Counted from the stretch's first letter, positions 1 to 64,000 are shown. The stretch: 64,000 nt of DNA from Magnetococcales bacterium (GCA_015229115.1 JADGCH010000006.1:16538-80537); one strand, 5' to 3'. Numbers and translations are program-made. Notes: generated by a model not told the origin, from the letters alone.

Positions 1-1
1 A

Positions 2-388
2 CACCAGACGGGTAAAACGGGCCGACAACAGCAATGACTGCCAACCCTCCTGAAAAGTTGCAACGCTATCAGCCGCTAGACCCAGCAGCAACAATCCGTG
101 CGTCGCCACGGCATGATGATCACACCAGTGCCACAAGGCCTGTACATCAGCCTGTTGCAGCTGCGTTGGCACCAATGGAGCAACGGCCTGTTGCAAGACC
201 TCCGCGACAGGATAGCGTTGCGGATAGATCAGGATGACACGGCTGTCGTGCTGCACCAGTTGTTGTATCACATCAAATAGAGACTGGCACGGCACAGGAT
301 CAGCGTCCCAGTCGGTATAGACCATGGCCAAGGTGGTCCCGCGAAAGGCATCGAGAAAGAACTGCCGCTCAGAAAACAGCTCAGTCAT
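2..388 (-). CDS. Partial CDS running off the window edge; N-terminus resembles an ArgA/acetylglutamate-kinase-like domain
   Basis: Hand translation from ATG at 388 is open to the edge (MTELFSERQFFLDAFRGTTLAMVY...) and starts 6 bp after the lpdA stop. Family assignment is tentative. Confidence 0.5.
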   Translation of the reverse strand, partial: MTELFSERQFFLDAFRGTTLAMVYTDWDADPVPCQSLFDVIQQLVQHDSRVILIYPQRYPVAEVLQQAVAPLVPTQLQQADVQALWHWCDHHAVATHGLLLLGLAADSVATFQEGWQSLLLSARFTRLV

Positions 389-394
389 GCCAAG

Positions 395-1825
395 TCATCC
401 ATGAATAGCACGATGACAAGCCAGCAGAGCGGCTTCTTTCAATGCCTCGGCCAGCGATGGATGCGGAACCACCAGTTCTCCGAGTTGTCGGCTGCTCCAA
501 CCGTGCTGTAAAGCTGGCAGGGCCATGGCCATCATCTCGGAAGCCTGGGGACCACAGGCATGCACCCCCAATAACCGATCGTCTGCCGCAGCGGCAATGA
601 CCCTGACCACACCCACGGCACGGTCAGCCGCCTGGGCACGACCATTGGCAGCCAACAGGCATGAACCACTACGAACAGCAATCCCCTGAGACTGGGCCTG
701 CTGGGTCGTCATACCCATTGCGACCAGTTCAGGATCGGTATAAACGACATGAGGAATCACCCGCGACGAACAACGGGGCTCCCTCCCCTCCAGCCACTGT
801 TCAACACAGGCTATACCATCGTCTGTCGCCTTGTGGGCCAACATCGGACCATCAATCAGGTCACCAATGGCGAACAGCCCCGGAATGGAAGTCTCGAAAT
901 GTTCATCGACCACCATACGTCCAGCGGCACTATAGGCCAGTGGCAGGGACGACACGGCCTCTCTGTTAGGACAGCGGCCAACGGCTACCAGTACCCGATC
1001 AGCAGCCAGTTGTCGTACAGTACCCGTCCTGCCGTCCTGCACCGACAGCTCCACTTCGTTCTCCCTAACAGTGGTCGACACCACCGCATGATGGACCAAC
1101 AACGTGACCTGTTGTTGCCACAAACGCAGTGCCTGACGCACGACCAAGGCTTCCATACCAAGTAGTATATCGGGCTGACTTTCCACCAGCGTCACCTGAC
1201 TACCCAAGCGAGCCCACAGCGATCCCAGCTCCAGGCCAATGGCCCCCGCCCCCACTACCACTAACCGGCGTGGGATGGAAGTCCAGCTCAGAGCCGCGGC
1301 GGCGTCAACGATCCGATCTCCATCGTAGGGCAGCTGCGGCAGAGTCACCGCAACACTACCCATGGCCAGCAAAATTCTGGGAGCTTGCAGAAGGGTACCA
1401 TTCTCTCCGCTGTCGTCGTGATGCACGGCCACTAGGCCGGGTTGACGCACCTCGGCACGACCGCACACCATCGTGACACCCTGTTTTTTAAACAGGGCCG
1501 TTATGCCATCGGCCAACTTGTTGATAACACGCTGTTTACGCGCCATGAGTAAGGTCAGATCTGGTTGCAACGGTGCTACTGGCGATAGCAGATGGTGGGA
1601 GGTCAGGGTGTGGATCGCTTCGACATATTTATGGCTATCGTCGAGCAGGGCCTTGGACGGAATACAGCCGGCATGTAGGCAAGTGCCTCCTGGTGTCAGT
1701 CGCTGATCGATACATACCACCCGCCATCCCAGCTGTGCCGCCCGAATGGCGGCACTGTAGCCGCCCGGTCCAGCCCCTATGACAATCAGATCCCACAGGG
1801 TCTGGTTATTCCTTGCCATCATCAC
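395..1825 (-). CDS. lpdA: Dihydrolipoamide dehydrogenase
   Basis: GAGPGGY FAD motif, GGTCLHAGCIPSK redox disulfide, GAGAIGLE NAD motif, C-terminal HPSLAE. Confidence 0.93.
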   Translation of the reverse strand: MMMARNNQTLWDLIVIGAGPGGYSAAIRAAQLGWRVVCIDQRLTPGGTCLHAGCIPSKALLDDSHKYVEAIHTLTSHHLLSPVAPLQPDLTLLMARKQRVINKLADGITALFKKQGVTMVCGRAEVRQPGLVAVHHDDSGENGTLLQAPRILLAMGSVAVTLPQLPYDGDRIVDAAAALSWTSIPRRLVVVGAGAIGLELGSLWARLGSQVTLVESQPDILLGMEALVVRQALRLWQQQVTLLVHHAVVSTTVRENEVELSVQDGRTGTVRQLAADRVLVAVGRCPNREAVSSLPLAYSAAGRMVVDEHFETSIPGLFAIGDLIDGPMLAHKATDDGIACVEQWLEGREPRCSSRVIPHVVYTDPELVAMGMTTQQAQSQGIAVRSGSCLLAANGRAQAADRAVGVVRVIAAAADDRLLGVHACGPQASEMMAMALPALQHGWSSRQLGELVVPHPSLAEALKEAALLACHRAIHG

Positions 1826-1915
1826 AACTTCCTAAGGGTAGAAATTTCATTGAACAGGAACCCGGTCATACGGTAATCTGTCGGCTTGGGTCATCCTCTT
1901 GAAAGGAATCCGGTC

Positions 1916-2263
1916 ATGAACCTTACTCGGTTGGTACAACGACTTTTTATGTCGGTTATGGTCTATGCGGCCAATAGGGGTATTGCCTTGGCGCAATACA
2001 TGCTCGGCGTGATTTACGATCAGGGCAAAGGCGTACCACAGGATCCGGCTGAAGCCGTTAAGTGGTTTCGTATGGCTGCTGAACAGGGCTACGCCGATGC
2101 CCAGTTCAGTCTTGGTGGGTTGTATGCCAACGGACTGGGTGTAGCACGGGACAACAGGGAAGCCTTGAAATGGTTGCGTATGGCCGCTGAACAGGGACAC
2201 GAACACGCCAAGCAACTCATTGAGGCCATGGATAGCCCCAACAGGGGCAGCCGCGCACGCTAG
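1916..2263 (+). CDS. Sel1-like repeat protein
   Basis: Two Sel1 repeats (AQYMLGVIYDQGKGVPQDPAEAVKWFRMAAEQG); AAAGGA RBS before ATG 1916. Confidence 0.85.
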   Translation: MNLTRLVQRLFMSVMVYAANRGIALAQYMLGVIYDQGKGVPQDPAEAVKWFRMAAEQGYADAQFSLGGLYANGLGVARDNREALKWLRMAAEQGHEHAKQLIEAMDSPNRGSRAR

Positions 2264-3123
2264 TCATCTTGCAGTATCCCGTCTAGGCTGTCACACTCAT
2301 CGGCGGTCAGCTCGAAGTTGAAAATGGCCAGGTCTTCCCGCATGTGCGTTGCCGACGTGGTACCCGTCAAAGGGACAACCCCGATCTGGCTCAGGTAGCG
2401 CAACAGCACCTGTTCGGTACTACGGCGATATTGGTCTGCAATAGCCCGCAGCAAAGGGTGGTTTAACACGGCTGGGTTGGCCGACAGGGTCCAAAAACTC
2501 TGGTAGACGATCTGGTGCTGCTGACAGAACGCTCTTAAAGAGCGGTCATACCCCGTGGCGGCATAAAAACGGTTCTGAAGCACGGCCGGTTTGACACCAG
2601 CCATTTGATGGAGCCCCTGTAACTGCTGTAAATCGTAGCAATTGCTGATGCCTAGTTGCCTGACGTGACCGCTATGGAAAAGCTGCTCCATGGCCTGCCA
2701 TACTTGCTGTGTCTGTGATACTGTGGCCAAGGGAGAGTGCAGTACCAGACAATCCAGGTAGCTGGTTTGCAAATTGCTGAGAGAAACGTGTAACGATTGC
2801 TCAACCTGCTCACCAAGCGTGGCCTCAGGATTATAGGGAACCCTCAGTGGATCCTGTCCAGCCAGGGGGGTGAATTTGCTCTGCAAATAAAACTCTGCCC
2901 GGGTAACACCGCACTGGATGCTGGCTACCGCTACGCCATGGCCAACACCTGCTTCATGATAATGTTTGGGTTGACAGGCCGTGTCGATACCACGAAAACC
3001 AAGCGCAATGGCCTGCTCTACCAGTGCGGCCGTACGCTCTTTTTTCCAGGCGGTACCGTAGATAATCCGGGGCATGGTTACCCCATAGCTGGATAACAGG
3101 CTACTGGTATCGTTATCGTTCAT
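2260..3123 (-). CDS. Aldo/keto reductase family protein
   Basis: MPRIIYGTAWK, GFRGIDTA, YLDCLVLHSP, LGISN motifs. Confidence 0.88.
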   Translation of the reverse strand: MNDNDTSSLLSSYGVTMPRIIYGTAWKKERTAALVEQAIALGFRGIDTACQPKHYHEAGVGHGVAVASIQCGVTRAEFYLQSKFTPLAGQDPLRVPYNPEATLGEQVEQSLHVSLSNLQTSYLDCLVLHSPLATVSQTQQVWQAMEQLFHSGHVRQLGISNCYDLQQLQGLHQMAGVKPAVLQNRFYAATGYDRSLRAFCQQHQIVYQSFWTLSANPAVLNHPLLRAIADQYRRSTEQVLLRYLSQIGVVPLTGTTSATHMREDLAIFNFELTADECDSLDGILQDD

Positions 3124-3629
3124 GGGTCACGCCCCCCTGCTCTCTCTGGATGGAATGGTGTACATTGTACGAGTTCAGCAGCAAACAGTTGCTGTACAGC
3201 ACGAATCGCGTCGTGATGGCGCACCCGCTGCTCCAAATGCTGTTGTGCATCCATCTGGTGACGATCGGCTGTTTCCTGCAACGTCTCCGGACGCTGCAGC
3301 GATGGTATTGTTTCATGGCTGCTGTCTGGAACGGATGGAGCCGCCAGCACGGCAACACGGCAGTGATAACCCATTGTTTGCAGCGCCTCGACCAGGGCGT
3401 GCTGCAATCGCTTGGGCACACCGAAACAGTCATTGGTCAATTGCAGCTGCAACGACAGCAACGGGTCTGTACCATCCTGATGATCGATCCATCGAAAATC
3501 AAGACAAACAATCTGTTGTCTCAGTTTAAGTGCCAGGGAAGACTGATCCGGACAACGGCCCACGGCATCGACTAATTCGGCCCAACAACCCGCTTTGCTA
3601 CTTTTGCTACTATTTAGAAAAGTTTTTTT
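3120..3629 (-). CDS. dnaX: DNA polymerase III tau C-terminal region, in the -1 frame relative to dnaX
   Basis: Frame is open from the A9 run (KKTFLNSSKSSKAGCWAELVDAVGR...) to the stop at 3120; the WxELV start resembles tau C-terminal domains. Confidence 0.7.
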   Translation of the reverse strand, partial: KKTFLNSSKSSKAGCWAELVDAVGRCPDQSSLALKLRQQIVCLDFRWIDHQDGTDPLLSLQLQLTNDCFGVPKRLQHALVEALQTMGYHCRVAVLAAPSVPDSSHETIPSLQRPETLQETADRHQMDAQQHLEQRVRHHDAIRAVQQLFAAELVQCTPFHPERAGGRDP

Positions 3630-4789
3630 TTATCCGGTATCGTGACTTGGCCGTCTGACGACGTCAACAGACGTTCGATCAGACCATCCATATCGGGCAC
3701 AGGACGCAGATGAACAGCCCGCAACAGGGCCATCTCCAATGCCTGCCAAGGTATGTCAGCCTGACGGATATCCTGCGTGGCTCGCAACAGCAACTGGTAA
3801 ATCATCTGCAACTGCTCCTGGGAAGCGGCTGCTACCAGCTCCAGCAACGGTTGCTGATCTGGATTGGCCTGTGCATCAGCGGCTGCAATGGGTACCACGT
3901 GGAGCAACGTCAGTTCATGCAGCAATTCAAGCAAATGGTTGATCAGCGCCGTCGGTTCGACCCCATCGCGATAAAACAGGGTTGTTGCCTGCAGTACAGC
4001 CGCAGCATCACCCCGCAGCAAGGATTGCAGCAAGGCCATGACGGCATGACGATCGGTCAGCCCCAGTAATGTATACACCATCTGCCAACGGACTTGGCCG
4101 TTACCGTGGACAATAGCCTGATCCAGCAGTGATAATCCGTCCCGTACCGAGCCATCGGCCTGACGGGCAATCAGGTCTAGGGCTGCCGGCTCAAAGTCAA
4201 TCTGTTCTGTCGTTAAAATATGGCTGAAATGGTCTGTCAACTGGGCGCGAGTGAGCCGTTTCAGATCGTGACGTTGACAACGGCTGAGGATGGTGGCCGG
4301 AATCTTGCGCGCCTCGGTCGTGGCAAAAATGAATTTTACATGGGGAGGAGGCTCCTCCAAGGTCTTTAATAACGCATTGAACGACTGCGTGGTCAGCATA
4401 TGCACTTCGTCGAGAATGTAGATTCTGAATCGCGCCAACGCCGGCGTATAGCGCACGGTATCGAGAATCTCGCGCATCTGATCGACCTTGGTACGCGACG
4501 CGGCATCAACCTCCAGCACGTCAGGATGTTTGCCGGACAGAATCTCCAGGCAAGATGGGCACTGTCGACAGGGCTGCGATGTAACACCACCGTGGCAGCT
4601 CAGACAAAGTGCCAACAAACGGGCCAACGTCGTCTTGCCAACACCACGAATACCGGTAAACAGGAAAGCGTGCGGTAGCCGCCCACTGCTCAACGCGTTA
4701 CTGAGCGTTTGGACGACGTGAGGCTGACCAACCAGATCATCGAATCGATAGGGTCGCCATTTACGAGCCAGCACAACATAAGAAGACAT
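3614..4789 (-). CDS. dnaX: DNA polymerase III subunit gamma/tau (zero-frame, gamma-length product)
   Basis: MSSYVVLARKWRP, Walker A GIRGVGKTT, Zn-binding Cys cluster, DEVHML, SRC motif; ends DKKKLF*. Confidence 0.95.
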   Translation of the reverse strand: MSSYVVLARKWRPYRFDDLVGQPHVVQTLSNALSSGRLPHAFLFTGIRGVGKTTLARLLALCLSCHGGVTSQPCRQCPSCLEILSGKHPDVLEVDAASRTKVDQMREILDTVRYTPALARFRIYILDEVHMLTTQSFNALLKTLEEPPPHVKFIFATTEARKIPATILSRCQRHDLKRLTRAQLTDHFSHILTTEQIDFEPAALDLIARQADGSVRDGLSLLDQAIVHGNGQVRWQMVYTLLGLTDRHAVMALLQSLLRGDAAAVLQATTLFYRDGVEPTALINHLLELLHELTLLHVVPIAAADAQANPDQQPLLELVAAASQEQLQMIYQLLLRATQDIRQADIPWQALEMALLRAVHLRPVPDMDGLIERLLTSSDGQVTIPDKKKLF

Positions 4790-4893
4790 CGCACAACCGG
4801 CCCAGGCTAATATCCAAATAGATGGGGGAGTCCCCTCCACCCCCAACCATGAAACTCTCGTTGTGACTTTCTTGGTCAACGTTGAGGGGGTAA

Positions 4894-5007
4894 GGGCGGC
4901 TGCTATCAGGCTTACCGCGGCACACGAATGATCCGGCTACCGCTGCTACCTTCCGGTCCTGACGGGGTTAACCAGCCTTCGTTGCGCGACTCCTGACAGA
5001 ACCGCCC
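4894..5007 (-). ncRNA. ffs: Signal recognition particle RNA (4.5S, small bacterial type)
   Basis: Minus strand has the domain IV motif TCAGGACCGGAAGGTAGCAG and pairing ends GGGCGG...CCGCCC; typical position upstream of dnaX. Confidence 0.92.
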
Positions 5008-5023
5008 ATCGGTGGATCGACAC

Positions 5024-6238
5024 TCAGCTAAAAAGTCCCTTGAACAACAGGAACAGCAGTGTTGCCAAAACGGCTGTCACCGGCCATGTAACAATCCAGG
5101 AGGTTACGATAGCACCGATGACACGAAAGTCAAGGGAAGCTGTACCGCTTGCCTTCATCGACCCCATAACGGCGACCGTAACAATATAACCTGTTGGTAC
5201 CGGTAATCCCATCCTGGTGGCTGTCAACACGGTGACCGCCGCCGCCAGAATGGCACAAAAACCACGTGCCGAAGCCAATACATGCCGTTGGGCACCTGTA
5301 GCGGTCATGACATGATAGCCATAAGCTGCCAATCCAGCCATCATACCAACAGCGCCTATGAGAAGCGGTCCAATCGATCGCTGTTCAGTGGCCACAGCCG
5401 TGATAACCGCCGTCATCGGTGCCACGCCGTTGGCTACCTCGTTGGAACCGTAAGCAAACGCCATGGCAGCACCAGCAAATGGCATCACAACGGCAAATAA
5501 CGTGTCAACCTGTGCTGCCGTCTCGACCCCAGTCAGCAGGACTCGACTGGCCCGTGCCACCAACCAGCCAACCAAAAGTGCGCTCGGCCAGAGCCAGCCA
5601 GCCAGATCAATATGAAAATGGTGTAAACCGTACTGTAGACCCGTTTCGGTGATCCAGACCGCTACCCCAAAAAGGAAAAACGGAATGATGCGTCGCGCCT
5701 GCAAGCAGGGTTGGGGATGGTCAAGCACCAACCAGAAGACCGTCCTCATCAGCAGCCAAGCCAGCAACCCAGCCAACAGGGGAAACAGTACCCAAGCCAT
5801 CAGGATCGATCCAATGACATACCACTGTATCGCATGCCTCCCCATCGTTAACAAGGCAACACCGGCCATGGCACCAACAACAGCCTGTGTCGCGACCACT
5901 GGCCAGCCCTTGGCCGCTGCCAGCACCATCCAGATGGAGGTAGCCAGTAATGTGGCCAACATGCTGTAGACCAACCACTCCGGCCTATCGGTAAAGGCTT
6001 GGGAAAAGAGGAGCTGGTGCTGCAAGGTAGCTGTCACAGGACCACCCACCAGAACAGCACCCAACAATCCGGAGATGACCACAATCACCCTGGATGTTCT
6101 GATGCGGACGGGATTGGAGTCCGTGACGATCCCCATGATGTGCACGGCACCATGGGCCCCCACGCTCCAGGTGACATGCAAGCCGAGGATGATTGACAGG
6201 GCGACAAAGATCATCCCATAATGCGCGATAATCTCCAT
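5024..6238 (-). CDS. PiT/PHO4-family inorganic anion transporter with degenerate signature motifs
   Basis: Multi-TM PiT architecture: AAAKGWPV, AFAYGSNEVAN, RGFCA, GLPV, SWIVTWP. Confidence 0.8.
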   Translation of the reverse strand: MEIIAHYGMIFVALSIILGLHVTWSVGAHGAVHIMGIVTDSNPVRIRTSRVIVVISGLLGAVLVGGPVTATLQHQLLFSQAFTDRPEWLVYSMLATLLATSIWMVLAAAKGWPVVATQAVVGAMAGVALLTMGRHAIQWYVIGSILMAWVLFPLLAGLLAWLLMRTVFWLVLDHPQPCLQARRIIPFFLFGVAVWITETGLQYGLHHFHIDLAGWLWPSALLVGWLVARASRVLLTGVETAAQVDTLFAVVMPFAGAAMAFAYGSNEVANGVAPMTAVITAVATEQRSIGPLLIGAVGMMAGLAAYGYHVMTATGAQRHVLASARGFCAILAAAVTVLTATRMGLPVPTGYIVTVAVMGSMKASGTASLDFRVIGAIVTSWIVTWPVTAVLATLLFLLFKGLFS

Positions 6239-6287
6239 AGGATACCGAATGCCCCGCTCAACTCAAGTCAGTTAGGATGGATAGACC

Positions 6288-7133
6288 GTGAAACGAATTG
6301 GTGCCCATGTTTCGGCTGCTGGAGGTGTGGCCCAGACACCGGCAACGGCTCATGCGATTGGTGCGACGGCCTTTGCCCTGTTCGTCAAGAACCAGCGCCA
6401 GTGGCAAGCCCCGCCACTTTCGAGCGATCAGATTGCCCAGTTTCGCGACGCCATGCAACAGTACAACTACCGTCCTCAAGATATCCTGCCACACGACAGT
6501 TACCTGATCAACCTGGGCCATCCAGAAGAGGATCTGCGTCGTAAATCGCTGCAGGCCCTGATCGATGAGATGGAGCGCTGTCGCTCCCTTGGTCTGTCCA
6601 TGATCAACACCCACCCGGGCAGTCACCTCAACAAGACGGACCCCAGTCACTGCCTGCAGCTGATTGCTGATTCGATCAATCAAGCCGTTGCAGCTGTCGA
6701 CGACGTTATCATCGTGCTGGAAAACTGCGCCGGTCAGGGAACCAATGTTGGTTACCGTTTTGAACAGTTGGCCGAGATTTTCAGCCAGGTCAAGGACCCT
6801 TCCCGTGTTGGATTTTGCCTGGACACCTGTCACGCATTCGCTGCCGGCTACGACCTCACGACCGAACAGGGATACGATCAAACCATGGCCGAGTTTGACC
6901 GCCTGATCGGACTGCAGCACATCCGCGGTGTTCATCTCAACGACTCCAAGGCCGCCTTTGGATCACGGGTTGATCGCCATCACAATCTGGGCCAAGGCCA
7001 CATTGGCCTGACACCATTCCGCTGCATGATGTCAGACAGCCGCTTCAACGAGCGCCCACTGATCCTGGAAACAGTCGACCATAACCTATGGCCAGAAGAA
7101 ATCAGACTGTTGCTGTCTTTTTGCCCGGACTGA
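6288..7133 (+). CDS. nfo: Endonuclease IV
   Basis: IGAHVSAAGG, PHDSYLINLG, HPGSH, ENCAGQG, CLDTCHAFAAGYD, HLNDSK, DRHHNLG. Confidence 0.95.
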   Translation: MKRIGAHVSAAGGVAQTPATAHAIGATAFALFVKNQRQWQAPPLSSDQIAQFRDAMQQYNYRPQDILPHDSYLINLGHPEEDLRRKSLQALIDEMERCRSLGLSMINTHPGSHLNKTDPSHCLQLIADSINQAVAAVDDVIIVLENCAGQGTNVGYRFEQLAEIFSQVKDPSRVGFCLDTCHAFAAGYDLTTEQGYDQTMAEFDRLIGLQHIRGVHLNDSKAAFGSRVDRHHNLGQGHIGLTPFRCMMSDSRFNERPLILETVDHNLWPEEIRLLLSFCPD

Positions 7134-7134
7134 C

Positions 7135-8781
7135 TCAAAACCTGAAATAACGCGTCAGGACATGATTGATGTCAATGATCGGCAGACCGCCGAGTTTTTT
7201 GACCTGCTTCTGCTGTTTCTTGGTCGGTGCGGCCATCGTCGGCTGTAGCGATGTTTTAGGCGGTGGTAATGGCGGTGAGCGCTTCTTACGTTTGGAAGAC
7301 TTAGCCAGACCGGTTGGCTCAATGGGCAGCACACCTACCTCAGAAGCAACCCCATGATCACAAGCCTCATTGATGGCTTCTGTCTCCGTGCTAGTCGAGT
7401 CATCCTCCTGATTCTCATCCCCCTGATTCTGGTTCCCGCTGTTCACCTCTTCCTGAGTCGTATCCGCAGCAGCATCTGCGACCGTCTCTGCCTCGGTCAC
7501 TGCCTCTGTGCCACCATCATCGGACACAGCCGACTCAACAGGCAAATCATCCTCCGAATCACCACTGTCGTCACTGATGACAGAAGGCAATTGCTCGGAC
7601 CGGAACGTCTCTGCCGCATTTTTCCAGGCTACATCACTTTGATCAGCCGCAACGGTGTCAACAGGCTGCTCCTCTACGTGACAACCGCTGCTGTACAATA
7701 AATCCTCGTCACCGAGCTCCGCATGCTCCGAAACTGACTCTGCTGTACCGATAATAACCGAGGCGTGGGATGGCTGCCGTTCCGCCCCATCATCCGCTCC
7801 TTCCTCCTCATCCTCGTCAACCAGCATCTTCGACAAGACTGCCACCATAGCCGCCGCATCCTCATCGACAGGCTCAGCATCAACCTCAGTCCCAAGATCA
7901 GCCTCCGGCTCAGTCTCAACCTCTGGTTCGGACTCCGGTTCAGGCTCGGCCTCATCTTCCGGCTCAACCTCGACCTCATCTTCCGGCTCAGTATCAACCT
8001 CTGGTTCGGGCTCCGGTTCAGACTCGGCCTCAGCTTCCGACTCAACCTCAGCTTCCGGCTCAGCCTCAATTTCCTGCTCGGGTTCCGCTTCCGGTTCTGC
8101 TTCCGGCTCAACCTCGGCCTCTGGCTCGGGTCCCGACTCAGACTCAGACTCAACTTCCGGCTCGGGTTCGGCCTCCGGCTCAGGTTCGACCTCAGCCTCT
8201 GGCTCATGTCCGGCCTCAGGTAATTCCTCCAGAGCAGATGCTTCAGACGCGGGCTTCATGGCAGGAGGCGGTTCAGGGGCTGTTGTCACTTCCGTGCTAT
8301 GGCTGACGACAGAAACTGCCGGAGCTGACGCGGTATCTTCTTCATCATTTTCCAACGAAAAACTGAAACAGGTGGTCAGATTTAGAATCAACAGCAACCC
8401 TTGGTCCAGCTTACCGATACCGTGCAGGAAGGCTGCATTGAGGCGCAACCCAATGGCAGGAGCCGGCTCGATGGTCGCTGGATCGATATCGATCACCTCC
8501 TGGACGGAATCGACCAAGGCTCCATACACGACCTTGTTTTTACGCTGACTGATTTCAAGGATGATGATACAGGTATCTTTGGTAAAACCAGCCGGAGGAC
8601 GACCAATGCGCATGCGCACGTCTATGACGGGGATAACGTCACCACGCAGGTGAATAACGCCACGAATGAACTCGTTCACACGGGCGATCTTCGTCATCTG
8701 GGTGACTTCCAGGACCTCTTTGACCTGGTCGATGGAAACCCCGAAAATTTCTCCGGCAATCTTGAAAGTAAGTAATTTCAT
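7135..8781 (-). CDS. cheW: CheW domain fused to a long acidic low-complexity tail
   Basis: First ~140 aa are CheW-like ([37 protein letters not shown]), followed by Glu/Pro/Ala/Asp-rich sequence. Confidence 0.85.
7890..8205 (-). repeat. Degenerate hexanucleotide tandem repeat encoding (EP/EA/EV)n
   Basis: GAGCCG/GAGGCT/GAGGTT/GAACCG units encode [13 protein letters not shown]...; boundaries approximate. Confidence 0.85.
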
Positions 8782-8786
8782 GCTAT

Positions 8787-9122
8787 CTAACGTGTAAATA
8801 AGGCAATAATGAATAGGATTGAGAAAAAGACGATGCTTAGAACAAGACCCGAGTTACTGTCCCTCTTGACATGATCAACCCGCCTTTCCAGCTGGTTGAT
8901 GTGGTTGCCGGAGCGTGAAGCGGTCTCGTGGAGATCCTTGACGGTCTGATGTAGTCTGGCCAGATCTTCCTGTTTCTTATGGGCCTCTTCACCAATACCG
9001 GATTGCGTCTCGCAAACGGCCAACCTGGCCTTCAGGGCATCCATTTCTGTCTCAAGGGTCGCCAGACGCTCTTCGATGTCTACCAGCAGTTTGATAAAAG
9101 CTTCGGTCTTGTCTTCTGCCAT
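8787..9122 (-). CDS. Coiled-coil protein with C-terminal membrane anchor
   Basis: Heptad-rich sequence with a hydrophobic C-terminus ([18 protein letters not shown]); 5 bp upstream of cheW. Confidence 0.7.
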
Positions 9123-9166
9123 TCTGCCTTATCCCACTTTTGATTTAGAAATACCCGACCTAAAGC

Positions 9167-9253
9167 TGGTACCCACACCCAGAATCGAACTGGGACGGCC
9201 TCGCGGCCAACGGATTTTAAGTCCGTAGCGTCTACCTATTCCGCCATGTGGGC
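9167..9253 (-). tRNA. tRNA-Leu (anticodon TAA)
   Basis: GCCCACATGGCGGAATAGGTAGACGC...ACGGA-CTTAAAA-TCCGT, long variable arm, GTTCGATTC T-loop, encoded CCA; 87 nt. Confidence 0.95.
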
Positions 9254-9322
9254 ACGCATAGCCATTTCATTGTCTACTGGCGCCATCAAAAATGCAAGGA
9301 ATTAACAGTCAGCGTACACCAT

Positions 9323-10696
9323 TCACTGCGATGGGGTCGGCTCGCAAAACATGAACTCAAAAACAAGCGGATGATCAAGCTGCCAGCGCGCTCTGCTGGT
9401 CGTATCGGGCCGCGCCGTTTTTTCCTCAACCGTGAACAAGGCCGTCGAAATATCCTCGATGAATCCCGCATAAAGTTTACCCGGTCCCTGACACGGAATG
9501 CCGGAAGCACTGCTGTTTAATAACAACGTGCCGTTATAACGATGAGACAGGTTATCCCGGAAAATGTACTGGCGGTCGTGGGGTTCAAAACGGTCGCGAT
9601 TCTCCGGCCCACTGACAATCCGCACCTCCTGTGCAGACCAGTTACGCTCCATGGGGATGGGATCAGCGTGCATTCTGGCCATCAGCTCTTCAACGGTGTT
9701 CCACAACTGCGAACCGGGCTGACTGTGCTGTCGCATCCAGCCAATACGCTTGCCAATAATCTGATAGCCATCGCCTGACTGGAACGACACGCCACTTTTC
9801 TTGCGTTCCAGCAGATAATCCGGATCGAATGAGTCGGCAATAGCTGCGGCATAACGGTTGAAACACGGCTGCCCAGCTATGGTGTAGTGGAATGTCTCGG
9901 GTCGGTTCTGGTAAAACTGCACCAGCACAGGAAGTGCCTGTGTTCGCCAGGCTATCATGCTGGCAAGGTGATAATCCTGTATCGATGGTGTCTTGTTCTG
10001 TGCCAGCTGTTGCTGATTGGCTCGAAAAGCCGCTCCGACCAAGGCTGCAGCAGGATGACAGGATGAAGGTTGCTGTTCAGGAAATGGATAGCGTAACGCT
10101 ACTTGACGCAACAGATCGGGCCATCGTGGCTGCATGGCCACTTGTGCTGCAAAGAGTGGATCATCGGCAACATCAGAAAAGACCGTCAGGTTGATACCCA
10201 ACAACAGACTGCCATAGGTCGATGGATCAGGCTGCAGCAACTCGTCGATAAAACGATCCCTCACCACAGGAACGTCACTGCTGCGTAGCAGCCGCCCTAG
10301 CAGCGTACGATACTGGGCTGATTCGTTACCAGACCATGCCATGCCGTTGCGCAGTCGCAACCGTAATTCGTCCAGCCAATCAACAACCCGCTCCGTCAAC
10401 TGGCGTTGCCGATAGCGTAGCACACCAGCCACGACCTTATCCTGGTATGGGCAATGGCTGCGACAGGTCACCATGTCTCCCAGCAACTGTTGTGTTGCTG
10501 GCTGACTACCGTGACGCTCAAGAATCAGCTGGAGTGCTGTATCGTGGCTGGATGACCACCCTCCACCATCCGACAGGTAATCCAGTAATTCAGGCAGCGT
10601 CTCCTGCCCCGTCGGCTGTGGTTTCATGGAACCAACCGGAGCACAGGCTGCCAACGTCAGCATCATCATGACCAGGGAGATCAATCGAATCATCAT
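9323..10696 (-). CDS. Hypothetical lipoprotein
   Basis: 457-aa ORF with signal peptide and LAAC lipobox; ATGA overlap with the upstream glycosyltransferase. Confidence 0.7.
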   Translation of the reverse strand: MMIRLISLVMMMLTLAACAPVGSMKPQPTGQETLPELLDYLSDGGGWSSSHDTALQLILERHGSQPATQQLLGDMVTCRSHCPYQDKVVAGVLRYRQRQLTERVVDWLDELRLRLRNGMAWSGNESAQYRTLLGRLLRSSDVPVVRDRFIDELLQPDPSTYGSLLLGINLTVFSDVADDPLFAAQVAMQPRWPDLLRQVALRYPFPEQQPSSCHPAAALVGAAFRANQQQLAQNKTPSIQDYHLASMIAWRTQALPVLVQFYQNRPETFHYTIAGQPCFNRYAAAIADSFDPDYLLERKKSGVSFQSGDGYQIIGKRIGWMRQHSQPGSQLWNTVEELMARMHADPIPMERNWSAQEVRIVSGPENRDRFEPHDRQYIFRDNLSHRYNGTLLLNSSASGIPCQGPGKLYAGFIEDISTALFTVEEKTARPDTTSRARWQLDHPLVFEFMFCEPTPSQ

Positions 10697-11832
10697 GAGG
10701 GTCCCTTATCCTTCCAGTACAGGTTCATAGTCGCACGAACAACAACATGTTGTGCATGGTCCTGCTCCACACGCTTACGGGCCGCAGCGCCGAGCCGCTG
10801 ACGTAAATCGGCATCACGTACCAATCGGTCAATGGCTCGGGCCAATTGTTCAGGCTGGTTCACCTCCACCAGCAATCCGTCAACCCCATTGGTCACCAGA
10901 TGACGACACCCCGGCACATTGGTCGTAATCAGAGGACGTCCACAAGCTGCTGCTTCCAGAAGTGATTTCGGCATACCCTCCCGATGCGATGGCAGCAGAG
11001 CGATATGCGACGCTGCCCACACCTGGACAATATCGCGACGTTCTCCCAACCACTCAACAACGCCTTCATCATGCCAAAGCTGTAATTGTTCGGCCGTCAG
11101 TGAAGAGGGATTGTCTGGGTCGGGACTGCCTACCAGCCGAATACGCACCGGTGTCGACCACTGCAGCAACAGCCGGGCCGCCTGTACCAGTTCAATTACT
11201 CCTTTATCTCTCAGCATGCGACTAACCATGGTGGCAATCACCACACGGTCATGACAGACCGGTTGTGGTTGAACTGCAAAATGATCGGTGTCGACACCGG
11301 ATCCGGCAATCAGTGCCAGCCGATCCCCAGCCAATCCAGCCAAGCTGGTGACAGCATGAAAATCATCGCTGTTTTGCACCACCACAGTAACAGAACGATG
11401 ACGCAACAACCAGCGCAGCAAAGGTTGAATCAGATAGCGCAACCAGCGCGCCCGACGGTCGGCAGAGGTGAACAGGTAGCCCAAACCGGTCAAGGCATTG
11501 ACCACCCGTGATAACCGAGCAATCCGGGCTGCCAAGGTACCAAAAAATACTGGCCTCAGGGCGACATGGTGAACAATATCGGGTTGTTCACGCCGGTACA
11601 ACTGCACCAACTCCCATAACGATTGCCACTCATGCCACAGGGACGGTGCCCGACGACGCATACGAATCGGTACAAGACGAAACCCTTCCCTCTCGATGAT
11701 GGCGCCATGATCGGTGACATGGGTGGCCACCACCACCTGCCAACCAGCATCGCGCATAGCACGAGCGATGGGCAACCGGTGTGAGCAGAAATACCAGTCC
11801 TCAGTGACCAGATAAAGGATCTTCCGTGCCAC
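10693..11832 (-). CDS. GT4 family glycosyltransferase (CapM/PglA-like)
   Basis: VTEDWYFCSHR, SRMLRDKG, LPSHREGMPKSLLEAAACG (ExxxxxxxE). Confidence 0.9.
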   Translation of the reverse strand: MARKILYLVTEDWYFCSHRLPIARAMRDAGWQVVVATHVTDHGAIIEREGFRLVPIRMRRRAPSLWHEWQSLWELVQLYRREQPDIVHHVALRPVFFGTLAARIARLSRVVNALTGLGYLFTSADRRARWLRYLIQPLLRWLLRHRSVTVVVQNSDDFHAVTSLAGLAGDRLALIAGSGVDTDHFAVQPQPVCHDRVVIATMVSRMLRDKGVIELVQAARLLLQWSTPVRIRLVGSPDPDNPSSLTAEQLQLWHDEGVVEWLGERRDIVQVWAASHIALLPSHREGMPKSLLEAAACGRPLITTNVPGCRHLVTNGVDGLLVEVNQPEQLARAIDRLVRDADLRQRLGAAARKRVEQDHAQHVVVRATMNLYWKDKGPS

Positions 11833-12775
11833 AATAATCCCCCATCGTTACAATATCCAACCGTCCCTCATCCCGCAAAGCACAGGCATGGCGCAGAATA
11901 CGCTCCAGCACCGCCAGTTGCCGGTCACTGTCCACTGCAAAATTGGAAGGATGAAACCAGAGGTGAAAAATGCGGCCGCTACGGGCAGCCCGATCGAGTC
12001 CTGAACGGGCCATACGCCAGAGGTTATCCGATGGCACAAGACGCCGTATACCCTGACGGCTGAATAACAACAGGCTGTCCGGTACATTCATCAGGCCACT
12101 GTCCGATTCATGGCACACATCCACCAGTGGTGGTGGCCAAGCCACCAGAAAAGTGAGCCAATGGGCCAAACGACGCATAGGCCGCCAAGGTAACCGGTCC
12201 GACCAACGCTTGGTATGACCACGATAGACACGAACTCCGGCATGGTAAAGCCGTGATCTGAACCCAACAACATTGCGTGGAAAAATGAAGCTGACGTGGG
12301 GAAGCCCTGCCTGTTCATGCCAATAGCGCATGCGTGCCAAGTCGGCATCAATGGCTGCGGTACGGGTTTGCTGCTCATGATAAGGCAAGTGACAAAATGA
12401 ATGGCTGCCAATTTCCTGCTCTGGTACGGTTTGCTGAATCATGGCAACCAGATCGCGTCCATACCAGAACGGGTGGTAATCAACAGGCAGATGATCAAAC
12501 CAGTCACGGCTTTCATGGTGCAACAGGGGACGTTCCATGTCTGGATGGGCCAGACCATCAGCACGTCGCGTTGCCGGCTGTGGCAGCAACAGATGGCCCA
12601 CAATGGCCCAGGTGGCACGAATGCGATACGTGGCCATCAATTGTGTCAAACGGGCCACAATCATTCGCTCCCGCGACAAGGCCACCTGATCATGCGGTTG
12701 CTGCGGATGATCACAACGCCCCCATGCCAGCTCAACATCGATTGAGATGGTAAAACGCCCTGGTGCTGCCGTCAT
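11801..12775 (-). CDS. Polysaccharide deacetylase family protein
   Basis: FTISIDVELAWG, ATWAIVG, EIGSHSFCH, FIFPRN, FHLWFHP; ATG at 12775 overlaps the PHP stop. Confidence 0.85.
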   Translation of the reverse strand: MTAAPGRFTISIDVELAWGRCDHPQQPHDQVALSRERMIVARLTQLMATYRIRATWAIVGHLLLPQPATRRADGLAHPDMERPLLHHESRDWFDHLPVDYHPFWYGRDLVAMIQQTVPEQEIGSHSFCHLPYHEQQTRTAAIDADLARMRYWHEQAGLPHVSFIFPRNVVGFRSRLYHAGVRVYRGHTKRWSDRLPWRPMRRLAHWLTFLVAWPPPLVDVCHESDSGLMNVPDSLLLFSRQGIRRLVPSDNLWRMARSGLDRAARSGRIFHLWFHPSNFAVDSDRQLAVLERILRHACALRDEGRLDIVTMGDYCGTEDPLSGH

Positions 12776-13500
12776 GATGTCATCGATACCCGTTGTGCCA
12801 ACTGCGCATAAGCCAACCCCAAATCTTCCGGGCCGTGCGCATTGGATCCTGGTGTGATCCAGGCACCGTGACGACGACAACAATCGAAATAGGGCTGCAT
12901 GGGTTGGTGATAGGCAGGGTTCAGCTCAACGGCAATACCACGATCAACGGCCTTACGCACCACCTCGTCGAACAACTCCAGCGGAAAAGGTGTTACAAAA
13001 CGCTGACAAATACCGCCAATATGGGCAATGGCGTCAATGTTGCGGTTATCCAGTAACCCCATGGAAGCACGAAATTCGATATCGATCGCCAGCTCCGGTT
13101 CCAGTTGCTGCAGCTGCCATCCGTAGCCTGGATAGGCATGCACCGCCCCCAGAATAAAATCACTCTGTTCGGCCATCTCATCCGACATCACCACCGTACC
13201 GGTAAAATCGACCACCGGTACTTCCAGCCCAAGACGCACATCGATAACGGTTGCAGACCGTTGACGCCACTCCTGCACGTCATCCGCGTAATTTCTGAAC
13301 CAGTCCTGGCGTGGATGCATATCGGGTTCAGTATGCTCGGTAAAAATCAGCCGCTGCAACTGACAGGCAACAGCCCGATTGACCATGGTCTCCATATCTG
13401 TCTGACCATCGGAATGGATCGTATGGGCATGATACTCCCAAGCTGGGATGGTGCGCGCCGACGATGGAATAAACCAGGATTCTCGTTGCTGCTGCTTCAT
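12772..13500 (-). CDS. PHP-domain metal-dependent phosphoesterase
   Basis: HAHTIHSDG, FTEH, GLEV, AVH, IAH, GSNAH motifs. Confidence 0.85.
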   Translation of the reverse strand: MKQQQRESWFIPSSARTIPAWEYHAHTIHSDGQTDMETMVNRAVACQLQRLIFTEHTEPDMHPRQDWFRNYADDVQEWRQRSATVIDVRLGLEVPVVDFTGTVVMSDEMAEQSDFILGAVHAYPGYGWQLQQLEPELAIDIEFRASMGLLDNRNIDAIAHIGGICQRFVTPFPLELFDEVVRKAVDRGIAVELNPAYHQPMQPYFDCCRRHGAWITPGSNAHGPEDLGLAYAQLAQRVSMTS

Positions 13501-13596
13501 GGTTGTTTCCTGTTTCGGTACTATTCCTGCAGTGGTGTTGGTAGCGTCATTGTGTCATAATGTGGTTATAATGAGCAACTATCTGGATGGGTTTTC

Positions 13597-14082
13597 ATGA
13601 ACGTTCTGATCATCGACGACGATACCGTGGTCTGTAACCTGCTGGAGGAGATCCTTCGCTATGAAGGACACCGGACCGTTGTCACCCGTGACGGTCCTTC
13701 CGGTTTGCATGAGTTTCAGACCAGAGAGATTGAACTGGTACTGGTCGATGTCGCCATTGGTTTCACCATGGATGGTTGCGATGTAGCGCGACGCATCAAG
13801 CAGCTTACCATGAATCATCACCGTTTTGTACCCATTGTGCTGCTGACAGCCATGACAGACGACATCCAATTGGCCGACTGCATGGATCAAGGGGGTGATG
13901 ATCTGATTATGAAACCCTTCAACCGCAATCTGCTTGAGGCCAAACTGCGCGCATGGGAACGCGTCATCAATCGTTTTGAAATGCAGCGGATCGAGCTGCA
14001 ACAAAGCCATGACATGCAGCAGGATAGCACGGCAACGCTGTTGTCCTCAGAGGAGATGGCCGCTCTGCGCAGTCATGGCTGA
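13597..14082 (+). CDS. Single receiver-domain response regulator with short C-terminal extension
   Basis: LIIDDD, LVDV phosphoacceptor, LLTA, MKPF. Confidence 0.85.
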   Translation: MNVLIIDDDTVVCNLLEEILRYEGHRTVVTRDGPSGLHEFQTREIELVLVDVAIGFTMDGCDVARRIKQLTMNHHRFVPIVLLTAMTDDIQLADCMDQGGDDLIMKPFNRNLLEAKLRAWERVINRFEMQRIELQQSHDMQQDSTATLLSSEEMAALRSHG

Positions 14083-14826
14083 ATGAGTCTGGCAATCGGG
14101 TGTGACAGGTAGGACAGCTGGAGCGAGTAAGCGCCAACCAGACCAAAACAGGGCCGTGATGCCGACAACCATCAGGATAACGGCCGCCAAGCGCCGCGCG
14201 GATAACGAGGGGCGCAACGTCAACAGCTTACCACTCATCAGCCCGCCCCCCAGTGTAAAGGGCAAGGTACCAAGACCAAACAAGGCCATAGAAGCCGCTG
14301 ATGCAGCCGGGCTGGAGGTGCCGGTCGCGCTCCACAGCAGCGCCGCGTAGACCATGCCACAGGGTAGACACCCCCAGAGCAGGCCAAAAGCCAGCGCATG
14401 CCACGGTGCACGGGTGGGTAACATGCGCTGCGTCACAGGCTGCAACAGATGCCACAAGGGCATCATCTTCCGCTCCAGCCATACCAATATGTTCCACCAG
14501 CCACCCAGATGAAGACCCGCCACCAACAGCACCAAAGCGGCCGTGGCCTGCATGGCAAAACGAACCGGTGCCCCACCCAGCTGCATCAAACCTAAACCTG
14601 GCAGGGCAGCTATACCACCCAAAATAGCGTAGGTCGTGACACGTCCGGCGCCATACAACAACAGGTAAAGCAACATGCGCCCGCTCTGGTCACGAACAGA
14701 TGTTGGCAAAGCCGCTGTCAGTGCGCCCAGAATGGCTCCGCACATGCCCAGACAATGGGGCAAGGCGGTAATACCCATCAATAACGGGATCCACAACAGG
14801 GCCAGATCGGCAACCGTTACTTCCAT
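14047..14826 (-). CDS. TauE/SafE-like (DsbD_2) membrane protein linked to the cbb3 assembly genes
   Basis: HCLGMCG, GRVTTYAILG, WGCLPCGMVY, FGLGTLP motifs. Confidence 0.85.
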   Translation of the reverse strand: MEVTVADLALLWIPLLMGITALPHCLGMCGAILGALTAALPTSVRDQSGRMLLYLLLYGAGRVTTYAILGGIAALPGLGLMQLGGAPVRFAMQATAALVLLVAGLHLGGWWNILVWLERKMMPLWHLLQPVTQRMLPTRAPWHALAFGLLWGCLPCGMVYAALLWSATGTSSPAASAASMALFGLGTLPFTLGGGLMSGKLLTLRPSLSARRLAAVILMVVGITALFWSGWRLLAPAVLPVTPDCQTHSAMTAQSGHLL

Positions 14827-14835
14827 CCCGCTGGG

Positions 14836-14994
14836 TTACCGTCCCTCCTCTTCTTCCAACAACCGTCGTCCCTGTTGCTCAAACCGTTGGCGATGACCAG
14901 GCCAAAAGGCCCACACCACCACACCGACAAAAGTGATAAAGAAGATGACCAAGGCCACTTGCTTGGACAACAGCAACCATTGATCAAATGTCAT
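14836..14994 (-). CDS. ccoQ: cbb3-type cytochrome c oxidase subunit CcoQ (not in ORF track)
   Basis: Hand translation MTFDQWLLLSKQVALVIFFITFVGVVVWAFWPGHRQRFEQQGRRLLEEEEGR* (52 aa): one TM helix and FxGvvxWAFxPxxrxrFE pattern; ATGA overlap with ccoH. Confidence 0.85.
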   Translation of the reverse strand: MTFDQWLLLSKQVALVIFFITFVGVVVWAFWPGHRQRFEQQGRRLLEEEEGR

Positions 14995-15479
14995 GGCTCT
15001 CCCCTGAGTTGGATTCGTTCAACAAAACGCCAAGGAGGTGATTCCGGGCCGCCCTGCAACCGCACTTCCCAGCTGCCGGGCAACGGTACAACTACCTGGG
15101 CCACGTAACGGCCGGGTTCCTGTTCCTGCATGGCCCAAGCTTGGTCATGGCCATCCTGAACTGGACGGTATAAGGCTCCGTTCATCTGGAGACCGGTTAC
15201 CGGCCTGTTGTCACGATCACGCAGAGTCATCTCCAGCAATGCATGGCTACCGTGATCCGTGACCCGCAGCGATGGCCGCCATTGCAACTGTTCCTGGGCC
15301 TGCTGCGCCATCAGCACCTGATTGAACTGTAACCCCTGCTGGTAGTGGCCAACCGTCGTCAATCCGGTCCAACTGGTGCGGGAAAAATAGATCAGCGTTA
15401 CGTTGACTGTCAGGACTGTCACAAAAAAGCAGATAGCCGCTACCAGCCACCCGTTGACTCCACCAGACCGACTGTTCAT
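14991..15479 (-). CDS. ccoH: FixH/CcoH family protein
   Basis: N-terminal TM FFVTVLTVNVTLIYFS, YQQGLQFNQVL, LYRP, PGRY, GSWEV; follows ccoG. Confidence 0.85.
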   Translation of the reverse strand: MNSRSGGVNGWLVAAICFFVTVLTVNVTLIYFSRTSWTGLTTVGHYQQGLQFNQVLMAQQAQEQLQWRPSLRVTDHGSHALLEMTLRDRDNRPVTGLQMNGALYRPVQDGHDQAWAMQEQEPGRYVAQVVVPLPGSWEVRLQGGPESPPWRFVERIQLRGEP

Positions 15480-16891
15480 GACGGTCTCATGAAAACGCTA
15501 TGATAAACATCTGATCCACCCGATGGCTGTAAGGATTCCAGCACGAAACGGATCTCGACAGAACCAGCCATCAACGATTGTTCTGACTGCTTCAGATAGA
15601 CCGTGTAGGGCATGACCTCTCCAGGCCCAACCGTTAGCATGACCCCACCAGCCTGATCCGACGCATTCTCCGTCACAGCGACACTCAATCGGGCATCGGG
15701 CAGCCCCTCAACCCTTAACCGGTATTGATGCGGTTCCTGAGACATGTTCAGCACCCGCACGGTGAAGTTATTCTGGATGCCGCCATCTGTCAAGGCAATG
15801 TACAACGGCTGCCTCTGACGGATCACCGTCAGGTGCAGTGGTGGTCGAGTCAGAAAATGGGTTGCTATACCGCCAGCCAGCAACAGCAGAATGAGGCTAT
15901 AGGCCATGATGCGTGGCCGCAGAAAATGGGTCCGCCCACCACTGATCTCCCGCAACGAGGTATAGCGGATCAATTCGTTGTCCATGTGCAACTTTTCGCC
16001 AACATCGTTACAGGCATCAATGCAGGCACCACAAGTAATGCACTGGTATTGCTGACCATTACGAATATCAATCCCGGTTGGGCACACCGTTACACACTGT
16101 TTACAATCGATACAAAGGCCATATTTGCTGTCAGCAGACTGGCGCAGCTGACGATTGCCCTGGCGCGGTTCACCCATCTCGGGATGATAGGCGACAATGA
16201 TGGTATCCTCATCAAACATGACCCCCTGAAAACGGGAATAGGGGCACATGTAAATACAGACCTGCTCCCGCGCAAAACCAGCCATGGTATAGGTGGTTGC
16301 CGTCAGAATGGCTAGCGTGATCCAGGCTGGTAGCGGTGCAGTGCCTCGCAAAAACTGGGACATCAGCGTTGGTGCATCGGCAAAGTAGAAGACAAAAAAC
16401 CCCCCTGTTGCCATACTGATCAGAATCCACGTGAGGTGCTTGGCCAACTTGATGGCTAGTTTGCCTATCCCCCATGGCGACTGGTCCAGCTTGATGCGCT
16501 GCTTGCGATTACCCTCGAACAGCTTTTCGACGTAAAGAAAAAGATCTGTCCAGACAGTCTGGAAACAGATGTAACCACAAAAAACACGTCCAGCCAGAGT
16601 GGTGATAAAAAACAGCAATACGGCAGCGGCAATGAGCAATAAGGCCAACAGAAAGATCTCCTGTGGCCAGATAATCAGGTCAAAAATGTAGAACTTGCGG
16701 TTGGGCAGATCGAACAGCACCGCTTGATCGGGCAAGCTGCCAGGTCTGTTCCAACGCAACAGGGGCAACACAATCCAGATCCCCAGCAACAGAAAAATCA
16801 ATCCCCAACGCATACGGCGAAAGAAACCGGTCTGGTAACGTGGATATAGTTTTTTCCAGTCAGAATATAAAGATACCGTTCCTTCACTCAT
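15476..16891 (-). CDS. ccoG: Cytochrome c oxidase accessory protein CcoG (4Fe-4S)
   Basis: GRVFCGYICFQT, REQVCIYMCPYSRFQ, CIDCKQCVTVCPTGIDIR, CITCGACIDAC. Confidence 0.95.
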   Translation of the reverse strand: MSEGTVSLYSDWKKLYPRYQTGFFRRMRWGLIFLLLGIWIVLPLLRWNRPGSLPDQAVLFDLPNRKFYIFDLIIWPQEIFLLALLLIAAAVLLFFITTLAGRVFCGYICFQTVWTDLFLYVEKLFEGNRKQRIKLDQSPWGIGKLAIKLAKHLTWILISMATGGFFVFYFADAPTLMSQFLRGTAPLPAWITLAILTATTYTMAGFAREQVCIYMCPYSRFQGVMFDEDTIIVAYHPEMGEPRQGNRQLRQSADSKYGLCIDCKQCVTVCPTGIDIRNGQQYQCITCGACIDACNDVGEKLHMDNELIRYTSLREISGGRTHFLRPRIMAYSLILLLLAGGIATHFLTRPPLHLTVIRQRQPLYIALTDGGIQNNFTVRVLNMSQEPHQYRLRVEGLPDARLSVAVTENASDQAGGVMLTVGPGEVMPYTVYLKQSEQSLMAGSVEIRFVLESLQPSGGSDVYHSVFMRPS

Positions 16892-17125
16892 TCGATTATG
16901 AGCCCCCTATAATGGCAGAAGTTTATTGATCCATAATAAGCATAAATAGGATCATTCATAACAATGCTATCATAAATGTAACATATTGTATCAGAACAAC
17001 TCAAATAAGTTATAAACCCAATGATACGCTAGAGCTGGAGAGCATTCAACGACTGAAAAAGTTCCCCGTTTTTTTCTGTGAATCAGAAAAATATTTTACT
17101 TTCTTTACCGCTGTTTTGTTTTACA

Positions 17126-17142
17126 ATGACAATCTGTGTCAT
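17126..17142. promoter_or_regulatory. Perfect inverted repeat ATGACA-N5-TGTCAT upstream of ccoN; candidate regulator site
   Basis: Seen in sequence about 35 bp before the ccoN start, in an AT-rich divergent intergenic region. Confidence 0.4.
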
Positions 17143-17176
17143 GTTGCATTAACGCTATCGAAGAAAGGAGATCACT

Positions 17177-18577
17177 GTGGCAGTCGTGGCAACAGAATCC
17201 TATGACTATGCGGTTGTCCGCAAATTTTCGGTGATGGCGATCGTTTACGGTGTGGTCGGATTCCTGGTGGGCGTCATCATTGCCCTGGAGCTCGCATTTC
17301 CGGAACTGAACGCTGGTATCCCCTATATCTCATTCGGGAGGCTGCGCCCGCTTCATACCTCAGCAGTCATCTTTGCCTTTGGTGGCTCGGTTCTGTTTGC
17401 TACCAGTTATTACATCGTACAACGCACTTGCCGTGCCCGCCTCTTCTCCGACTTTCTCTCCAGTTTTACCTTCTGGGGCTGGAATCTGGTGGTGGTGGCC
17501 GTGGTCATTACTTACCCTCTGGGTCTGTCGCAGGGCAAAGAGTATGCGGAGACTATCTGGCCCATCGATCTGCTGATTACGGTGGTGTGGGTGGCCTATT
17601 TCATCAATTTTGTCGGCACCCTGGCACGCCGCAAGGAACCCCACATCTATGTGGCCAACTGGTTTTATCTGGCCTTCATCATCACAGTGGCCTTGCTGCA
17701 CATTGTCAATAATCTGGCCATTCCGGTCAACATGACCGACTCCTACAGCATCTATTCCGGTGTGCAGGATGCCATGATTCAATGGTGGTATGGTCACAAT
17801 GCTGTTGGATTTTTCCTGACAGCAGCCTTTCTCGGTCTGATGTACTACTTTATCCCCAAACAGGCTGAGCGCCCTGTCTACTCCTATCGTCTTTCCATTG
17901 TTCATTTCTGGGCGCTGGTATTCCTCTACATCTGGGCTGGTCCACACCATTTGCATTACACAGCCCTACCAGACTGGGCCTCAACGCTGGGTGCCACCTT
18001 TTCGATCATGTTGCTGCTGCCCTCGTGGGGTGGTATGATCAATGGCATCATGACCCTTTCCGGAGCTTGGCACAAGCTGCGTACCGACCCGATTCTGCGT
18101 TTTCTGATTGTCTCACTCTCCTTCTATGGTATGTCAACCTTCGAAGGACCGATGATGTCGATCAAAACGGTCAACGCCCTGTCACACTATACCGACTGGA
18201 CCGTTGGTCACGTTCATTCCGGCGCTCTGGGTTGGGTCGCCATGGTTTCATTTGGTGCCCTGTACCACATGATGCCCAAACTCTGGAATACGCGCATTCA
18301 CTCGGTAGCCCTAATTAACTTTCATTTCTGGCTGGCGACCATCGGCGTGGTGCTCTACATCGTCGCGATGTGGATTTCAGGCATCATGCAAGGACTGATG
18401 TGGCGCGCCTATGACCAGTTCGGCAATCTAACCTACTCCTTTGCTGAGACCGTGGCAGCGATGCATCCCTATTATCTCATCCGGGCGTTAGGGGGCATTG
18501 TTTTTCTGGTTGGTGCGTTGGTTATGGTCTATAACATCGTTATGACCATCAAGAACAGCGACCGTGTTCCGGCTTGA
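17177..18577 (+). CDS. ccoN: cbb3-type cytochrome c oxidase subunit I
   Basis: [46 protein letters not shown]. Confidence 0.97.
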
Positions 18578-18598
18578 TCTGGCAAGGAGGCAACAACA

Positions 18599-19315
18599 AT
18601 GAATCACGCAATCGTTGAGAAAAGCATTCCCATCATGAGCCTGTTGACCCTGATCATGGTGTCAATCGGTGGTCTGGTGGAGATTGTGCCGCTGTTCTTT
18701 ATCGACAGCACCATTGAGACGGTACAGGGCATGCGCCCCTACACACCGCTGGAACTCAAGGGACGGGATATCTACATCCGCGAAGGCTGCTACAACTGCC
18801 ACTCACAGATGGTCCGCCCGTTCCGTGATGAGAAAGAGCGTTACGGGCATTACTCACTGGCTGCCGAAAGCATGTACGATCATCCGTTCCAGTGGGGGTC
18901 GAAGCGGACCGGACCAGATCTGGCTCGGGTCGGTGGTAAATATTCCAGTCTGTGGCATCAGGAGCACATGCGCAATCCTCGCGCCGTTGTACCGGAATCG
19001 GTCATGCCTTCCTACCCATGGTTGGAGAAAACTGCCCTGAATTATGGTGATGTCGGTGCGCGTATGGCGGCCCTGAAAAAAGTGGGTGTTCCCTATACCG
19101 ACGAGATGATCCAACAAGCCAAGGCTGATCTGGAAGCGCAGGCAGTTCCAGGTCGCAGCACAACAGCCCTGACGGGCCGTTATGGCAAAAAGGTTCCTGT
19201 CGATGACTTTGACGCCAAACCGGATCAGATCACTGAACTGGATGCGATGACTGCTTATTTACAAATGCTGGGTACGCTGGTGGACTTTTCGTCGTACCAA
19301 GCCCGTAGTCGCTGA
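18599..19315 (+). CDS. ccoO: cbb3-type cytochrome c oxidase subunit II
   Basis: [27 protein letters not shown]. Confidence 0.97.
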
Positions 19316-19345
19316 TCGTAACCGGAACAGGAGGAGGGATTTGCC

Positions 19346-20281
19346 ATGGCTACTCGTCAACAAAACCAGAACCAACCACAGCAGGGAACCCCGACCACTG
19401 GTCATCAGTGGGACAATGACGAAGGCTATCCACTGCAGGAATACAACAACCCCCTACCAACCTGGTGGCTTTACACCTTCTATGCCACCATCGTTTACGC
19501 CGTGATCTACTGGGTTCTTTATCCAGCTTGGCCCACGATTAACGGATTTACCAAGGGCGTGCTCGGAAGTTCCATGTACCAGGAACTGGCCGCGGAAGAA
19601 GCTGCCGCCAAAGCTGCCCGTCAAGGTCTGGAACAGCAACTGGCCACACTCTCCCTGGAAGAAGCGGCCCGTGACAACCGGATGTTGCAGTTTGCCTTGT
19701 CAAGCGGCAAGGCCGTTTTTGGCGACAATTGTGCCCCTTGTCATGGTACCGGTGGTGTCGGCTCCCAAGCCAAGGGCTTCCCGGTGCTTGTTGACGATGA
19801 CTGGCTGTATGGTGGCACACTGGCGGCCATACAGGAGAGCATCGCCAAGGGTCGTTCGGGCCAGATGCCGGCTCACCTGCAAGCAGCCGGTGGTTCTCTC
19901 AGTGATGATCAAATCAATGATTTAACACAATTTACCCTGAGTCTGTCACAGCGGGCTACCGATCAGGTTGCTGCCCAGCGCGGCCAAAAGCTCTTTGGCG
20001 GCGAAGCGGGTTGCAACAACTGCCATGGCGACCAGGGTAAAGGATCCCTGCGAGACACCGTTGCTGGCCAGCCCATCGATCACGCCGTTGGAGCCCCCAA
20101 CCTGACCGACAAAATCTGGTTGCATGGTGGTGATGTCGAAACCATCAAAGCTTCAATCGCCAAGGGACGTAATGGCCAGATGCCTGCCTGGGGCGGTAGC
20201 GCAGGGCGACTGTCACCCCTTGACATCAAGGCTGTTACGATCTACGTCCACGCCCTCGGAGGGGGACAGAAGTCGCGTTGA
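19346..20281 (+). CDS. ccoP: cbb3-type cytochrome c oxidase subunit III
   Basis: TTGHQWD, EYNNPLP, two CxxCH (CAPCH, CNNCH). Confidence 0.95.
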   Translation: MATRQQNQNQPQQGTPTTGHQWDNDEGYPLQEYNNPLPTWWLYTFYATIVYAVIYWVLYPAWPTINGFTKGVLGSSMYQELAAEEAAAKAARQGLEQQLATLSLEEAARDNRMLQFALSSGKAVFGDNCAPCHGTGGVGSQAKGFPVLVDDDWLYGGTLAAIQESIAKGRSGQMPAHLQAAGGSLSDDQINDLTQFTLSLSQRATDQVAAQRGQKLFGGEAGCNNCHGDQGKGSLRDTVAGQPIDHAVGAPNLTDKIWLHGGDVETIKASIAKGRNGQMPAWGGSAGRLSPLDIKAVTIYVHALGGGQKSR

Positions 20282-20295
20282 TTGATCTCTCCAAA

Positions 20296-20330
20296 GCATA
20301 GGCCTCCATCTCGTGGATGAAGGCCTATGC
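20296..20330. terminator. Stem-loop after ccoP, probable terminator
   Basis: GCATAGGCCTCCATC-tcgtg-GATGAAGGCCTATGC; no strong U-tract on the + strand. Confidence 0.55.
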
Positions 20331-20553
20331 GCTGCAAAAACAGACTGGCAACTCGTGCCGCTCGTCCTTGCGAAATGCTCCAAGACCACCCAGTATCCAG
20401 CATAGTAGTCAAGTTCCTCACAATGGTCGAGCTGATGACCAGACGATGACGAAAACCACATGACAATCCTGTAAAAAATTGCTAACATTGCCGCCTTGAT
20501 TTCAGCTGAACTGATTTGGATCCACCTCTAGCACCATTCAGGAAGGGCGTTGC

Positions 20554-21948
20554 ATGAGCATGGTTGTCATTGATGAACCACAAAAAGCCGCTACCAGCCA
20601 GACCCCCATGTATGTGGAGACGATTCATCGCCTGTACCATAAGGGTGCGACCGCTCAACTGACTCGCGTCATTGACAAGTTGTTGCCAGCTGATATTGCC
20701 TTGGTGATCAACTCATCGGACGATGTCAGCGAAGCCATGGACCTGTTCGAGCTTATCAAGAACCCCATGCACGCTGGTGCGACCCTGAAGGATCTCAACG
20801 AAGATTTCCAGATCCATATCATTTCACTCTGTACACTGGAACGTGCCGTATTTATTCTGGAAAGCCTGCCTCCTGATACACGCAGCGATATCATCGGTAA
20901 ACTGAGCCCGGAAGTGGGCGACCGATTGATGAATGCCCTGCGCCAGGAAACCCAGAAAGAGGTACAGGATCTGCTGCAATACCTGCCCGATACGGCCGGT
21001 AGTCTGATGACATCCCGATTCCTGGCTCTGTCAGAACAAACTTCGGCCAGTGCTGCCATTCAGGCAGTGCGCGAACTGCCTTTTCATGAGTTTGTCCTGT
21101 ATGCCTATGTCCTGGATGATAAACACCGTTTAACCGGTGTCTGCTCATTGCGCCAATTGTTGTTGTCACCGGCCAACAGGCCAGTCAAACAGATCATGGA
21201 ACCAAGAGTCCATACCGTCAATGTTGACACCCCCCAGGAAGATGCTGCCAAACTGGTCACCCGCTATGGCTTGCTAGCCATACCGGTGGTCAATGACCAA
21301 GGGGTGTTGCGAGGTATTATCACCGCAGACGATTTGATCAACGTCATACAGGACTCCGACACCGAATCAATGATGAAGGCCGTGGGTGTCGATGCTGAGC
21401 ACAAACTCAGTATCCTGGCACAATCGTTTACCAGCATTGCCAAGAAACGGTTACCTTGGCTGGTTGCTCCATTCATGGGTGGCCTGTTGGCGGCCTATAT
21501 TCTGAGTTACTACGAACACACGATGGCCACTGTTATCCAGTTGAGTTTTTTCATGCCCATGATCTTCGGCATGGCAGGCAACGTTGGCAGCCAAACGGCT
21601 GTTGTGGCCATACGAGGTTTGGCCACTGGAGCCATAAAAATCAGTGATTATGTCAAATTACTCCTTAAAGAGACTTGGGTTGGATTGCTGATTGGTGCTT
21701 TTTATGCGGCCTGCCTCTCTGGCTATGCCTTGGTCGTCTTCAAAAGCAACATCTTGGCCTTTGTGGTCGGAATCAGCATTCTGAGCAATATCACCTATGC
21801 GGGAGTCATCGCAGCCAGCCTGCCGGTCCTGTTACAGAAAATGGGTCATGATCCGGCCGTGGGCGGTGGTCCCTATGTGCTGACCACTGTCGATGTACTG
21901 GGAGTGGTTAACTACCTGTTTATTGCTACGATAGTTTATGGTCTGTAA
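20554..21948 (+). CDS. mgtE: Magnesium transporter MgtE (copy 1)
   Basis: N-domain, CBS pair (TAGSLMT), KRLPWL, GMAGNVGSQT, DPA..GP...TVD. Confidence 0.92.
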   Translation: MSMVVIDEPQKAATSQTPMYVETIHRLYHKGATAQLTRVIDKLLPADIALVINSSDDVSEAMDLFELIKNPMHAGATLKDLNEDFQIHIISLCTLERAVFILESLPPDTRSDIIGKLSPEVGDRLMNALRQETQKEVQDLLQYLPDTAGSLMTSRFLALSEQTSASAAIQAVRELPFHEFVLYAYVLDDKHRLTGVCSLRQLLLSPANRPVKQIMEPRVHTVNVDTPQEDAAKLVTRYGLLAIPVVNDQGVLRGIITADDLINVIQDSDTESMMKAVGVDAEHKLSILAQSFTSIAKKRLPWLVAPFMGGLLAAYILSYYEHTMATVIQLSFFMPMIFGMAGNVGSQTAVVAIRGLATGAIKISDYVKLLLKETWVGLLIGAFYAACLSGYALVVFKSNILAFVVGISILSNITYAGVIAASLPVLLQKMGHDPAVGGGPYVLTTVDVLGVVNYLFIATIVYGL

Positions 21949-21973
21949 TTTCTTGATGAAGCGATTGTGAGGA

Positions 21974-23380
21974 TTGAGTGCCATGAGCATGATGATGACC
22001 GACAATGACAGCAACAGCACGGCCGCCCAGCCCTATACCAGCAAAATCGCTGAAACCATTATGCGCCTCCATCGCAGGGGGTCTTCTTCCCATCTGACAC
22101 AATTACTAAGTAAAATCAAGACCTCAGAATTGGCCAATATCCTGGACAGCTTCCCTGAGCACAAGGCCAGCGAGATCTTCACGCTCATCTCTCCTCCCTC
22201 GCATGCAGCCCAGGTGCTGGAATTGGTTCATGTCAGCCACAGAAAATATATCCTGTCCTGCTGTACCATGGATCAGGCCCTTGCGGTGTTAAAAGGCATG
22301 TCAGCCGAATCCCGTCATCTGAGAATGAGCGAGCTGGATGTGGATGTTGCCAAACGACTGACGGATGCCATGCAGCAGACGCTGCAACAGGATGAAAACG
22401 ATCAGCTGTTGCAATATGAGCGCAACACGGCTGGCAGCATCATGAATACCAGCTTTTTCTCCATGCCACAATCCATTACGGCCGCCGCAGCGATCCAGGC
22501 CGTGCAGGGATTATCCTCCCATGAGTCGGTCTTCTATCTCTATGTTGTCGATGAGGATCAGCATCTGGTGGGGGTTTGTTCGTTACGCAAACTCATTCTG
22601 GCCGATCCCGACAAGACCCTGAAAGAATTTACCCACTCCAGACTGATCAAGGTTCATGTCGATACACCTCAGGGGATCGTGGCTAACCAGATCTCCCGTT
22701 ATCGTCTGCTGGCCATGCCCGTTGTGGATGATCTGGGTGTTCTGGTAGGACAGATCACGGTCGATGACCTGATCGATGTCATCCAGGAGGAACACACCAG
22801 CTCCTTGATGAAGATGGTTGGTATTGGATCTAAAAACACGGATGTGTTGGCGCAGTCACCTTTCCGTATCTTTCGCGATCGTGTGCCTTGGTTAATCAGT
22901 GCCTTCGTTGCCTACCTGATGATTTCGGCCATCCTGGATGGATTTGAGGAGACCCTGTCTGCTGTGGTACAGTTGGCTTTCTTTTTTCCCATCGTCATCG
23001 GCATGTCAGGCAATGCCGGCAGCCAAACTGGTACTGTTATCGTAAGGGGGTTGGCACTGGGGACAATCCACAATTCCCATTTCTTCAAGTTGCTGTTCAA
23101 GGAACTGGGTGCCAATCTGATCCAGGGTTTGGTCTATGGAAGCTGTCTTGCCCTTGCTGCTTATGCCATTTTTAGAAGTCCGCAGTTATCCATGGCAGTA
23201 GGCCCTACGCTAACCTTTAACATCATTGCGGCATCCGCTATTGCCATGTCGTTACCGTTTTTCTTCAAACGCCTTGGAGCTGATCCAGCAGTCGCCGCGG
23301 GTCCATTGGCTTTAGCCTTTATTGATATGGTAGGCTCGATTAACTACTTGGTTATTGCTTCTCTTGTGTTCAATCTATAA
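21974..23380 (+). CDS. mgtE: Magnesium transporter MgtE (copy 2)
   Basis: TAGSIMN, DRVPWL, GMSGNAGSQT, DPAVAAGP...FID; exact start uncertain (TTG 21974 or a nearby ATG). Confidence 0.92.
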   Translation: MSAMSMMMTDNDSNSTAAQPYTSKIAETIMRLHRRGSSSHLTQLLSKIKTSELANILDSFPEHKASEIFTLISPPSHAAQVLELVHVSHRKYILSCCTMDQALAVLKGMSAESRHLRMSELDVDVAKRLTDAMQQTLQQDENDQLLQYERNTAGSIMNTSFFSMPQSITAAAAIQAVQGLSSHESVFYLYVVDEDQHLVGVCSLRKLILADPDKTLKEFTHSRLIKVHVDTPQGIVANQISRYRLLAMPVVDDLGVLVGQITVDDLIDVIQEEHTSSLMKMVGIGSKNTDVLAQSPFRIFRDRVPWLISAFVAYLMISAILDGFEETLSAVVQLAFFFPIVIGMSGNAGSQTGTVIVRGLALGTIHNSHFFKLLFKELGANLIQGLVYGSCLALAAYAIFRSPQLSMAVGPTLTFNIIAASAIAMSLPFFFKRLGADPAVAAGPLALAFIDMVGSINYLVIASLVFNL

Positions 23381-23405
23381 CGGTTCATTTCAGAGGTTGG
23401 TCGAC

Positions 23406-24236
23406 ATGAACGATACTGATCCTTCACAGGATAGCCAGTTCAAACATATTCTCATGGCCACTGACGGCTCGGAGTTTGGTTTGGGTGTTGAGCGGGTCTG
23501 CATGGAGATGGCGCTGCAACACCAATCTCATTTGTACGTATTACGCCTGTTACTCTCCGATGCCAGTCATGACATGCTGGCTACGGAAGAACAGGAAGCG
23601 ACCCAGCATATCCAGAAGATAGCCAGTCAGTGTTCCGACAAGGGTATTTCGTGCACCATGCTGGTGCGTTCTGCCCAAGATCCAGCTCAGGGCATTCTGG
23701 CCACCGCCACCGAGATTGACGCCAACCTGATTGCTGTTGGTCGTCGTGGTAAACGGGGATTGGCACGTTTCATGGTCGGTGAGGCAACAACCAGGATCAT
23801 TGAAAAGTCGTCCTGTTCCGTACTGGTTGTCCCCAGGCTGGTGACCATCTGGCATAGTGGCACACTGCTGGTGGTCGATCCAGACCAAGCTGACAACAAC
23901 GTTGCTCAAGCTGCCTACGATATGGCCAGTCGGGCTAATCTGCCACTGACCATTCTGGTTGTCGACGACGACCACAAAGACGATGCCACCATCCGGGAAA
24001 CCAACCAACTGGTCAACCGTCTGGTCGCCACCGCTAAAATTCAGGGTATCGCTGCAGAAGGATTGATACAAACTGGCAAAATCGATGATGTCATTCTGGA
24101 GATAGCACGACAGAGGTCTGTCGACCTGATTGTCTGCGGACCGCGCGATCGATCCATGATCGATAAATTATTTAACAATAATAATATTATCCATCTTGTT
24201 GGGCAGGTGCACTGTCCGGTCATCATTGTGAGGTAG
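23406..24236 (+). CDS. Tandem-domain universal stress protein
   Basis: ILMATDGS, LIAVGRRG...GEATT...CSVLVVP; second domain ends CPVIIV. Confidence 0.88.
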   Translation: MNDTDPSQDSQFKHILMATDGSEFGLGVERVCMEMALQHQSHLYVLRLLLSDASHDMLATEEQEATQHIQKIASQCSDKGISCTMLVRSAQDPAQGILATATEIDANLIAVGRRGKRGLARFMVGEATTRIIEKSSCSVLVVPRLVTIWHSGTLLVVDPDQADNNVAQAAYDMASRANLPLTILVVDDDHKDDATIRETNQLVNRLVATAKIQGIAAEGLIQTGKIDDVILEIARQRSVDLIVCGPRDRSMIDKLFNNNNIIHLVGQVHCPVIIVR

Positions 24237-26601
24237 CGAAACGCAGCCATTGGCCATCCGTGGTTAATTCGATGGTGCCACGCTGGTCGGTACGCCAGAT
24301 GGCGGGGGCAACGGTGCGCCAGCGGGTCACGACGTCAGCCACCGGTAACCGGTAGCGGTTACCAGCACCGACGCTGAATAACACGTGGCGCGGCCGGGTG
24401 GCCTGGATAAAAGCCATTGAGCTGGAGGAACGGCTGCCATGATGGGGCGCTACCAGTACAGTTACCGGCCGCAAGGCCTGTTGCTTCAGTAGCCACTGCT
24501 CACCACGAGACTCCAGATCACTGGGAAAAAGCAGTCGATGGTGCTTCAGGGTCACCTCAACGACAAGCGCACTGTTATTATTGTTGTGCCGGCCTGTTAT
24601 CGGTACAGGAGGTAGCAGGCGCAGGCTGACATCCCCCTCCTGTTCCTGGTGGGCTTCAGACCAGCGTTGCACGGTGACCTGTTGTTGCTCAGCACGACGT
24701 AGTAACCGATTGTAGCTATCGTTCTGCTGATCGGATTCATGTCCCACACCGGTCCAGATTCTGGCCACCGCAAAATTGCGCAGCAACCTCTCGGCGCCAG
24801 CCACATGATCCTGATCGGTATGGCTGATGATCAGTCGCTCCAGTCGGGTTACCCCATAATGCCATAGGTAGGCCGAGATGACTTCGCCGATATCGAACCG
24901 GTCGGTATAACTACCTCCGGCATCGATCACGGACCATTGGCCAGCAGGGGTCCGGATGACAGCAGACTGGGCCTGACCAACATCCAGCAGGGCCACATGC
25001 AGTTGACCGTCAGTGGGTGCTGGATGAGGCCCGTAACAACCAATCAGCATCAAGGGCAATCCCAGCAGCCGGGTACGACCCATTCCAGCAGTCATCATGA
25101 TCAGAATAGCTGTCATGATGAAAACCAACCCGGTCTGAGTTGGTCCTGGCCAACGAATCCAGGAACCTGGTAAGGTCGAGATCCAGATCGACCAGTGCCA
25201 AACCAGCTCCATCAGCTGACCTACCACATTGAACAACTGCCCAGCAGCAGCGTCAGAAAATGGCAACACCAGCAAGGCGGCCAACCCAGCTATCACCGTG
25301 ACAGGACCGGCCAGCAGCATGGCGACCAGATTGGCCAACACACTCCAAGGCGCTAGAAAGTGAAAATGATGCAATACGATCGGCAAGGTGGCAAGCCAAA
25401 CCAGTGTGGTCGTCACGACAGATCCCACCACCCAACGAACGATAAAGCCTTGCCGTAACCGAGCAAACCAGGAGCCGCTCCAGATCAATACCGCGGTAGC
25501 AACAAAAGAGAGTTGAAAGCCCGCCTCGAATAACTGCCATGGATACCACAGCAACAGAATCACGACTGCAATCGCCAAGGCACGCCATGATTGTTGCGTC
25601 CGCCCACTGATCATGGCCAACAGCAGTAACACGGCCATGACCAGCGCCCGTTGGGTCGCGACGGACCAGCCAGCCAGGGTGGCGTAGATCCATAGAGGCA
25701 TCAGTGCCAACGCCGCAGCAACCGGTTTAACATCCCAACGCCGCGATAACGACGGCAACAGCACCACCAGCAGCAGACGAATCAGATAGAAAAATCCAGC
25801 CCCGGCCAAGGTCAACTGCATACCGGAAATGGCAATCAGATGAAACGTACCGGCAGCCTGGAAGTGGTCGCGCATCGACCCATCCATGCGCCCACGATAG
25901 CCAACCAATATAGCCTCGGTCAGGGCGATACGGGCTGGATAATCGCTGAGACTGCTGGCAATGGCTTGCGATACGATCACACGCCAACGGTTCCAGAAGG
26001 CCTGCTGCCATGGATCAGGAGACAAGGATGGCAAACGCTCCACCACGCTACGACCATAAGCTGTCGCGATAACGCCCTGCCGCCTTAAAAACAGGGCGTA
26101 ATCAAAAGCACCCGGTACACGATAACCGACCGGTTCTTTCAGCCGTGCCTGAAGACGGACACGATCCCCTGGCAATGCTGCTGTTGTCTGCTGATACAGG
26201 GTTAGCAACACCTGATCATCAGCTGCTGGTGCCCACTCCTGACCGACGATGGAGCAGCGCTCAAGCCACAACCGCACCGAATCGGTGCGCTGCTCCCGAT
26301 CGACGATGGTTCCCTCCAACCACTGGTCACCGGTGACTACAACCGGCAGGCGCTGCACGGCCAAGCTATGATCATGGTAGAGCGCACTGCCTGACCCTGC
26401 TATCACACCGGACAGTACCATCAACCACAGACGACAACGAAGATCAAGCCATGGTCGATGACGACAGCTGTGTTGCAGATAGTGGCCATAAACCAACACC
26501 AGCGTGGCCAGACACAGGACCAGTATCGCAACGGATAGCTGCGTCCTGGCATACTGCACCGCCACAAGACCTGCGATGATGGCGGTAACCAGCACAGGCA
26601 T
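24223..26601 (-). CDS. comEC: ComEC/Rec2 DNA uptake channel
   Basis: HLIAISG, GFQLSF, LDVGQA, SHTDQDHVAG, PHHGS, WRTDQRG. Confidence 0.92.
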   Translation of the reverse strand: MPVLVTAIIAGLVAVQYARTQLSVAILVLCLATLVLVYGHYLQHSCRHRPWLDLRCRLWLMVLSGVIAGSGSALYHDHSLAVQRLPVVVTGDQWLEGTIVDREQRTDSVRLWLERCSIVGQEWAPAADDQVLLTLYQQTTAALPGDRVRLQARLKEPVGYRVPGAFDYALFLRRQGVIATAYGRSVVERLPSLSPDPWQQAFWNRWRVIVSQAIASSLSDYPARIALTEAILVGYRGRMDGSMRDHFQAAGTFHLIAISGMQLTLAGAGFFYLIRLLLVVLLPSLSRRWDVKPVAAALALMPLWIYATLAGWSVATQRALVMAVLLLLAMISGRTQQSWRALAIAVVILLLWYPWQLFEAGFQLSFVATAVLIWSGSWFARLRQGFIVRWVVGSVVTTTLVWLATLPIVLHHFHFLAPWSVLANLVAMLLAGPVTVIAGLAALLVLPFSDAAAGQLFNVVGQLMELVWHWSIWISTLPGSWIRWPGPTQTGLVFIMTAILIMMTAGMGRTRLLGLPLMLIGCYGPHPAPTDGQLHVALLDVGQAQSAVIRTPAGQWSVIDAGGSYTDRFDIGEVISAYLWHYGVTRLERLIISHTDQDHVAGAERLLRNFAVARIWTGVGHESDQQNDSYNRLLRRAEQQQVTVQRWSEAHQEQEGDVSLRLLPPVPITGRHNNNNSALVVEVTLKHHRLLFPSDLESRGEQWLLKQQALRPVTVLVAPHHGSRSSSSMAFIQATRPRHVLFSVGAGNRYRLPVADVVTRWRTVAPAIWRTDQRGTIELTTDGQWLRFATSQ

Positions 26602-26613
26602 AGTATTGGACTA

Positions 26614-28329
26614 CTAAAACAGCTCGATATCCTCTCCCTCTTCGGCATCGGGCTGCTGCTCCCCTCCAAGCGTAGCCTGATGAAGACGACGTTCGCTCTC
26701 CATGGTATACATCTGGGCCAGATCATCAAACTCTGCTGCCAGTTCGTAGGGATTACCGGTCATATACTCGCCCAGGTTTTTGCCGACATTCTGGATGATC
26801 TCATCCAGCGCCACGATGGTAGCCGCGATGGTTTCACGAATACGGTCGTGGAAAACAAGGTCGGAACTCAGCAGACGCACCTGCGCCACGGTAAACTGGG
26901 TGTCAGCCAGCACATCGTTAAAGAGGCGCAAATGATCGTTGTTAACCATATCCATCTGTCTGGTTGACAGAGGCAGCCGACGCAGCATGCCATTGGTCCG
27001 CATCATTCTTGGCGTGGTGGAATCAGCATAGGTCATGCTGATGCTGTGTAACTGGTCAATGGCCTGCTGAATCTCACCCTGCTCCTGCCGACTTTCACAG
27101 TGAATACGGGCTGCCAAGGTATCGATCATCGAATCAAGCGTTGCCAGCCGGTGATTACCATCGGTCTTGAGGGTACGGGCCAGCTTGGTCAACCGTTCTG
27201 CTGTCATGGCCAGCATATCAAGGGCACGCCGCGTCTGGAACAGTCCATGCTCCGCCAGCGACAAAGCCTGGATAACCTGACTGGAGAGCGTATCGGAGAA
27301 CAGCCCTACCTGCAGCATGGCCTGCAACTGCCAAGCGGTATCCTCCAGTTGCTGATGAAATGAACGACAGGCACCACGGGCATCCGCGACCAGTTCCCTT
27401 TGCTGACTGCTGAGGTCAATGATGGTATCGAGATAGCCTTGAATCGTGGTGATCGCTCCTGTCAGATCCTGACTGGTTTGCGTGAGCTGATCGACAACGA
27501 TACGCAGCACTAACACACTCCAACGACGATTTTCCTGTATTTTTTTGCTGTTGGACAGCCGGTCACAGGCCTGGGAAATGGCACTGATGGAATGCTGGAT
27601 GCGTTGAGCCGTGATGTCGTCGTACTGCATGGCCTGAATCATGGCAAACAGGATTTGTGCAACCTGATCGGCATGTTCGACAATTTTCTGGCAAGTGGTA
27701 TCAATGCTGGTGACAGAAGAAGATAGAGACTGAATGGTGGCCTGATTGCCGTCGTGAAACGTATCCAGTCGTTGCTGTGACAGGGCCAGATCAGCACGGA
27801 TAGTACGTGCTAAACCACCGACAGCCTCCTCAGCCGACTGACAGGTTGTTGTGGTCTCGTGAATCAGTGGTCGCACCTGCTGCATCAGATTATCGAGCAT
27901 GGCACAGAGGGTTTGCCTTTCCAACCGCTCACTACCGACCGATCGCAACTGGTCAACGGAGGCCGGTAAAGTGGCCTCCTGTTCCAGTGACAGGCTCCAT
28001 TGTATCACTTGTTCAAGTCGTTTGATCCAGTCACCTTTCTGACCGATCAGCGATCCAATATCATTGAGAGTTGCTCCCATCTCATGGCATACTGTGTGCA
28101 GGTCCTGGTTGAGTGCCAAAACACCCAGTCCGTCTGCTGTGCCAATGCGTTCGCGTATGGTGGCGGCTCGGCTGGAATTGGTAGCGAAACTCTCTGAAAT
28201 GTGATTCATCTGGTCACCAATATGGAAGAATCCTTCGCGACTCCAGACCGGTACCTGTTCCAGATTTTGCATCAGTTGAGTCAGTCGTACTGTTTCCTGC
28301 ACCAGAGAAACCGTATTTTTTTCACCCAT
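26614..28329 (-). CDS. Cytoplasmic chemotaxis-associated coiled-coil (MCP-like) protein
   Basis: AMQYDDITAQRIQH motif; C-terminal YTMESERRLH...DIELF; no TM segments. Confidence 0.7.
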   Translation of the reverse strand: MGEKNTVSLVQETVRLTQLMQNLEQVPVWSREGFFHIGDQMNHISESFATNSSRAATIRERIGTADGLGVLALNQDLHTVCHEMGATLNDIGSLIGQKGDWIKRLEQVIQWSLSLEQEATLPASVDQLRSVGSERLERQTLCAMLDNLMQQVRPLIHETTTTCQSAEEAVGGLARTIRADLALSQQRLDTFHDGNQATIQSLSSSVTSIDTTCQKIVEHADQVAQILFAMIQAMQYDDITAQRIQHSISAISQACDRLSNSKKIQENRRWSVLVLRIVVDQLTQTSQDLTGAITTIQGYLDTIIDLSSQQRELVADARGACRSFHQQLEDTAWQLQAMLQVGLFSDTLSSQVIQALSLAEHGLFQTRRALDMLAMTAERLTKLARTLKTDGNHRLATLDSMIDTLAARIHCESRQEQGEIQQAIDQLHSISMTYADSTTPRMMRTNGMLRRLPLSTRQMDMVNNDHLRLFNDVLADTQFTVAQVRLLSSDLVFHDRIRETIAATIVALDEIIQNVGKNLGEYMTGNPYELAAEFDDLAQMYTMESERRLHQATLGGEQQPDAEEGEDIELF

Positions 28330-28433
28330 CGTAGCACTCCTGATCCACTTGAATTGAAATTGTATTAAAACATAAAAATCACCCATGACAGTCTAACCGA
28401 TAATGGACACGAAATAAACCTGAAGAGAGGCCT

Positions 28434-28679
28434 ATGGCAGAATTTGCTGGTATTGATGGGGACATGCTGCGCACCTTCATCGCAAGAATTGAACGTCTTG
28501 AGGAAGAAAAGGGAGTGATTGCCAGTGATGTACGCTTGGTCTATGCCGAGGCTAAAGCAAGTGGCTTCGACCCTAAAATCATGAGGCAGATTATCCGCTT
28601 GCGACGTATGGAAACAGAGGAACAGCAACAGTGGGAGACGATGATTGATCTTTATAAACAGGCTCTTGGTATGGTCTGA
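28434..28679 (+). CDS. gapR: DUF2312 / GapR-family nucleoid-associated protein
   Basis: [15 protein letters not shown]...[22 protein letters not shown]...LYKQALGM. Confidence 0.9.
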
Positions 28680-28682
28680 GAC

Positions 28683-30920
28683 GTGACCCATCACCGTTTT
28701 CTGGTAACAGCCCCACGCGGCATAACGGCCATCCTGTACGATGAACTGCGGGAGTTGGGGGTTACCCAGCCGCACCGCAATCGTGAACAGATCTGGTTTG
28801 ATGGAAGCATCGCCCTGGGATACCGCGTTTGTCTCTGGTCACGTCTGGCCAGCCGTGTCATTCTGTTTCTGCGCCAGATTGATGGTATCAGTCTCGATTC
28901 ACTGCGTGACGGGATCAAGTCCGTGCCGTGGCAGGATCACCTGCACCCGGATGGCCGTTTGCGCGTTGATTTCGTCGGTACCAACGACCAGATCCGTCAT
29001 ACCCTGTTCGGTGCCCAAATGGTCAAGGATGCCCTCGTCGACAGTTATCGTGATCGGGGAGTGTCCCGTCCTACCATCGATCTTGATCAGCCGGATCATC
29101 GCATTCACGTCCGTATCGATGGTCATCGGGCCACTATTGGTCTTGATTTATCGGCAGGTGGTTTACATCGCCGCGGTTACCGCCTGGAAAGCGGTGCGGC
29201 GCCGTTGCGCGAAAACCTGGCCGCTGCGCTGCTGCGTCTGGCCGGATGGCGATTTCAACCCTCATCGGCAGAGCCCCTGCTTGATCCATTGTGCGGTTCC
29301 GGTACGTTCCTCATTGAAGCTGGCATGATGGCAGCCGACATAGCCCCTGGCCTGAACAGACAGGGTCAGTCCTTGTCGCACTGGCTAGATTTGCCTGACG
29401 CTCTAAGACGCCAAATGCGCGAAGAAATGGTGGAAAGAGCACAGAACGGCCTACACCAACTCGATCGAATGCAATTGCCCCTCATAGGTTTTGAACTGGA
29501 TGAGCTCACCGTAGCCAAGGCTCAAGCCAATCTGGCACGTGCCGGTCTCACTGGTCAGGTCCACATTGAACAAAATTCGCTGCAGCAGTTGCTAGCCACC
29601 ATACCGCCCCAACAACTGGCCGGAGTGACCCATGGGCTGCTATTGACCAACCCGCCCTATGGTCATCGCACCGGTAGCATCGATCGGGTTCACATCATTC
29701 AGGCACAACTTCATGAACTGTTATCCAACAGCTCCCTGTTTCGACAGTGGCGTGGAGCCGTGATCAATTGTGCCATGGACGATAGCCCAACACCTTTTCA
29801 GACTGGTACAGGCTGGCAGGCAGAACCATCGACGCTCCATAATGGTCCACTGGCCTGCCAACTGTGGTTATGGCAACCGCGGCAGCAGCACCAACCGGTA
29901 CCAGCCACTCAAAGCTCGTTATCTCAACCAGGCTCGTTATATCAACCCGCTGTGGTGCCAGTCTCTCCTCCACCAGCTGTCGACTTGGCCAATCGGCTGC
30001 GTAATAACCAGAAACGTCTGAAAAACTGGCTACGGCGCGAGGCCATCCAATGCTACCGTCTTTACGATGCTGATTTGCCAGAATATGCTGTGGCCGTCGA
30101 TATCTACGGCGATCGTGTCCATATCCAGGAATATCAGGCACCTGCCACCATTGAACCCGCTAAGGCAGCTGAGAGACTGCAACAGGTCCTGGTGACTGTA
30201 TCCCAAGTTCTGGAGGTCTCGCCATCACACATTCACCTGAAGCAACGTGCACCACAAAAAGGTGCCAACCAGTATGGCAAGATGGCCGATACTGGTCAGT
30301 TGGTAGCTGTAGCAGAGGATGGATTACAGTTCCTGGTCAATCTGTCCGACTATCTTGATAGTGGTCTGTTTCTCGATCATCGGCGCACACGGGCCATGAT
30401 CCGTTCCATGGCGGCCGGACGTTCCTTTCTCAACCTGTTTGGCTACACCGGCAGTGCCACGGTTTATGCGGCAGCCGGTGGTGCCCGAAGCACCACGACC
30501 GTTGATCTTTCCCGTACCTATCTTGACTGGGCGCGCCGCAATATGGCCCTGAACGGCTTTCAGCAACCGCACCATGAACTGATTCAGGCCGATTGCCTGT
30601 TATGGATCGCTGCATCAGAAGCCAGCTATGATCTCATCTTCCTTGATCCGCCCACCTTCTCCAATTCGAAGAGAATGCGATCACATCTTGATTTACAACG
30701 TGATCATGTTGCATTATTGATGCAGACAATGGGGCTATTGAATCCTGATGGAATTCTGTTATTCTCTAGCAACTATGCACGATTTCGACTGGACCGTGAC
30801 GCATTGCCGGATGGCTGGCGCTATCAGGATTTATCCCGTGCGACACGATCGCCCGACTTTGACCGGAAGACACGCTATCATCATTGCTGGCGTATCGAAC
30901 GTATGGCTCACAAGGCTTGA
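28683..30920 (+). CDS. rlmL: Bifunctional 23S rRNA methyltransferase RlmKL
   Basis: THUMP domain, LHRRGYR, APLRENLAAA, DPLCGSGT, TNPPYG, then YRLYDADLPEY, GLFLDHR, DPPTFSNSK. Confidence 0.93.
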   Translation: MTHHRFLVTAPRGITAILYDELRELGVTQPHRNREQIWFDGSIALGYRVCLWSRLASRVILFLRQIDGISLDSLRDGIKSVPWQDHLHPDGRLRVDFVGTNDQIRHTLFGAQMVKDALVDSYRDRGVSRPTIDLDQPDHRIHVRIDGHRATIGLDLSAGGLHRRGYRLESGAAPLRENLAAALLRLAGWRFQPSSAEPLLDPLCGSGTFLIEAGMMAADIAPGLNRQGQSLSHWLDLPDALRRQMREEMVERAQNGLHQLDRMQLPLIGFELDELTVAKAQANLARAGLTGQVHIEQNSLQQLLATIPPQQLAGVTHGLLLTNPPYGHRTGSIDRVHIIQAQLHELLSNSSLFRQWRGAVINCAMDDSPTPFQTGTGWQAEPSTLHNGPLACQLWLWQPRQQHQPVPATQSSLSQPGSLYQPAVVPVSPPPAVDLANRLRNNQKRLKNWLRREAIQCYRLYDADLPEYAVAVDIYGDRVHIQEYQAPATIEPAKAAERLQQVLVTVSQVLEVSPSHIHLKQRAPQKGANQYGKMADTGQLVAVAEDGLQFLVNLSDYLDSGLFLDHRRTRAMIRSMAAGRSFLNLFGYTGSATVYAAAGGARSTTTVDLSRTYLDWARRNMALNGFQQPHHELIQADCLLWIAASEASYDLIFLDPPTFSNSKRMRSHLDLQRDHVALLMQTMGLLNPDGILLFSSNYARFRLDRDALPDGWRYQDLSRATRSPDFDRKTRYHHCWRIERMAHKA

Positions 30921-30955
30921 TTGACGCAAATGACTGACACAGGGAGTATGCCATA

Positions 30956-31891
30956 ATGGCCGATAAAAAATTTCGTTTAGTGACAAGAAGTGACTTTGAC
31001 GGCTTGGTCTGCGCCGTCCTGTTGAAAGAATTAAACATGATTGATGAAATCAAGTTTGTTCATCCCAAGGACATGCAGGATGGCCGCATTGAGATCACGG
31101 GCAATGATATTACCACCAACCTGCCCTATGTCGATGGCGTGCATCTGGCCTTTGATCATCATGCCAGTGAAGCCATTCGACGCGGTGATAACGCACCCAA
31201 AAATCATGTCATCGACCCACAAGCACCTTCAGCAGCCCGGGTGGTCTACGATTACTTCGGTGGGGACAAGGCTTTTCAGCGCATCTCGCAGGACATGATG
31301 CGCGCTGTCGACAAAGGCGACGCAGCACAGTTCAACCGTGAGGAAATTCTTCACCCAACCGGATGGGACCTGATGAATTTCATCATGGATGCCCGTACCG
31401 GCCTTGGGCGTTTTCGTAATTTCCGCATCTCCAATTACCAGCTCATGATGGAACTGATCGACTACTGCCGCGAACATGACATCAACGAGATCATGCAGCT
31501 GCCAGATATCCAGGAACGGGCGCAGCTTTATGCCGATCATGAGAAGGATTTTATCGCCCAGATTCAACGCTGCAGCACGGTCCACGGCAATCTGGTGGTA
31601 CTGGACCTGCGCCATGAAGAGACCATCTATGCTGGCAATCGATTCATGATCTATGCGCTCTATCCAGACATCAATATTTCGATTCACGTGTTATGGGGCG
31701 TCAAGCAGCAAAATACCGTTTTTGCCATCGGCAAATCGATCCTCAACCGCACCTCCAATACCCATGTTGGGGAACTGGCGCTGCACTACAACGGCGGAGG
31801 ACACCGCAATGCTGGTACCTGCCAGGTTGAGAATGACCAAGCCGAGCAGGTGTTGCAGGAGTTGATTCAGCGTATTAATGCTGATGGTTAA
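30956..31891 (+). CDS. DHH-family phosphoesterase (exopolyphosphatase-related/NrnA-like)
   Basis: RLVTRSDFDGL, FDHH, GGGH motifs. Confidence 0.88.
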   Translation: MADKKFRLVTRSDFDGLVCAVLLKELNMIDEIKFVHPKDMQDGRIEITGNDITTNLPYVDGVHLAFDHHASEAIRRGDNAPKNHVIDPQAPSAARVVYDYFGGDKAFQRISQDMMRAVDKGDAAQFNREEILHPTGWDLMNFIMDARTGLGRFRNFRISNYQLMMELIDYCREHDINEIMQLPDIQERAQLYADHEKDFIAQIQRCSTVHGNLVVLDLRHEETIYAGNRFMIYALYPDINISIHVLWGVKQQNTVFAIGKSILNRTSNTHVGELALHYNGGGHRNAGTCQVENDQAEQVLQELIQRINADG

Positions 31892-32520
31892 CGCGGCAGC
31901 TGACTGGCAGCAGAACCGTTGAAATCGCGCCGTCCTGCCAAGGCCTGATAAAGGGTGGATTCATCCAGATATTCCAGCTCACCCCCCATAGGCAGTCCGT
32001 AAGCCAAGCGGGTGATACGATCGACCAGAGGGGTGGCCAGGGCGGCGAGATACTGCCCTGTCACCTCCCCTTCCACTGTGGGATTGGTGGCAATAATCAA
32101 TTCCTGAATGGTGCCGCTGCGCAAACGGGATTCCAGCGCAGCGATGTGCAGGTCGCTGGGTCCGATGCCATCGATGGGGCTCAAACGCCCCCCCAAAACG
32201 TGATAGACTCCGGTAAAGAGACCAGCCCGTTCGATGGCCAATAAATCGGATGGTTCTTCCAACACACACAGCAGCTGGTGATTACGCTTAGCACTGGAAC
32301 AGACCCAGCACAGCTCGTCCTCGGCCAAGTTGAAACAGCGGCGACACGAGCGTACCCGGTCACGCAGCTGTTCCAGTGCAACCGTAAGATTGCTGATTTC
32401 ACCTGCTCCTTTTTTAAGAAGGAACTGCACCATGCGCTGCGCGCTCTTACGTCCGATCCCTGGGAAACGTGACAAGGACGCGATAACCCGCTCGACCGAT
32501 GGCAATCCTGTAGTGGTCAT
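31888..32520 (-). CDS. recR: Recombination mediator RecR
   Basis: PGIGRKSAQR, C4 Zn finger, ATNPTVEGE, GGELEYLD. Confidence 0.95.
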   Translation of the reverse strand: MTTTGLPSVERVIASLSRFPGIGRKSAQRMVQFLLKKGAGEISNLTVALEQLRDRVRSCRRCFNLAEDELCWVCSSAKRNHQLLCVLEEPSDLLAIERAGLFTGVYHVLGGRLSPIDGIGPSDLHIAALESRLRSGTIQELIIATNPTVEGEVTGQYLAALATPLVDRITRLAYGLPMGGELEYLDESTLYQALAGRRDFNGSAASQLPR

Positions 32521-32531
32521 CCTGTAGCAGT

Positions 32532-32885
32532 TCAGAAAGGTAAATTCAATCCGGGAATATTCAGACCACCTGTCAAAGAGGACATACGCTGCTGCGTCAT
32601 ATCACGCACCTTCTTGTTGGCATCGTTACAAGCAGCCGCCACCAGATCCTCAAGCAGTTCAATGTCGGACGCATTGACCACGCTGGCCTCAATGGTGACC
32701 TTTTGCACCTCGTGATTGCCGCTCATAACCACGGTCACCATGCCTCCGCCCGACTGTCCGGTGACCTGGGTAATGGCCACCTCTTCCTGCATCTTGGCCA
32801 TTTGAGCCTGCATCTGTTGAACCTGCTTGAGCATATTGCCCATGCCGCCCGCATTGCTACCAGCATTACCGCCAAAACCTTTCAT
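32532..32885 (-). CDS. ybaB: YbaB/EbfC nucleoid-associated protein
   Basis: MLKQVQQMQ, GQSGGGMVTV, LEDLVAAACNDA; directly upstream of recR. Confidence 0.93.
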   Translation of the reverse strand: MKGFGGNAGSNAGGMGNMLKQVQQMQAQMAKMQEEVAITQVTGQSGGGMVTVVMSGNHEVQKVTIEASVVNASDIELLEDLVAAACNDANKKVRDMTQQRMSSLTGGLNIPGLNLPF

Positions 32886-32959
32886 GACACAACAATCCTC
32901 CTGTTTCAGTAACCATCCGGGGAGCGTATTCTGCCCTACCCTACCCCATAATGCAAGCC

Positions 32960-34231
32960 TTACCCACTGCCGTTATCCGTCACAACAACCGATAACGCGC
33001 CATGAGCCAGCGTAATTCGCAACGGAGTACCACGATCGATCTGATGACTGTTCCGAATTAATTCTCCCGTCACCGTCATGACGATGGCATAACCGCGTTG
33101 CAGAATAGCCTGTGGAGCCAGGGCCAGCAGACGCTCCTGCAAGGCATTGACATGACGTTGCTGCAGTGACTGCCGCTGCTGAGCCGTTCGTATGAGCCGC
33201 TGTTGTAGCGTTGCCAACCGATTGCGTTGCCAAATCAGATAACGTCCCTGTGACCACGACGTCAGTCGTTCCAGTAGTTCATCACAACGGCGTCTATGGT
33301 GATCAATGGCCTGCCCTGGATGACGCAACCGCAGCTGTTGACGTGCCAAATGGTGTCGATATCCCCTGCATACCGTTCGCATGGCCCGTTGCAAACGTTG
33401 GAACAAATCGGACAGCTGCCGTACCAATCCATCATGATCGGCCATCACCATTTCAGCCGCCGCAGAAGGTGTAGCGGCACGTTGATCCGCCACCAGATCG
33501 GCCAGCGTGGTATCGATTTCATGACCAACGGCACTGACAACCGGTATGGCTGATGCAGCTATCGCTCTGACTACTAGCTCGCTGTTGAAGGCAGACAGAT
33601 CATCGGCCGATCCACCACCACGACCACATAAAATGACCTCGGCACGGCCATCGTCATTGAGTGCACACAGGGCAGCGGCAATAGCCACCGGGGCCTGTTG
33701 ACCCTGGACCGTGGCCGGTGCCAGCAACAGATAAAATCCCGGACAACGTTGCCGTAATACTTTGAGAATATCCTGCAAAGCGGCACCACTGGCTGATGTC
33801 ACCACACCAATCCTGGACGGCAACAGCGGTAATGGACGTTTGCGCGCCTCATCCAGTAACCCTTCAGCACGGAGACGTTGGTGCAGATGCAACAGTCGTT
33901 CCCGCTCCAGACCAGCGCCAACGGCCTGCACACCCTCGATGATAAGCTGGTACTCGCCTCTCGGTGGATAACCATCGACATGGCCCGTGACCAGAAAAGT
34001 GTGCCCCTCTACCAGCGGCGTAGTCAGACGACGTGCCGTTGTGCGCCATAATACCGCTCGGATCTGCGAAGTAGCATCGATCAGGGTCAGATAAATATGA
34101 CCTGACGCAGGCTGACGCATCGACACCACTTCACCCTGGACCTTGACATAGGAAAGCGACTGCTCCAGCAAATCCCGAATGCGCTCATTGAGTGCCGTAA
34201 CTGTCAAAGGAGCGGACCAAGAGTCAGCCAA
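32960..34231 (-). CDS. xseA: Exodeoxyribonuclease VII large subunit
   Basis: SGHIYLTL, GVVTSASGAALQD, GRGGGS, SAVGHEID, ATPSAAAE, LQRGYA; start placed at TTG 34231 (approximate). Confidence 0.93.
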   Translation of the reverse strand: MADSWSAPLTVTALNERIRDLLEQSLSYVKVQGEVVSMRQPASGHIYLTLIDATSQIRAVLWRTTARRLTTPLVEGHTFLVTGHVDGYPPRGEYQLIIEGVQAVGAGLERERLLHLHQRLRAEGLLDEARKRPLPLLPSRIGVVTSASGAALQDILKVLRQRCPGFYLLLAPATVQGQQAPVAIAAALCALNDDGRAEVILCGRGGGSADDLSAFNSELVVRAIAASAIPVVSAVGHEIDTTLADLVADQRAATPSAAAEMVMADHDGLVRQLSDLFQRLQRAMRTVCRGYRHHLARQQLRLRHPGQAIDHHRRRCDELLERLTSWSQGRYLIWQRNRLATLQQRLIRTAQQRQSLQQRHVNALQERLLALAPQAILQRGYAIVMTVTGELIRNSHQIDRGTPLRITLAHGALSVVVTDNGSG

Positions 34232-34244
34232 TCCACCCGCTAAT

Positions 34245-35270
34245 TCAGCCAATTTGCCAAGGACCATAGCTGGTGGGGTGGCCAACACGGAACGTGCCGG
34301 CGTGATGAAAGCCGTAGCGGGGAGGTTGATAGAGTGCCTCTGCCGTTGCCGGCTGATAAAACAGATCACCGCATAAATCGTCGCGCACAAAAAAGGCATT
34401 GATGCCGGTGATGTTGCAACCCACCAATTGATAACCCTTGCGGTTGGCCATGCGGGTCAACGCTGCCAGCGAACAGCCAAAGTAGTCTGTCAACTCATGC
34501 ACCATCCACTCAGCATCGTAACGCATCACGGCCAAAATCGGTGGTGGTAGTTTGGCGTTATATTCGATGACGCAGACACGCGGACGGACTGCGGTCATAC
34601 TCTCGAAGATGTAATAGTCATTGCCGTCAATATCAATACTGACCAAATCGATCTCTTCCGGCAGCCTGAACGATTGCAGCACCTGATTGATGGTCTCAAC
34701 ACGGATCCACTGTTGCGCTACCTGTAAACGTTGTCTCTCAATCAGGGGGGCAAATTTTCGCCGGATAAAAGCAATATTCTGTTCACTGCCATCCATCCAT
34801 ACGCCCTGCCAATCCTGATAGGTCAGCAACAGCGTGTTGTTCTCCAGACCCGTATTAACGCCAAACTCGACGAAGATGCGGTTGGTGGTACCGATACGGC
34901 GGAAAATTTCGGCGATGATGCCATCTTCATCATTCTGGGAGTAGAACTTGGCGCCAAAACGTTCCAAACGACGTGGATCAGCGTAGCATTCCTCGGCAAG
35001 GAGATCGCGATAGAGGCGTTGACCGGCCAACCAGTTGGAAACTACCTCCTGATTGGCCGCCTGAAACATGAGATGGCTGATATGACGCAGTGAATCAACG
35101 ACCTGCTCCAACGGCAACAGCGATTCTGTCTGCATCAGCAACCGCTTGGCATCAGGATGATCGATATGGGACAGAACGCGCTGCAACAGCTCACGTGCTT
35201 CGGAAATCTTCCCCTCACGCAGCTGCTGATAACTATGACGAACGGCCTCATCCAGCGTCAGAGCGGGCAT
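34245..35270 (-). CDS. FkbM-like methyltransferase-domain protein with N-terminal helical segment
   Basis: YSQNDEDGII, FVEFG, SIDIDGNDY, IEYN, KGYQLV, NAFFVR. Confidence 0.7.
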   Translation of the reverse strand: MPALTLDEAVRHSYQQLREGKISEARELLQRVLSHIDHPDAKRLLMQTESLLPLEQVVDSLRHISHLMFQAANQEVVSNWLAGQRLYRDLLAEECYADPRRLERFGAKFYSQNDEDGIIAEIFRRIGTTNRIFVEFGVNTGLENNTLLLTYQDWQGVWMDGSEQNIAFIRRKFAPLIERQRLQVAQQWIRVETINQVLQSFRLPEEIDLVSIDIDGNDYYIFESMTAVRPRVCVIEYNAKLPPPILAVMRYDAEWMVHELTDYFGCSLAALTRMANRKGYQLVGCNITGINAFFVRDDLCGDLFYQPATAEALYQPPRYGFHHAGTFRVGHPTSYGPWQIG

Positions 35271-35289
35271 GGATCGACGACCTCCATCA

Positions 35290-36018
35290 TCATGATGCTG
35301 CTGGAATAGCCAGTTGGATCTCTTTTTGAATCATCTTGATGACCGCAATGGGATCCTCCGCGCGACTGATGGGACGACCGACCACAACATGATCGGCACC
35401 ATTGCGGAAAGCGGCATAAGCGGTCATGATCCGTTTCTGGTCATCCATGGCAATCTCGATATTCTGACCGGGACGAATACCCGGTGTGACGATCAGAAAC
35501 TGGTGACCAATGTGACTACGCAGCTTGCTGGCCTCAAGACCGGAACAAACGATACCATCGCAATCGAGATCCAGCGCCTTGCGAGCCCGTCGTAACACCA
35601 GTTCTTCCACGGTACAGTTAAGACCCATGGCCACCAAGTCGGATTCATCAAAGCTGGTCAGCACGGTAACGGCCAGGATCTTGACATCCCGCCGAGCACT
35701 AACAGCAGCCTGAACAATGGCATCGTTGCCATGAACCGTGGCAAACGTGGCACCACGACGAGCAACCTGCTCCACAGCCAAGCGGACTGTTTCGGGTACG
35801 TCAAAAAACTTGAGATCGACCATGACTTTGTGACCACGTTGCATGATCCAGTCGACAATGGAAAAACTGCCTGCTAGAAACAGCTGTAACCCTACCTTGT
35901 AAAAATGGACATGATCCTCCAGTCTTTCCACCCACTGGCGTGCCTGTTCTGGTGTATCGACATCCAGGGCAAAAATGACCCGTTCGTTAAGAGGAATGTT
36001 TTTAATTGGTGTAGACAT
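35290..36018 (-). CDS. pyrF: Orotidine-5'-phosphate decarboxylase
   Basis: IFALDV, YKVGL, DLKFFDVPETV, VTVLTS, TPGIRP, VVGRPI. Confidence 0.95.
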   Translation of the reverse strand: MSTPIKNIPLNERVIFALDVDTPEQARQWVERLEDHVHFYKVGLQLFLAGSFSIVDWIMQRGHKVMVDLKFFDVPETVRLAVEQVARRGATFATVHGNDAIVQAAVSARRDVKILAVTVLTSFDESDLVAMGLNCTVEELVLRRARKALDLDCDGIVCSGLEASKLRSHIGHQFLIVTPGIRPGQNIEIAMDDQKRIMTAYAAFRNGADHVVVGRPISRAEDPIAVIKMIQKEIQLAIPAAS

Positions 36019-36035
36019 GGCATAACAACTCTATG

Positions 36036-36060
36036 ACCCCCTTCCCGTTGGGAAGGGGGT
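36036..36060. terminator. GC-rich hairpin between petC and pyrF
   Basis: ACCCCCTTCCC-gtt-GGGAAGGGGGT, 11 bp after the petC stop. Confidence 0.6.
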
Positions 36061-36071
36061 GTGGTCAAAAA

Positions 36072-36917
36072 TCAATGATGAATGCGGGCCCATATCCGCC
36101 GTTTGACGGCATAGAACATCACCGTCAGAACAACCAGATAGAGGATAACCTTGATGCCAGCCGACTTACGCTCCATCATGGTGGGTTCGGCGGCCCAAGC
36201 CAGAAAGGTCACCGCATCGTGAGACATTTGCGCAACGGAGCTATGCGTACCATCCTGATAGGTCACTTGGCCGTCAGCTGCCAACGGTGCCGGCATAGCG
36301 AAGAAATTGCCCGGAAAGAACTTGTTGAAGTTATCCCCGTTCTTGATACGCTGTACGGCATCACGAATTTTGTCAGGCTGGTGCGGATCCATCGACAAAA
36401 TCACGGACAATTCCTTGATTTCGGCCTCCGAAACCGTCCCATCTTCCAGAGCACGGTCAATGGCTGCCTTATCCTCGTCTTTCAGGTAACCCGTCAGAAT
36501 GCCATAGAGATAATCTTCATAACCTTTGCGGGCCTTGGTCATCAAGGACAGATCCGGTGGAACGACACCAAACGACTCTTTGGCTGCATCAGCATCGGTG
36601 CTGGATAACATCGCATCCTTGCGGTTTTTGCCAGCAGCTGCCGCTATGGCATTCACTTCCACCTCTGTCAGGCCAATCTGCTTCAACTGGTCAAATTTGA
36701 TGTATTTAACCGAATGGCAGGCTAGGCAGACCTCGGCGACGACCTGGGCGCCACGCTTCATAGCCGCCGTATCAAACTGGCCAAAAGGTCCATGAAAGCT
36801 CCAGTTCTGTTGTGGCAGTGGAGCACCACCCGACGATGCCAGTGCAGCCGTAGCCATCACCGGCAAGATCACCAACACACTCAGCATAGCCTGTAGCATT
36901 TTTAGCAGTTTCATCAT
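36072..36917 (-). CDS. petC: Cytochrome c1
   Basis: Signal peptide, CLACH, PPDLSL, AMPAPL, FLAWAAEP, C-terminal TM. Confidence 0.95.
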   Translation of the reverse strand: MMKLLKMLQAMLSVLVILPVMATAALASSGGAPLPQQNWSFHGPFGQFDTAAMKRGAQVVAEVCLACHSVKYIKFDQLKQIGLTEVEVNAIAAAAGKNRKDAMLSSTDADAAKESFGVVPPDLSLMTKARKGYEDYLYGILTGYLKDEDKAAIDRALEDGTVSEAEIKELSVILSMDPHQPDKIRDAVQRIKNGDNFNKFFPGNFFAMPAPLAADGQVTYQDGTHSSVAQMSHDAVTFLAWAAEPTMMERKSAGIKVILYLVVLTVMFYAVKRRIWARIHH

Positions 36918-36932
36918 CTCTCTCCTCTTCTG

Positions 36933-38141
36933 TTACAGGCTCTTGGGCACAGGACGTGGTTTCTCAATCTTGAAGACCGTGATAAACCACAACAGGAAGA
37001 AATAACTGAAGTAAACTGCCGTCGCTGTACGCCCAACGTAGATAATGGGCAGCGTGCCAAAGACAACGGCATCAGCCGGCTTGTAACCCACCCAGCCCAA
37101 CAGGATGCAGTCCACCACAAAAATCCAGAACAGCTTGCTGGAAATGGGACGATAGCGAAAAGAGCGCACTGGCGAACGATCCAGAAATGGCAGGATGAAA
37201 AGAATGGCAATGGCAGCGCCCATGGCGATGACACCAGCCAACTTGCTCATTTGCCCCAGAAAATCGATGGAACGAAGAATGGCATAAAACGGCAGGAAGT
37301 ACCACTCTGGCACGATATGAGCCGGAGTCTGCATCGGATTGGCCTGAATGTAATTATCGGGCTCAAGAAAGAAATTCGGGGCAAAGAAAACAAAGATACA
37401 GAAGAAAATCAGGAACACCCCCATACCATACAGATCCTTGATGGTGTAGTAGGGATGAAAGGGAATGGTGTCCTTGTGCTCCAGATCAATACCCTCCGGA
37501 TTGTTGGAGTGAACCGCATGCAAGGCCCATACGTGAACCCCAACTGCCCCTACCACAACGAACGGCAACAGGAAGTGAAGGGCAAAGAACCGGTTGAGCG
37601 TTGGATCACCCACCGAAAATCCTCCCCATACCCAAACCACCAAGTCTTCACCAATGGCCGGAATAGCACTCAGCAGGTTGGTGATCACGGCCGCGCCCCA
37701 AAAGGACATCTGACCCCATGGCAGCACATAGCCCATGAAGGCAGTCGCCATCAACAGGAAAAAGATGACTACACCAACCCACCAAAGAATTTCCCGCGGT
37801 TTACGGTGCGAACCATAATACATGCCACGCAGGATATGGATGTAGATGGCAATGAAGAAAAACGTTGCACCGGTGGCGTGCATGTAGCGCAACAGCCAGC
37901 CCCAGTTGACATCCCGCATGATGTGCTCGACGGCATCAAAGGCCAACTTGGCATCAGGCTTGTAATGCATGGCCAGGAAAATACCGCTGAACAGCTGGAT
38001 CATCAGTACCATCAGCGCCAGGGAACCAAAGTTCCACCAATAATTGAGATTTTTCGGGGTTGGGTACTCGACAGCCTGACTCTTGATTACCTCGGTAATG
38101 GGCAGACGTTCATCGACCCATGCCATGATCGATTTAAACAC
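36933..38141 (-). CDS. petB: Cytochrome b
   Basis: WNFGSL, LRYMHATGA, GYVLPWGQMS, HIVPEWYFL. Confidence 0.97.
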   Translation of the reverse strand: MFKSIMAWVDERLPITEVIKSQAVEYPTPKNLNYWWNFGSLALMVLMIQLFSGIFLAMHYKPDAKLAFDAVEHIMRDVNWGWLLRYMHATGATFFFIAIYIHILRGMYYGSHRKPREILWWVGVVIFFLLMATAFMGYVLPWGQMSFWGAAVITNLLSAIPAIGEDLVVWVWGGFSVGDPTLNRFFALHFLLPFVVVGAVGVHVWALHAVHSNNPEGIDLEHKDTIPFHPYYTIKDLYGMGVFLIFFCIFVFFAPNFFLEPDNYIQANPMQTPAHIVPEWYFLPFYAILRSIDFLGQMSKLAGVIAMGAAIAILFILPFLDRSPVRSFRYRPISSKLFWIFVVDCILLGWVGYKPADAVVFGTLPIIYVGRTATAVYFSYFFLLWFITVFKIEKPRPVPKSL

Positions 38142-38174
38142 AGGGAACCCTCCTTAATTTGTCGATGGATCAGA

Positions 38175-38711
38175 TCAGGCCAAGGCCTTGCCGATGACCA
38201 GCGTCTTGTCATTCTTGAATTCATGGTAAGGTACCGCCAGATTTTTCGGTGCCGGACCCTTGCGTATACGACCCGAGGTGTCATAGTGCGTACCATGGCA
38301 CGGGCACAGAAAACCGCCATACTCACCGGTACCAATCGGCTGAGGAACACAACCGAGGTGGGTACAGGATGCCAGCAGCACCAGCCACTCCGGTTTTTTG
38401 GCCCGTTCGACATCCTTCTCCGGATCACGCATGGAGGCGTCACCATCATCCTTGCGGGCCGAGTCGATCTGCTGCTGGGTACGATGCAACACAAAAACCG
38501 GCTTGCCTTGCCACGGCACGGTAATCATCTGACCAGCCTGGATGGAACTCAGATCAACTTCCGTAGTAGCCTGCGCCAGTACATCGGCGGAGGGACTCCA
38601 CGAACGGATGAATGGCCAAGCAGCACCAGCCACCCCCACAGCGCCCACAGCGCCGGTCGCCATGATCAGGAAATCACGACGGTTTTCTTCATGCTGATGA
38701 ACTATAGACAT
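38175..38711 (-). CDS. petA: Rieske iron-sulfur protein
   Basis: Tat motif RRDFL, CTHLGC, CPCHG, GPAP. Confidence 0.97.
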   Translation of the reverse strand: MSIVHQHEENRRDFLIMATGAVGAVGVAGAAWPFIRSWSPSADVLAQATTEVDLSSIQAGQMITVPWQGKPVFVLHRTQQQIDSARKDDGDASMRDPEKDVERAKKPEWLVLLASCTHLGCVPQPIGTGEYGGFLCPCHGTHYDTSGRIRKGPAPKNLAVPYHEFKNDKTLVIGKALA

Positions 38712-38728
38712 GGATATCTGTCCTCCTT

Positions 38729-39745
38729 TCAACGTTTTAACTCGGCATCAATGACTTCACGAATCTCTTCCAAAGGAACAGCTCCCACCAATTTGATGCC
38801 ATTGACAAAAAAAGTTGGCGTACCACTGACGCCCAGCCTCTCTCCTTCAGCTACGTCAGCAATGACTCTGCCCTTGTGCCGCTCTTCCGACAAGCACTGG
38901 TCGAAACGGGCCACATGGATGCCGGTAACGGTCGCAGCCAATTTTTTCAGGGTCGCCAAATCGAGAGACTCGGAACCGAACAAGGCATCGTGATAAGACC
39001 AGAACTGCCCCTGTTCATCGGCACACTGAGCCGCCTCAGCAGCCTTGGCTGCCTGTGGATGAAACGAAAGCGGATAATGGCGGTAGATAACACGTATCTT
39101 ACCAGCATAGAGTTTATCGAGCTGTTTCAACGTTTCCTGCACACGGCGACAGTAGGTACACTGAAAATCGGAAAACTCGACAATCGTGACCTTGGCATCG
39201 GACGGGCCCTTGGTCGGGGTCGTCGCTCCCTGTACTGCAAATCGCGGTGCCTGGGGCGCTTCAAGCAAAATCTCAGCCCGATATTTCTGAGCCAATTCGG
39301 CAATAAACCTGGCCTGAACCTGTTCCCGCGCCCGTTCGGTCATGAAATCACGCAGCTTGTCACGCAACTGGGGATCGTCCTTGGGCAACCGCTGACTATT
39401 TTTGGCGATAAACTCATCCAGCTTCTGGTCTGTAGGTTTTTCTGCCTTGGCGTTAATCTCCGCTTCCAACTGATCCATGGAAATCTTGCGGGCCGCAACC
39501 TCCAGCTTGAGCAGGTGTTCCGCCATCATCTCCTGAATTTTTGCCATACGCAGATCATGGCGCTTCCGATCCAGATCGTAGAAAGGACCTTGCAATGCCT
39601 GATCAAGTTTGGAGCGCGTGATGATCCAGTCATCAACACGGGCAGCAACGGCATCGTTGTTTTCGGCAGCTCGTGCCATGACGGGAGATCCGGTAGCCCA
39701 TAGTGACAACGCCACCAGAGTCGATAAAAATATGGTCTTGATCAT
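38729..39745 (-). CDS. DsbA-family thiol-disulfide oxidoreductase with N-terminal chaperone-like extension
   Basis: Signal peptide, EFSDFQCTYC, GVSGTPTFFVNG. Confidence 0.88.
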   Translation of the reverse strand: MIKTIFLSTLVALSLWATGSPVMARAAENNDAVAARVDDWIITRSKLDQALQGPFYDLDRKRHDLRMAKIQEMMAEHLLKLEVAARKISMDQLEAEINAKAEKPTDQKLDEFIAKNSQRLPKDDPQLRDKLRDFMTERAREQVQARFIAELAQKYRAEILLEAPQAPRFAVQGATTPTKGPSDAKVTIVEFSDFQCTYCRRVQETLKQLDKLYAGKIRVIYRHYPLSFHPQAAKAAEAAQCADEQGQFWSYHDALFGSESLDLATLKKLAATVTGIHVARFDQCLSEERHKGRVIADVAEGERLGVSGTPTFFVNGIKLVGAVPLEEIREVIDAELKR

Positions 39746-39768
39746 CGTGATTACTGGTTCCCCTATGT

Positions 39769-40227
39769 TTAAGATTCCAAAGAAGGTCGGGAAGACTCCG
39801 TGCCATAAATGGCGTCTGCACGTTTACGAAAAGCTTCAACCATTTTCTGGGTTGCCGCGCCAAAAAAAGGCCCGAGCGTCAGATCAAGCAATCGCTTTCT
39901 GAAATTAAAATCGATGATAAAGTCAACCCTGCTACCTGCCTCAAGGGCTGTAAAGCGCCACTCGTTGTCCAGATGACTGAAGGGCCCATGGTGCAAACTG
40001 ATCTGAATGCGCTCGGGTGGCCAAATCCGGTCTACCGTCTGAAAACTCTCCCGCAAACCCTTGAACGAGACCGTCATCTCAGCCATAAACTGGGTTGTGG
40101 TCACATCGAATTTGCGTGCCTTGAGACACCATGGCAGAAACAGCGGATAGGAATCCATATCGACCACCAGATCAAACATCTGCTGCTGAGAATAAGGCAC
40201 AACGGCACTGGCTTTTTGAATGGCCAT
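39769..40227 (-). CDS. Coq10/RatA(PasT) START-domain protein, copy 2
   Basis: VPYSQQQMFDLVVDMDSYPLFLPWC, GPFSHLDNEWRF, AFRKRA. Confidence 0.9.
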   Translation of the reverse strand: MAIQKASAVVPYSQQQMFDLVVDMDSYPLFLPWCLKARKFDVTTTQFMAEMTVSFKGLRESFQTVDRIWPPERIQISLHHGPFSHLDNEWRFTALEAGSRVDFIIDFNFRKRLLDLTLGPFFGAATQKMVEAFRKRADAIYGTESSRPSLES

Positions 40228-40673
40228 CAGAGCTGACCTTTGGGAACAGGATAAACAGCAAAGGCCCGCTTGCGGAACGCTTCCAGCATGGTTTGCGATG
40301 CGTGAGCAAAAACAGGGCCCAATGTCATGTTTAGCAACCGGCTTTTGAACTGAAAATCAATAAAAAAATCAACTCGTGTGCCACCATGAACCGCCGTAAA
40401 ACGCCACTCGTTCTCCAGCTTTTCAAAAGGTCCAGAGTGTAAACGGACAGTAATCCGGTCATAGGGGTAAAGTTGATCAATCGTGCGAAAACTCTCGCGA
40501 AACCCCTTAAAATTGACAACCATCTCAGCTATGAACTGTCTATCCCGCTCTTCAGAGACCCTTGCTTGGCTACACCAGGGCAAAAACTCCGGATAGCGCC
40601 TCACATCTGCCACCAGCTGATAAATCTGCTCCGGTTGAAAAGGCACAGTATCGTGTAATCGGATTGCCGGCAT
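40227..40673 (-). CDS. Coq10/RatA(PasT) START-domain protein, copy 1
   Basis: LVADVRRYPEFLPWC, GPFEKLENEWRF, AFRKRA. Confidence 0.9.
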   Translation of the reverse strand: MPAIRLHDTVPFQPEQIYQLVADVRRYPEFLPWCSQARVSEERDRQFIAEMVVNFKGFRESFRTIDQLYPYDRITVRLHSGPFEKLENEWRFTAVHGGTRVDFFIDFQFKSRLLNMTLGPVFAHASQTMLEAFRKRAFAVYPVPKGQL

Positions 40674-40703
40674 CGTCTTTGAGTTGCTCTATGAAACACG
40701 GAC

Positions 40704-40717
40704 TTGATTTATATCAT
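40704..40717. promoter_or_regulatory. FNR-like box TTGAT-TTAT-ATCAT
   Basis: 9/10 match to TTGAT-N4-ATCAA, about 30 bp upstream of the Coq10-Coq10-dsbA-petABC run. Confidence 0.45.
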
Positions 40718-40989
40718 GCCATGAACTTTCTGTTCGTGACATACAAAACTATCAAAGCGCTTCATTATACCAATCCGCCACAGTTACCACAAATGATAAA
40801 ACGCAGATAACGTGTTTTTCTGTTTCGAACTACCTATACAAAGTTATCTAAATCATCAAAAATAATTATAGATAAACCGGCTGGATGGTGAGCTTTCCAG
40901 GCCGTATAATGAGCGTGTCTTGACAGTTGTCCTGTCTACCCTTACATTTTATTATTTCCTCAACACTCCAACTCTGGATGACGCGATTC

Positions 40990-42180
40990 ATGGAAGAGTT
41001 TTTTCGTATCAAGCGGTTGCCGCCTTATGTGTTTGCTGTTGTCAATGAGCTGAAATGCCAGGCCAGAGCACGTGGCGAAGACATCATCGATTTCGGTATG
41101 GGAAACCCGGACTTGCCAACTCCGCAACACATCGTCGATAAGTTGTGTGAAGCCGCACAGCAGGGACGCAACCACCGTTATTCGGTCTCGCGCGGCATTC
41201 TCGGCCTGCGACGCGCTATCTGTGGCTATTACAAACGGCGCTTTAATGTTGACCTTGATCCGGATAGCGAAGCCATTGTGACCATTGGTTCCAAAGAGGG
41301 TCTGTCCCATCTGGCCTTGGCCATGACCACGCCTGGAATGACCGTTCTAACGCCCAATCCAACCTATCCTATCCATGTCTACAGTTTCGTGCTATCCGGT
41401 GCTGATATCCGTCATGTACCCTTGTCACGCGATGTCGACTTTTTCGAGGAACTGCGCAAGGCCGTGCTCAACAGTTGGCCGCGCCCAAAAGTATTGGTGG
41501 TCAATTTCCCATCCAATCCGACAGCCATGGTCGTTGAGCTTGATTTTTACGAAAAGGTAGTCGCCTTTGCCCGCGAGTACAACCTGATGGTACTATCCGA
41601 CATCGCCTATGCCGAAATCTGTTTCGACGGCTACCAAGCCCCCAGTATTCTGCAGGTGCCCGGAGCCAAGGATGTGGCTGTTGAGTTTTATTCGCTCTCC
41701 AAGACCTACAACATGCCGGGGTGGCGTGTCGGCTTTGCGGTCGGCAATCCATACCTGATTCGCGCCCTGACACGCATTAAGTCCTACCTCGACTATGGCA
41801 TGTTTCAACCGATTCAGATTGCCGCCACTGTGGCGCTCAACGGTCCGCAGGAGTGCGTTGCCGAGGCGCGTCAAATCTACCAGTCACGACGGGATCTGTT
41901 GCTGGATGGTCTGTCACGTGCTGGATGGTCGATTGAACCACCCAAGGCCTCCATGTTCATCTGGGCCAAGATTCCGGAGGAGTTTCAAAAGCTAGGCTCG
42001 CTGGAGTTTACCAAACTGTTGTTAAAAGAAGCCAAGGTAGCTGTCAGTCCTGGTGTTGGGTTTGGTGAATATGGGGATGACTCGGTTCGGATTGCCTTGA
42101 TTGAGAACGAGCACCGTACCCGCCAGGCCATTCGCAGTATACGCCGGTTTCTGGGTGCCGGGGCCGATGTCAGACCGTAA
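40990..42180 (+). CDS. alaC: PLP-dependent class I/II aminotransferase (AlaC-like)
   Basis: [41 protein letters not shown]; upstream of hom. Confidence 0.88.
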
Positions 42181-42192
42181 TACAGAGAAAGG

Positions 42193-43515
42193 ATGGGTCC
42201 ACTGATGGAATTGCGTATTGGTCTTCTGGGATTGGGTACGGTTGGTTCCGGCGTCGTTCGTCTGCTGCAGACCCATGCCAAGTTACTGGAACAACGTAGT
42301 GGCGTGGTGTTGCGCTTGGTACGTATCGCCACCAAACGCATACCCGGTTGGGATCGTGGCTTCGACCTTGGCACGACGGAATTGACGGACGATGTCACAC
42401 GGGTCGTTGGTGCCAGCGATATCGATGTCTGTATTGAGCTAATTGGCGGCATCCACCCTGCCCGCGACTTCATCACCACAGCCCTGCAGCATGGCCAGCA
42501 TGTCGTCACAGCCAACAAGGCCCTGATTGCCGAGCATGGCAATGAGCTGTTTGCATTGGCGCAACAGCAGAATATTGAACTGGCCTTTGAGGCCGCCGTA
42601 GCCGGTGCTATTCCCATCATCCGGGTCATGAAGGAAGGTCTGGTGGCCAACCAGATTGAACAACTCTATGGTATCCTGAACGGCACCTGCAATTACATCC
42701 TGACGGAAATGCGCGAAAAGGGATTGCCTTTTGACCAAGTGTTGGCTGAGGCGCAGCGCCTGGGTTACGCCGAGGCTGATCCGACACTGGATATTGATGG
42801 TATTGACGCGGCACACAAGTTGGCTATCCTGGCCGCCATCGCTTTTGGAACCCCTGTCGCCTTTCACGATGTGACGGTTGAAGGAATTCGCCACGTTTCC
42901 GACCTTGACATTTACTGGGCCAGGGAAATGGGCTATCGCATTAAATTATTGGGGATCGCCAAACAAAGTGCTGCCGGTCTGGATGTTCGGGTACAGCCGG
43001 TTATGATCAACGCACATAGCACCCTAGCCGCTGTTGACGGGGTGTTCAATGCCGTCTTTGTCCAGAGCGATTTTGCCGGCTCATCAATGTATTACGGCCG
43101 TGGCGCTGGTGAAAAACCGACAGCCAGCGCTGTTGTCTCCGATTTAGTTGACTTGGCAAGAAACTTACGCTCAGGAGCCCGCCAACGGGTTGCCAGCCTA
43201 TCAACACAACCCCAGCATCTACGACCTCGTCATTGCTGTCCGGTTGAAGATCGGACCGGTGAATATTACCTACGGCTGCTGGTGCGTGATCGCCCGGGAG
43301 TGCTGGCAGAGATTGCTACCATTCTTAAAAATGGCCAGATTTCGTTGAAGATTGTTCATCAGCATCAGCGCGCTCCGATGGAGGCTGTTCCTCTGATTAT
43401 TGTCACGCACGAGACATCGGAACAGCAAATCCAGGCCGGTTTGAAAGCGCTATCGGAGCTGGAATCGGTGTTGGAGCCCCCGCGTTTGATCCGTATTGAA
43501 CATTTGGGCGCGTAG
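42193..43515 (+). CDS. hom: Homoserine dehydrogenase
   Basis: GLGTVG, VVTANKA, FEAAVAGAIP, GILNGTCNYIL, GYAEADP, C-terminal ACT (DRPGVLA). Confidence 0.96.
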   Translation: MGPLMELRIGLLGLGTVGSGVVRLLQTHAKLLEQRSGVVLRLVRIATKRIPGWDRGFDLGTTELTDDVTRVVGASDIDVCIELIGGIHPARDFITTALQHGQHVVTANKALIAEHGNELFALAQQQNIELAFEAAVAGAIPIIRVMKEGLVANQIEQLYGILNGTCNYILTEMREKGLPFDQVLAEAQRLGYAEADPTLDIDGIDAAHKLAILAAIAFGTPVAFHDVTVEGIRHVSDLDIYWAREMGYRIKLLGIAKQSAAGLDVRVQPVMINAHSTLAAVDGVFNAVFVQSDFAGSSMYYGRGAGEKPTASAVVSDLVDLARNLRSGARQRVASLSTQPQHLRPRHCCPVEDRTGEYYLRLLVRDRPGVLAEIATILKNGQISLKIVHQHQRAPMEAVPLIIVTHETSEQQIQAGLKALSELESVLEPPRLIRIEHLGA

Positions 43516-43528
43516 TCAGGGAAGTGTT

Positions 43529-45619
43529 ATGGTCCAGAAGTACGTTCCGCCTCTGATTTCTGTTGTCATTCCAGCCTATAATGCCAGTAGGACCTTGGTA
43601 GCGGCTATAGAGTCGGTGTTGCAGCAGGATGTGCGACCGATTGAGATTATTGTGGTTGATGATGCCTCATCTGACGGTACGCTGGAGTTGGCGCGTTCTT
43701 TTGTAACACGGTATGACTTCATCCAAGTTGTTTCCCAGGTGCGCAATGCTGGCCCATCCCAATCTCGCAACCTCGGGCTCGGTATTGCGCAGGCACCCTA
43801 TGTCTGTTTTCTTGATGCCGATGATGAGTATCTGCCAGGATTTCTTAACAAGACCATGCAGGTTCTACAAGAAGATCGATCTGTTAGCGTCGTCAGTACC
43901 GCAGTCGAGATTGTCAACCTGAACTCGTCCAAGGTCATCCACAACCTCAATGATGCTGTTGCTAGTTCGCTTCCGTCCAACATATTGGTGCGTAAAGAAG
44001 CACTACTACTGATCGGTGGATTCGCCGTAGCACCGTTTTTCCACCGTCAAAGCACCGAAGATGTACTACTTCGCCGCATGCTACGGACCTATTTCAAAAA
44101 TAAACATGTACCTGAAAAATTATACAAGCATATTTTATATGGAAACAATAATCATCTTCACGGTGTGATAGACACGTACAATAATGTAGATAATAATGCT
44201 GAATTTAGTCAGTTCTATTACGACCATACCCTTGAACACAACCGTGTTCGCGATTCTGCTATCCAACGCATGCAGAATGTGATTCAGTCAAGCACCAGCA
44301 TTCCATCCTTCGTCCACTGGAACTTCACCTCGTCTATCCATCACGCTGAATGGCAGCAACTGTCCCAACGCTATCATACTATTCAGGGGTATCTACAGCC
44401 CATCGAAGGCTATCTACTCTATTACTGGGCTATGAATGGACCCGGACAAGGTGTTGTTGTAGAAATTGGCAGTTTCATGGGTCGATCCACTTGCTGGCTG
44501 GCAGCCGGCAGTCGAGCAGCCAATCGTGGCAAGGTGGTCGCATGTGACCACTTCCGTGGATCTCCCGAACATCAAGTTGGTGCAGTTGAGGAAGTCACAG
44601 CAATTGTCACGCATGGAACGACTTTACCGCAGTTTCAGGCCAATATCCAACGGATGGGACTAACTGACTGGGTTGAGACTCGAGTCGGTAGTTCAGAATC
44701 CGTTGGACATCTCTGGCCACGTACTCAACCTATTCGGCTATTGTTTATCGATGCCGACCATTCCTACGAGACAACACGGCTCGATTTCATCACTTGGTTG
44801 CCTCTTGTTGAACCAGGTGGATTAGTTGCTTTTCATGATATCGGTGTATTCTGGGGATGTTCCCAGTTTTATAATGAATTATTACAACACAACCCAACCA
44901 TTGAAGAGGTTGGATCTGCTGGTACCATTCGGTTGGTGCGCAAACCATTCAGCACTATACAACTATCGTTACCAGAGGTGACTGAATCGCCACTGGCACT
45001 TGAAACGAAGAAACAAGCAGCACAGTCCAAGACCTTGCGTGGCAATTGGCACCGTGCCAACGGCCAGTTGCAGGAAGCCATCGATTGTTATCGTCAAGCG
45101 TTGGCTATTTATGCACTTGATGCTGAGGCACTACTACAGTTGGGTGCTATCTTCTTTGCCCAAAGTCAACTAGATCAAGCCGAACGCTACTACCGCATGG
45201 CCACTACGGTTACCCCTGTTGCTGGCGCTACCTACAATAACCTAGCCATGGTGCTGGAAAAACAGGGTAAATTCGAAGAGGCAATCGAGTACTATAATCG
45301 TGCTATCGGACAGGAACCACAGCAGGTCTTTTTTTATCTCAATTTAGCAGCTGTCCATTTTGGTCAAGGTCAACTGGACCAAGCAGAACTCTGCTACCGA
45401 CGCGCACTAACGGTAACAACCCGTTCCGTTGAGCTATGGAGCCGTCTGGGACTTGTCCTGGCAAAGCAAGATCGACTGGATGAAGCACTAGAGTGTTTTG
45501 ATCGCGCGTTTGAACTTCATCCGGACCATCCCGAACCCAAAACGTACCTGCATACCTTACAGGGATCCCAGCAGAAAAGGTTGGATCGTATCGGGCAAAT
45601 GCTGTCATACAATCCCTGA
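43529..45619 (+). CDS. GT2 glycosyltransferase + class I SAM methyltransferase (Methyltransf_24-like) + TPR fusion (A)
   Basis: ISVVIPAYNA, VDDASSD, FLDADD; VEIGSFMGRST, FIDADHSYE, FHD; several TPRs. Confidence 0.85.
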   Translation: MVQKYVPPLISVVIPAYNASRTLVAAIESVLQQDVRPIEIIVVDDASSDGTLELARSFVTRYDFIQVVSQVRNAGPSQSRNLGLGIAQAPYVCFLDADDEYLPGFLNKTMQVLQEDRSVSVVSTAVEIVNLNSSKVIHNLNDAVASSLPSNILVRKEALLLIGGFAVAPFFHRQSTEDVLLRRMLRTYFKNKHVPEKLYKHILYGNNNHLHGVIDTYNNVDNNAEFSQFYYDHTLEHNRVRDSAIQRMQNVIQSSTSIPSFVHWNFTSSIHHAEWQQLSQRYHTIQGYLQPIEGYLLYYWAMNGPGQGVVVEIGSFMGRSTCWLAAGSRAANRGKVVACDHFRGSPEHQVGAVEEVTAIVTHGTTLPQFQANIQRMGLTDWVETRVGSSESVGHLWPRTQPIRLLFIDADHSYETTRLDFITWLPLVEPGGLVAFHDIGVFWGCSQFYNELLQHNPTIEEVGSAGTIRLVRKPFSTIQLSLPEVTESPLALETKKQAAQSKTLRGNWHRANGQLQEAIDCYRQALAIYALDAEALLQLGAIFFAQSQLDQAERYYRMATTVTPVAGATYNNLAMVLEKQGKFEEAIEYYNRAIGQEPQQVFFYLNLAAVHFGQGQLDQAELCYRRALTVTTRSVELWSRLGLVLAKQDRLDEALECFDRAFELHPDHPEPKTYLHTLQGSQQKRLDRIGQMLSYNP

Positions 45620-45671
45620 ATACCTTGTGCCAAAGCAAGTACCCAATAGCAGCAATATCAGGATAAAAAGA

Positions 45672-46961
45672 GTGAAGCAAATTAGTTATAATGAAGTTCC
45701 AATTATTATAAATAGTTTCAACAAAAAAACATGCCTAGAGTTGCTGCTCAATTGGTTGCGTGAATATGAATATAAGAGGATATTCATTATCGATAACGCG
45801 TCGACGTACCAACCTCTCTTAAAATATTATGATGAATTGCTCTACAATTTTCCGCCTAATGTTATCAGCATCGCTAAACTGTCGTCCAACTACGGGCCAT
45901 TTGCCCTGTGGAACAAGGATCTTTTGCGTGGGTTAGGAATAGAATCAGAGTTCGTCTACACCGATAGCACTGTCGTTCCCGATGAGAATTGTCCTGGTGA
46001 CGTTGTCGGGTATTTACAGAATGTCCTAGTTAATCATTCCACCATCAGCAGTATTGGCCTCGGAGTACGGGTCGATGATATTCCACAAAGCAATTCGTCT
46101 CGTGACGCAATCCAGAAAATGGAGTCGCGCCTTTGGCAAAAACCCGCTATGCGGGGATTTTTTTGGGCGGAATCGGAAACGACCTTCACCCTGTACCGAC
46201 CACTGGCCCAACGCAATTCCAATCCCGCCAGCATAAGAAGCGGTTATCCATACCTTGCACGACGCACCAGCTGGTATACAAACAGCTTACGCTTGACCGA
46301 AGAAGAGGGCTTCTGTGCCACTGCAACCGGCTATGGTGCCAAACATGCTCATCAAGGAACATCCGACACCACGAAACAGTTGTTGCATTTAGGTTGTGGT
46401 AGGGATTATTTTCCCGGGTGGATTAACCTAGACATGGTCGGTTGTGCTGATATCCATTTCAACCTCGATAACTGTGGGGAAGAGAAGATTCCCCTATCAG
46501 ATGACCAAATCGACGGATTTTATATGTCACATCTCTTTGAGCATATTCGAAATCCACTGACCATGATGGAGGAATTATGGCGTATCGCCAAGAATGGTGC
46601 ACAATTGATCATACGCTTGCCCTATGGTTCTTCTGATGATGCCTTCGAGGATCCAACCTACGTGAGGCCCTATTTTGAGACTAGTTTTCATGTATTCTCT
46701 CAGTCATCACACAAAACGGCAGATTATGGATACAGGGCTGATTGGCATACTGAGAAAATTATGCTGATTGTCCCGAAAGGGACTATTGGTGAAATAGCCG
46801 AGACCTATAAGCAGATCAAGCAGAAGCGGAACATAGTTCGTGAAATGGTTGTCATGATGCGTGCGGTAAAACCGGCTAGGTTATCAACCGCAAAATTCGA
46901 GAGTATTCCAACAGTCATCATAGATAATCCTCTCCTAGAACAAGCTAGTTTTTTATGGTAA
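45672..46961 (+). CDS. GT-A-like domain + methyltransferase fusion (B)
   Basis: PIIINSFN, IIDNASTY; LHLGCG...GWINLD, SHLFEH, DPT; start uncertain (GTG 45672). Confidence 0.75.
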   Translation: MKQISYNEVPIIINSFNKKTCLELLLNWLREYEYKRIFIIDNASTYQPLLKYYDELLYNFPPNVISIAKLSSNYGPFALWNKDLLRGLGIESEFVYTDSTVVPDENCPGDVVGYLQNVLVNHSTISSIGLGVRVDDIPQSNSSRDAIQKMESRLWQKPAMRGFFWAESETTFTLYRPLAQRNSNPASIRSGYPYLARRTSWYTNSLRLTEEEGFCATATGYGAKHAHQGTSDTTKQLLHLGCGRDYFPGWINLDMVGCADIHFNLDNCGEEKIPLSDDQIDGFYMSHLFEHIRNPLTMMEELWRIAKNGAQLIIRLPYGSSDDAFEDPTYVRPYFETSFHVFSQSSHKTADYGYRADWHTEKIMLIVPKGTIGEIAETYKQIKQKRNIVREMVVMMRAVKPARLSTAKFESIPTVIIDNPLLEQASFLW

Positions 46962-46995
46962 ATTGATACTTATAGTTTGTAAAGAAATATAATAC

Positions 46996-48330
46996 ATGAA
47001 AGGCATTTACTATAAATATATTCCTATATTTATCAATAGCTTCAACAGAAAGAAGTGCTTAAGCCTGCTCGTTGATTGGCTGCTTGTTAATGACTATAAA
47101 AATATCCTCATTATCGATAATGCTTCTACGTATCCTCCCTTGCTGGAATATTTTACAACCCTAGAAAAATATCATGAAATCAAGCTGATACGGCTGGAAG
47201 AAAATTTGGGACACGAGTGCATATGGAAAGCCAATCTGCTCGAATCATTGAACATTGATTCCGAATTTGTCTATACCGACCCGGACATCCTCCCAGATGA
47301 AGGATGCCCATCTGACGTTGTCGGTCATTTACAGCAAATCCTGATCCGTAATCCTTCGATTAGCAAAGTAGGTATTGGCATACGTATTGATGATCTTCCT
47401 GAGTGCAACCGTTCACGCAGAGATCTTGAGATGATGTTTTTCTATCGCTGGCGAAAACCTGCTATGCCTGGTCTTTTTTGGGCACCGGTCGATACGGTTT
47501 TTGCTCTCTATCGTCCATTCGGATCCAGAAACTTTAGCTTCAGCAACACCTGTACAGGATATCCTTACTACGCAAGGCATTTGCCGTGGTATACCGATAG
47601 TGATAATCTAAGCGATGAGGATTTGTACTACGGCGCGACAACTGCAACGGGGGTATCTCACTTTCTATATGGAAGATATATAGAGCCTATTCGTTTACAT
47701 GATAGATTAACCAAAGAAAAGTTCTATCGTGAGAATACGGTAAAACTGTTACATCTCTGTTGTGGTAAGGACTATTTTTTTGGCTGGATCAACCTAGATA
47801 GTAGGGAAAAGGCAGAGATTCAATTTGATCTCAATGCCTGTAACCATAGAAAGATTCCTCTGTTTGATGATTCTATCGATGGTTTTTACTTAAATCATTG
47901 CTTACAGAACGTTAGAGACCCTCTTCCATTGATGGCAGAACTCTGGCGTGTTGCCAAAAATAATGCTCGAATGATTGTTCGCGTGCCTCATGGATCGTCG
48001 GATCATGTGATGGCTAGTTTTCCAGATGTGAGACCCTACTTTGAGAGCAGTTTCAACTATTTTTCCCAGCCTGTCTATACGACATTCGATTATGGTTACA
48101 AGGCTGATTGGTCAGTCGAGAAAATCATCCTTCATGTCGATAATAGTCTAGCAGGAATGGGCGCAGATGATGTCTATCGTAACATCAAAACATTGACCAA
48201 TAGAGTCCATGAAATGATTGTGTTTCTGAGGGCTATCAAGCCTGAAAGAGATCGATGGCCTTCGTTGATCGATAAACCGAAAATTATTCTTAGTTTTTCT
48301 TCCCTGATTCCTGCAAGTGACCTATGGTGA
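46996..48330 (+). CDS. GT-A-like domain + methyltransferase-like fusion (B', paralog of B)
   Basis: PIFINSFN, IIDNASTY, YTDPD; LHLCCG...GWINLD. Confidence 0.78.
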   Translation: MKGIYYKYIPIFINSFNRKKCLSLLVDWLLVNDYKNILIIDNASTYPPLLEYFTTLEKYHEIKLIRLEENLGHECIWKANLLESLNIDSEFVYTDPDILPDEGCPSDVVGHLQQILIRNPSISKVGIGIRIDDLPECNRSRRDLEMMFFYRWRKPAMPGLFWAPVDTVFALYRPFGSRNFSFSNTCTGYPYYARHLPWYTDSDNLSDEDLYYGATTATGVSHFLYGRYIEPIRLHDRLTKEKFYRENTVKLLHLCCGKDYFFGWINLDSREKAEIQFDLNACNHRKIPLFDDSIDGFYLNHCLQNVRDPLPLMAELWRVAKNNARMIVRVPHGSSDHVMASFPDVRPYFESSFNYFSQPVYTTFDYGYKADWSVEKIILHVDNSLAGMGADDVYRNIKTLTNRVHEMIVFLRAIKPERDRWPSLIDKPKIILSFSSLIPASDLW

Positions 48331-48357
48331 GAGATACTTCGAAAACTGCGTGGCGCA

Positions 48358-49341
48358 ATGGGTATTAAAATGAATTTCAGTCAATTGGCACAAATTGAAC
48401 GTGAATTAGTAGACAGAAGTTTTGTACTACATCGAGACATCTACTCTATGTTGCCAGGTGAAACTTCGGAAAATGAAGTAGCCATCTCTGGATTTGGGGG
48501 GTATTTTTTTCTTAAGCTTGGATCAAATGCTTGGGAAAAACAGCTTACGGGAGAAATGGTATTAACTGATGAAGCGATACATCGGTGGATACAACTCATC
48601 GTTGAACGAATGAATAAAAGCAAAGAAATTGGTTTTAACTTGATCCATATGATCATACCTGAAAAGCAGATTATTTTTCCACAATTTAGGTGGGGTGTGT
48701 ACCACAGTGATATTAACCTTGACAGGAGAATTTCCAAGCAGTTAGTGAATGCTTTATCTCCTTATGCACGTTTCGTATACCCTGCTGATCTTTTGATTAA
48801 CTATCAATCTGAATGCGAATTATATTTTCGAGGAGATTCTCATTGGTGCGCAACTGGGTGTATAATAGCCGGGTTAGATATCATAAACAGACTTTTACCT
48901 GATAAGGCAATTTCTTTAGACAGTGTTAACTATATTAATTTTGAGCGTAATGTGTGGGCAGTCGACCTCCCGTCTAATTTTCTACCAAAAGAAAAAATGA
49001 CATTGGTTGGCCTTTACACTGCCATCTGTCATGAGGCGATTCTTATTAAACGGCCAGGAAAGACAATTTATGACAATAAATTGGATCGAATAACAGGTCA
49101 ACATTTGGGTAATCGTTACGTTATATTGAATGAAAATTCTATGACGGATGAGGAGGTGGCTATCTTTGGGGATAGTTATGCCTTTGCTTGTGGATTCAGT
49201 GATCTATTTGCCTATTTTTTCAGAAAGACGCATTTCTTCTGGGAAAAAAATATTGATTTCAATTATATTAACGATAATAGGATAAAGCATGTGGTCTGGG
49301 AAAGCTGTGAGAGGTTTCTAGTATCGATTCCTACTTTATAA
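48358..49341 (+). CDS. AlgX/AlgJ-like SGNH O-acetyltransferase-family protein
   Basis: IIPEKQIIFP, YFRGDSHW (DxH), IFGDSY; visibly AT-rich. Confidence 0.65.
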   Translation: MGIKMNFSQLAQIERELVDRSFVLHRDIYSMLPGETSENEVAISGFGGYFFLKLGSNAWEKQLTGEMVLTDEAIHRWIQLIVERMNKSKEIGFNLIHMIIPEKQIIFPQFRWGVYHSDINLDRRISKQLVNALSPYARFVYPADLLINYQSECELYFRGDSHWCATGCIIAGLDIINRLLPDKAISLDSVNYINFERNVWAVDLPSNFLPKEKMTLVGLYTAICHEAILIKRPGKTIYDNKLDRITGQHLGNRYVILNENSMTDEEVAIFGDSYAFACGFSDLFAYFFRKTHFFWEKNIDFNYINDNRIKHVVWESCERFLVSIPTL

Positions 49342-49355
49342 CTAACAGACTCCTA

Positions 49356-51416
49356 ATGGAACCCCTGATTTCAGTCATCATTCCAGCCTACAACGCCAGC
49401 AAGACACTGTCGGCTGCCATTGAGTCGGTGTTGTGTCAGGATGTGCGTCCTATTGAGATCATTGTTGTCGATGATGCCTCAGTCGATCATACACTGGAAG
49501 TGGCACGCACTTGGATGGCGCAGCATGATTTTATCCAAGTCGTTCATCAGCTGGGTAACGGTGGCGCATCGCGGGCACGCAATCTGGGACTGGGAATTTC
49601 TTTAGCGCCCTATGTCTGCTTTCTTGATGCTGACGATGAGTATGCCCCGGGATTTCTCAGCGCCACCCTGCAAGTCTTACGCAACCAGCCCGATGTCGCT
49701 GCCGTCAGTACCGCTGTGGAGATCGTCAACCAAGGTTCATCAGCTGCCATGGACCTTCTGGCTGGACAGGCGGTGCAATCCTTTAATGACTTAAACAAAG
49801 CCGAGCTGACCAATCTTGACCCATCGGTGGCTCTAGCAAAAACCGTTGAGGGATCATTACCCTCTAACTTGCTGATTCGCAAGGAAGCCCTGTTGCTGAT
49901 AGGCGGCTTCGCCTCTACACCTTTTTTGCGTCGCTATGGTAGCGAAGATGTGCTCATGCGTCGCCTGTTACGTACCTATTTCAAGTGCGTCCATCTGCCA
50001 CAGCAGCTTTATCGCCATATTTTATATGGCGGCAGCAATCACCTGAATATCCTGGCCAAGACCCGACTCGACTGGGACCAGCAAACCGATGAATTTTATG
50101 GCAACCTGCTGCAGGAACATACCACCCTGCGTGATGCAACGGGTCGCCGCATGCAGCAGGTTCTGCGTCACAGCCAATTCATACCAGCTTTCATCGATTG
50201 GCATTTTACGCTAGCCATCCATGCCGTTGATTGGCAACAGCTGGATCAGCAGTTCCAGACTATTCCAGGAACTATAACAGCGCTTGAAGGCTATCTGCTC
50301 TACCATTGGGCCCAACAAGGGCCTGGGGATGGATCCGTCGTTGAACTGGGTACAGTGAACCGATCGCTCTGCTGGCTGGCATCGGGCACCAAGGCAGCTC
50401 AACGTGGCCAAGTCACCCATTGTGGTCCTTACGACCCAACACTGACCGAACTGCAGACCAACCTCCAGCAAATGGCGTTAGGACCTTGGGTGGAGATGCG
50501 GTTAGGTACCCTTGAGGAGATCAGTCGTCATTGGCCACGATCACAAGCCATTCGTCTGTTGTCGGTGGATGCTGGTCACTCCTACGAAGAGATGCGACTT
50601 GCTTTAACGGCTTGGTTCCCTCATGTTGAACCGGGTGGCATGATGGCCTTGCATGGAATCGGCGTTGCGTCGGGGTGTTCGCAATGCTACAATGAATTGC
50701 TGCAGTTTAACCCACAGCTTGAGGAAATAGCCTCCGTCAGCACCATCCGGTTGGTTCGTAAGCCATTCTGCGCTACTGCATTGTCGTTGCCACCATCGAC
50801 CGATGAAGTAAAGCAACAGTCCAGAACCTGGGTACTGCGCGGTCACTGGTACCGATCTAACGGCGATATGGATGCAGCGCTACAGTGTTACCAGCAATCG
50901 TTGGCGTGCAATCCGCTTGAATTTGAGTCGCTCATGCAATTGGGGAGCTACTGCTTTAGCCAACAACAGCTAGACCAAGCAGAATCCTACTACCGTCGGG
51001 CTGCTACCGCGGCGCCAACAGTTGGATCCCCCTACAATAACCTCGCCATGGTATTAAGCAAACAGGGGAGGCTTGCAGAGGCGATTGACTGCTACCAACA
51101 GGCCATTAAGCAGGAACCCCAACAGATCCTGTTCCATCTCAATCTGGCTGATAGCTACTATCGTCAGAATCGCTGTGATAGCGCAGAAAGCTGTTATCGT
51201 CACGCATTGGCCATGGATCCTAACTCGGTTAATGTGCTGAATCGTTTTGGTTTCTTCCTGGGGCAACAGCAGCGGCTCGACGAAGCCATAGAGTACTTCC
51301 AACGCGCCTTGACATTACAGCCCAATCATGGTGAAACCAAGCTGTATCTTGGTCTGTTACGTGACCAGCAACGCAAAAAAATGGATCGTTTAGCCCAAAT
51401 GATTGACAATAAATAG
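49356..51416 (+). CDS. GT2 + degenerate methyltransferase + TPR fusion (A', paralog of A)
   Basis: N-terminus close to A at DNA and protein level (LISVIIPAYNAS, FLDADDEY); TPRs. Confidence 0.85.
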   Translation: MEPLISVIIPAYNASKTLSAAIESVLCQDVRPIEIIVVDDASVDHTLEVARTWMAQHDFIQVVHQLGNGGASRARNLGLGISLAPYVCFLDADDEYAPGFLSATLQVLRNQPDVAAVSTAVEIVNQGSSAAMDLLAGQAVQSFNDLNKAELTNLDPSVALAKTVEGSLPSNLLIRKEALLLIGGFASTPFLRRYGSEDVLMRRLLRTYFKCVHLPQQLYRHILYGGSNHLNILAKTRLDWDQQTDEFYGNLLQEHTTLRDATGRRMQQVLRHSQFIPAFIDWHFTLAIHAVDWQQLDQQFQTIPGTITALEGYLLYHWAQQGPGDGSVVELGTVNRSLCWLASGTKAAQRGQVTHCGPYDPTLTELQTNLQQMALGPWVEMRLGTLEEISRHWPRSQAIRLLSVDAGHSYEEMRLALTAWFPHVEPGGMMALHGIGVASGCSQCYNELLQFNPQLEEIASVSTIRLVRKPFCATALSLPPSTDEVKQQSRTWVLRGHWYRSNGDMDAALQCYQQSLACNPLEFESLMQLGSYCFSQQQLDQAESYYRRAATAAPTVGSPYNNLAMVLSKQGRLAEAIDCYQQAIKQEPQQILFHLNLADSYYRQNRCDSAESCYRHALAMDPNSVNVLNRFGFFLGQQQRLDEAIEYFQRALTLQPNHGETKLYLGLLRDQQRKKMDRLAQMIDNK

Positions 51417-51418
51417 CC

Positions 51419-52393
51419 ATGTACACTGGGCATGAAACTTTTTATGGGCAGGAGTGCCGGGAAGCCGCCAAGCGGCTGTTCAAGCTGAACGTCAACCACG
51501 TCGAGCTAGAGCCTCATTCCTACTGCAATCGGCATTGCGGCTATTGCCCCAATCATGTTGGTGATCGACTGGGTCCTCTGGTTAGCATGGAAGAGAGTGT
51601 GTTCAGCCGGATTCTGGCTAATCTGGCTGAAATTACTTTCGATGGCAAGCTGGTCCTTTCACACTATTGTGAGCCTCTGGCAGACAAGGGCATCATCCAC
51701 CGTATCCGTCAGATACACGATCAGCTTCCCCACACAACGATCATCATTTACACCAACGGAGATTATCTGACAGCAGATTATCTGGAGGATCTAGCTCATG
51801 CTGGAGTCAGCTCTCTGATGGTGTCAGTGCATCCCGAACCCGATGAGCCCTACTCGGACACGGCTATTCTGACTGCCTTTTCCAAATTGTCTGTCAGAAT
51901 CAAACGTGCCGCAAAATTCACGGAGTTATCTCCCAACAAAAGCATGGCAGCGTCCATCGATCATCCCTATCTCGAAATCAAGGTATTTCAGGATGATTAC
52001 CAGAAGAATGGTAGTAATCGCGCCAACACGGCACAGGTCGAGTGGTCATCTGGCTTTGCTGGCAGAACTCATCCATGTCTGCAACCGTTTCTATATTTCG
52101 TCGTCGGTTATCACGGAGATGTGGTACCCTGTTGTCAAATTCGTGCTGACCTACCGGCCAATAGACCGTACGTTATAGGTAACATTAGAGATTATTCATC
52201 GATCTTCGAGCTCTATGCCAGCCATTCGGCCGCTGCTTGGCGTCGTGAACTGGCTTGCAGTGGAGCTAAACGGGAACCTTGTCACAGCTGTATTATGCTA
52301 TTTCCCTATTTTGGTCCCGAACATGCCCTGTCGTTACAACAGGCGTGGCAACAACATGCCCAAACCCCTCCTCCTGGGGGTGGGCCTCATTGA
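51419..52393 (+). CDS. Radical SAM protein with SPASM/twitch-like C-terminus
   Basis: CNRHCGYC (CxxxCxxC), YTNGD, PCLQPF...VVPCC...PCHSC. Confidence 0.85.
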   Translation: MYTGHETFYGQECREAAKRLFKLNVNHVELEPHSYCNRHCGYCPNHVGDRLGPLVSMEESVFSRILANLAEITFDGKLVLSHYCEPLADKGIIHRIRQIHDQLPHTTIIIYTNGDYLTADYLEDLAHAGVSSLMVSVHPEPDEPYSDTAILTAFSKLSVRIKRAAKFTELSPNKSMAASIDHPYLEIKVFQDDYQKNGSNRANTAQVEWSSGFAGRTHPCLQPFLYFVVGYHGDVVPCCQIRADLPANRPYVIGNIRDYSSIFELYASHSAAAWRRELACSGAKREPCHSCIMLFPYFGPEHALSLQQAWQQHAQTPPPGGGPH

Positions 52394-53568
52394 GATCAGT
52401 CGTTGTTATCATCGATGGCTGGACAGATGCTTATGATGACGATACAGCTGACCTTCGTCCAACCTGGTACCGCCTTGCTGCCGTCGGCACGACCGGGCTG
52501 GTGCAATGGTCATCGCAACTGGTCTGGTATCCGGAGGAAAGCTGTCACTGGCTGGAATTGTTCAGCCTCGACAAGGTCTTTACGGCTAATCATCAGGCAG
52601 ACCCACCTTTGGGCTGGTTACAGGCTCATGCTTTTGATAAGATAAGAAGTGAAGATGGTCGGACTTGGTGTCGATTGCATCTGACTCATTTGTATCAACA
52701 GCGTGATGAACTGCTCTTCATGTCTCCATGGCGTACAGGCCAAACGGCTGATGAGTGCCAGGAACTGGCTAAAGCACTGGCCAACGAGTGGCAACAGGAT
52801 GGCTGGGTGGTTGATGCGACCGTGGGGAACGGATTGCTATTATCGACTCAACAGGCGTTTCGGGCACGCACCGCTCCTCTGGAACGACTGGAACGGCAAT
52901 CGTTAGCTGACCACTTACCCTCCGGTCGCGACGGTGGATTGCTGCGTCGCTTGCTGGTCACTGGACAAATGGTGCTGAACCGTCACACTATCAACCGATA
53001 CAGGAGTGCGTCGGGGCGTATGCCGCTCAACACCCCGTGGTTATCGGGGGTGGGAGCTGTAACGAACCATCTGGCAGCACTGCCGTTGAACAACTCCGGC
53101 CGCTGCTGGACTACTGACCCTGTGGTGGCTGGCTTGGCGCGGTTAGCCGGTTACCGCCCGATACTATGGACAGCCGAAGAAGATGAGATGGCACACCATC
53201 TTGGCAGGATGATACAGGATGACCGGCACAGTCGTCTGGTGATCCATCTGACCACACCAGCCTTATTGGCACGCCATGGACTGCGGCAACAGTGGCGTGA
53301 ACGTGTGGCCTGGGTTGATCGTATGGTGTTACAACCTCTCACTGGATTACTTGATTCAGATCACGATCGACTGACTGTTTGCAGCGGTTATACCGCGGAT
53401 GAGCATGGACTCGGTCTGCCATCGGTGGCGGTACCCTACGTGTCGGCTACGTCACGACAGATGCAACGTCGATCCTTTTTCTGGCAACGAAACAAGCCGG
53501 GCCAAGGCAACGCTGTGAGTCCGGCATTACTGATGAGACCAGGCCCTTTTACATTGGGGGATGAATGA
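52390..53568 (+). CDS. Degenerate ApgM-like (RpfE-type) protein
   Basis: VVVIIDG start; HTINRYRSASGRMPLNTPWLSG aligns with [22 protein letters not shown] of the ApgM at 63118; overlaps recJ; TTG start inferred. Confidence 0.65.
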   Translation: MRSVVVIIDGWTDAYDDDTADLRPTWYRLAAVGTTGLVQWSSQLVWYPEESCHWLELFSLDKVFTANHQADPPLGWLQAHAFDKIRSEDGRTWCRLHLTHLYQQRDELLFMSPWRTGQTADECQELAKALANEWQQDGWVVDATVGNGLLLSTQQAFRARTAPLERLERQSLADHLPSGRDGGLLRRLLVTGQMVLNRHTINRYRSASGRMPLNTPWLSGVGAVTNHLAALPLNNSGRCWTTDPVVAGLARLAGYRPILWTAEEDEMAHHLGRMIQDDRHSRLVIHLTTPALLARHGLRQQWRERVAWVDRMVLQPLTGLLDSDHDRLTVCSGYTADEHGLGLPSVAVPYVSATSRQMQRRSFFWQRNKPGQGNAVSPALLMRPGPFTLGDE

Positions 53569-55349
53569 TCTGCCAGACCAAAAAATCGGTGACCGAACGG
53601 ATCTGGCAACCGCGTGTTACGGATCCAGCTTTGCGTCAATCCGAGCTAATCCAGCAGATGGGGCTGCATCCTGCTCTGGTCCCGGTTCTGGCTCACCGGC
53701 AGCTCGATTCAGCACAGGCTGTGCTGGACTTTCTGCAACCCAGATTAAGCCATTTGGACGATCCCAACATGCTGCTTGGTATGGACCGGGCCGTCGAGCG
53801 CGTTATCATCGCATTGGAACAGCGCCAGCCTATGGCCGTTTTTGGCGATTACGATGTTGATGGAGCTACTTCATCAGCACTGCTGGTGCGCTATTTTCGT
53901 GCTCTTGACGTTGATGTGCGCGTCTACATCCCAGACCGGCTGGTGGAGGGCTATGGTCCCAATGCGACAGCCATGAAACGGCTTGCCAGCGATGGGATTA
54001 AACTGGTCATTACGGTTGATTGTGGCATTGCCTCATTTGAGGCGCTGGACGTTGCTGCTGAAGCCGGTATGGATGTTATTGTCACCGATCATCATCAATT
54101 GCTGGACGGCTGTCTGCCGCGGGCCATAGCCGTTATTAACCCTAATCGTCCCGACGACCCTTTTCCGCACAAGGAATTGGCTGGGGTCGGCGTCGCCTTT
54201 TATCTGGCTATGGCTATCAACCGTGCCCTGAGACATCGAGGCTGGTTTGATGCCACCAACTTTCCGGAACCTGATCTGAAACAGCTGCTGGACCTAGTCG
54301 CTGTAGGCACTATCTCCGATGTTGCACGATTGACCGGAGTCAACCGTATTCTGGTGGCTTCTGGGTTGAATATGGCACGGCAATCGAAAAATATCGGGTT
54401 GCAGGCGTTGATGCAGATCGCCGGAATCAGCAACAGCGGACCCGACCTGCATCTGACCCCGACCCAAGTCGGCTTCCAACTTGGCCCCCGTATCAATGCT
54501 GGCGGCCGTCTCGGAGTTGGCTTGCTAGGATCGGAGTTGTTGTTTACCGAAGATGGTCAACGGGCTGAGGCCATTGCCCGTCAACTGGATCAGTCCAATC
54601 GTGACCGCCAGGAAATCGAAAAGAAGATCCTGCAGCAGGCACTGGACATGATTGAGACAGAACGCATGACTGAACAGTGGCTGGGGCTGGTGGTCGCCAG
54701 TGCTGAATGGCATCCAGGCGTCGTTGGTATTGTAGCTTCCCGACTGGTTGAACGTTTTCATCGTCCAGCCGTCGTGATTGCCCTTGATCTGGCCAGTGGT
54801 GAGGGCAAGGGGTCGGGACGTTCGGTTCCAGGCGTTAATCTACTGGCCGCTATTGAGGCCACCTCCGATCATCTGCTCCACTTCGGTGGTCATCGTGCTG
54901 CTGCTGGCCTGAGTCTGCGTTGCGACCAACTCAAGGCCTTCGCTGAACGGTTTGACCAAGCCATTCGTCAGCAGAACAGCGCAGACCTTTTTCGTCCAAC
55001 ACTGATCGTTGATGGCTTGTTACCCTTGGCCTATACCGACCACACGCTGGCAGCCCAGCTGCAACAACTGCAGCCATTTGGTCCTGGTAACCCTGAACCG
55101 GTATTCGTCATCGAGTCGGTGCAGGTCCATCACGTTCAAGTCATCAAAGGACGCCATATCCGCTGTCAGTTGATTGATCACAAAGGCTGCCGACTGGATG
55201 CCATTTCATTTTCTGCTGTTCCAGGTCCGGTAGGAGAAACGCTGCTGGCAAGAAATGTTACCCTTGATATTGCCGGTACGTTAGGGTTGAATCGCTACCG
55301 TCAACAGGATCGGTTGCAACTGACGATTCGGGATGTGCGCATGGCATGA
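53565..55349 (+). CDS. recJ: ssDNA-specific exonuclease RecJ
   Basis: GDYDVDG, EGYG, TVDCG, TDHH, GPRINAGGR, GSGRS, GGHRAAAG, PFGPGNPEP. Confidence 0.96.
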   Translation: MICQTKKSVTERIWQPRVTDPALRQSELIQQMGLHPALVPVLAHRQLDSAQAVLDFLQPRLSHLDDPNMLLGMDRAVERVIIALEQRQPMAVFGDYDVDGATSSALLVRYFRALDVDVRVYIPDRLVEGYGPNATAMKRLASDGIKLVITVDCGIASFEALDVAAEAGMDVIVTDHHQLLDGCLPRAIAVINPNRPDDPFPHKELAGVGVAFYLAMAINRALRHRGWFDATNFPEPDLKQLLDLVAVGTISDVARLTGVNRILVASGLNMARQSKNIGLQALMQIAGISNSGPDLHLTPTQVGFQLGPRINAGGRLGVGLLGSELLFTEDGQRAEAIARQLDQSNRDRQEIEKKILQQALDMIETERMTEQWLGLVVASAEWHPGVVGIVASRLVERFHRPAVVIALDLASGEGKGSGRSVPGVNLLAAIEATSDHLLHFGGHRAAAGLSLRCDQLKAFAERFDQAIRQQNSADLFRPTLIVDGLLPLAYTDHTLAAQLQQLQPFGPGNPEPVFVIESVQVHHVQVIKGRHIRCQLIDHKGCRLDAISFSAVPGPVGETLLARNVTLDIAGTLGLNRYRQQDRLQLTIRDVRMA

Positions 55350-56176
55350 ACCTTTATCGATTGACCACATCGTGGTGGGGATCCATGCTGGTCTTGCTGC
55401 TGGCCTGTTATGCCATAGCCTCTCTCTATCTGTTTTTGACACAGGAGCAGAAGGTGTTCCATCCCAGTTCCGTGTTGCAACAGACGCCCCAGCAATGGGG
55501 TCTCGAATTCGAATCCATTCTCTTGAGCAGTGACGGCGTACCCATTCACGGCTGGTGGATTGCCGGTGCATCGCATCGACCGGTTGTGCTGTTTTGTCAT
55601 GGCAACAGTGGCAACATGTCTGATCCAGCCGTTGCCGATCGCACCAAGCTGTTGCATGAACTAGGGCTGGGTGTTCTGCTATTTGATTATCGGGGTTACG
55701 GGACCAGCCAAGGAAGTCCTAGCGAAACGGGCAGCTACCGTGATGGTGAAGCGGCGCTGCACTTTCTCGTCCATGAGAAAAAGATTCCGGTGCAGAACAT
55801 CCTCGTCTATGGACATTCGCTCGGTGGTGGCATAGCCAGCTGGCTGGCAGTTCAACAACCTACGCGTGGGTTGATCCTTGAAGGCAGTTTTACCTCCATC
55901 GAAGACATGGCCGAAGAACGTTATCCTTATCTTCCCGTGCGCTGGCTGGCACGCATCCACTACAATAACCTGGAGCGCATGCCATGGTTGCGCGCCCCGC
56001 TTCTTCTGATCCACAGTCGCGAGGATGAGGTGGTCGCGTGGACACATGGACAGCGTCTGTTCGCAGCTGCCAGAGAACCTAAAACATGGCTGGAGATGCG
56101 TGGTAGCCATAATCATGGCTTGATTGATTCAGCCGTCGCTGTTAAACAGGCTATAGCATCCATGGCTGGTTTTTGA
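55346..56176 (+). CDS. Alpha/beta hydrolase with N-terminal TM
   Basis: HGNSGN, DYRGYG, GHSLGG nucleophile elbow, HSREDE, GSHN. Confidence 0.9.
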   Translation: MNLYRLTTSWWGSMLVLLLACYAIASLYLFLTQEQKVFHPSSVLQQTPQQWGLEFESILLSSDGVPIHGWWIAGASHRPVVLFCHGNSGNMSDPAVADRTKLLHELGLGVLLFDYRGYGTSQGSPSETGSYRDGEAALHFLVHEKKIPVQNILVYGHSLGGGIASWLAVQQPTRGLILEGSFTSIEDMAEERYPYLPVRWLARIHYNNLERMPWLRAPLLLIHSREDEVVAWTHGQRLFAAAREPKTWLEMRGSHNHGLIDSAVAVKQAIASMAGF

Positions 56177-56190
56177 GCGAGTGTGACCGT

Positions 56191-56928
56191 ATGGCTATCC
56201 AATCAATCGCAATCCTTGCTGCCCTACTTAAACGGGGAATGATCTTCATACGTCAACATCTGTCGGTACGACGTCCGAATCCACAGATTATGACCGATCC
56301 TATGGCGTTACAGATCGGTGATCACATCCATTTTGGTCAACTGTTACAGCCGCCCTTACAAAATGGCCATTTTCAGGTCGTAGCCATCGATACCGTCGTG
56401 CTGGATAATGTCCGCCAATCGGTCTTGATGCTCGTTGGAGAAGATGGATCCAGCTGCTATCTGACCATGAGTGACTCAGACCATGCCGAGACGATACTCT
56501 TGCGTATCGGTCGTCATGTGAGCGATAAAACCATTGGCCAGTTGTTTAATATCGATGAGCTGACGGCCCTGTTTGAAGAGGAACCCAACGAAACCACATC
56601 TCTGGCCCTGAAAAGACGGCGCGATTTACCCCTATTCTCAGGGTGGACGGCGTCCTCCTACTATCCAGCGCTTCATGCCATCAATGGCATCAGACACCGT
56701 GGCGATTTCCGCAACAGCGCGTTCATGCCTCTGCCGATTGAAGGAGAGGGTTTCGACTACTACCTGATGCTCAGCCAGAATCAGCGTCATGGCGTTGCCA
56801 TTGAGGTCAACGACGAAGGCCGGATCGCCTTGTCGCTGATGATTCAGCTAGCACCAGAGGCCATCGAACGCATCGAGCGGTTTTCCGCAACCAGGAAATC
56901 CCCCATACGATCGTTTGCCCCCTACTGA
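56191..56928 (+). CDS. Hypothetical protein
   Basis: Long ORF in operon orientation; no family confidently recognised. Confidence 0.6.
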   Translation: MAIQSIAILAALLKRGMIFIRQHLSVRRPNPQIMTDPMALQIGDHIHFGQLLQPPLQNGHFQVVAIDTVVLDNVRQSVLMLVGEDGSSCYLTMSDSDHAETILLRIGRHVSDKTIGQLFNIDELTALFEEEPNETTSLALKRRRDLPLFSGWTASSYYPALHAINGIRHRGDFRNSAFMPLPIEGEGFDYYLMLSQNQRHGVAIEVNDEGRIALSLMIQLAPEAIERIERFSATRKSPIRSFAPY

Positions 56929-57662
56929 TCATTTTGAGCCGTCAAGCGGAATTGCACCGGTATCTCGATCGTTTCTTCTGTGGGTTGACCGTTGCGTATA
57001 GCCGGTATAAAACGCCAATCGGCTACGGCATCCCGTGCCACGCGGTCCAGTAAGGCGTGGCCGGAGCTGTGTCGCAGTGTCACCACAACCGGCCTACCGT
57101 CTATACTGACGGTCACCGCAACCACTACCGTCCCCTCCATGCCCATACGTCGGGCCACGGCAGGATAGTCCGGCTTTGGGTTGAACTGGTAGGCAATAGG
57201 ACGGTCAGGTGTGGTTACTGATAACTCCACAGCTGCTGTTGTCGTAACGGCAGATCCATCAGCGATCTGATGAGACATCGCAACAGTTCTATCAGATCCA
57301 CCAGACACGATAACTTCATTTGCGTCAGTCGATTTCTGAGCAATGCTTTTGTGTTTGCGACTCATCGGTATGGCTACTGGCTTGACTCTGTCCGTCGGCA
57401 ATGCCGACGGCGGCTGGATTGCCTCCTCTCTGGGTAAGACAGGATCAGGTTGCTGAGGAGACAAAGGCAACTGTTGCTCCAACGGTGGTCGAGGAATAGC
57501 AGATACCAACCGAACCATAACAGGTTGAGACAACTGGCTATTCAGTGGATTGCCTAGTGGTGGGACGTACCATCTAACCAGCGAAACCACCAACACACCA
57601 TGCAGCAGCCCTGACATCAGCAACGACCCCAGCATACTGGATGGCCCATCCACCGATGACAC
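56922..57662 (-). CDS. tonB: Energy transducer TonB
   Basis: TM with SGLLH, Pro-rich linker, PDYPAVARRMGMEGTV, SSGHALLD, WRFIPA. Confidence 0.9.
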   Translation of the reverse strand: MSSVDGPSSMLGSLLMSGLLHGVLVVSLVRWYVPPLGNPLNSQLSQPVMVRLVSAIPRPPLEQQLPLSPQQPDPVLPREEAIQPPSALPTDRVKPVAIPMSRKHKSIAQKSTDANEVIVSGGSDRTVAMSHQIADGSAVTTTAAVELSVTTPDRPIAYQFNPKPDYPAVARRMGMEGTVVVAVTVSIDGRPVVVTLRHSSGHALLDRVARDAVADWRFIPAIRNGQPTEETIEIPVQFRLTAQNDQ

Positions 57663-57780
57663 GTTACGATCGCCCCCAACAGTGAAAATTCGCCGCCTCC
57701 CTGGTTCAAACGACCCGTCTAAGAACTGCCCGTCGCGACGATGTTAAACGATCTTTCCGGCTCGGCCAATGGCTCACGGC

Positions 57781-60102
57781 CTAAAACTCCACAGTCATGC
57801 CAGCATAGATCGAACGACCCGCACCGGGAACGGGGATACCCCAAGGGATCCCGTTAAGGCTCATGGTGGTCCCCTGTCCGGTATAAGCCCCACCGAGCGG
57901 TAGCGCGTAGAATTTATCGAAAAGATTATCGATACCAAAGTCCAATCTGACCTGCTTCCAGGAATATCCGGAACGTAAATTGACCAAACCATAACCAGGC
58001 GTCTGCATCTCCTGTCGAACGTCGGAAACATTGTTTTTTGCTTTCACCATCACGAATTCAAGGCCGCTGTCCCAAGCGTCAAGCTGATGGGTGAACATGA
58101 CTTTGGCGTTAAGAGGCATGATGTTATAGAGATCATCGCCTGTGTCATGGTTCTTGCCATTGGTATAACTGAGCAAGCCTTTCAGCTTCCAATTTCCCCA
58201 ATCGTTATTCCCTAGCGGCATGCTCCCGGAAACATCCAAGCCATAAATCCTGGCTGATTGGTTAGCATACTGGAGATGGAAAAACTTATTTGAGCCCATA
58301 TTGTTCGCCGCACCCCCACAAAGCGCATTCATCATCATGCCGCTTCCTTTGCAACGGATAGCATCTATGTAGTCCGTGGCATAGGTATAGTAAGGGGTGA
58401 TTTTGAACTCAGAAGTACGGGCAGCATCGCGCCAGTTAGCCGTCACGCTCAGCGTATGAGACACCTCTGGCTCCAAGTCCGGATTGCCAAGATAGCCGTT
58501 ACCATCACCGACAAAGTTGTTCATGATCAACGCCATGCCATGCATAGACCAGGAGTAACGCTCATAGAGGTTTGGTGAACGGGTCTTTTGAGAGTAGCCA
58601 AATTCAAAATGACGGCTGGCATCCTGGGTATAACGTGCCATCGCAGTCACGTCTACATTTCCATCACGACGCTGATGGTCACGAGCATTGAAGGCAGCTG
58701 CTGACGCAACGTATCCAGTGTTGATATCGTTATAGCCCTGTACCGGACCCGTATCCATTGTCACCTGTTCAACACGCACGCCAAGCGAGGTGAGCCACTG
58801 GGGATTCCAGTGTGCTTCCCACTCGGCAAAAGCCCCCAGACGATCACGCTGGCCGTTGTTGAGGTTCCAAAACGTATTGGGGGCCATTCCTCCAAAGGTG
58901 GCCGGCTTGCCCATTCCATCCACCATGCCAGACAATGATGATGGCGATGGCGGCCACCAATCATTGAGACGGTATCGCTGATATTCTCCGCCCACCCGGA
59001 AAATATCACGCTCTGAGAGCAGAATATCTGCCTTAATCAATACACCAGTATTATTCCCTTCGGTATCCATCGGCATTCCAGGAGCAACGATAGTGGACGG
59101 AAGATTTGGCCCATAGACAAACTGCTTGTCACGATCAAAATCCATCTTATGTCGTGTGTGGCTGTGATAAGCACGCATATCCAGCCCTCCCCACTGGTAT
59201 TTGCCCTTATAGTTCAGATTGATGTGTTCGCTAGCATCATCGGTCATGTCCATGCGTTGGTTGGGGTACCCCTGATAAGGGATATGTTGCACACCTAGTT
59301 TGAGATCGACCAGGTGATTTTCGTGGCGCAAGGCCAATCTCAGCGACTGGTCCAGGGTTTGGTAATGGGAAGAGCCTACTTCATTACCATCTAGCCAACC
59401 TTTATCCACTGCCGCCAGCCCAGACGGCTTGAACTCCCTGGCCGCCTTGTAATTGTCCGACTGAGCGGAGGAACCGCTGTACGTCATGCTTAACGCTTCA
59501 CCAGCCAGTGTTGCCGATAAATGGCTCCCGTATCCATTCCCGTTGCTACGATAGAAAGCGCCTCCTTTCCCTTTGAACAGGGTGCCCTGTCCGGCTGTGG
59601 CAAACTCAGGTTCCCGGGAATCTACAAGGATTGCCCCTCCGATGCTATCGCCACCAACACTCACTGGCACAACACCATTGAGCACCTGAATTTTCCCGAT
59701 GTTCGTCGGTGCGATATAAGATAGTGGTGGATTCATGTGGTTAGGACAGGCAGAAATCAAATTCATACCATCCACCTGAACCCGTAGCCGATCATCAGCC
59801 ATTCCATGAATGGATGGCAGACTGGAGATACCACCGTTGGTCTGAAGACTGACACCAGGGGTATTGCCCAACAGAGCAGCACTGTCATGGGCCCACAGCT
59901 GCCGGATGGTCAACTGCTTGCCTGATAACACCTCCCCACCGCCAGGCTCATCACCGTGGGGAGCTGTCACGATAACTCGCTCCAACTGCTCTAAATTCTC
60001 TCCATCCGCTGCCCATGTGGTACCAGATAGAAGTAAAATTGCTCCAGTCAGTGGCATACGGGTCATCAAACCAACTTTCTTGTCATGCGTTTTTCTTGTC
60101 AT
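57781..60102 (-). CDS. TonB-dependent receptor, OprC-like putative copper receptor
   Basis: Signal peptide, TonB box VIVTA, plug motif SACPNHMNPP (CxxxM), Met-rich loops, NLFDKFY, C-terminal Phe. Confidence 0.85.
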   Translation of the reverse strand: MTRKTHDKKVGLMTRMPLTGAILLLSGTTWAADGENLEQLERVIVTAPHGDEPGGGEVLSGKQLTIRQLWAHDSAALLGNTPGVSLQTNGGISSLPSIHGMADDRLRVQVDGMNLISACPNHMNPPLSYIAPTNIGKIQVLNGVVPVSVGGDSIGGAILVDSREPEFATAGQGTLFKGKGGAFYRSNGNGYGSHLSATLAGEALSMTYSGSSAQSDNYKAAREFKPSGLAAVDKGWLDGNEVGSSHYQTLDQSLRLALRHENHLVDLKLGVQHIPYQGYPNQRMDMTDDASEHINLNYKGKYQWGGLDMRAYHSHTRHKMDFDRDKQFVYGPNLPSTIVAPGMPMDTEGNNTGVLIKADILLSERDIFRVGGEYQRYRLNDWWPPSPSSLSGMVDGMGKPATFGGMAPNTFWNLNNGQRDRLGAFAEWEAHWNPQWLTSLGVRVEQVTMDTGPVQGYNDINTGYVASAAAFNARDHQRRDGNVDVTAMARYTQDASRHFEFGYSQKTRSPNLYERYSWSMHGMALIMNNFVGDGNGYLGNPDLEPEVSHTLSVTANWRDAARTSEFKITPYYTYATDYIDAIRCKGSGMMMNALCGGAANNMGSNKFFHLQYANQSARIYGLDVSGSMPLGNNDWGNWKLKGLLSYTNGKNHDTGDDLYNIMPLNAKVMFTHQLDAWDSGLEFVMVKAKNNVSDVRQEMQTPGYGLVNLRSGYSWKQVRLDFGIDNLFDKFYALPLGGAYTGQGTTMSLNGIPWGIPVPGAGRSIYAGMTVEF

Positions 60103-60154
60103 GGTCAATCAGCCTCAGTACAAGTCGGAAAGGGAAGACATCCGATTTCCTTCC

Positions 60155-60169
60155 GCAAATCCGGTTCCA
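60155..60169 (-). promoter_or_regulatory. Sigma54 (-24/-12) promoter for the TonB receptor
   Basis: Minus strand TGGAACCGGATTTGC has GG-N10-GC spacing (consensus TGGCAC-N5-TTGC), about 50 bp upstream of the ATG. Confidence 0.75.
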
Positions 60170-60220
60170 TAATTAATATAATTATATTACAATAGGTTGA
60201 ATACTATTGTTTTTACCTTC

Positions 60221-60268
60221 TGAGTGATATAACACACCCTGTAACGCACAAAATGAGTGTTATCACCC
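60221..60268. promoter_or_regulatory. Paired enhancer-like sites (candidate bEBP UAS)
   Basis: TGAGTGATATAACAC and TGAGTGTTATCACCC; each core is one mismatch from palindrome GTGATATCAC; 33 bp apart. Confidence 0.6.
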
Positions 60269-60338
60269 ATTGATTTTATTGCTGAAATAGGATAGAATCT
60301 GGTTCACCATAAAAATTAATACTGAGTTCTCCGGCAAA

Positions 60339-61079
60339 ATGGCTGAGATTTCCCTGGTCGTGCCGCTGGTTGTCGCGGCTGGCAGCGCCTTGCACTGTCT
60401 GAGTATGTGCGGTGGTATTGCTGGCGCTCTGACCGTAAGTCTGCCAGCCCAGATACAACAGAACAGAACCAACGCCCTCGTCTACCTGCTGGTCGCCAAT
60501 GGGGGGCGGGTTATCAGTTATGCGATGGCTGGCTGGCTGGTAGCCCTTTTCGGTCAGTCCTTGTTCATGTCACTATCCCCGCGGTATGGACACACGATCC
60601 TGGAATCAGTTTCCGGTGTTGTCCTGGTCCTGGCTGGCTTGCATCTAGGTGGTCACGGAACATGGTTGCGTCGCATTGAACATCTAGGGGCACCATTGTG
60701 GCGTCTGCTGGAGCCCTACGCCTACCGACTCATGACGTCACACGGGGTAGGCTATATGCTGACCTTTGGTTTGATCTGGGGTTGGCTGCCCTGTTCTCTG
60801 GTTTACGCTGCTCTGGTCTGGAGCAGCAGTGTTGGCACACCGGCTGACAGCGCTCTCAATATGGCTATGTTTGGTGTTGGAACCTGCATGGTGACCCTGC
60901 CAGCCGGATGGGTGATTCATCGACTGACCCAGTGGGCTATGCGGTACCATGTCAGGGAGTTGGTCTCCATGTTGCTGATACTGGCTGGTATGTATACCCT
61001 GTTTTTTGCCCTGTTACCGATAGGACGTCCATTGTCACCTGAACCCTTCCAGGAAATTGGGTATTGTCATGACCAGTAA
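60339..61079 (+). CDS. TauE/SafE-like (DsbD_2) membrane protein
   Basis: HCLSMCGG, GRVISY, WGWLPCSLVY, FGVGT; paralog of 14047..14826. Confidence 0.85.
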   Translation: MAEISLVVPLVVAAGSALHCLSMCGGIAGALTVSLPAQIQQNRTNALVYLLVANGGRVISYAMAGWLVALFGQSLFMSLSPRYGHTILESVSGVVLVLAGLHLGGHGTWLRRIEHLGAPLWRLLEPYAYRLMTSHGVGYMLTFGLIWGWLPCSLVYAALVWSSSVGTPADSALNMAMFGVGTCMVTLPAGWVIHRLTQWAMRYHVRELVSMLLILAGMYTLFFALLPIGRPLSPEPFQEIGYCHDQ

Positions 61080-62040
61080 TACAGATTGCCACCCCAAGAT
61101 GCAGGGGCAGTCGCCGCCCTTTCTGGCAATGCTACGTTCTGCGCGACTGGTGGCTGCTACTCGCGCACCAGTCCTGATACAGGGCGAATCCGGTACCGGC
61201 AAGGAATTGCTGGCACAGTTCATCCATGAGCAAAGTCCACGACATCGAAAGTCGTTTATCGCCATCAACTGCGCAGCGCTTCCGGAAGCCCTGGCTGAAA
61301 GCGAACTGTTTGGTCATGCCAAAGGAGCTTTTACCGGAGCCAACACGGCCCGTGAGGGACGTATCGCAGCAGCACAGTACGGAACGCTGTTTCTGGACGA
61401 AATTGGTGAAATGCCTCTGACGGTTCAGTCCAAGTTATTGAGATTTCTAGAGAGCGGTGAATGCCAGGTGTTGGGTGAGGGCCGGTCCATCCACATTGAT
61501 ACCCGTATCATTGCGGCTACCAATCGGGGCTTGGCTGATCTGGTTCAACAGGGGCGGTTCCGCAACGATCTTTACTATCGGTTACAGGTCGTCCCCCTTG
61601 AAGTTCCTCCCCTTAGACAGCGCAGCGATGATATCGAACCCCTGGCGCAGCAGTTTCTGCAATGGTTCTCCCGTCATCATGGCGTTGCTGCCCCGCAGCT
61701 GACCGATCCGGTACGCAGAATGATGCACCGTTGGTCGTGGCCTGGCAACATCCGTGAACTACGCAATCTCTGCGAACGTCTGGTGATCTTACACAGCGGC
61801 AGCGACTTGGCGATCGAACATCTACCTCATGAAATCAGGGCATGTCACCCCACAACGGAACGATTTCCAGCCGCAGATTTTCCAATAACAGGCATTAGCC
61901 TGGAACATCTGGAACGTGAGTTGATCATGAAAGCCCTAGCTCATGCTGGAGGCAACCGCAGTCGCGCAGCACGGTTACTCGATCTCAGTCGCGATACATT
62001 GCTTTATCGCATCAAAAAACACGGTTTGCAGACAGACTAG
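61069..62040 (+). CDS. Sigma54-dependent enhancer-binding protein lacking an N-terminal regulatory domain
   Basis: [36 protein letters not shown], Fis-type HTH; only ~10 aa precede the AAA+ region. Confidence 0.9.
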
Positions 62041-62140
62041 CTATGACAGCTGTTGCAACCCAACCTCATGCGGGATAAACTGGCGCCGTCATGCTGTACG
62101 TCATAGTGTATTGAAGAGAATAAGGTCGAGGAGAGTAAAT

Positions 62141-63121
62141 ATGGCTGAACCCGTTCGCGTTGCTGTCACTGGTGCTGCTGGTCAGATTGCCTATAATCTG
62201 CTGTTTCGTATTGCTTCCGGAGAGATCTTTGGCAAAGATCGCCCGGTCCATTTACGTCTTCTGGAGATTCCGGCTGCTATGCACGCTCTGCAGGGAGTTG
62301 TGATGGAACTTGAGGACTGCAACTTTTCACCTTTGGCCAGTATTGAAACTTCCGATCAGCCGGAACGGGCCTTTGATGGTGTCAACTGGGCCTTGCTGGT
62401 CGGTTCGCGCCCACGTAGTCCAGGTATGGAGCGCTCTGATTTAATTCGTATCAATGGCCCTATCTTTGTGGGCCAGGGTAAAGCCCTGAATCGGGCCGCA
62501 CCCGATGTACGTGTCGCTGTTGTTGGTAACCCCTGCAACACCAACTGCCTTATTGCTCTCAACAATAGTGACGTACCGCCAGAACGCTTCTCAGCCATGA
62601 TGAGGCTGGATCAGAATCGTGCTGCCAGTCTGCTGGCGCGCCGGGCGGGTCAGCCCATGGGTAGTGTCACCAACATGGTGGTGTGGGGCAACCACTCCAA
62701 CAATCAATACCCGGATTTTGAGAATGCCCGCATCAACGGCAAGCTGGCTCCCGATGTCATTCGTGATGAAACATGGTTGCGCGAGCAGTTTGTCACCGAG
62801 ATCCGCCAACGCGGCGCCATGGTGATCACCATTCGTGGCTCCTCCAGCTCTGCTTCAGCGGCCAATGCCATTTTGTGTGACATTCATGCCTTCTCCCAGT
62901 CTACGCCAACCAACGACTGGTTTAGTGCTGCGGTGTGCTCAAATGGGGAATATGGCGTTGATCCAGGATTGGTGTTCGGCTTTCCGCTCAGAAGCAGTGG
63001 GCAGGGTGACTGGTCCATTGTTGAGGGGATTCCGATGTCACCGTGGGCACAGACACAGCTGAACAAGGTGCTGGATGAACTGCGCCATGAGCGCGATGTC
63101 GTCAAGGATCTGTTGCGGTGA
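62141..63121 (+). CDS. mdh: Malate dehydrogenase
   Basis: [43 protein letters not shown]; GAGGAG RBS. Confidence 0.95.
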
Positions 63122-64000
63122 AATTCGTTATCTTTCTAGGAGATGGGATGAGCGATCATCCCATCGCTGAACTGGATGGCAAAACCCCCCTGATGGTGGC
63201 TCATACCCCCAACATGGATCGCATGGTACGTGAGGGGGTCGGGGGTTGGAGTCGCAATACGCCAGCCGGACTTTACCCGGGCAGCGATGTTACCAATCTG
63301 GCCATTCTTGGTTATGAGGCGGCTCGGTCCTACACTGGACGCAGTCCGCTGGAAGCCGCAGCTATGGGCATCGAGCTGGGTAGCAACGATATGGCCTTCC
63401 GCTGCAACTTGGTTACCCTAGGCAACGAACACCAGGTCATGGACAGCTTTAATGCTGATCATATTAGTTCTGAAGAAGCAGCGTTGCTGATTGATTCTCT
63501 AAATCAGCACCTTGTTGACCACCAAACTCCGTTCCGCTTCTTCGCTGGTGTTGGTTATCGCCATATCCTGATCTGGAACGATGGCGCCTCATCGGTTGAT
63601 CATCTCAGTTGCACACCTCCTCACGACATCAGCGGTCAGTCCATTGGCCCTTACTGGCCCGTTGGAACCGGGTCGGACAGGATCACCCAGCTGATGCGCG
63701 ATTCGTGGTCGATCCTCGCTGACCATCCCGTCAACCAACAGCGTCGGCAACAAGGATTGGCCCCTGCCAACAGCATTTGGCTCTGGGGGCACGGTGGCAA
63801 ACCACAATTACAGCCGTTCCATGAGCGCTACGGAAAATCCGGTGGCATGATTTCAGCTGTTGACCTGCTACGCGGCATTGCTGCTCATATTGGTTTTGAG
63901 TCCATTCGTGTTCCAGGTGCAACGGGCTGGATTGACACCAACTACGCCGGCAAGGCCAGCGCCTGTCTTGACGGATTGCAGAGACACGACCTGATATTCG
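63118..64000 (+). CDS. apgM: Cofactor-independent phosphoglycerate mutase ApgM family (partial)
   Basis: Hand translation [25 protein letters not shown]...PGSDV...YTGRSPLEA...ANSIWLWG; GTGA overlap with mdh; runs off the window. Confidence 0.9.

Follow-up and report, generated by a model that had tools for sequence, protein, structure and literature searches.

A DsbD_2-family membrane protein and a sigma-54 activator without a sensor domain, encoded one after the other in this Magnetococcales genome, are supported by comparison of their sequences as a single conserved unit. The window, by which we mean the whole 64,000 nt stretch of DNA that was analysed, places this pair on the plus strand, divergent from a second operon made up of a TonB-dependent receptor and tonB on the minus strand. 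The locus is most likely a metal-acquisition module, with copper the favoured metal. Its features are as follows.

56922-57662, minus strand: tonB, last gene of the receptor operon (TonB_C E 2e-22; TIGR01352 E 1.5e-19)
57781-60108, minus strand: OprC-family TonB-dependent receptor, 775 aa from a TTG start, with Plug and TonB_dep_Rec_b-barrel domains
60154-60169, minus strand: sigma-54 type -24/-12 promoter TGGAACCGGATTTGCG facing the receptor, matching 9/11 scored consensus positions, 45 nt before the TTG start
60171-60220, no strand: A+T-rich spacer with the inverted repeat CAATAG-N8-CTATTG, read from the sequence, a possible IHF or bending site
60221-60236, no strand: candidate upstream activating site 1, palindrome TGAGTGATATAACACA, with 1 mismatch to TGTGT-N6-ACACA
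60254-60269, no strand: possible second site TGAGTGTTATCACCCA, weak, with 2 mismatches, 33 nt from site 1
60270-60298, plus strand: sigma-70-like promoter TTGATT-17-TAGAAT, a consensus match only, 40 nt before the DsbD_2 start
60339-61079, plus strand: DsbD_2-family six-helix membrane protein (PF13386 E 7e-39), which we propose as the activator's partner in sensing or transport
61057-62040, plus strand: sigma-54 activator of 327 aa without a regulatory domain (AAA+, lid and Fis-type HTH, from domain matches and GAFTGA)

The receptor and tonB are separated by 118 nt, and tonB also lies 3′ of the receptor in two other loci (L013 and L031). Translation of the receptor is likelier to begin at an ATG two codons in (60102), which has GAGG upstream of it, than at the TTG. 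The DsbD_2 and activator ORFs share 23 nt. The first-pass annotation had described a receptor with a CPNHM plug, Met-rich loops and its own tonB, divergent from a DsbD_2-like gene that overlaps a GAFTGA-containing activator with no sensory domain. All of these are where it placed them, and the translations contain ACPNHM (C121, M125), GMMMNALC and MHGMALIM, as well as the Cys-His motifs DCHP, ACHP and YCHD. The genome encodes rpoN (G000:C33).

The DsbD_2-activator pair was found in 69 of 100 fetched loci (67 of them distinct), which come from Nitrospirota, Nitrospinota, Magnetococcales-type genomes and many Gammaproteobacteria. The activator gene lies 3′ of DsbD_2 on the same strand in 17/20 same-order loci, and by our start-codon calls the two ORFs overlap by 1-23 nt in 22/67 pairs. 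Activators partnered with DsbD_2 in other phyla share 50-60% identity with the one in the window, more than its closest paralogues in the same genome do (44% and 42%). One locus (L096) has DsbD_2 and the activator as a single 558-aa ORF, and 15 of 28 protein-cluster matches (555-604 aa) carry PF13386, PF00158, PF25601 and PF02954 together. Among the proteins in the fusion clusters, some are named from Methylohalobius crimeensis and Methylomarinovum caldicuralii, Methylothermaceae-type methanotrophs. Two fused proteins that we fetched retain HCxGMCG, WGWLPC and GAFTGA, and in both the AAA+ domain follows the last helix after only some 25 residues. Conservation of the pair and its fusion into one polypeptide are what the idea of a membrane partner predicts; the steady pairing of the genes and their natural fusions make DsbD_2 the candidate partner of the activator. 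The expectation that receptor, DsbD_2 and short activator would be conserved together held for the last two genes; the receptor stands alongside in only 17/67 pair loci, from different phyla. The other 50 lack an OprC-family receptor in the fetched flanks, and in Methylococcaceae the neighbours are housekeeping genes.

The activator consists of Sigma54_activat at residues 16-181 (PF00158 E 2.8e-67), followed by AAA_lid_14 and HTH_8. The domain search gave no N-terminal sensor domain ahead of the AAA+ domain, which begins at residue 16, and the N-termini are short and variable in 61 relatives. The HTH residues are invariant across 61 activator sequences. With only AAA+ and HTH present, the activator would have to be controlled in trans by some partner protein. 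The Cys-His pairs singled out in the first-pass annotation are present in the window and poorly kept elsewhere. Among 65 aligned activators, position C11 is Cys in one and H12 is His in four, C263 is Cys in three and H264 is His in five, and a CH dipeptide occurs in 2/60 DsbD_2 C-terminal tails. We have dropped DCHP, ACHP and YCHD as sensing residues, since the pairs are not conserved in relatives. Two other cysteines of the activator, C72 and C239, are near-invariant in the alignment. The C-terminal tail of the window DsbD_2 has one His; 44/60 relatives have two or more.

The DsbD_2 protein scores 134.2 bits against PF13386 (gathering threshold 24.9), and its AF2 model is all-helical with a pLDDT of 85.8. 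Nine residues are invariant in 60 relatives (H19, C20, M23, C24, G25, W147, G148, P151 and C152), and the conserved motifs are HCxxMCG in TM1 and WGWxPC in TM4. These motifs, instead of the Cys-His pairs, are our candidates for the sensing residues. A paralogous DsbD_2 closes a ccoG-ccoH operon in the same window. A literature search found no functional study of DsbD_2, whether activator-linked or oxidase-linked.

A -24/-12 promoter facing the receptor had also been proposed, and the element TGGAACCGGATTTGCG is present and conserved in a same-genus genome, where it reads TGGAACTTAATTTGCG with position and hexamers kept. Its score is reached by 8/500 shuffles of the 300-nt upstream region, and of the seven matches in 50000-64000 with a score of 9 or more it is the sole intergenic one. 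In nine other loci a comparable element stands 36-60 nt ahead of the receptor start. When the upstream region is aligned with that of the same-genus genome, the conserved blocks are the -24/-12 element and the palindrome TGAGTGATATAACACA, whose centre is some 85 nt ahead of the point where transcription is inferred to begin, a distance expected of an activator site. Genome-wide, it is the sole palindrome at this stringency that combines 5/6 A/T in the core with a -24/-12 element (score 9 or more) reading outward into the adjacent gene. The window's own sites are imperfect, with 1 and 2 mismatches to the consensus; paired palindrome sites are also seen in L013, L133 and L134. The intervening A+T-rich spacer (60171-60220) carries a possible IHF site with one mismatch to the consensus. 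Sigma-70-like matches in the region number six against a shuffle mean of 5.1, which is no excess.

Across 1.31 Mb of loci there are 11 perfect TGTGT-N6-ACACA sites (9 distinct), and every one lies directly 5′ of a receptor gene or, in L014, of a tonB gene. Elsewhere, palindromes lie 60-230 nt from sigma-54 promoters. A stricter pattern gave 26 sites in 15 pair-bearing genomes against two for a reversed control, and one site in five genomes with only an oxidase-linked DsbD_2. An outward sigma-54-like promoter lies 30-260 nt from the palindrome at 15/19 sites, compared with 1920/8013 background positions. The promoter type also varies with the activator. Where the activator has GAFTGA or GAFTDA, a -24/-12 element scoring at least 8 precedes the receptor in 10/11 loci (L053 is the miss). 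The six loci that have lost GAFTGA (L054, L056, L076, L097, L098 and L110) have zero GG-N10-GC within 300 nt, and four of the six retain a palindrome with at most 1 mismatch. Together, the palindrome and this co-variation link the activator to the receptor promoter, and the protein that binds the palindrome is quite probably this activator. One genomic island with a palindrome (G043) encodes AraC-type and OmpR-type regulators that could also bind it.

Methanotroph genomes suggest a wider set of targets. The palindrome and a sigma-54 promoter precede a gene for a CorA-like Cu(I)-binding protein (PF18252, E 3.9e-30), genes for MauG-like dihaem peroxidases, and other receptors. They also precede second DsbD_2-activator pairs (L144, L140) and longer DsbD_2 genes (L143, L148), so the regulator unit appears to be autoregulated. 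A genome-wide palindrome scan of the window's own genome found no CorA-like or MauG-like gene behind a palindrome. Very close homologues of the receptor in Methylobacter tundripaludum and Sedimenticola (L114, L115, L117) have neither a palindrome nor a convincing -24/-12 element ahead of them, and CxxxM is missing from the receptors of M. tundripaludum and G043 that do follow palindromes.

The receptor in the window has the plug and barrel domains of TonB-dependent receptors (PF07715 E 5e-13; PF00593 E 2.7e-31). Its only PDB sequence matches are to OprC of Pseudomonas aeruginosa (6FOK, E 1e-24), with ACPNHM aligned to the ACPNRM of OprC, and the receptor-family profile matches OprC over its full length (E 3.6e-166). 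The profile alignment sets vdHlMdn on aDHIMDN, which places the receptor's HxM on H323 and M325. All four copper ligands of OprC (C143, M147, H323, M325) thus have counterparts (C121, M125, H320, M322), and the comparison supports the copper role first proposed for this receptor, which belongs to the OprC family. Among 19 receptors adjoining pairs, M125, H320 and M322 never vary; 12 have C121, and in the other seven Gly replaces the Cys ligand. The score against the copper-receptor equivalog TIGR01778 is 126.2 bits with a cut-off of 472.45, and by these sequence measures the receptor is a distinct subfamily rather than an OprC orthologue. Haem-receptor models of NCBIfam score it slightly above the copper model, yet also below cut-off.

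Further observations bear on copper, among them the DsbD_2 paralogue at the end of the window's ccoG-ccoH operon and, as a lead only, an Atlas cluster in which DsbD_2 is fused with HMA and cupredoxin domains. Genes for HMA-type P1B ATPases adjoin the pair in L036 (Pfam-verified) and L044 (same BLAST cluster). The accessible sections of the methanotroph literature report that CorA and the MauG-family proteins MCA2590 and MCA1906 are induced by copper limitation (PMC3912023; PMC4831470; PMC11784148), and those on the copper-responsive clusters of M. capsulatus give putative sigma-54 promoters without naming the regulator (PMC4831470; PMC11784148). We consider that copper limitation is probably the signal.

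Sequence comparison establishes the gene unit, the fusion seen in one lineage, the palindrome-promoter architecture, the GAFTGA co-variation and the set of copper ligands. The mechanism that we propose to join them is, taken whole, somewhat better than an even guess. The receptor and TonB operon would be transcribed from the sigma-54 promoter, and the activator would be translationally coupled to DsbD_2. The activator would bind TGTGT-N6-ACACA some 85 nt ahead of the promoter, loop across the A+T-rich spacer and open the promoter. DsbD_2 would act as its detached sensor domain, with an intramembrane His/Cys/Met cluster formed by HCxxMCG and WGWxPC. Copper in, or passing through, DsbD_2 would hold the activator inactive; when copper is scarce, the activator would be freed and the receptor made. 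The copper taken up may go to the cbb3 oxidase, as the first-pass annotation suggested. A DsbD_2-gated sigma-54 activator would thus switch on the receptor at low copper. We found no paper describing a DsbD_2-activator copper circuit, in agreement with the first-pass annotation, which knew of none.

The role of DsbD_2 can be read in more than one way, and we lean only slightly toward gating of the activator rather than transport alone. DsbD_2 might be an inner-membrane metal transporter and nothing else, with the activator set by an unlinked anti-activator, by its own abundance or by direct metal binding. This is rather unlikely in our view, although several observations fit it. Some paralogues belong to cbb3 maturation operons and have no activator, L099 has DsbD_2 beside an OprC-family receptor with no activator, the longer DsbD_2 genes of L143 and L148 lie downstream of a palindrome as a regulated transporter would, and in the Atlas cluster DsbD_2 is joined to HMA (84% of members) and Cupredoxin_1 (60%) domains, which we take as a lead only. 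The 15 fusion clusters are hard to explain without functional coupling, however, and gene order and the frequent stop-start overlap are kept across phyla. No family-specific Cys or His was identified in the activator, C72 and C239 lying outside the comparison with other activators. Transport and gating are also compatible, since a signalling transporter would satisfy both.

A separate question is the signal. The module might respond to iron or haem, to some other thiophilic metal or to envelope thiol-redox state in place of copper; this is improbable, and some observations fit it. Among NCBIfam models, those for haem receptors give the receptor its best scores (below cut-off), palindromes precede a Fur-family gene in the G043 island as well as receptors that are not OprC-type, the putative MauG-like targets contain haem, and the host order, Magnetococcales, has a heavy iron demand. 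CcdA/DsbD relatives shuttle electrons through two membrane cysteines, which the TM1 and TM4 Cys of DsbD_2 recall, and PF02683 (DsbD_TM) matches the distant paralogue in L148 (E 6e-7). Against these, the window DsbD_2 did not match DsbD_TM at E up to 0.01, the receptor has the complete OprC ligand set, P1B ATPases adjoin the pair, and the gene for the CorA-like Cu(I)-binding protein would be a direct target, judging by its palindrome and promoter. The copper-limitation induction of CorA and the MauG family, as given in the accessible parts of the published work (PMC4831470, PMC11784148), counts in the same direction. Finally, the operons might be neighbours by chance and the promoter and palindromes fortuitous. 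The promoter score is only moderately unusual by shuffling, and the genome has 33 palindromes at 1 mismatch or fewer where about 90 would be expected (our own arithmetic, with base-independent odds). Recurrence of the arrangement in different phyla, conservation of promoter and palindrome as footprints in the same-genus alignment, tracking of promoter type with GAFTGA and the adjacency of palindromes to sigma-54 promoters far above background leave this last reading exceedingly improbable and close to refuted.

Returning to copper-dependent gating by DsbD_2, a broader claim can be put forward tentatively, and we hold it with less than even confidence: that in many bacteria the DsbD_2-activator unit is a master regulator of copper starvation that had gone unrecognised, in which a transporter-like membrane domain senses copper at an intramembrane His/Cys/Met site and, split or fused, directly controls an activator that binds TGTGT-N6-ACACA enhancers. 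If true, the unit would be the missing regulator of the copper-limitation response in gammaproteobacterial methanotrophs (CorA/MopE, CorB/MauG-like proteins and TonB receptors) and also of the copper receptors of OprC type found in Magnetococcales-type bacteria and elsewhere. Sensing of copper shortage, in contrast to copper excess, is a largely open field in Gram-negative bacteria, and the candidate offered here is a two-gene or fused regulator, a DNA site, a promoter class and a regulon that is predictable from genome sequence. An integral membrane, transporter-like domain would be a new type of input for sigma-54 activators, and the DsbD_2 family, including the cbb3-oxidase maturation paralogues, would gain its first functional handle.

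Parts of this system resemble others. MmoR, the sigma-54 activator of the soluble methane monooxygenase genes, is tied to the methanotroph copper switch; unlike the window activator it has an N-terminal regulatory domain and needs MmoG, and it is not known to be paired with a DsbD_2 gene. The DsbD_2 proteins of cbb3-oxidase maturation belong to the same Pfam family and have the same invariant HCxxMCG and WGWxPC; unlike the DsbD_2 studied here they have no activator downstream, and 23 of them form their own supported clade in a quick tree. CorA/MopE and CorB/MCA2590 are related in that genes of the same families stand behind the palindrome and sigma-54 promoter in pair-carrying methanotrophs; they are targets, not parts of the window locus.

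The receptor shares with the OprC/NosA transporters the plug and 22-strand barrel family, and has Met-rich loops. The CxxxM-HxM copper site is kept, and M286 of the methionine track aligns, as judged from the accessible part of the OprC study (PMC8610252). It differs from OprC in its identity of about 25% or less, its roughly 50 additional residues, its score below the TIGR01778 cut-off, its own tonB and the predicted sigma-54 promoter with an upstream palindrome. The same part of that study states that the mechanism by which oprC is down-regulated under copper stress is not known (PMC8610252). The activator resembles the group-4 activators PspF (with PspA) and HrpR/HrpS (with HrpV), which, in the accessible text of PMC7175178, likewise consist of AAA+ and HTH only. 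It falls short of the PspF equivalog TIGR02974 (274.6 against 443.55 bits). Its putative partner, unlike theirs, is a six-helix DsbD_2 protein whose gene lies directly upstream and is fused N-terminally to the activator in one lineage, and its predicted output is metal acquisition rather than envelope stress or type III secretion.

The gene layout given by the first-pass annotation, which had proposed a sigma-54-controlled copper-scavenging module at 56922-62040, is borne out by ORF calls and domain matches, and the sequence motifs that it quoted were all found in the window's translations. A receptor gene and tonB are divergent from a DsbD_2 membrane-protein gene and a downstream sigma-54 activator gene (the latter two hereafter the pair), with 230 nt between the receptor and DsbD_2 genes.

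56922-57662, minus strand, tonB
57781-60108, minus strand, TonB-dependent receptor, 775 aa
60154-60169, minus strand, -24/-12 element (sigma-54-type promoter) TGGAACCGGATTTGCG, 45 nt upstream of the receptor start
60221-60236, palindrome (TGTGT-N6-ACACA) site 1 TGAGTGATATAACACA, one mismatch
60254-60269, palindrome site 2, a weaker copy
60339-61079, plus strand, DsbD_2 (PF13386) membrane protein
61057-62040, plus strand, sigma-54 activator, 327 aa, overlapping the DsbD_2 gene by 23 nt

The activator consists of an AAA+ domain (from residue 16), a lid, and a Fis-type HTH, and it contains GAFTGA, the loop for sigma-54 contact. A domain search of the 327 aa protein found no sensor domain. The window's genome encodes rpoN. 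Convergent with tonB, and overlapping its 3′ end by 7 nt, is an ORF of 251 aa (56173-56928, plus strand) that has no Pfam or NCBIfam match and was not seen beside the pair in other loci.

The suggestion that DsbD_2 and a short enhancer-binding protein are co-conserved was upheld by a neighborhood check spanning several phyla. When the best DsbD_2 match was taken from each of 20 genomes of the same order, an activator 51-70% identical to that of the window was found directly downstream on the same strand in 17/20 loci. A wider scan, with one genome per species, found the pair in 52 of the best 80 of 584 confirmed loci, and thus in 69/100 loci overall (20 same-order plus the best 80 of 584), 67 of them distinct. 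The carriers are Nitrospirota, Nitrospinota, and many Gammaproteobacteria (Sedimenticola, Thiohalophilus, Thiotrichaceae, Methylococcaceae, Methylophaga). The two ORFs overlap by 1-23 nt in 22/67 pairs, a count that depends on the start calls made here. The window activator is 50-60% identical to partners in other phyla, versus 44 and 42% for the next paralogues in its own genome. DsbD_2 loci without an activator mostly have a classical cbb3 maturation context, and 23 activator-less DsbD_2 form their own supported clade in a quick tree of sequences cut at 260 aa. The pair label changes nine times on this tree versus a mean of 28 when shuffled; the backbone is weak and a single pair-linked clade was not recovered. 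Among the homologous loci fetched from other genomes (L numbers), L057, from an uncultured gammaproteobacterium, has tandem DsbD_2 genes (7151-7783 and 8001-8636) before one activator, and genes for DUF2244 membrane proteins lie downstream of the pair in L045, L057, and L067. The pair's neighbors in Methylococcaceae (pyrF, pdxJ, recO, era, rnc, lepB, lepA) were rejected as functional partners, their position being synteny and not function, and several long ORFs near pairs that were suspected to be receptors proved not to be.

In a Methylohalobius MAG (L096), DsbD_2 and the activator are a single ORF of 558 aa. We searched a protein collection, proteins of 306-977 aa only, with the membrane part of this ORF, and 15 of the 28 matches (555-604 aa, 70-82% identical) combine PF13386, PF00158, PF25601, and PF02954. 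They include proteins of Methylohalobius crimeensis and Methylomarinovum caldicuralii, the latter on a 2.69-Mb contig. The two fused proteins examined keep HCxGMCG, WGWLPC, and GAFTGA, with a linker of only ~25 residues from the last helix to the AAA+ domain. A word-limited search with the window protein as query found no fused forms among longer proteins. The fusion implies that the DsbD_2 C-terminus is cytoplasmic. Judged from sequence, it is a classical signature of two proteins functioning as one, with the membrane domain exactly where ordinary activators have their regulatory domain. One other joined ORF (L140:2-1372, minus strand, in genome G050) has a DsbD_2 part truncated at about residue 190 and an AAA+ part without the first 48 profile positions, and it is located behind a palindrome and a sigma-54 promoter; possible explanations are an in-frame deletion, decay to a pseudogene, and misassembly of the MAG.

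Invariant in DsbD_2 are helix-1 residues H19, C20, M23, and C24 and helix-4 residues P151 and C152, which form a predicted cluster of thiophilic ligands within the membrane. The cytoplasmic tail is frequently His-rich (at least two His in 44/60 sequences). An AF2 model of the window protein is of good quality, and Foldseek matched it to no PDB entry at E up to 0.001. The Cys-His pairs that the first-pass annotation put forward as sensing residues were rejected because these motifs are not conserved. The window holds a second DsbD_2 gene, 38-39% identical to the one at 60339-61079, among genes for the cbb3 oxidase.

14047-14826, minus strand, second DsbD_2 gene
14991-15479, minus strand, ccoH/FixH
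15476-16891, minus strand, ccoG
17177-20281, plus strand, ccoNOP, divergent from ccoG-ccoH-DsbD_2 and ~40 kb from the receptor locus

The ccoG-ccoH-DsbD_2 operon (14047-16891), with DsbD_2 as its last gene, is found again in many Gammaproteobacteria; no functional study of DsbD_2 in operons of this type was found in the literature searched. Within one same-order genus, aa3-type haem-copper oxidase genes adjoin the pair (L017:11274-17702; L018:13162-18332; L020:3571-6419); they encode haem o synthase, COX1, COX2, and COX3 and are accompanied by a Crp/Fnr regulator gene (Pfam-verified in L017 only).

The window receptor is related to OprC, the copper receptor of Pseudomonas aeruginosa. OprC variants were the only hits of a PDB sequence search at E up to 0.001 (best 1e-24), with the receptor's ACPNHM aligned on ACPNRM of OprC. 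A profile built from the window receptor and 18 receptors adjoining DsbD_2 genes in other loci matched OprC over its full length (E 3.6e-166; the runner-up, PhuR, 1.9e-50) and placed the family's invariant HxM on H323 and M325. Four copper ligands of OprC are described in the available text of PMC8610252, and from these alignments all four are therefore present in the window receptor, as C121, M125, H320, and M322. The last three are invariant across the 19 receptors, and the Cys ligand is kept in 12/19 with Gly in the other seven. The kinship to copper receptors implied by the first-pass annotation is supported by these alignments. Against the NCBIfam copper-receptor model the window receptor scores 126 bits, below the cut-off of 472, and its sequence places it in a subfamily of its own and not as an OprC orthologue. 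Of its Met-rich segments, MHGMALIM is conserved among the closest relatives and GMMMNALC sits in a variable loop with one Cys on each side. Close homologues in two gammaproteobacterial genomes have neither palindrome nor promoter. CrtA, as portrayed in the available text of PMC12914433, belongs to another receptor family without conserved Cys or Met and is not applicable to the window receptor.

The palindrome, with an A+T-rich core, is found upstream of receptors adjoining pairs and is a candidate upstream activating site. Its outline, TGT-N10-ACA, has the shape of a NifA site. Each of the 11 perfect palindromes (nine distinct) in 1.31 Mb of fetched loci immediately precedes a receptor gene, save one that precedes a tonB gene. 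The palindromes and promoter of the window are imperfect, and in an alignment with a same-genus upstream region the conserved blocks are the palindrome and the -24/-12 element. The stricter pattern TGTGTNWWWWNACACA gave 26 sites in 15 pair-bearing genomes versus two for the reversed control, and one site in five genomes carrying only oxidase-linked DsbD_2; near this single site there is neither a pair nor a sigma-54 promoter. Over the whole of the window's own genome palindromes are not enriched, and the window site alone fits. An outward sigma-54-like promoter lies 30-260 nt off in 15/19 examined sites versus 24% of background positions, the sites being non-independent since 10/19 belong to one island. 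L018 has two tandem receptor genes (1760-7009; 52-53% identical to that of the window) with near-identical upstream regions that share the -24/-12 element and both contain a perfect palindrome; tonB-like, exbB, and exbD genes follow, then the pair. A Halothiobacillus MAG whose sole detected DsbD_2 has no activator carries a perfect palindrome, TGTGTGAAATCACACA (L145; G055:C3:73943-73958), with no pair and no sigma-54 promoter within 1.5 kb, and this copy may be chance.

GAFTGA or a near variant is kept in 49 of the 61 aligned activators and lost in 12. Where a receptor accompanies a motif-bearing activator, a -24/-12 element with a score of 8 or more is present in 10/11 loci (the exception is L053), 36-60 nt before the start in the nine loci with a complete receptor start; in L031 it falls within the initial, overlong receptor ORF call. 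Six receptor loci, from at least three lineages, have a GAFTGA-less homologue instead (L054, L056, L076, L097, L098, L110). GG-N10-GC is absent from the 300 nt upstream of the receptor in all six, and four of them keep a palindrome with no more than one mismatch, 75-107 nt from the start codon. The predicted promoter class of the receptor follows the activator's capacity for sigma-54 contact, which is expected only if this activator regulates the receptor promoter; the co-variation argues for the activator-promoter link drawn by the first-pass annotation. The palindromes that persist close to the start codon in GAFTGA-less loci suggest that control there has become sigma-70-dependent and is exercised by an AAA+ protein unable to contact sigma-54. 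GAFTGA-less homologues also occur in L037, L043, L046, L055, L086, and L092, and the DsbD_2 partner is kept in all 12.

The predicted regulon in other genomes points to copper. Housekeeping genes surround the pair of Methylobacter tundripaludum SV96, and the genome's single palindrome is followed 200 nt on by a sigma-54 promoter with two genes for TonB receptors behind it. A Methylococcales MAG (G043; L133-L134, C14:76693-113190) has ten perfect palindromes in 37 kb, eight of them TGTGTCATATGACACA. Most adjoin sigma-54 promoters, and some serve two divergent promoters. Downstream of the palindromes are two genes for MauG-like dihaem peroxidases, sulfotransferase-TPR genes, a Fur-family gene accompanied by a receptor, and also unknown ORFs. 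Several of the downstream ORFs (317-331 aa), which have no Pfam family, may encode CorA/MopE-like proteins that have escaped recognition. In Methylococcus-type MAGs a palindrome and sigma-54 promoter precede the gene of a CorA-like Cu(I)-binding protein (PF18252, E 3.9e-30), second DsbD_2-activator pairs, and a 411 aa DsbD_2; in a genome with the fused regulator they precede a MauG-like gene and a 378 aa DsbD_2. CorA is described as a Cu(I)-binding protein of the cell surface that copper represses (PMC3912023), and copper limitation induces CorA and CorB in Methylotuvimicrobium (PMC11784148). The MauG-family genes MCA2590 and MCA1906 are up 12- to 15-fold in sMMO-producing (copper-limited) cells, and in M. 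capsulatus the copper-responsive clusters include a TonB receptor and have putative promoters of the sigma-54 type (PMC4831470). The available sections of these three papers leave the regulator of these genes unnamed. In five Methylococcus-type MAG genomes the published MCA0424 sigma-54 promoter motif matched at control level, giving no link. Further copper links are the haem-copper oxidase genes noted above and genes for HMA-type P1B ATPases beside the pair, verified by Pfam in L036 and assigned through the same BLAST cluster in L044, and an Atlas cluster in which DsbD_2 is fused with HMA and cupredoxin domains is a lead only.

We propose that the activator binds the palindrome(s), whose centers lie ~85 nt (and ~120 nt) before the inferred start. 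An A+T-rich spacer with an IHF-like sequence (one mismatch to the consensus) would let it reach the sigma-54 closed complex, and ATP hydrolysis would open the promoter of the receptor-tonB operon. DsbD_2 would supply the signal. Copper-loaded or copper-transporting DsbD_2 may keep the AAA+ domain inactive and copper scarcity release it, which for an uptake system is the simplest logic; the gating, its sign, and the metal are all inferred. A predicted sigma-70-like promoter of the DsbD_2 operon abuts the second palindrome site, which would permit autoregulation, and in some methanotrophs a second pair copy is itself behind a palindrome and sigma-54 promoter.

DsbD_2 might instead be a transporter only. 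In L099 an OprC-family receptor (ACSNNM; 5107-7170) adjoins a DsbD_2 gene (8001-8651) without a downstream activator, and therefore the receptor-DsbD_2 association occurs also without the regulator; DsbD_2 paralogues are moreover themselves palindrome targets. Weighed with the fused proteins, we consider this reading unlikely, though the likeliest of the alternatives. That the signal is something other than copper seems somewhat less probable again: regulon receptors of other genomes are not OprC-like, and the G043 island includes a Fur-family gene and encodes other regulators, set beside the CorA- and MauG-like targets and the ligands of the window receptor.

The first-pass annotation also expected the receptor to be co-conserved with the pair, and this stands in part: receptors adjoin the pair in some loci, but most pair loci have none nearby. 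Chance adjacency of the receptor operon and the pair operon is a third alternative, and with promoter class tracking GAFTGA we regard it as very improbable. The receptor-less pair loci, the imperfect window sites, and the non-OprC receptors nevertheless keep these alternatives alive beside copper-gated control of the activator by DsbD_2.

The literature searched yielded no sigma-54 activator whose input domain is a DsbD_2 membrane protein, either fused or separate, no palindromic site of a DsbD_2-paired activator, no sigma-54 regulon that unites receptors of the OprC type with copper-limitation genes of the CorA and MauG types, and no promoter-class switch in lineages without GAFTGA. The components are each of a known kind, namely an OprC-family receptor, a DsbD_2 protein, and an activator like the group 4 enhancer-binding proteins in the available text of PMC7175178. 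Joined as proposed here, the circuit makes the sensing of copper scarcity a question open to direct test.
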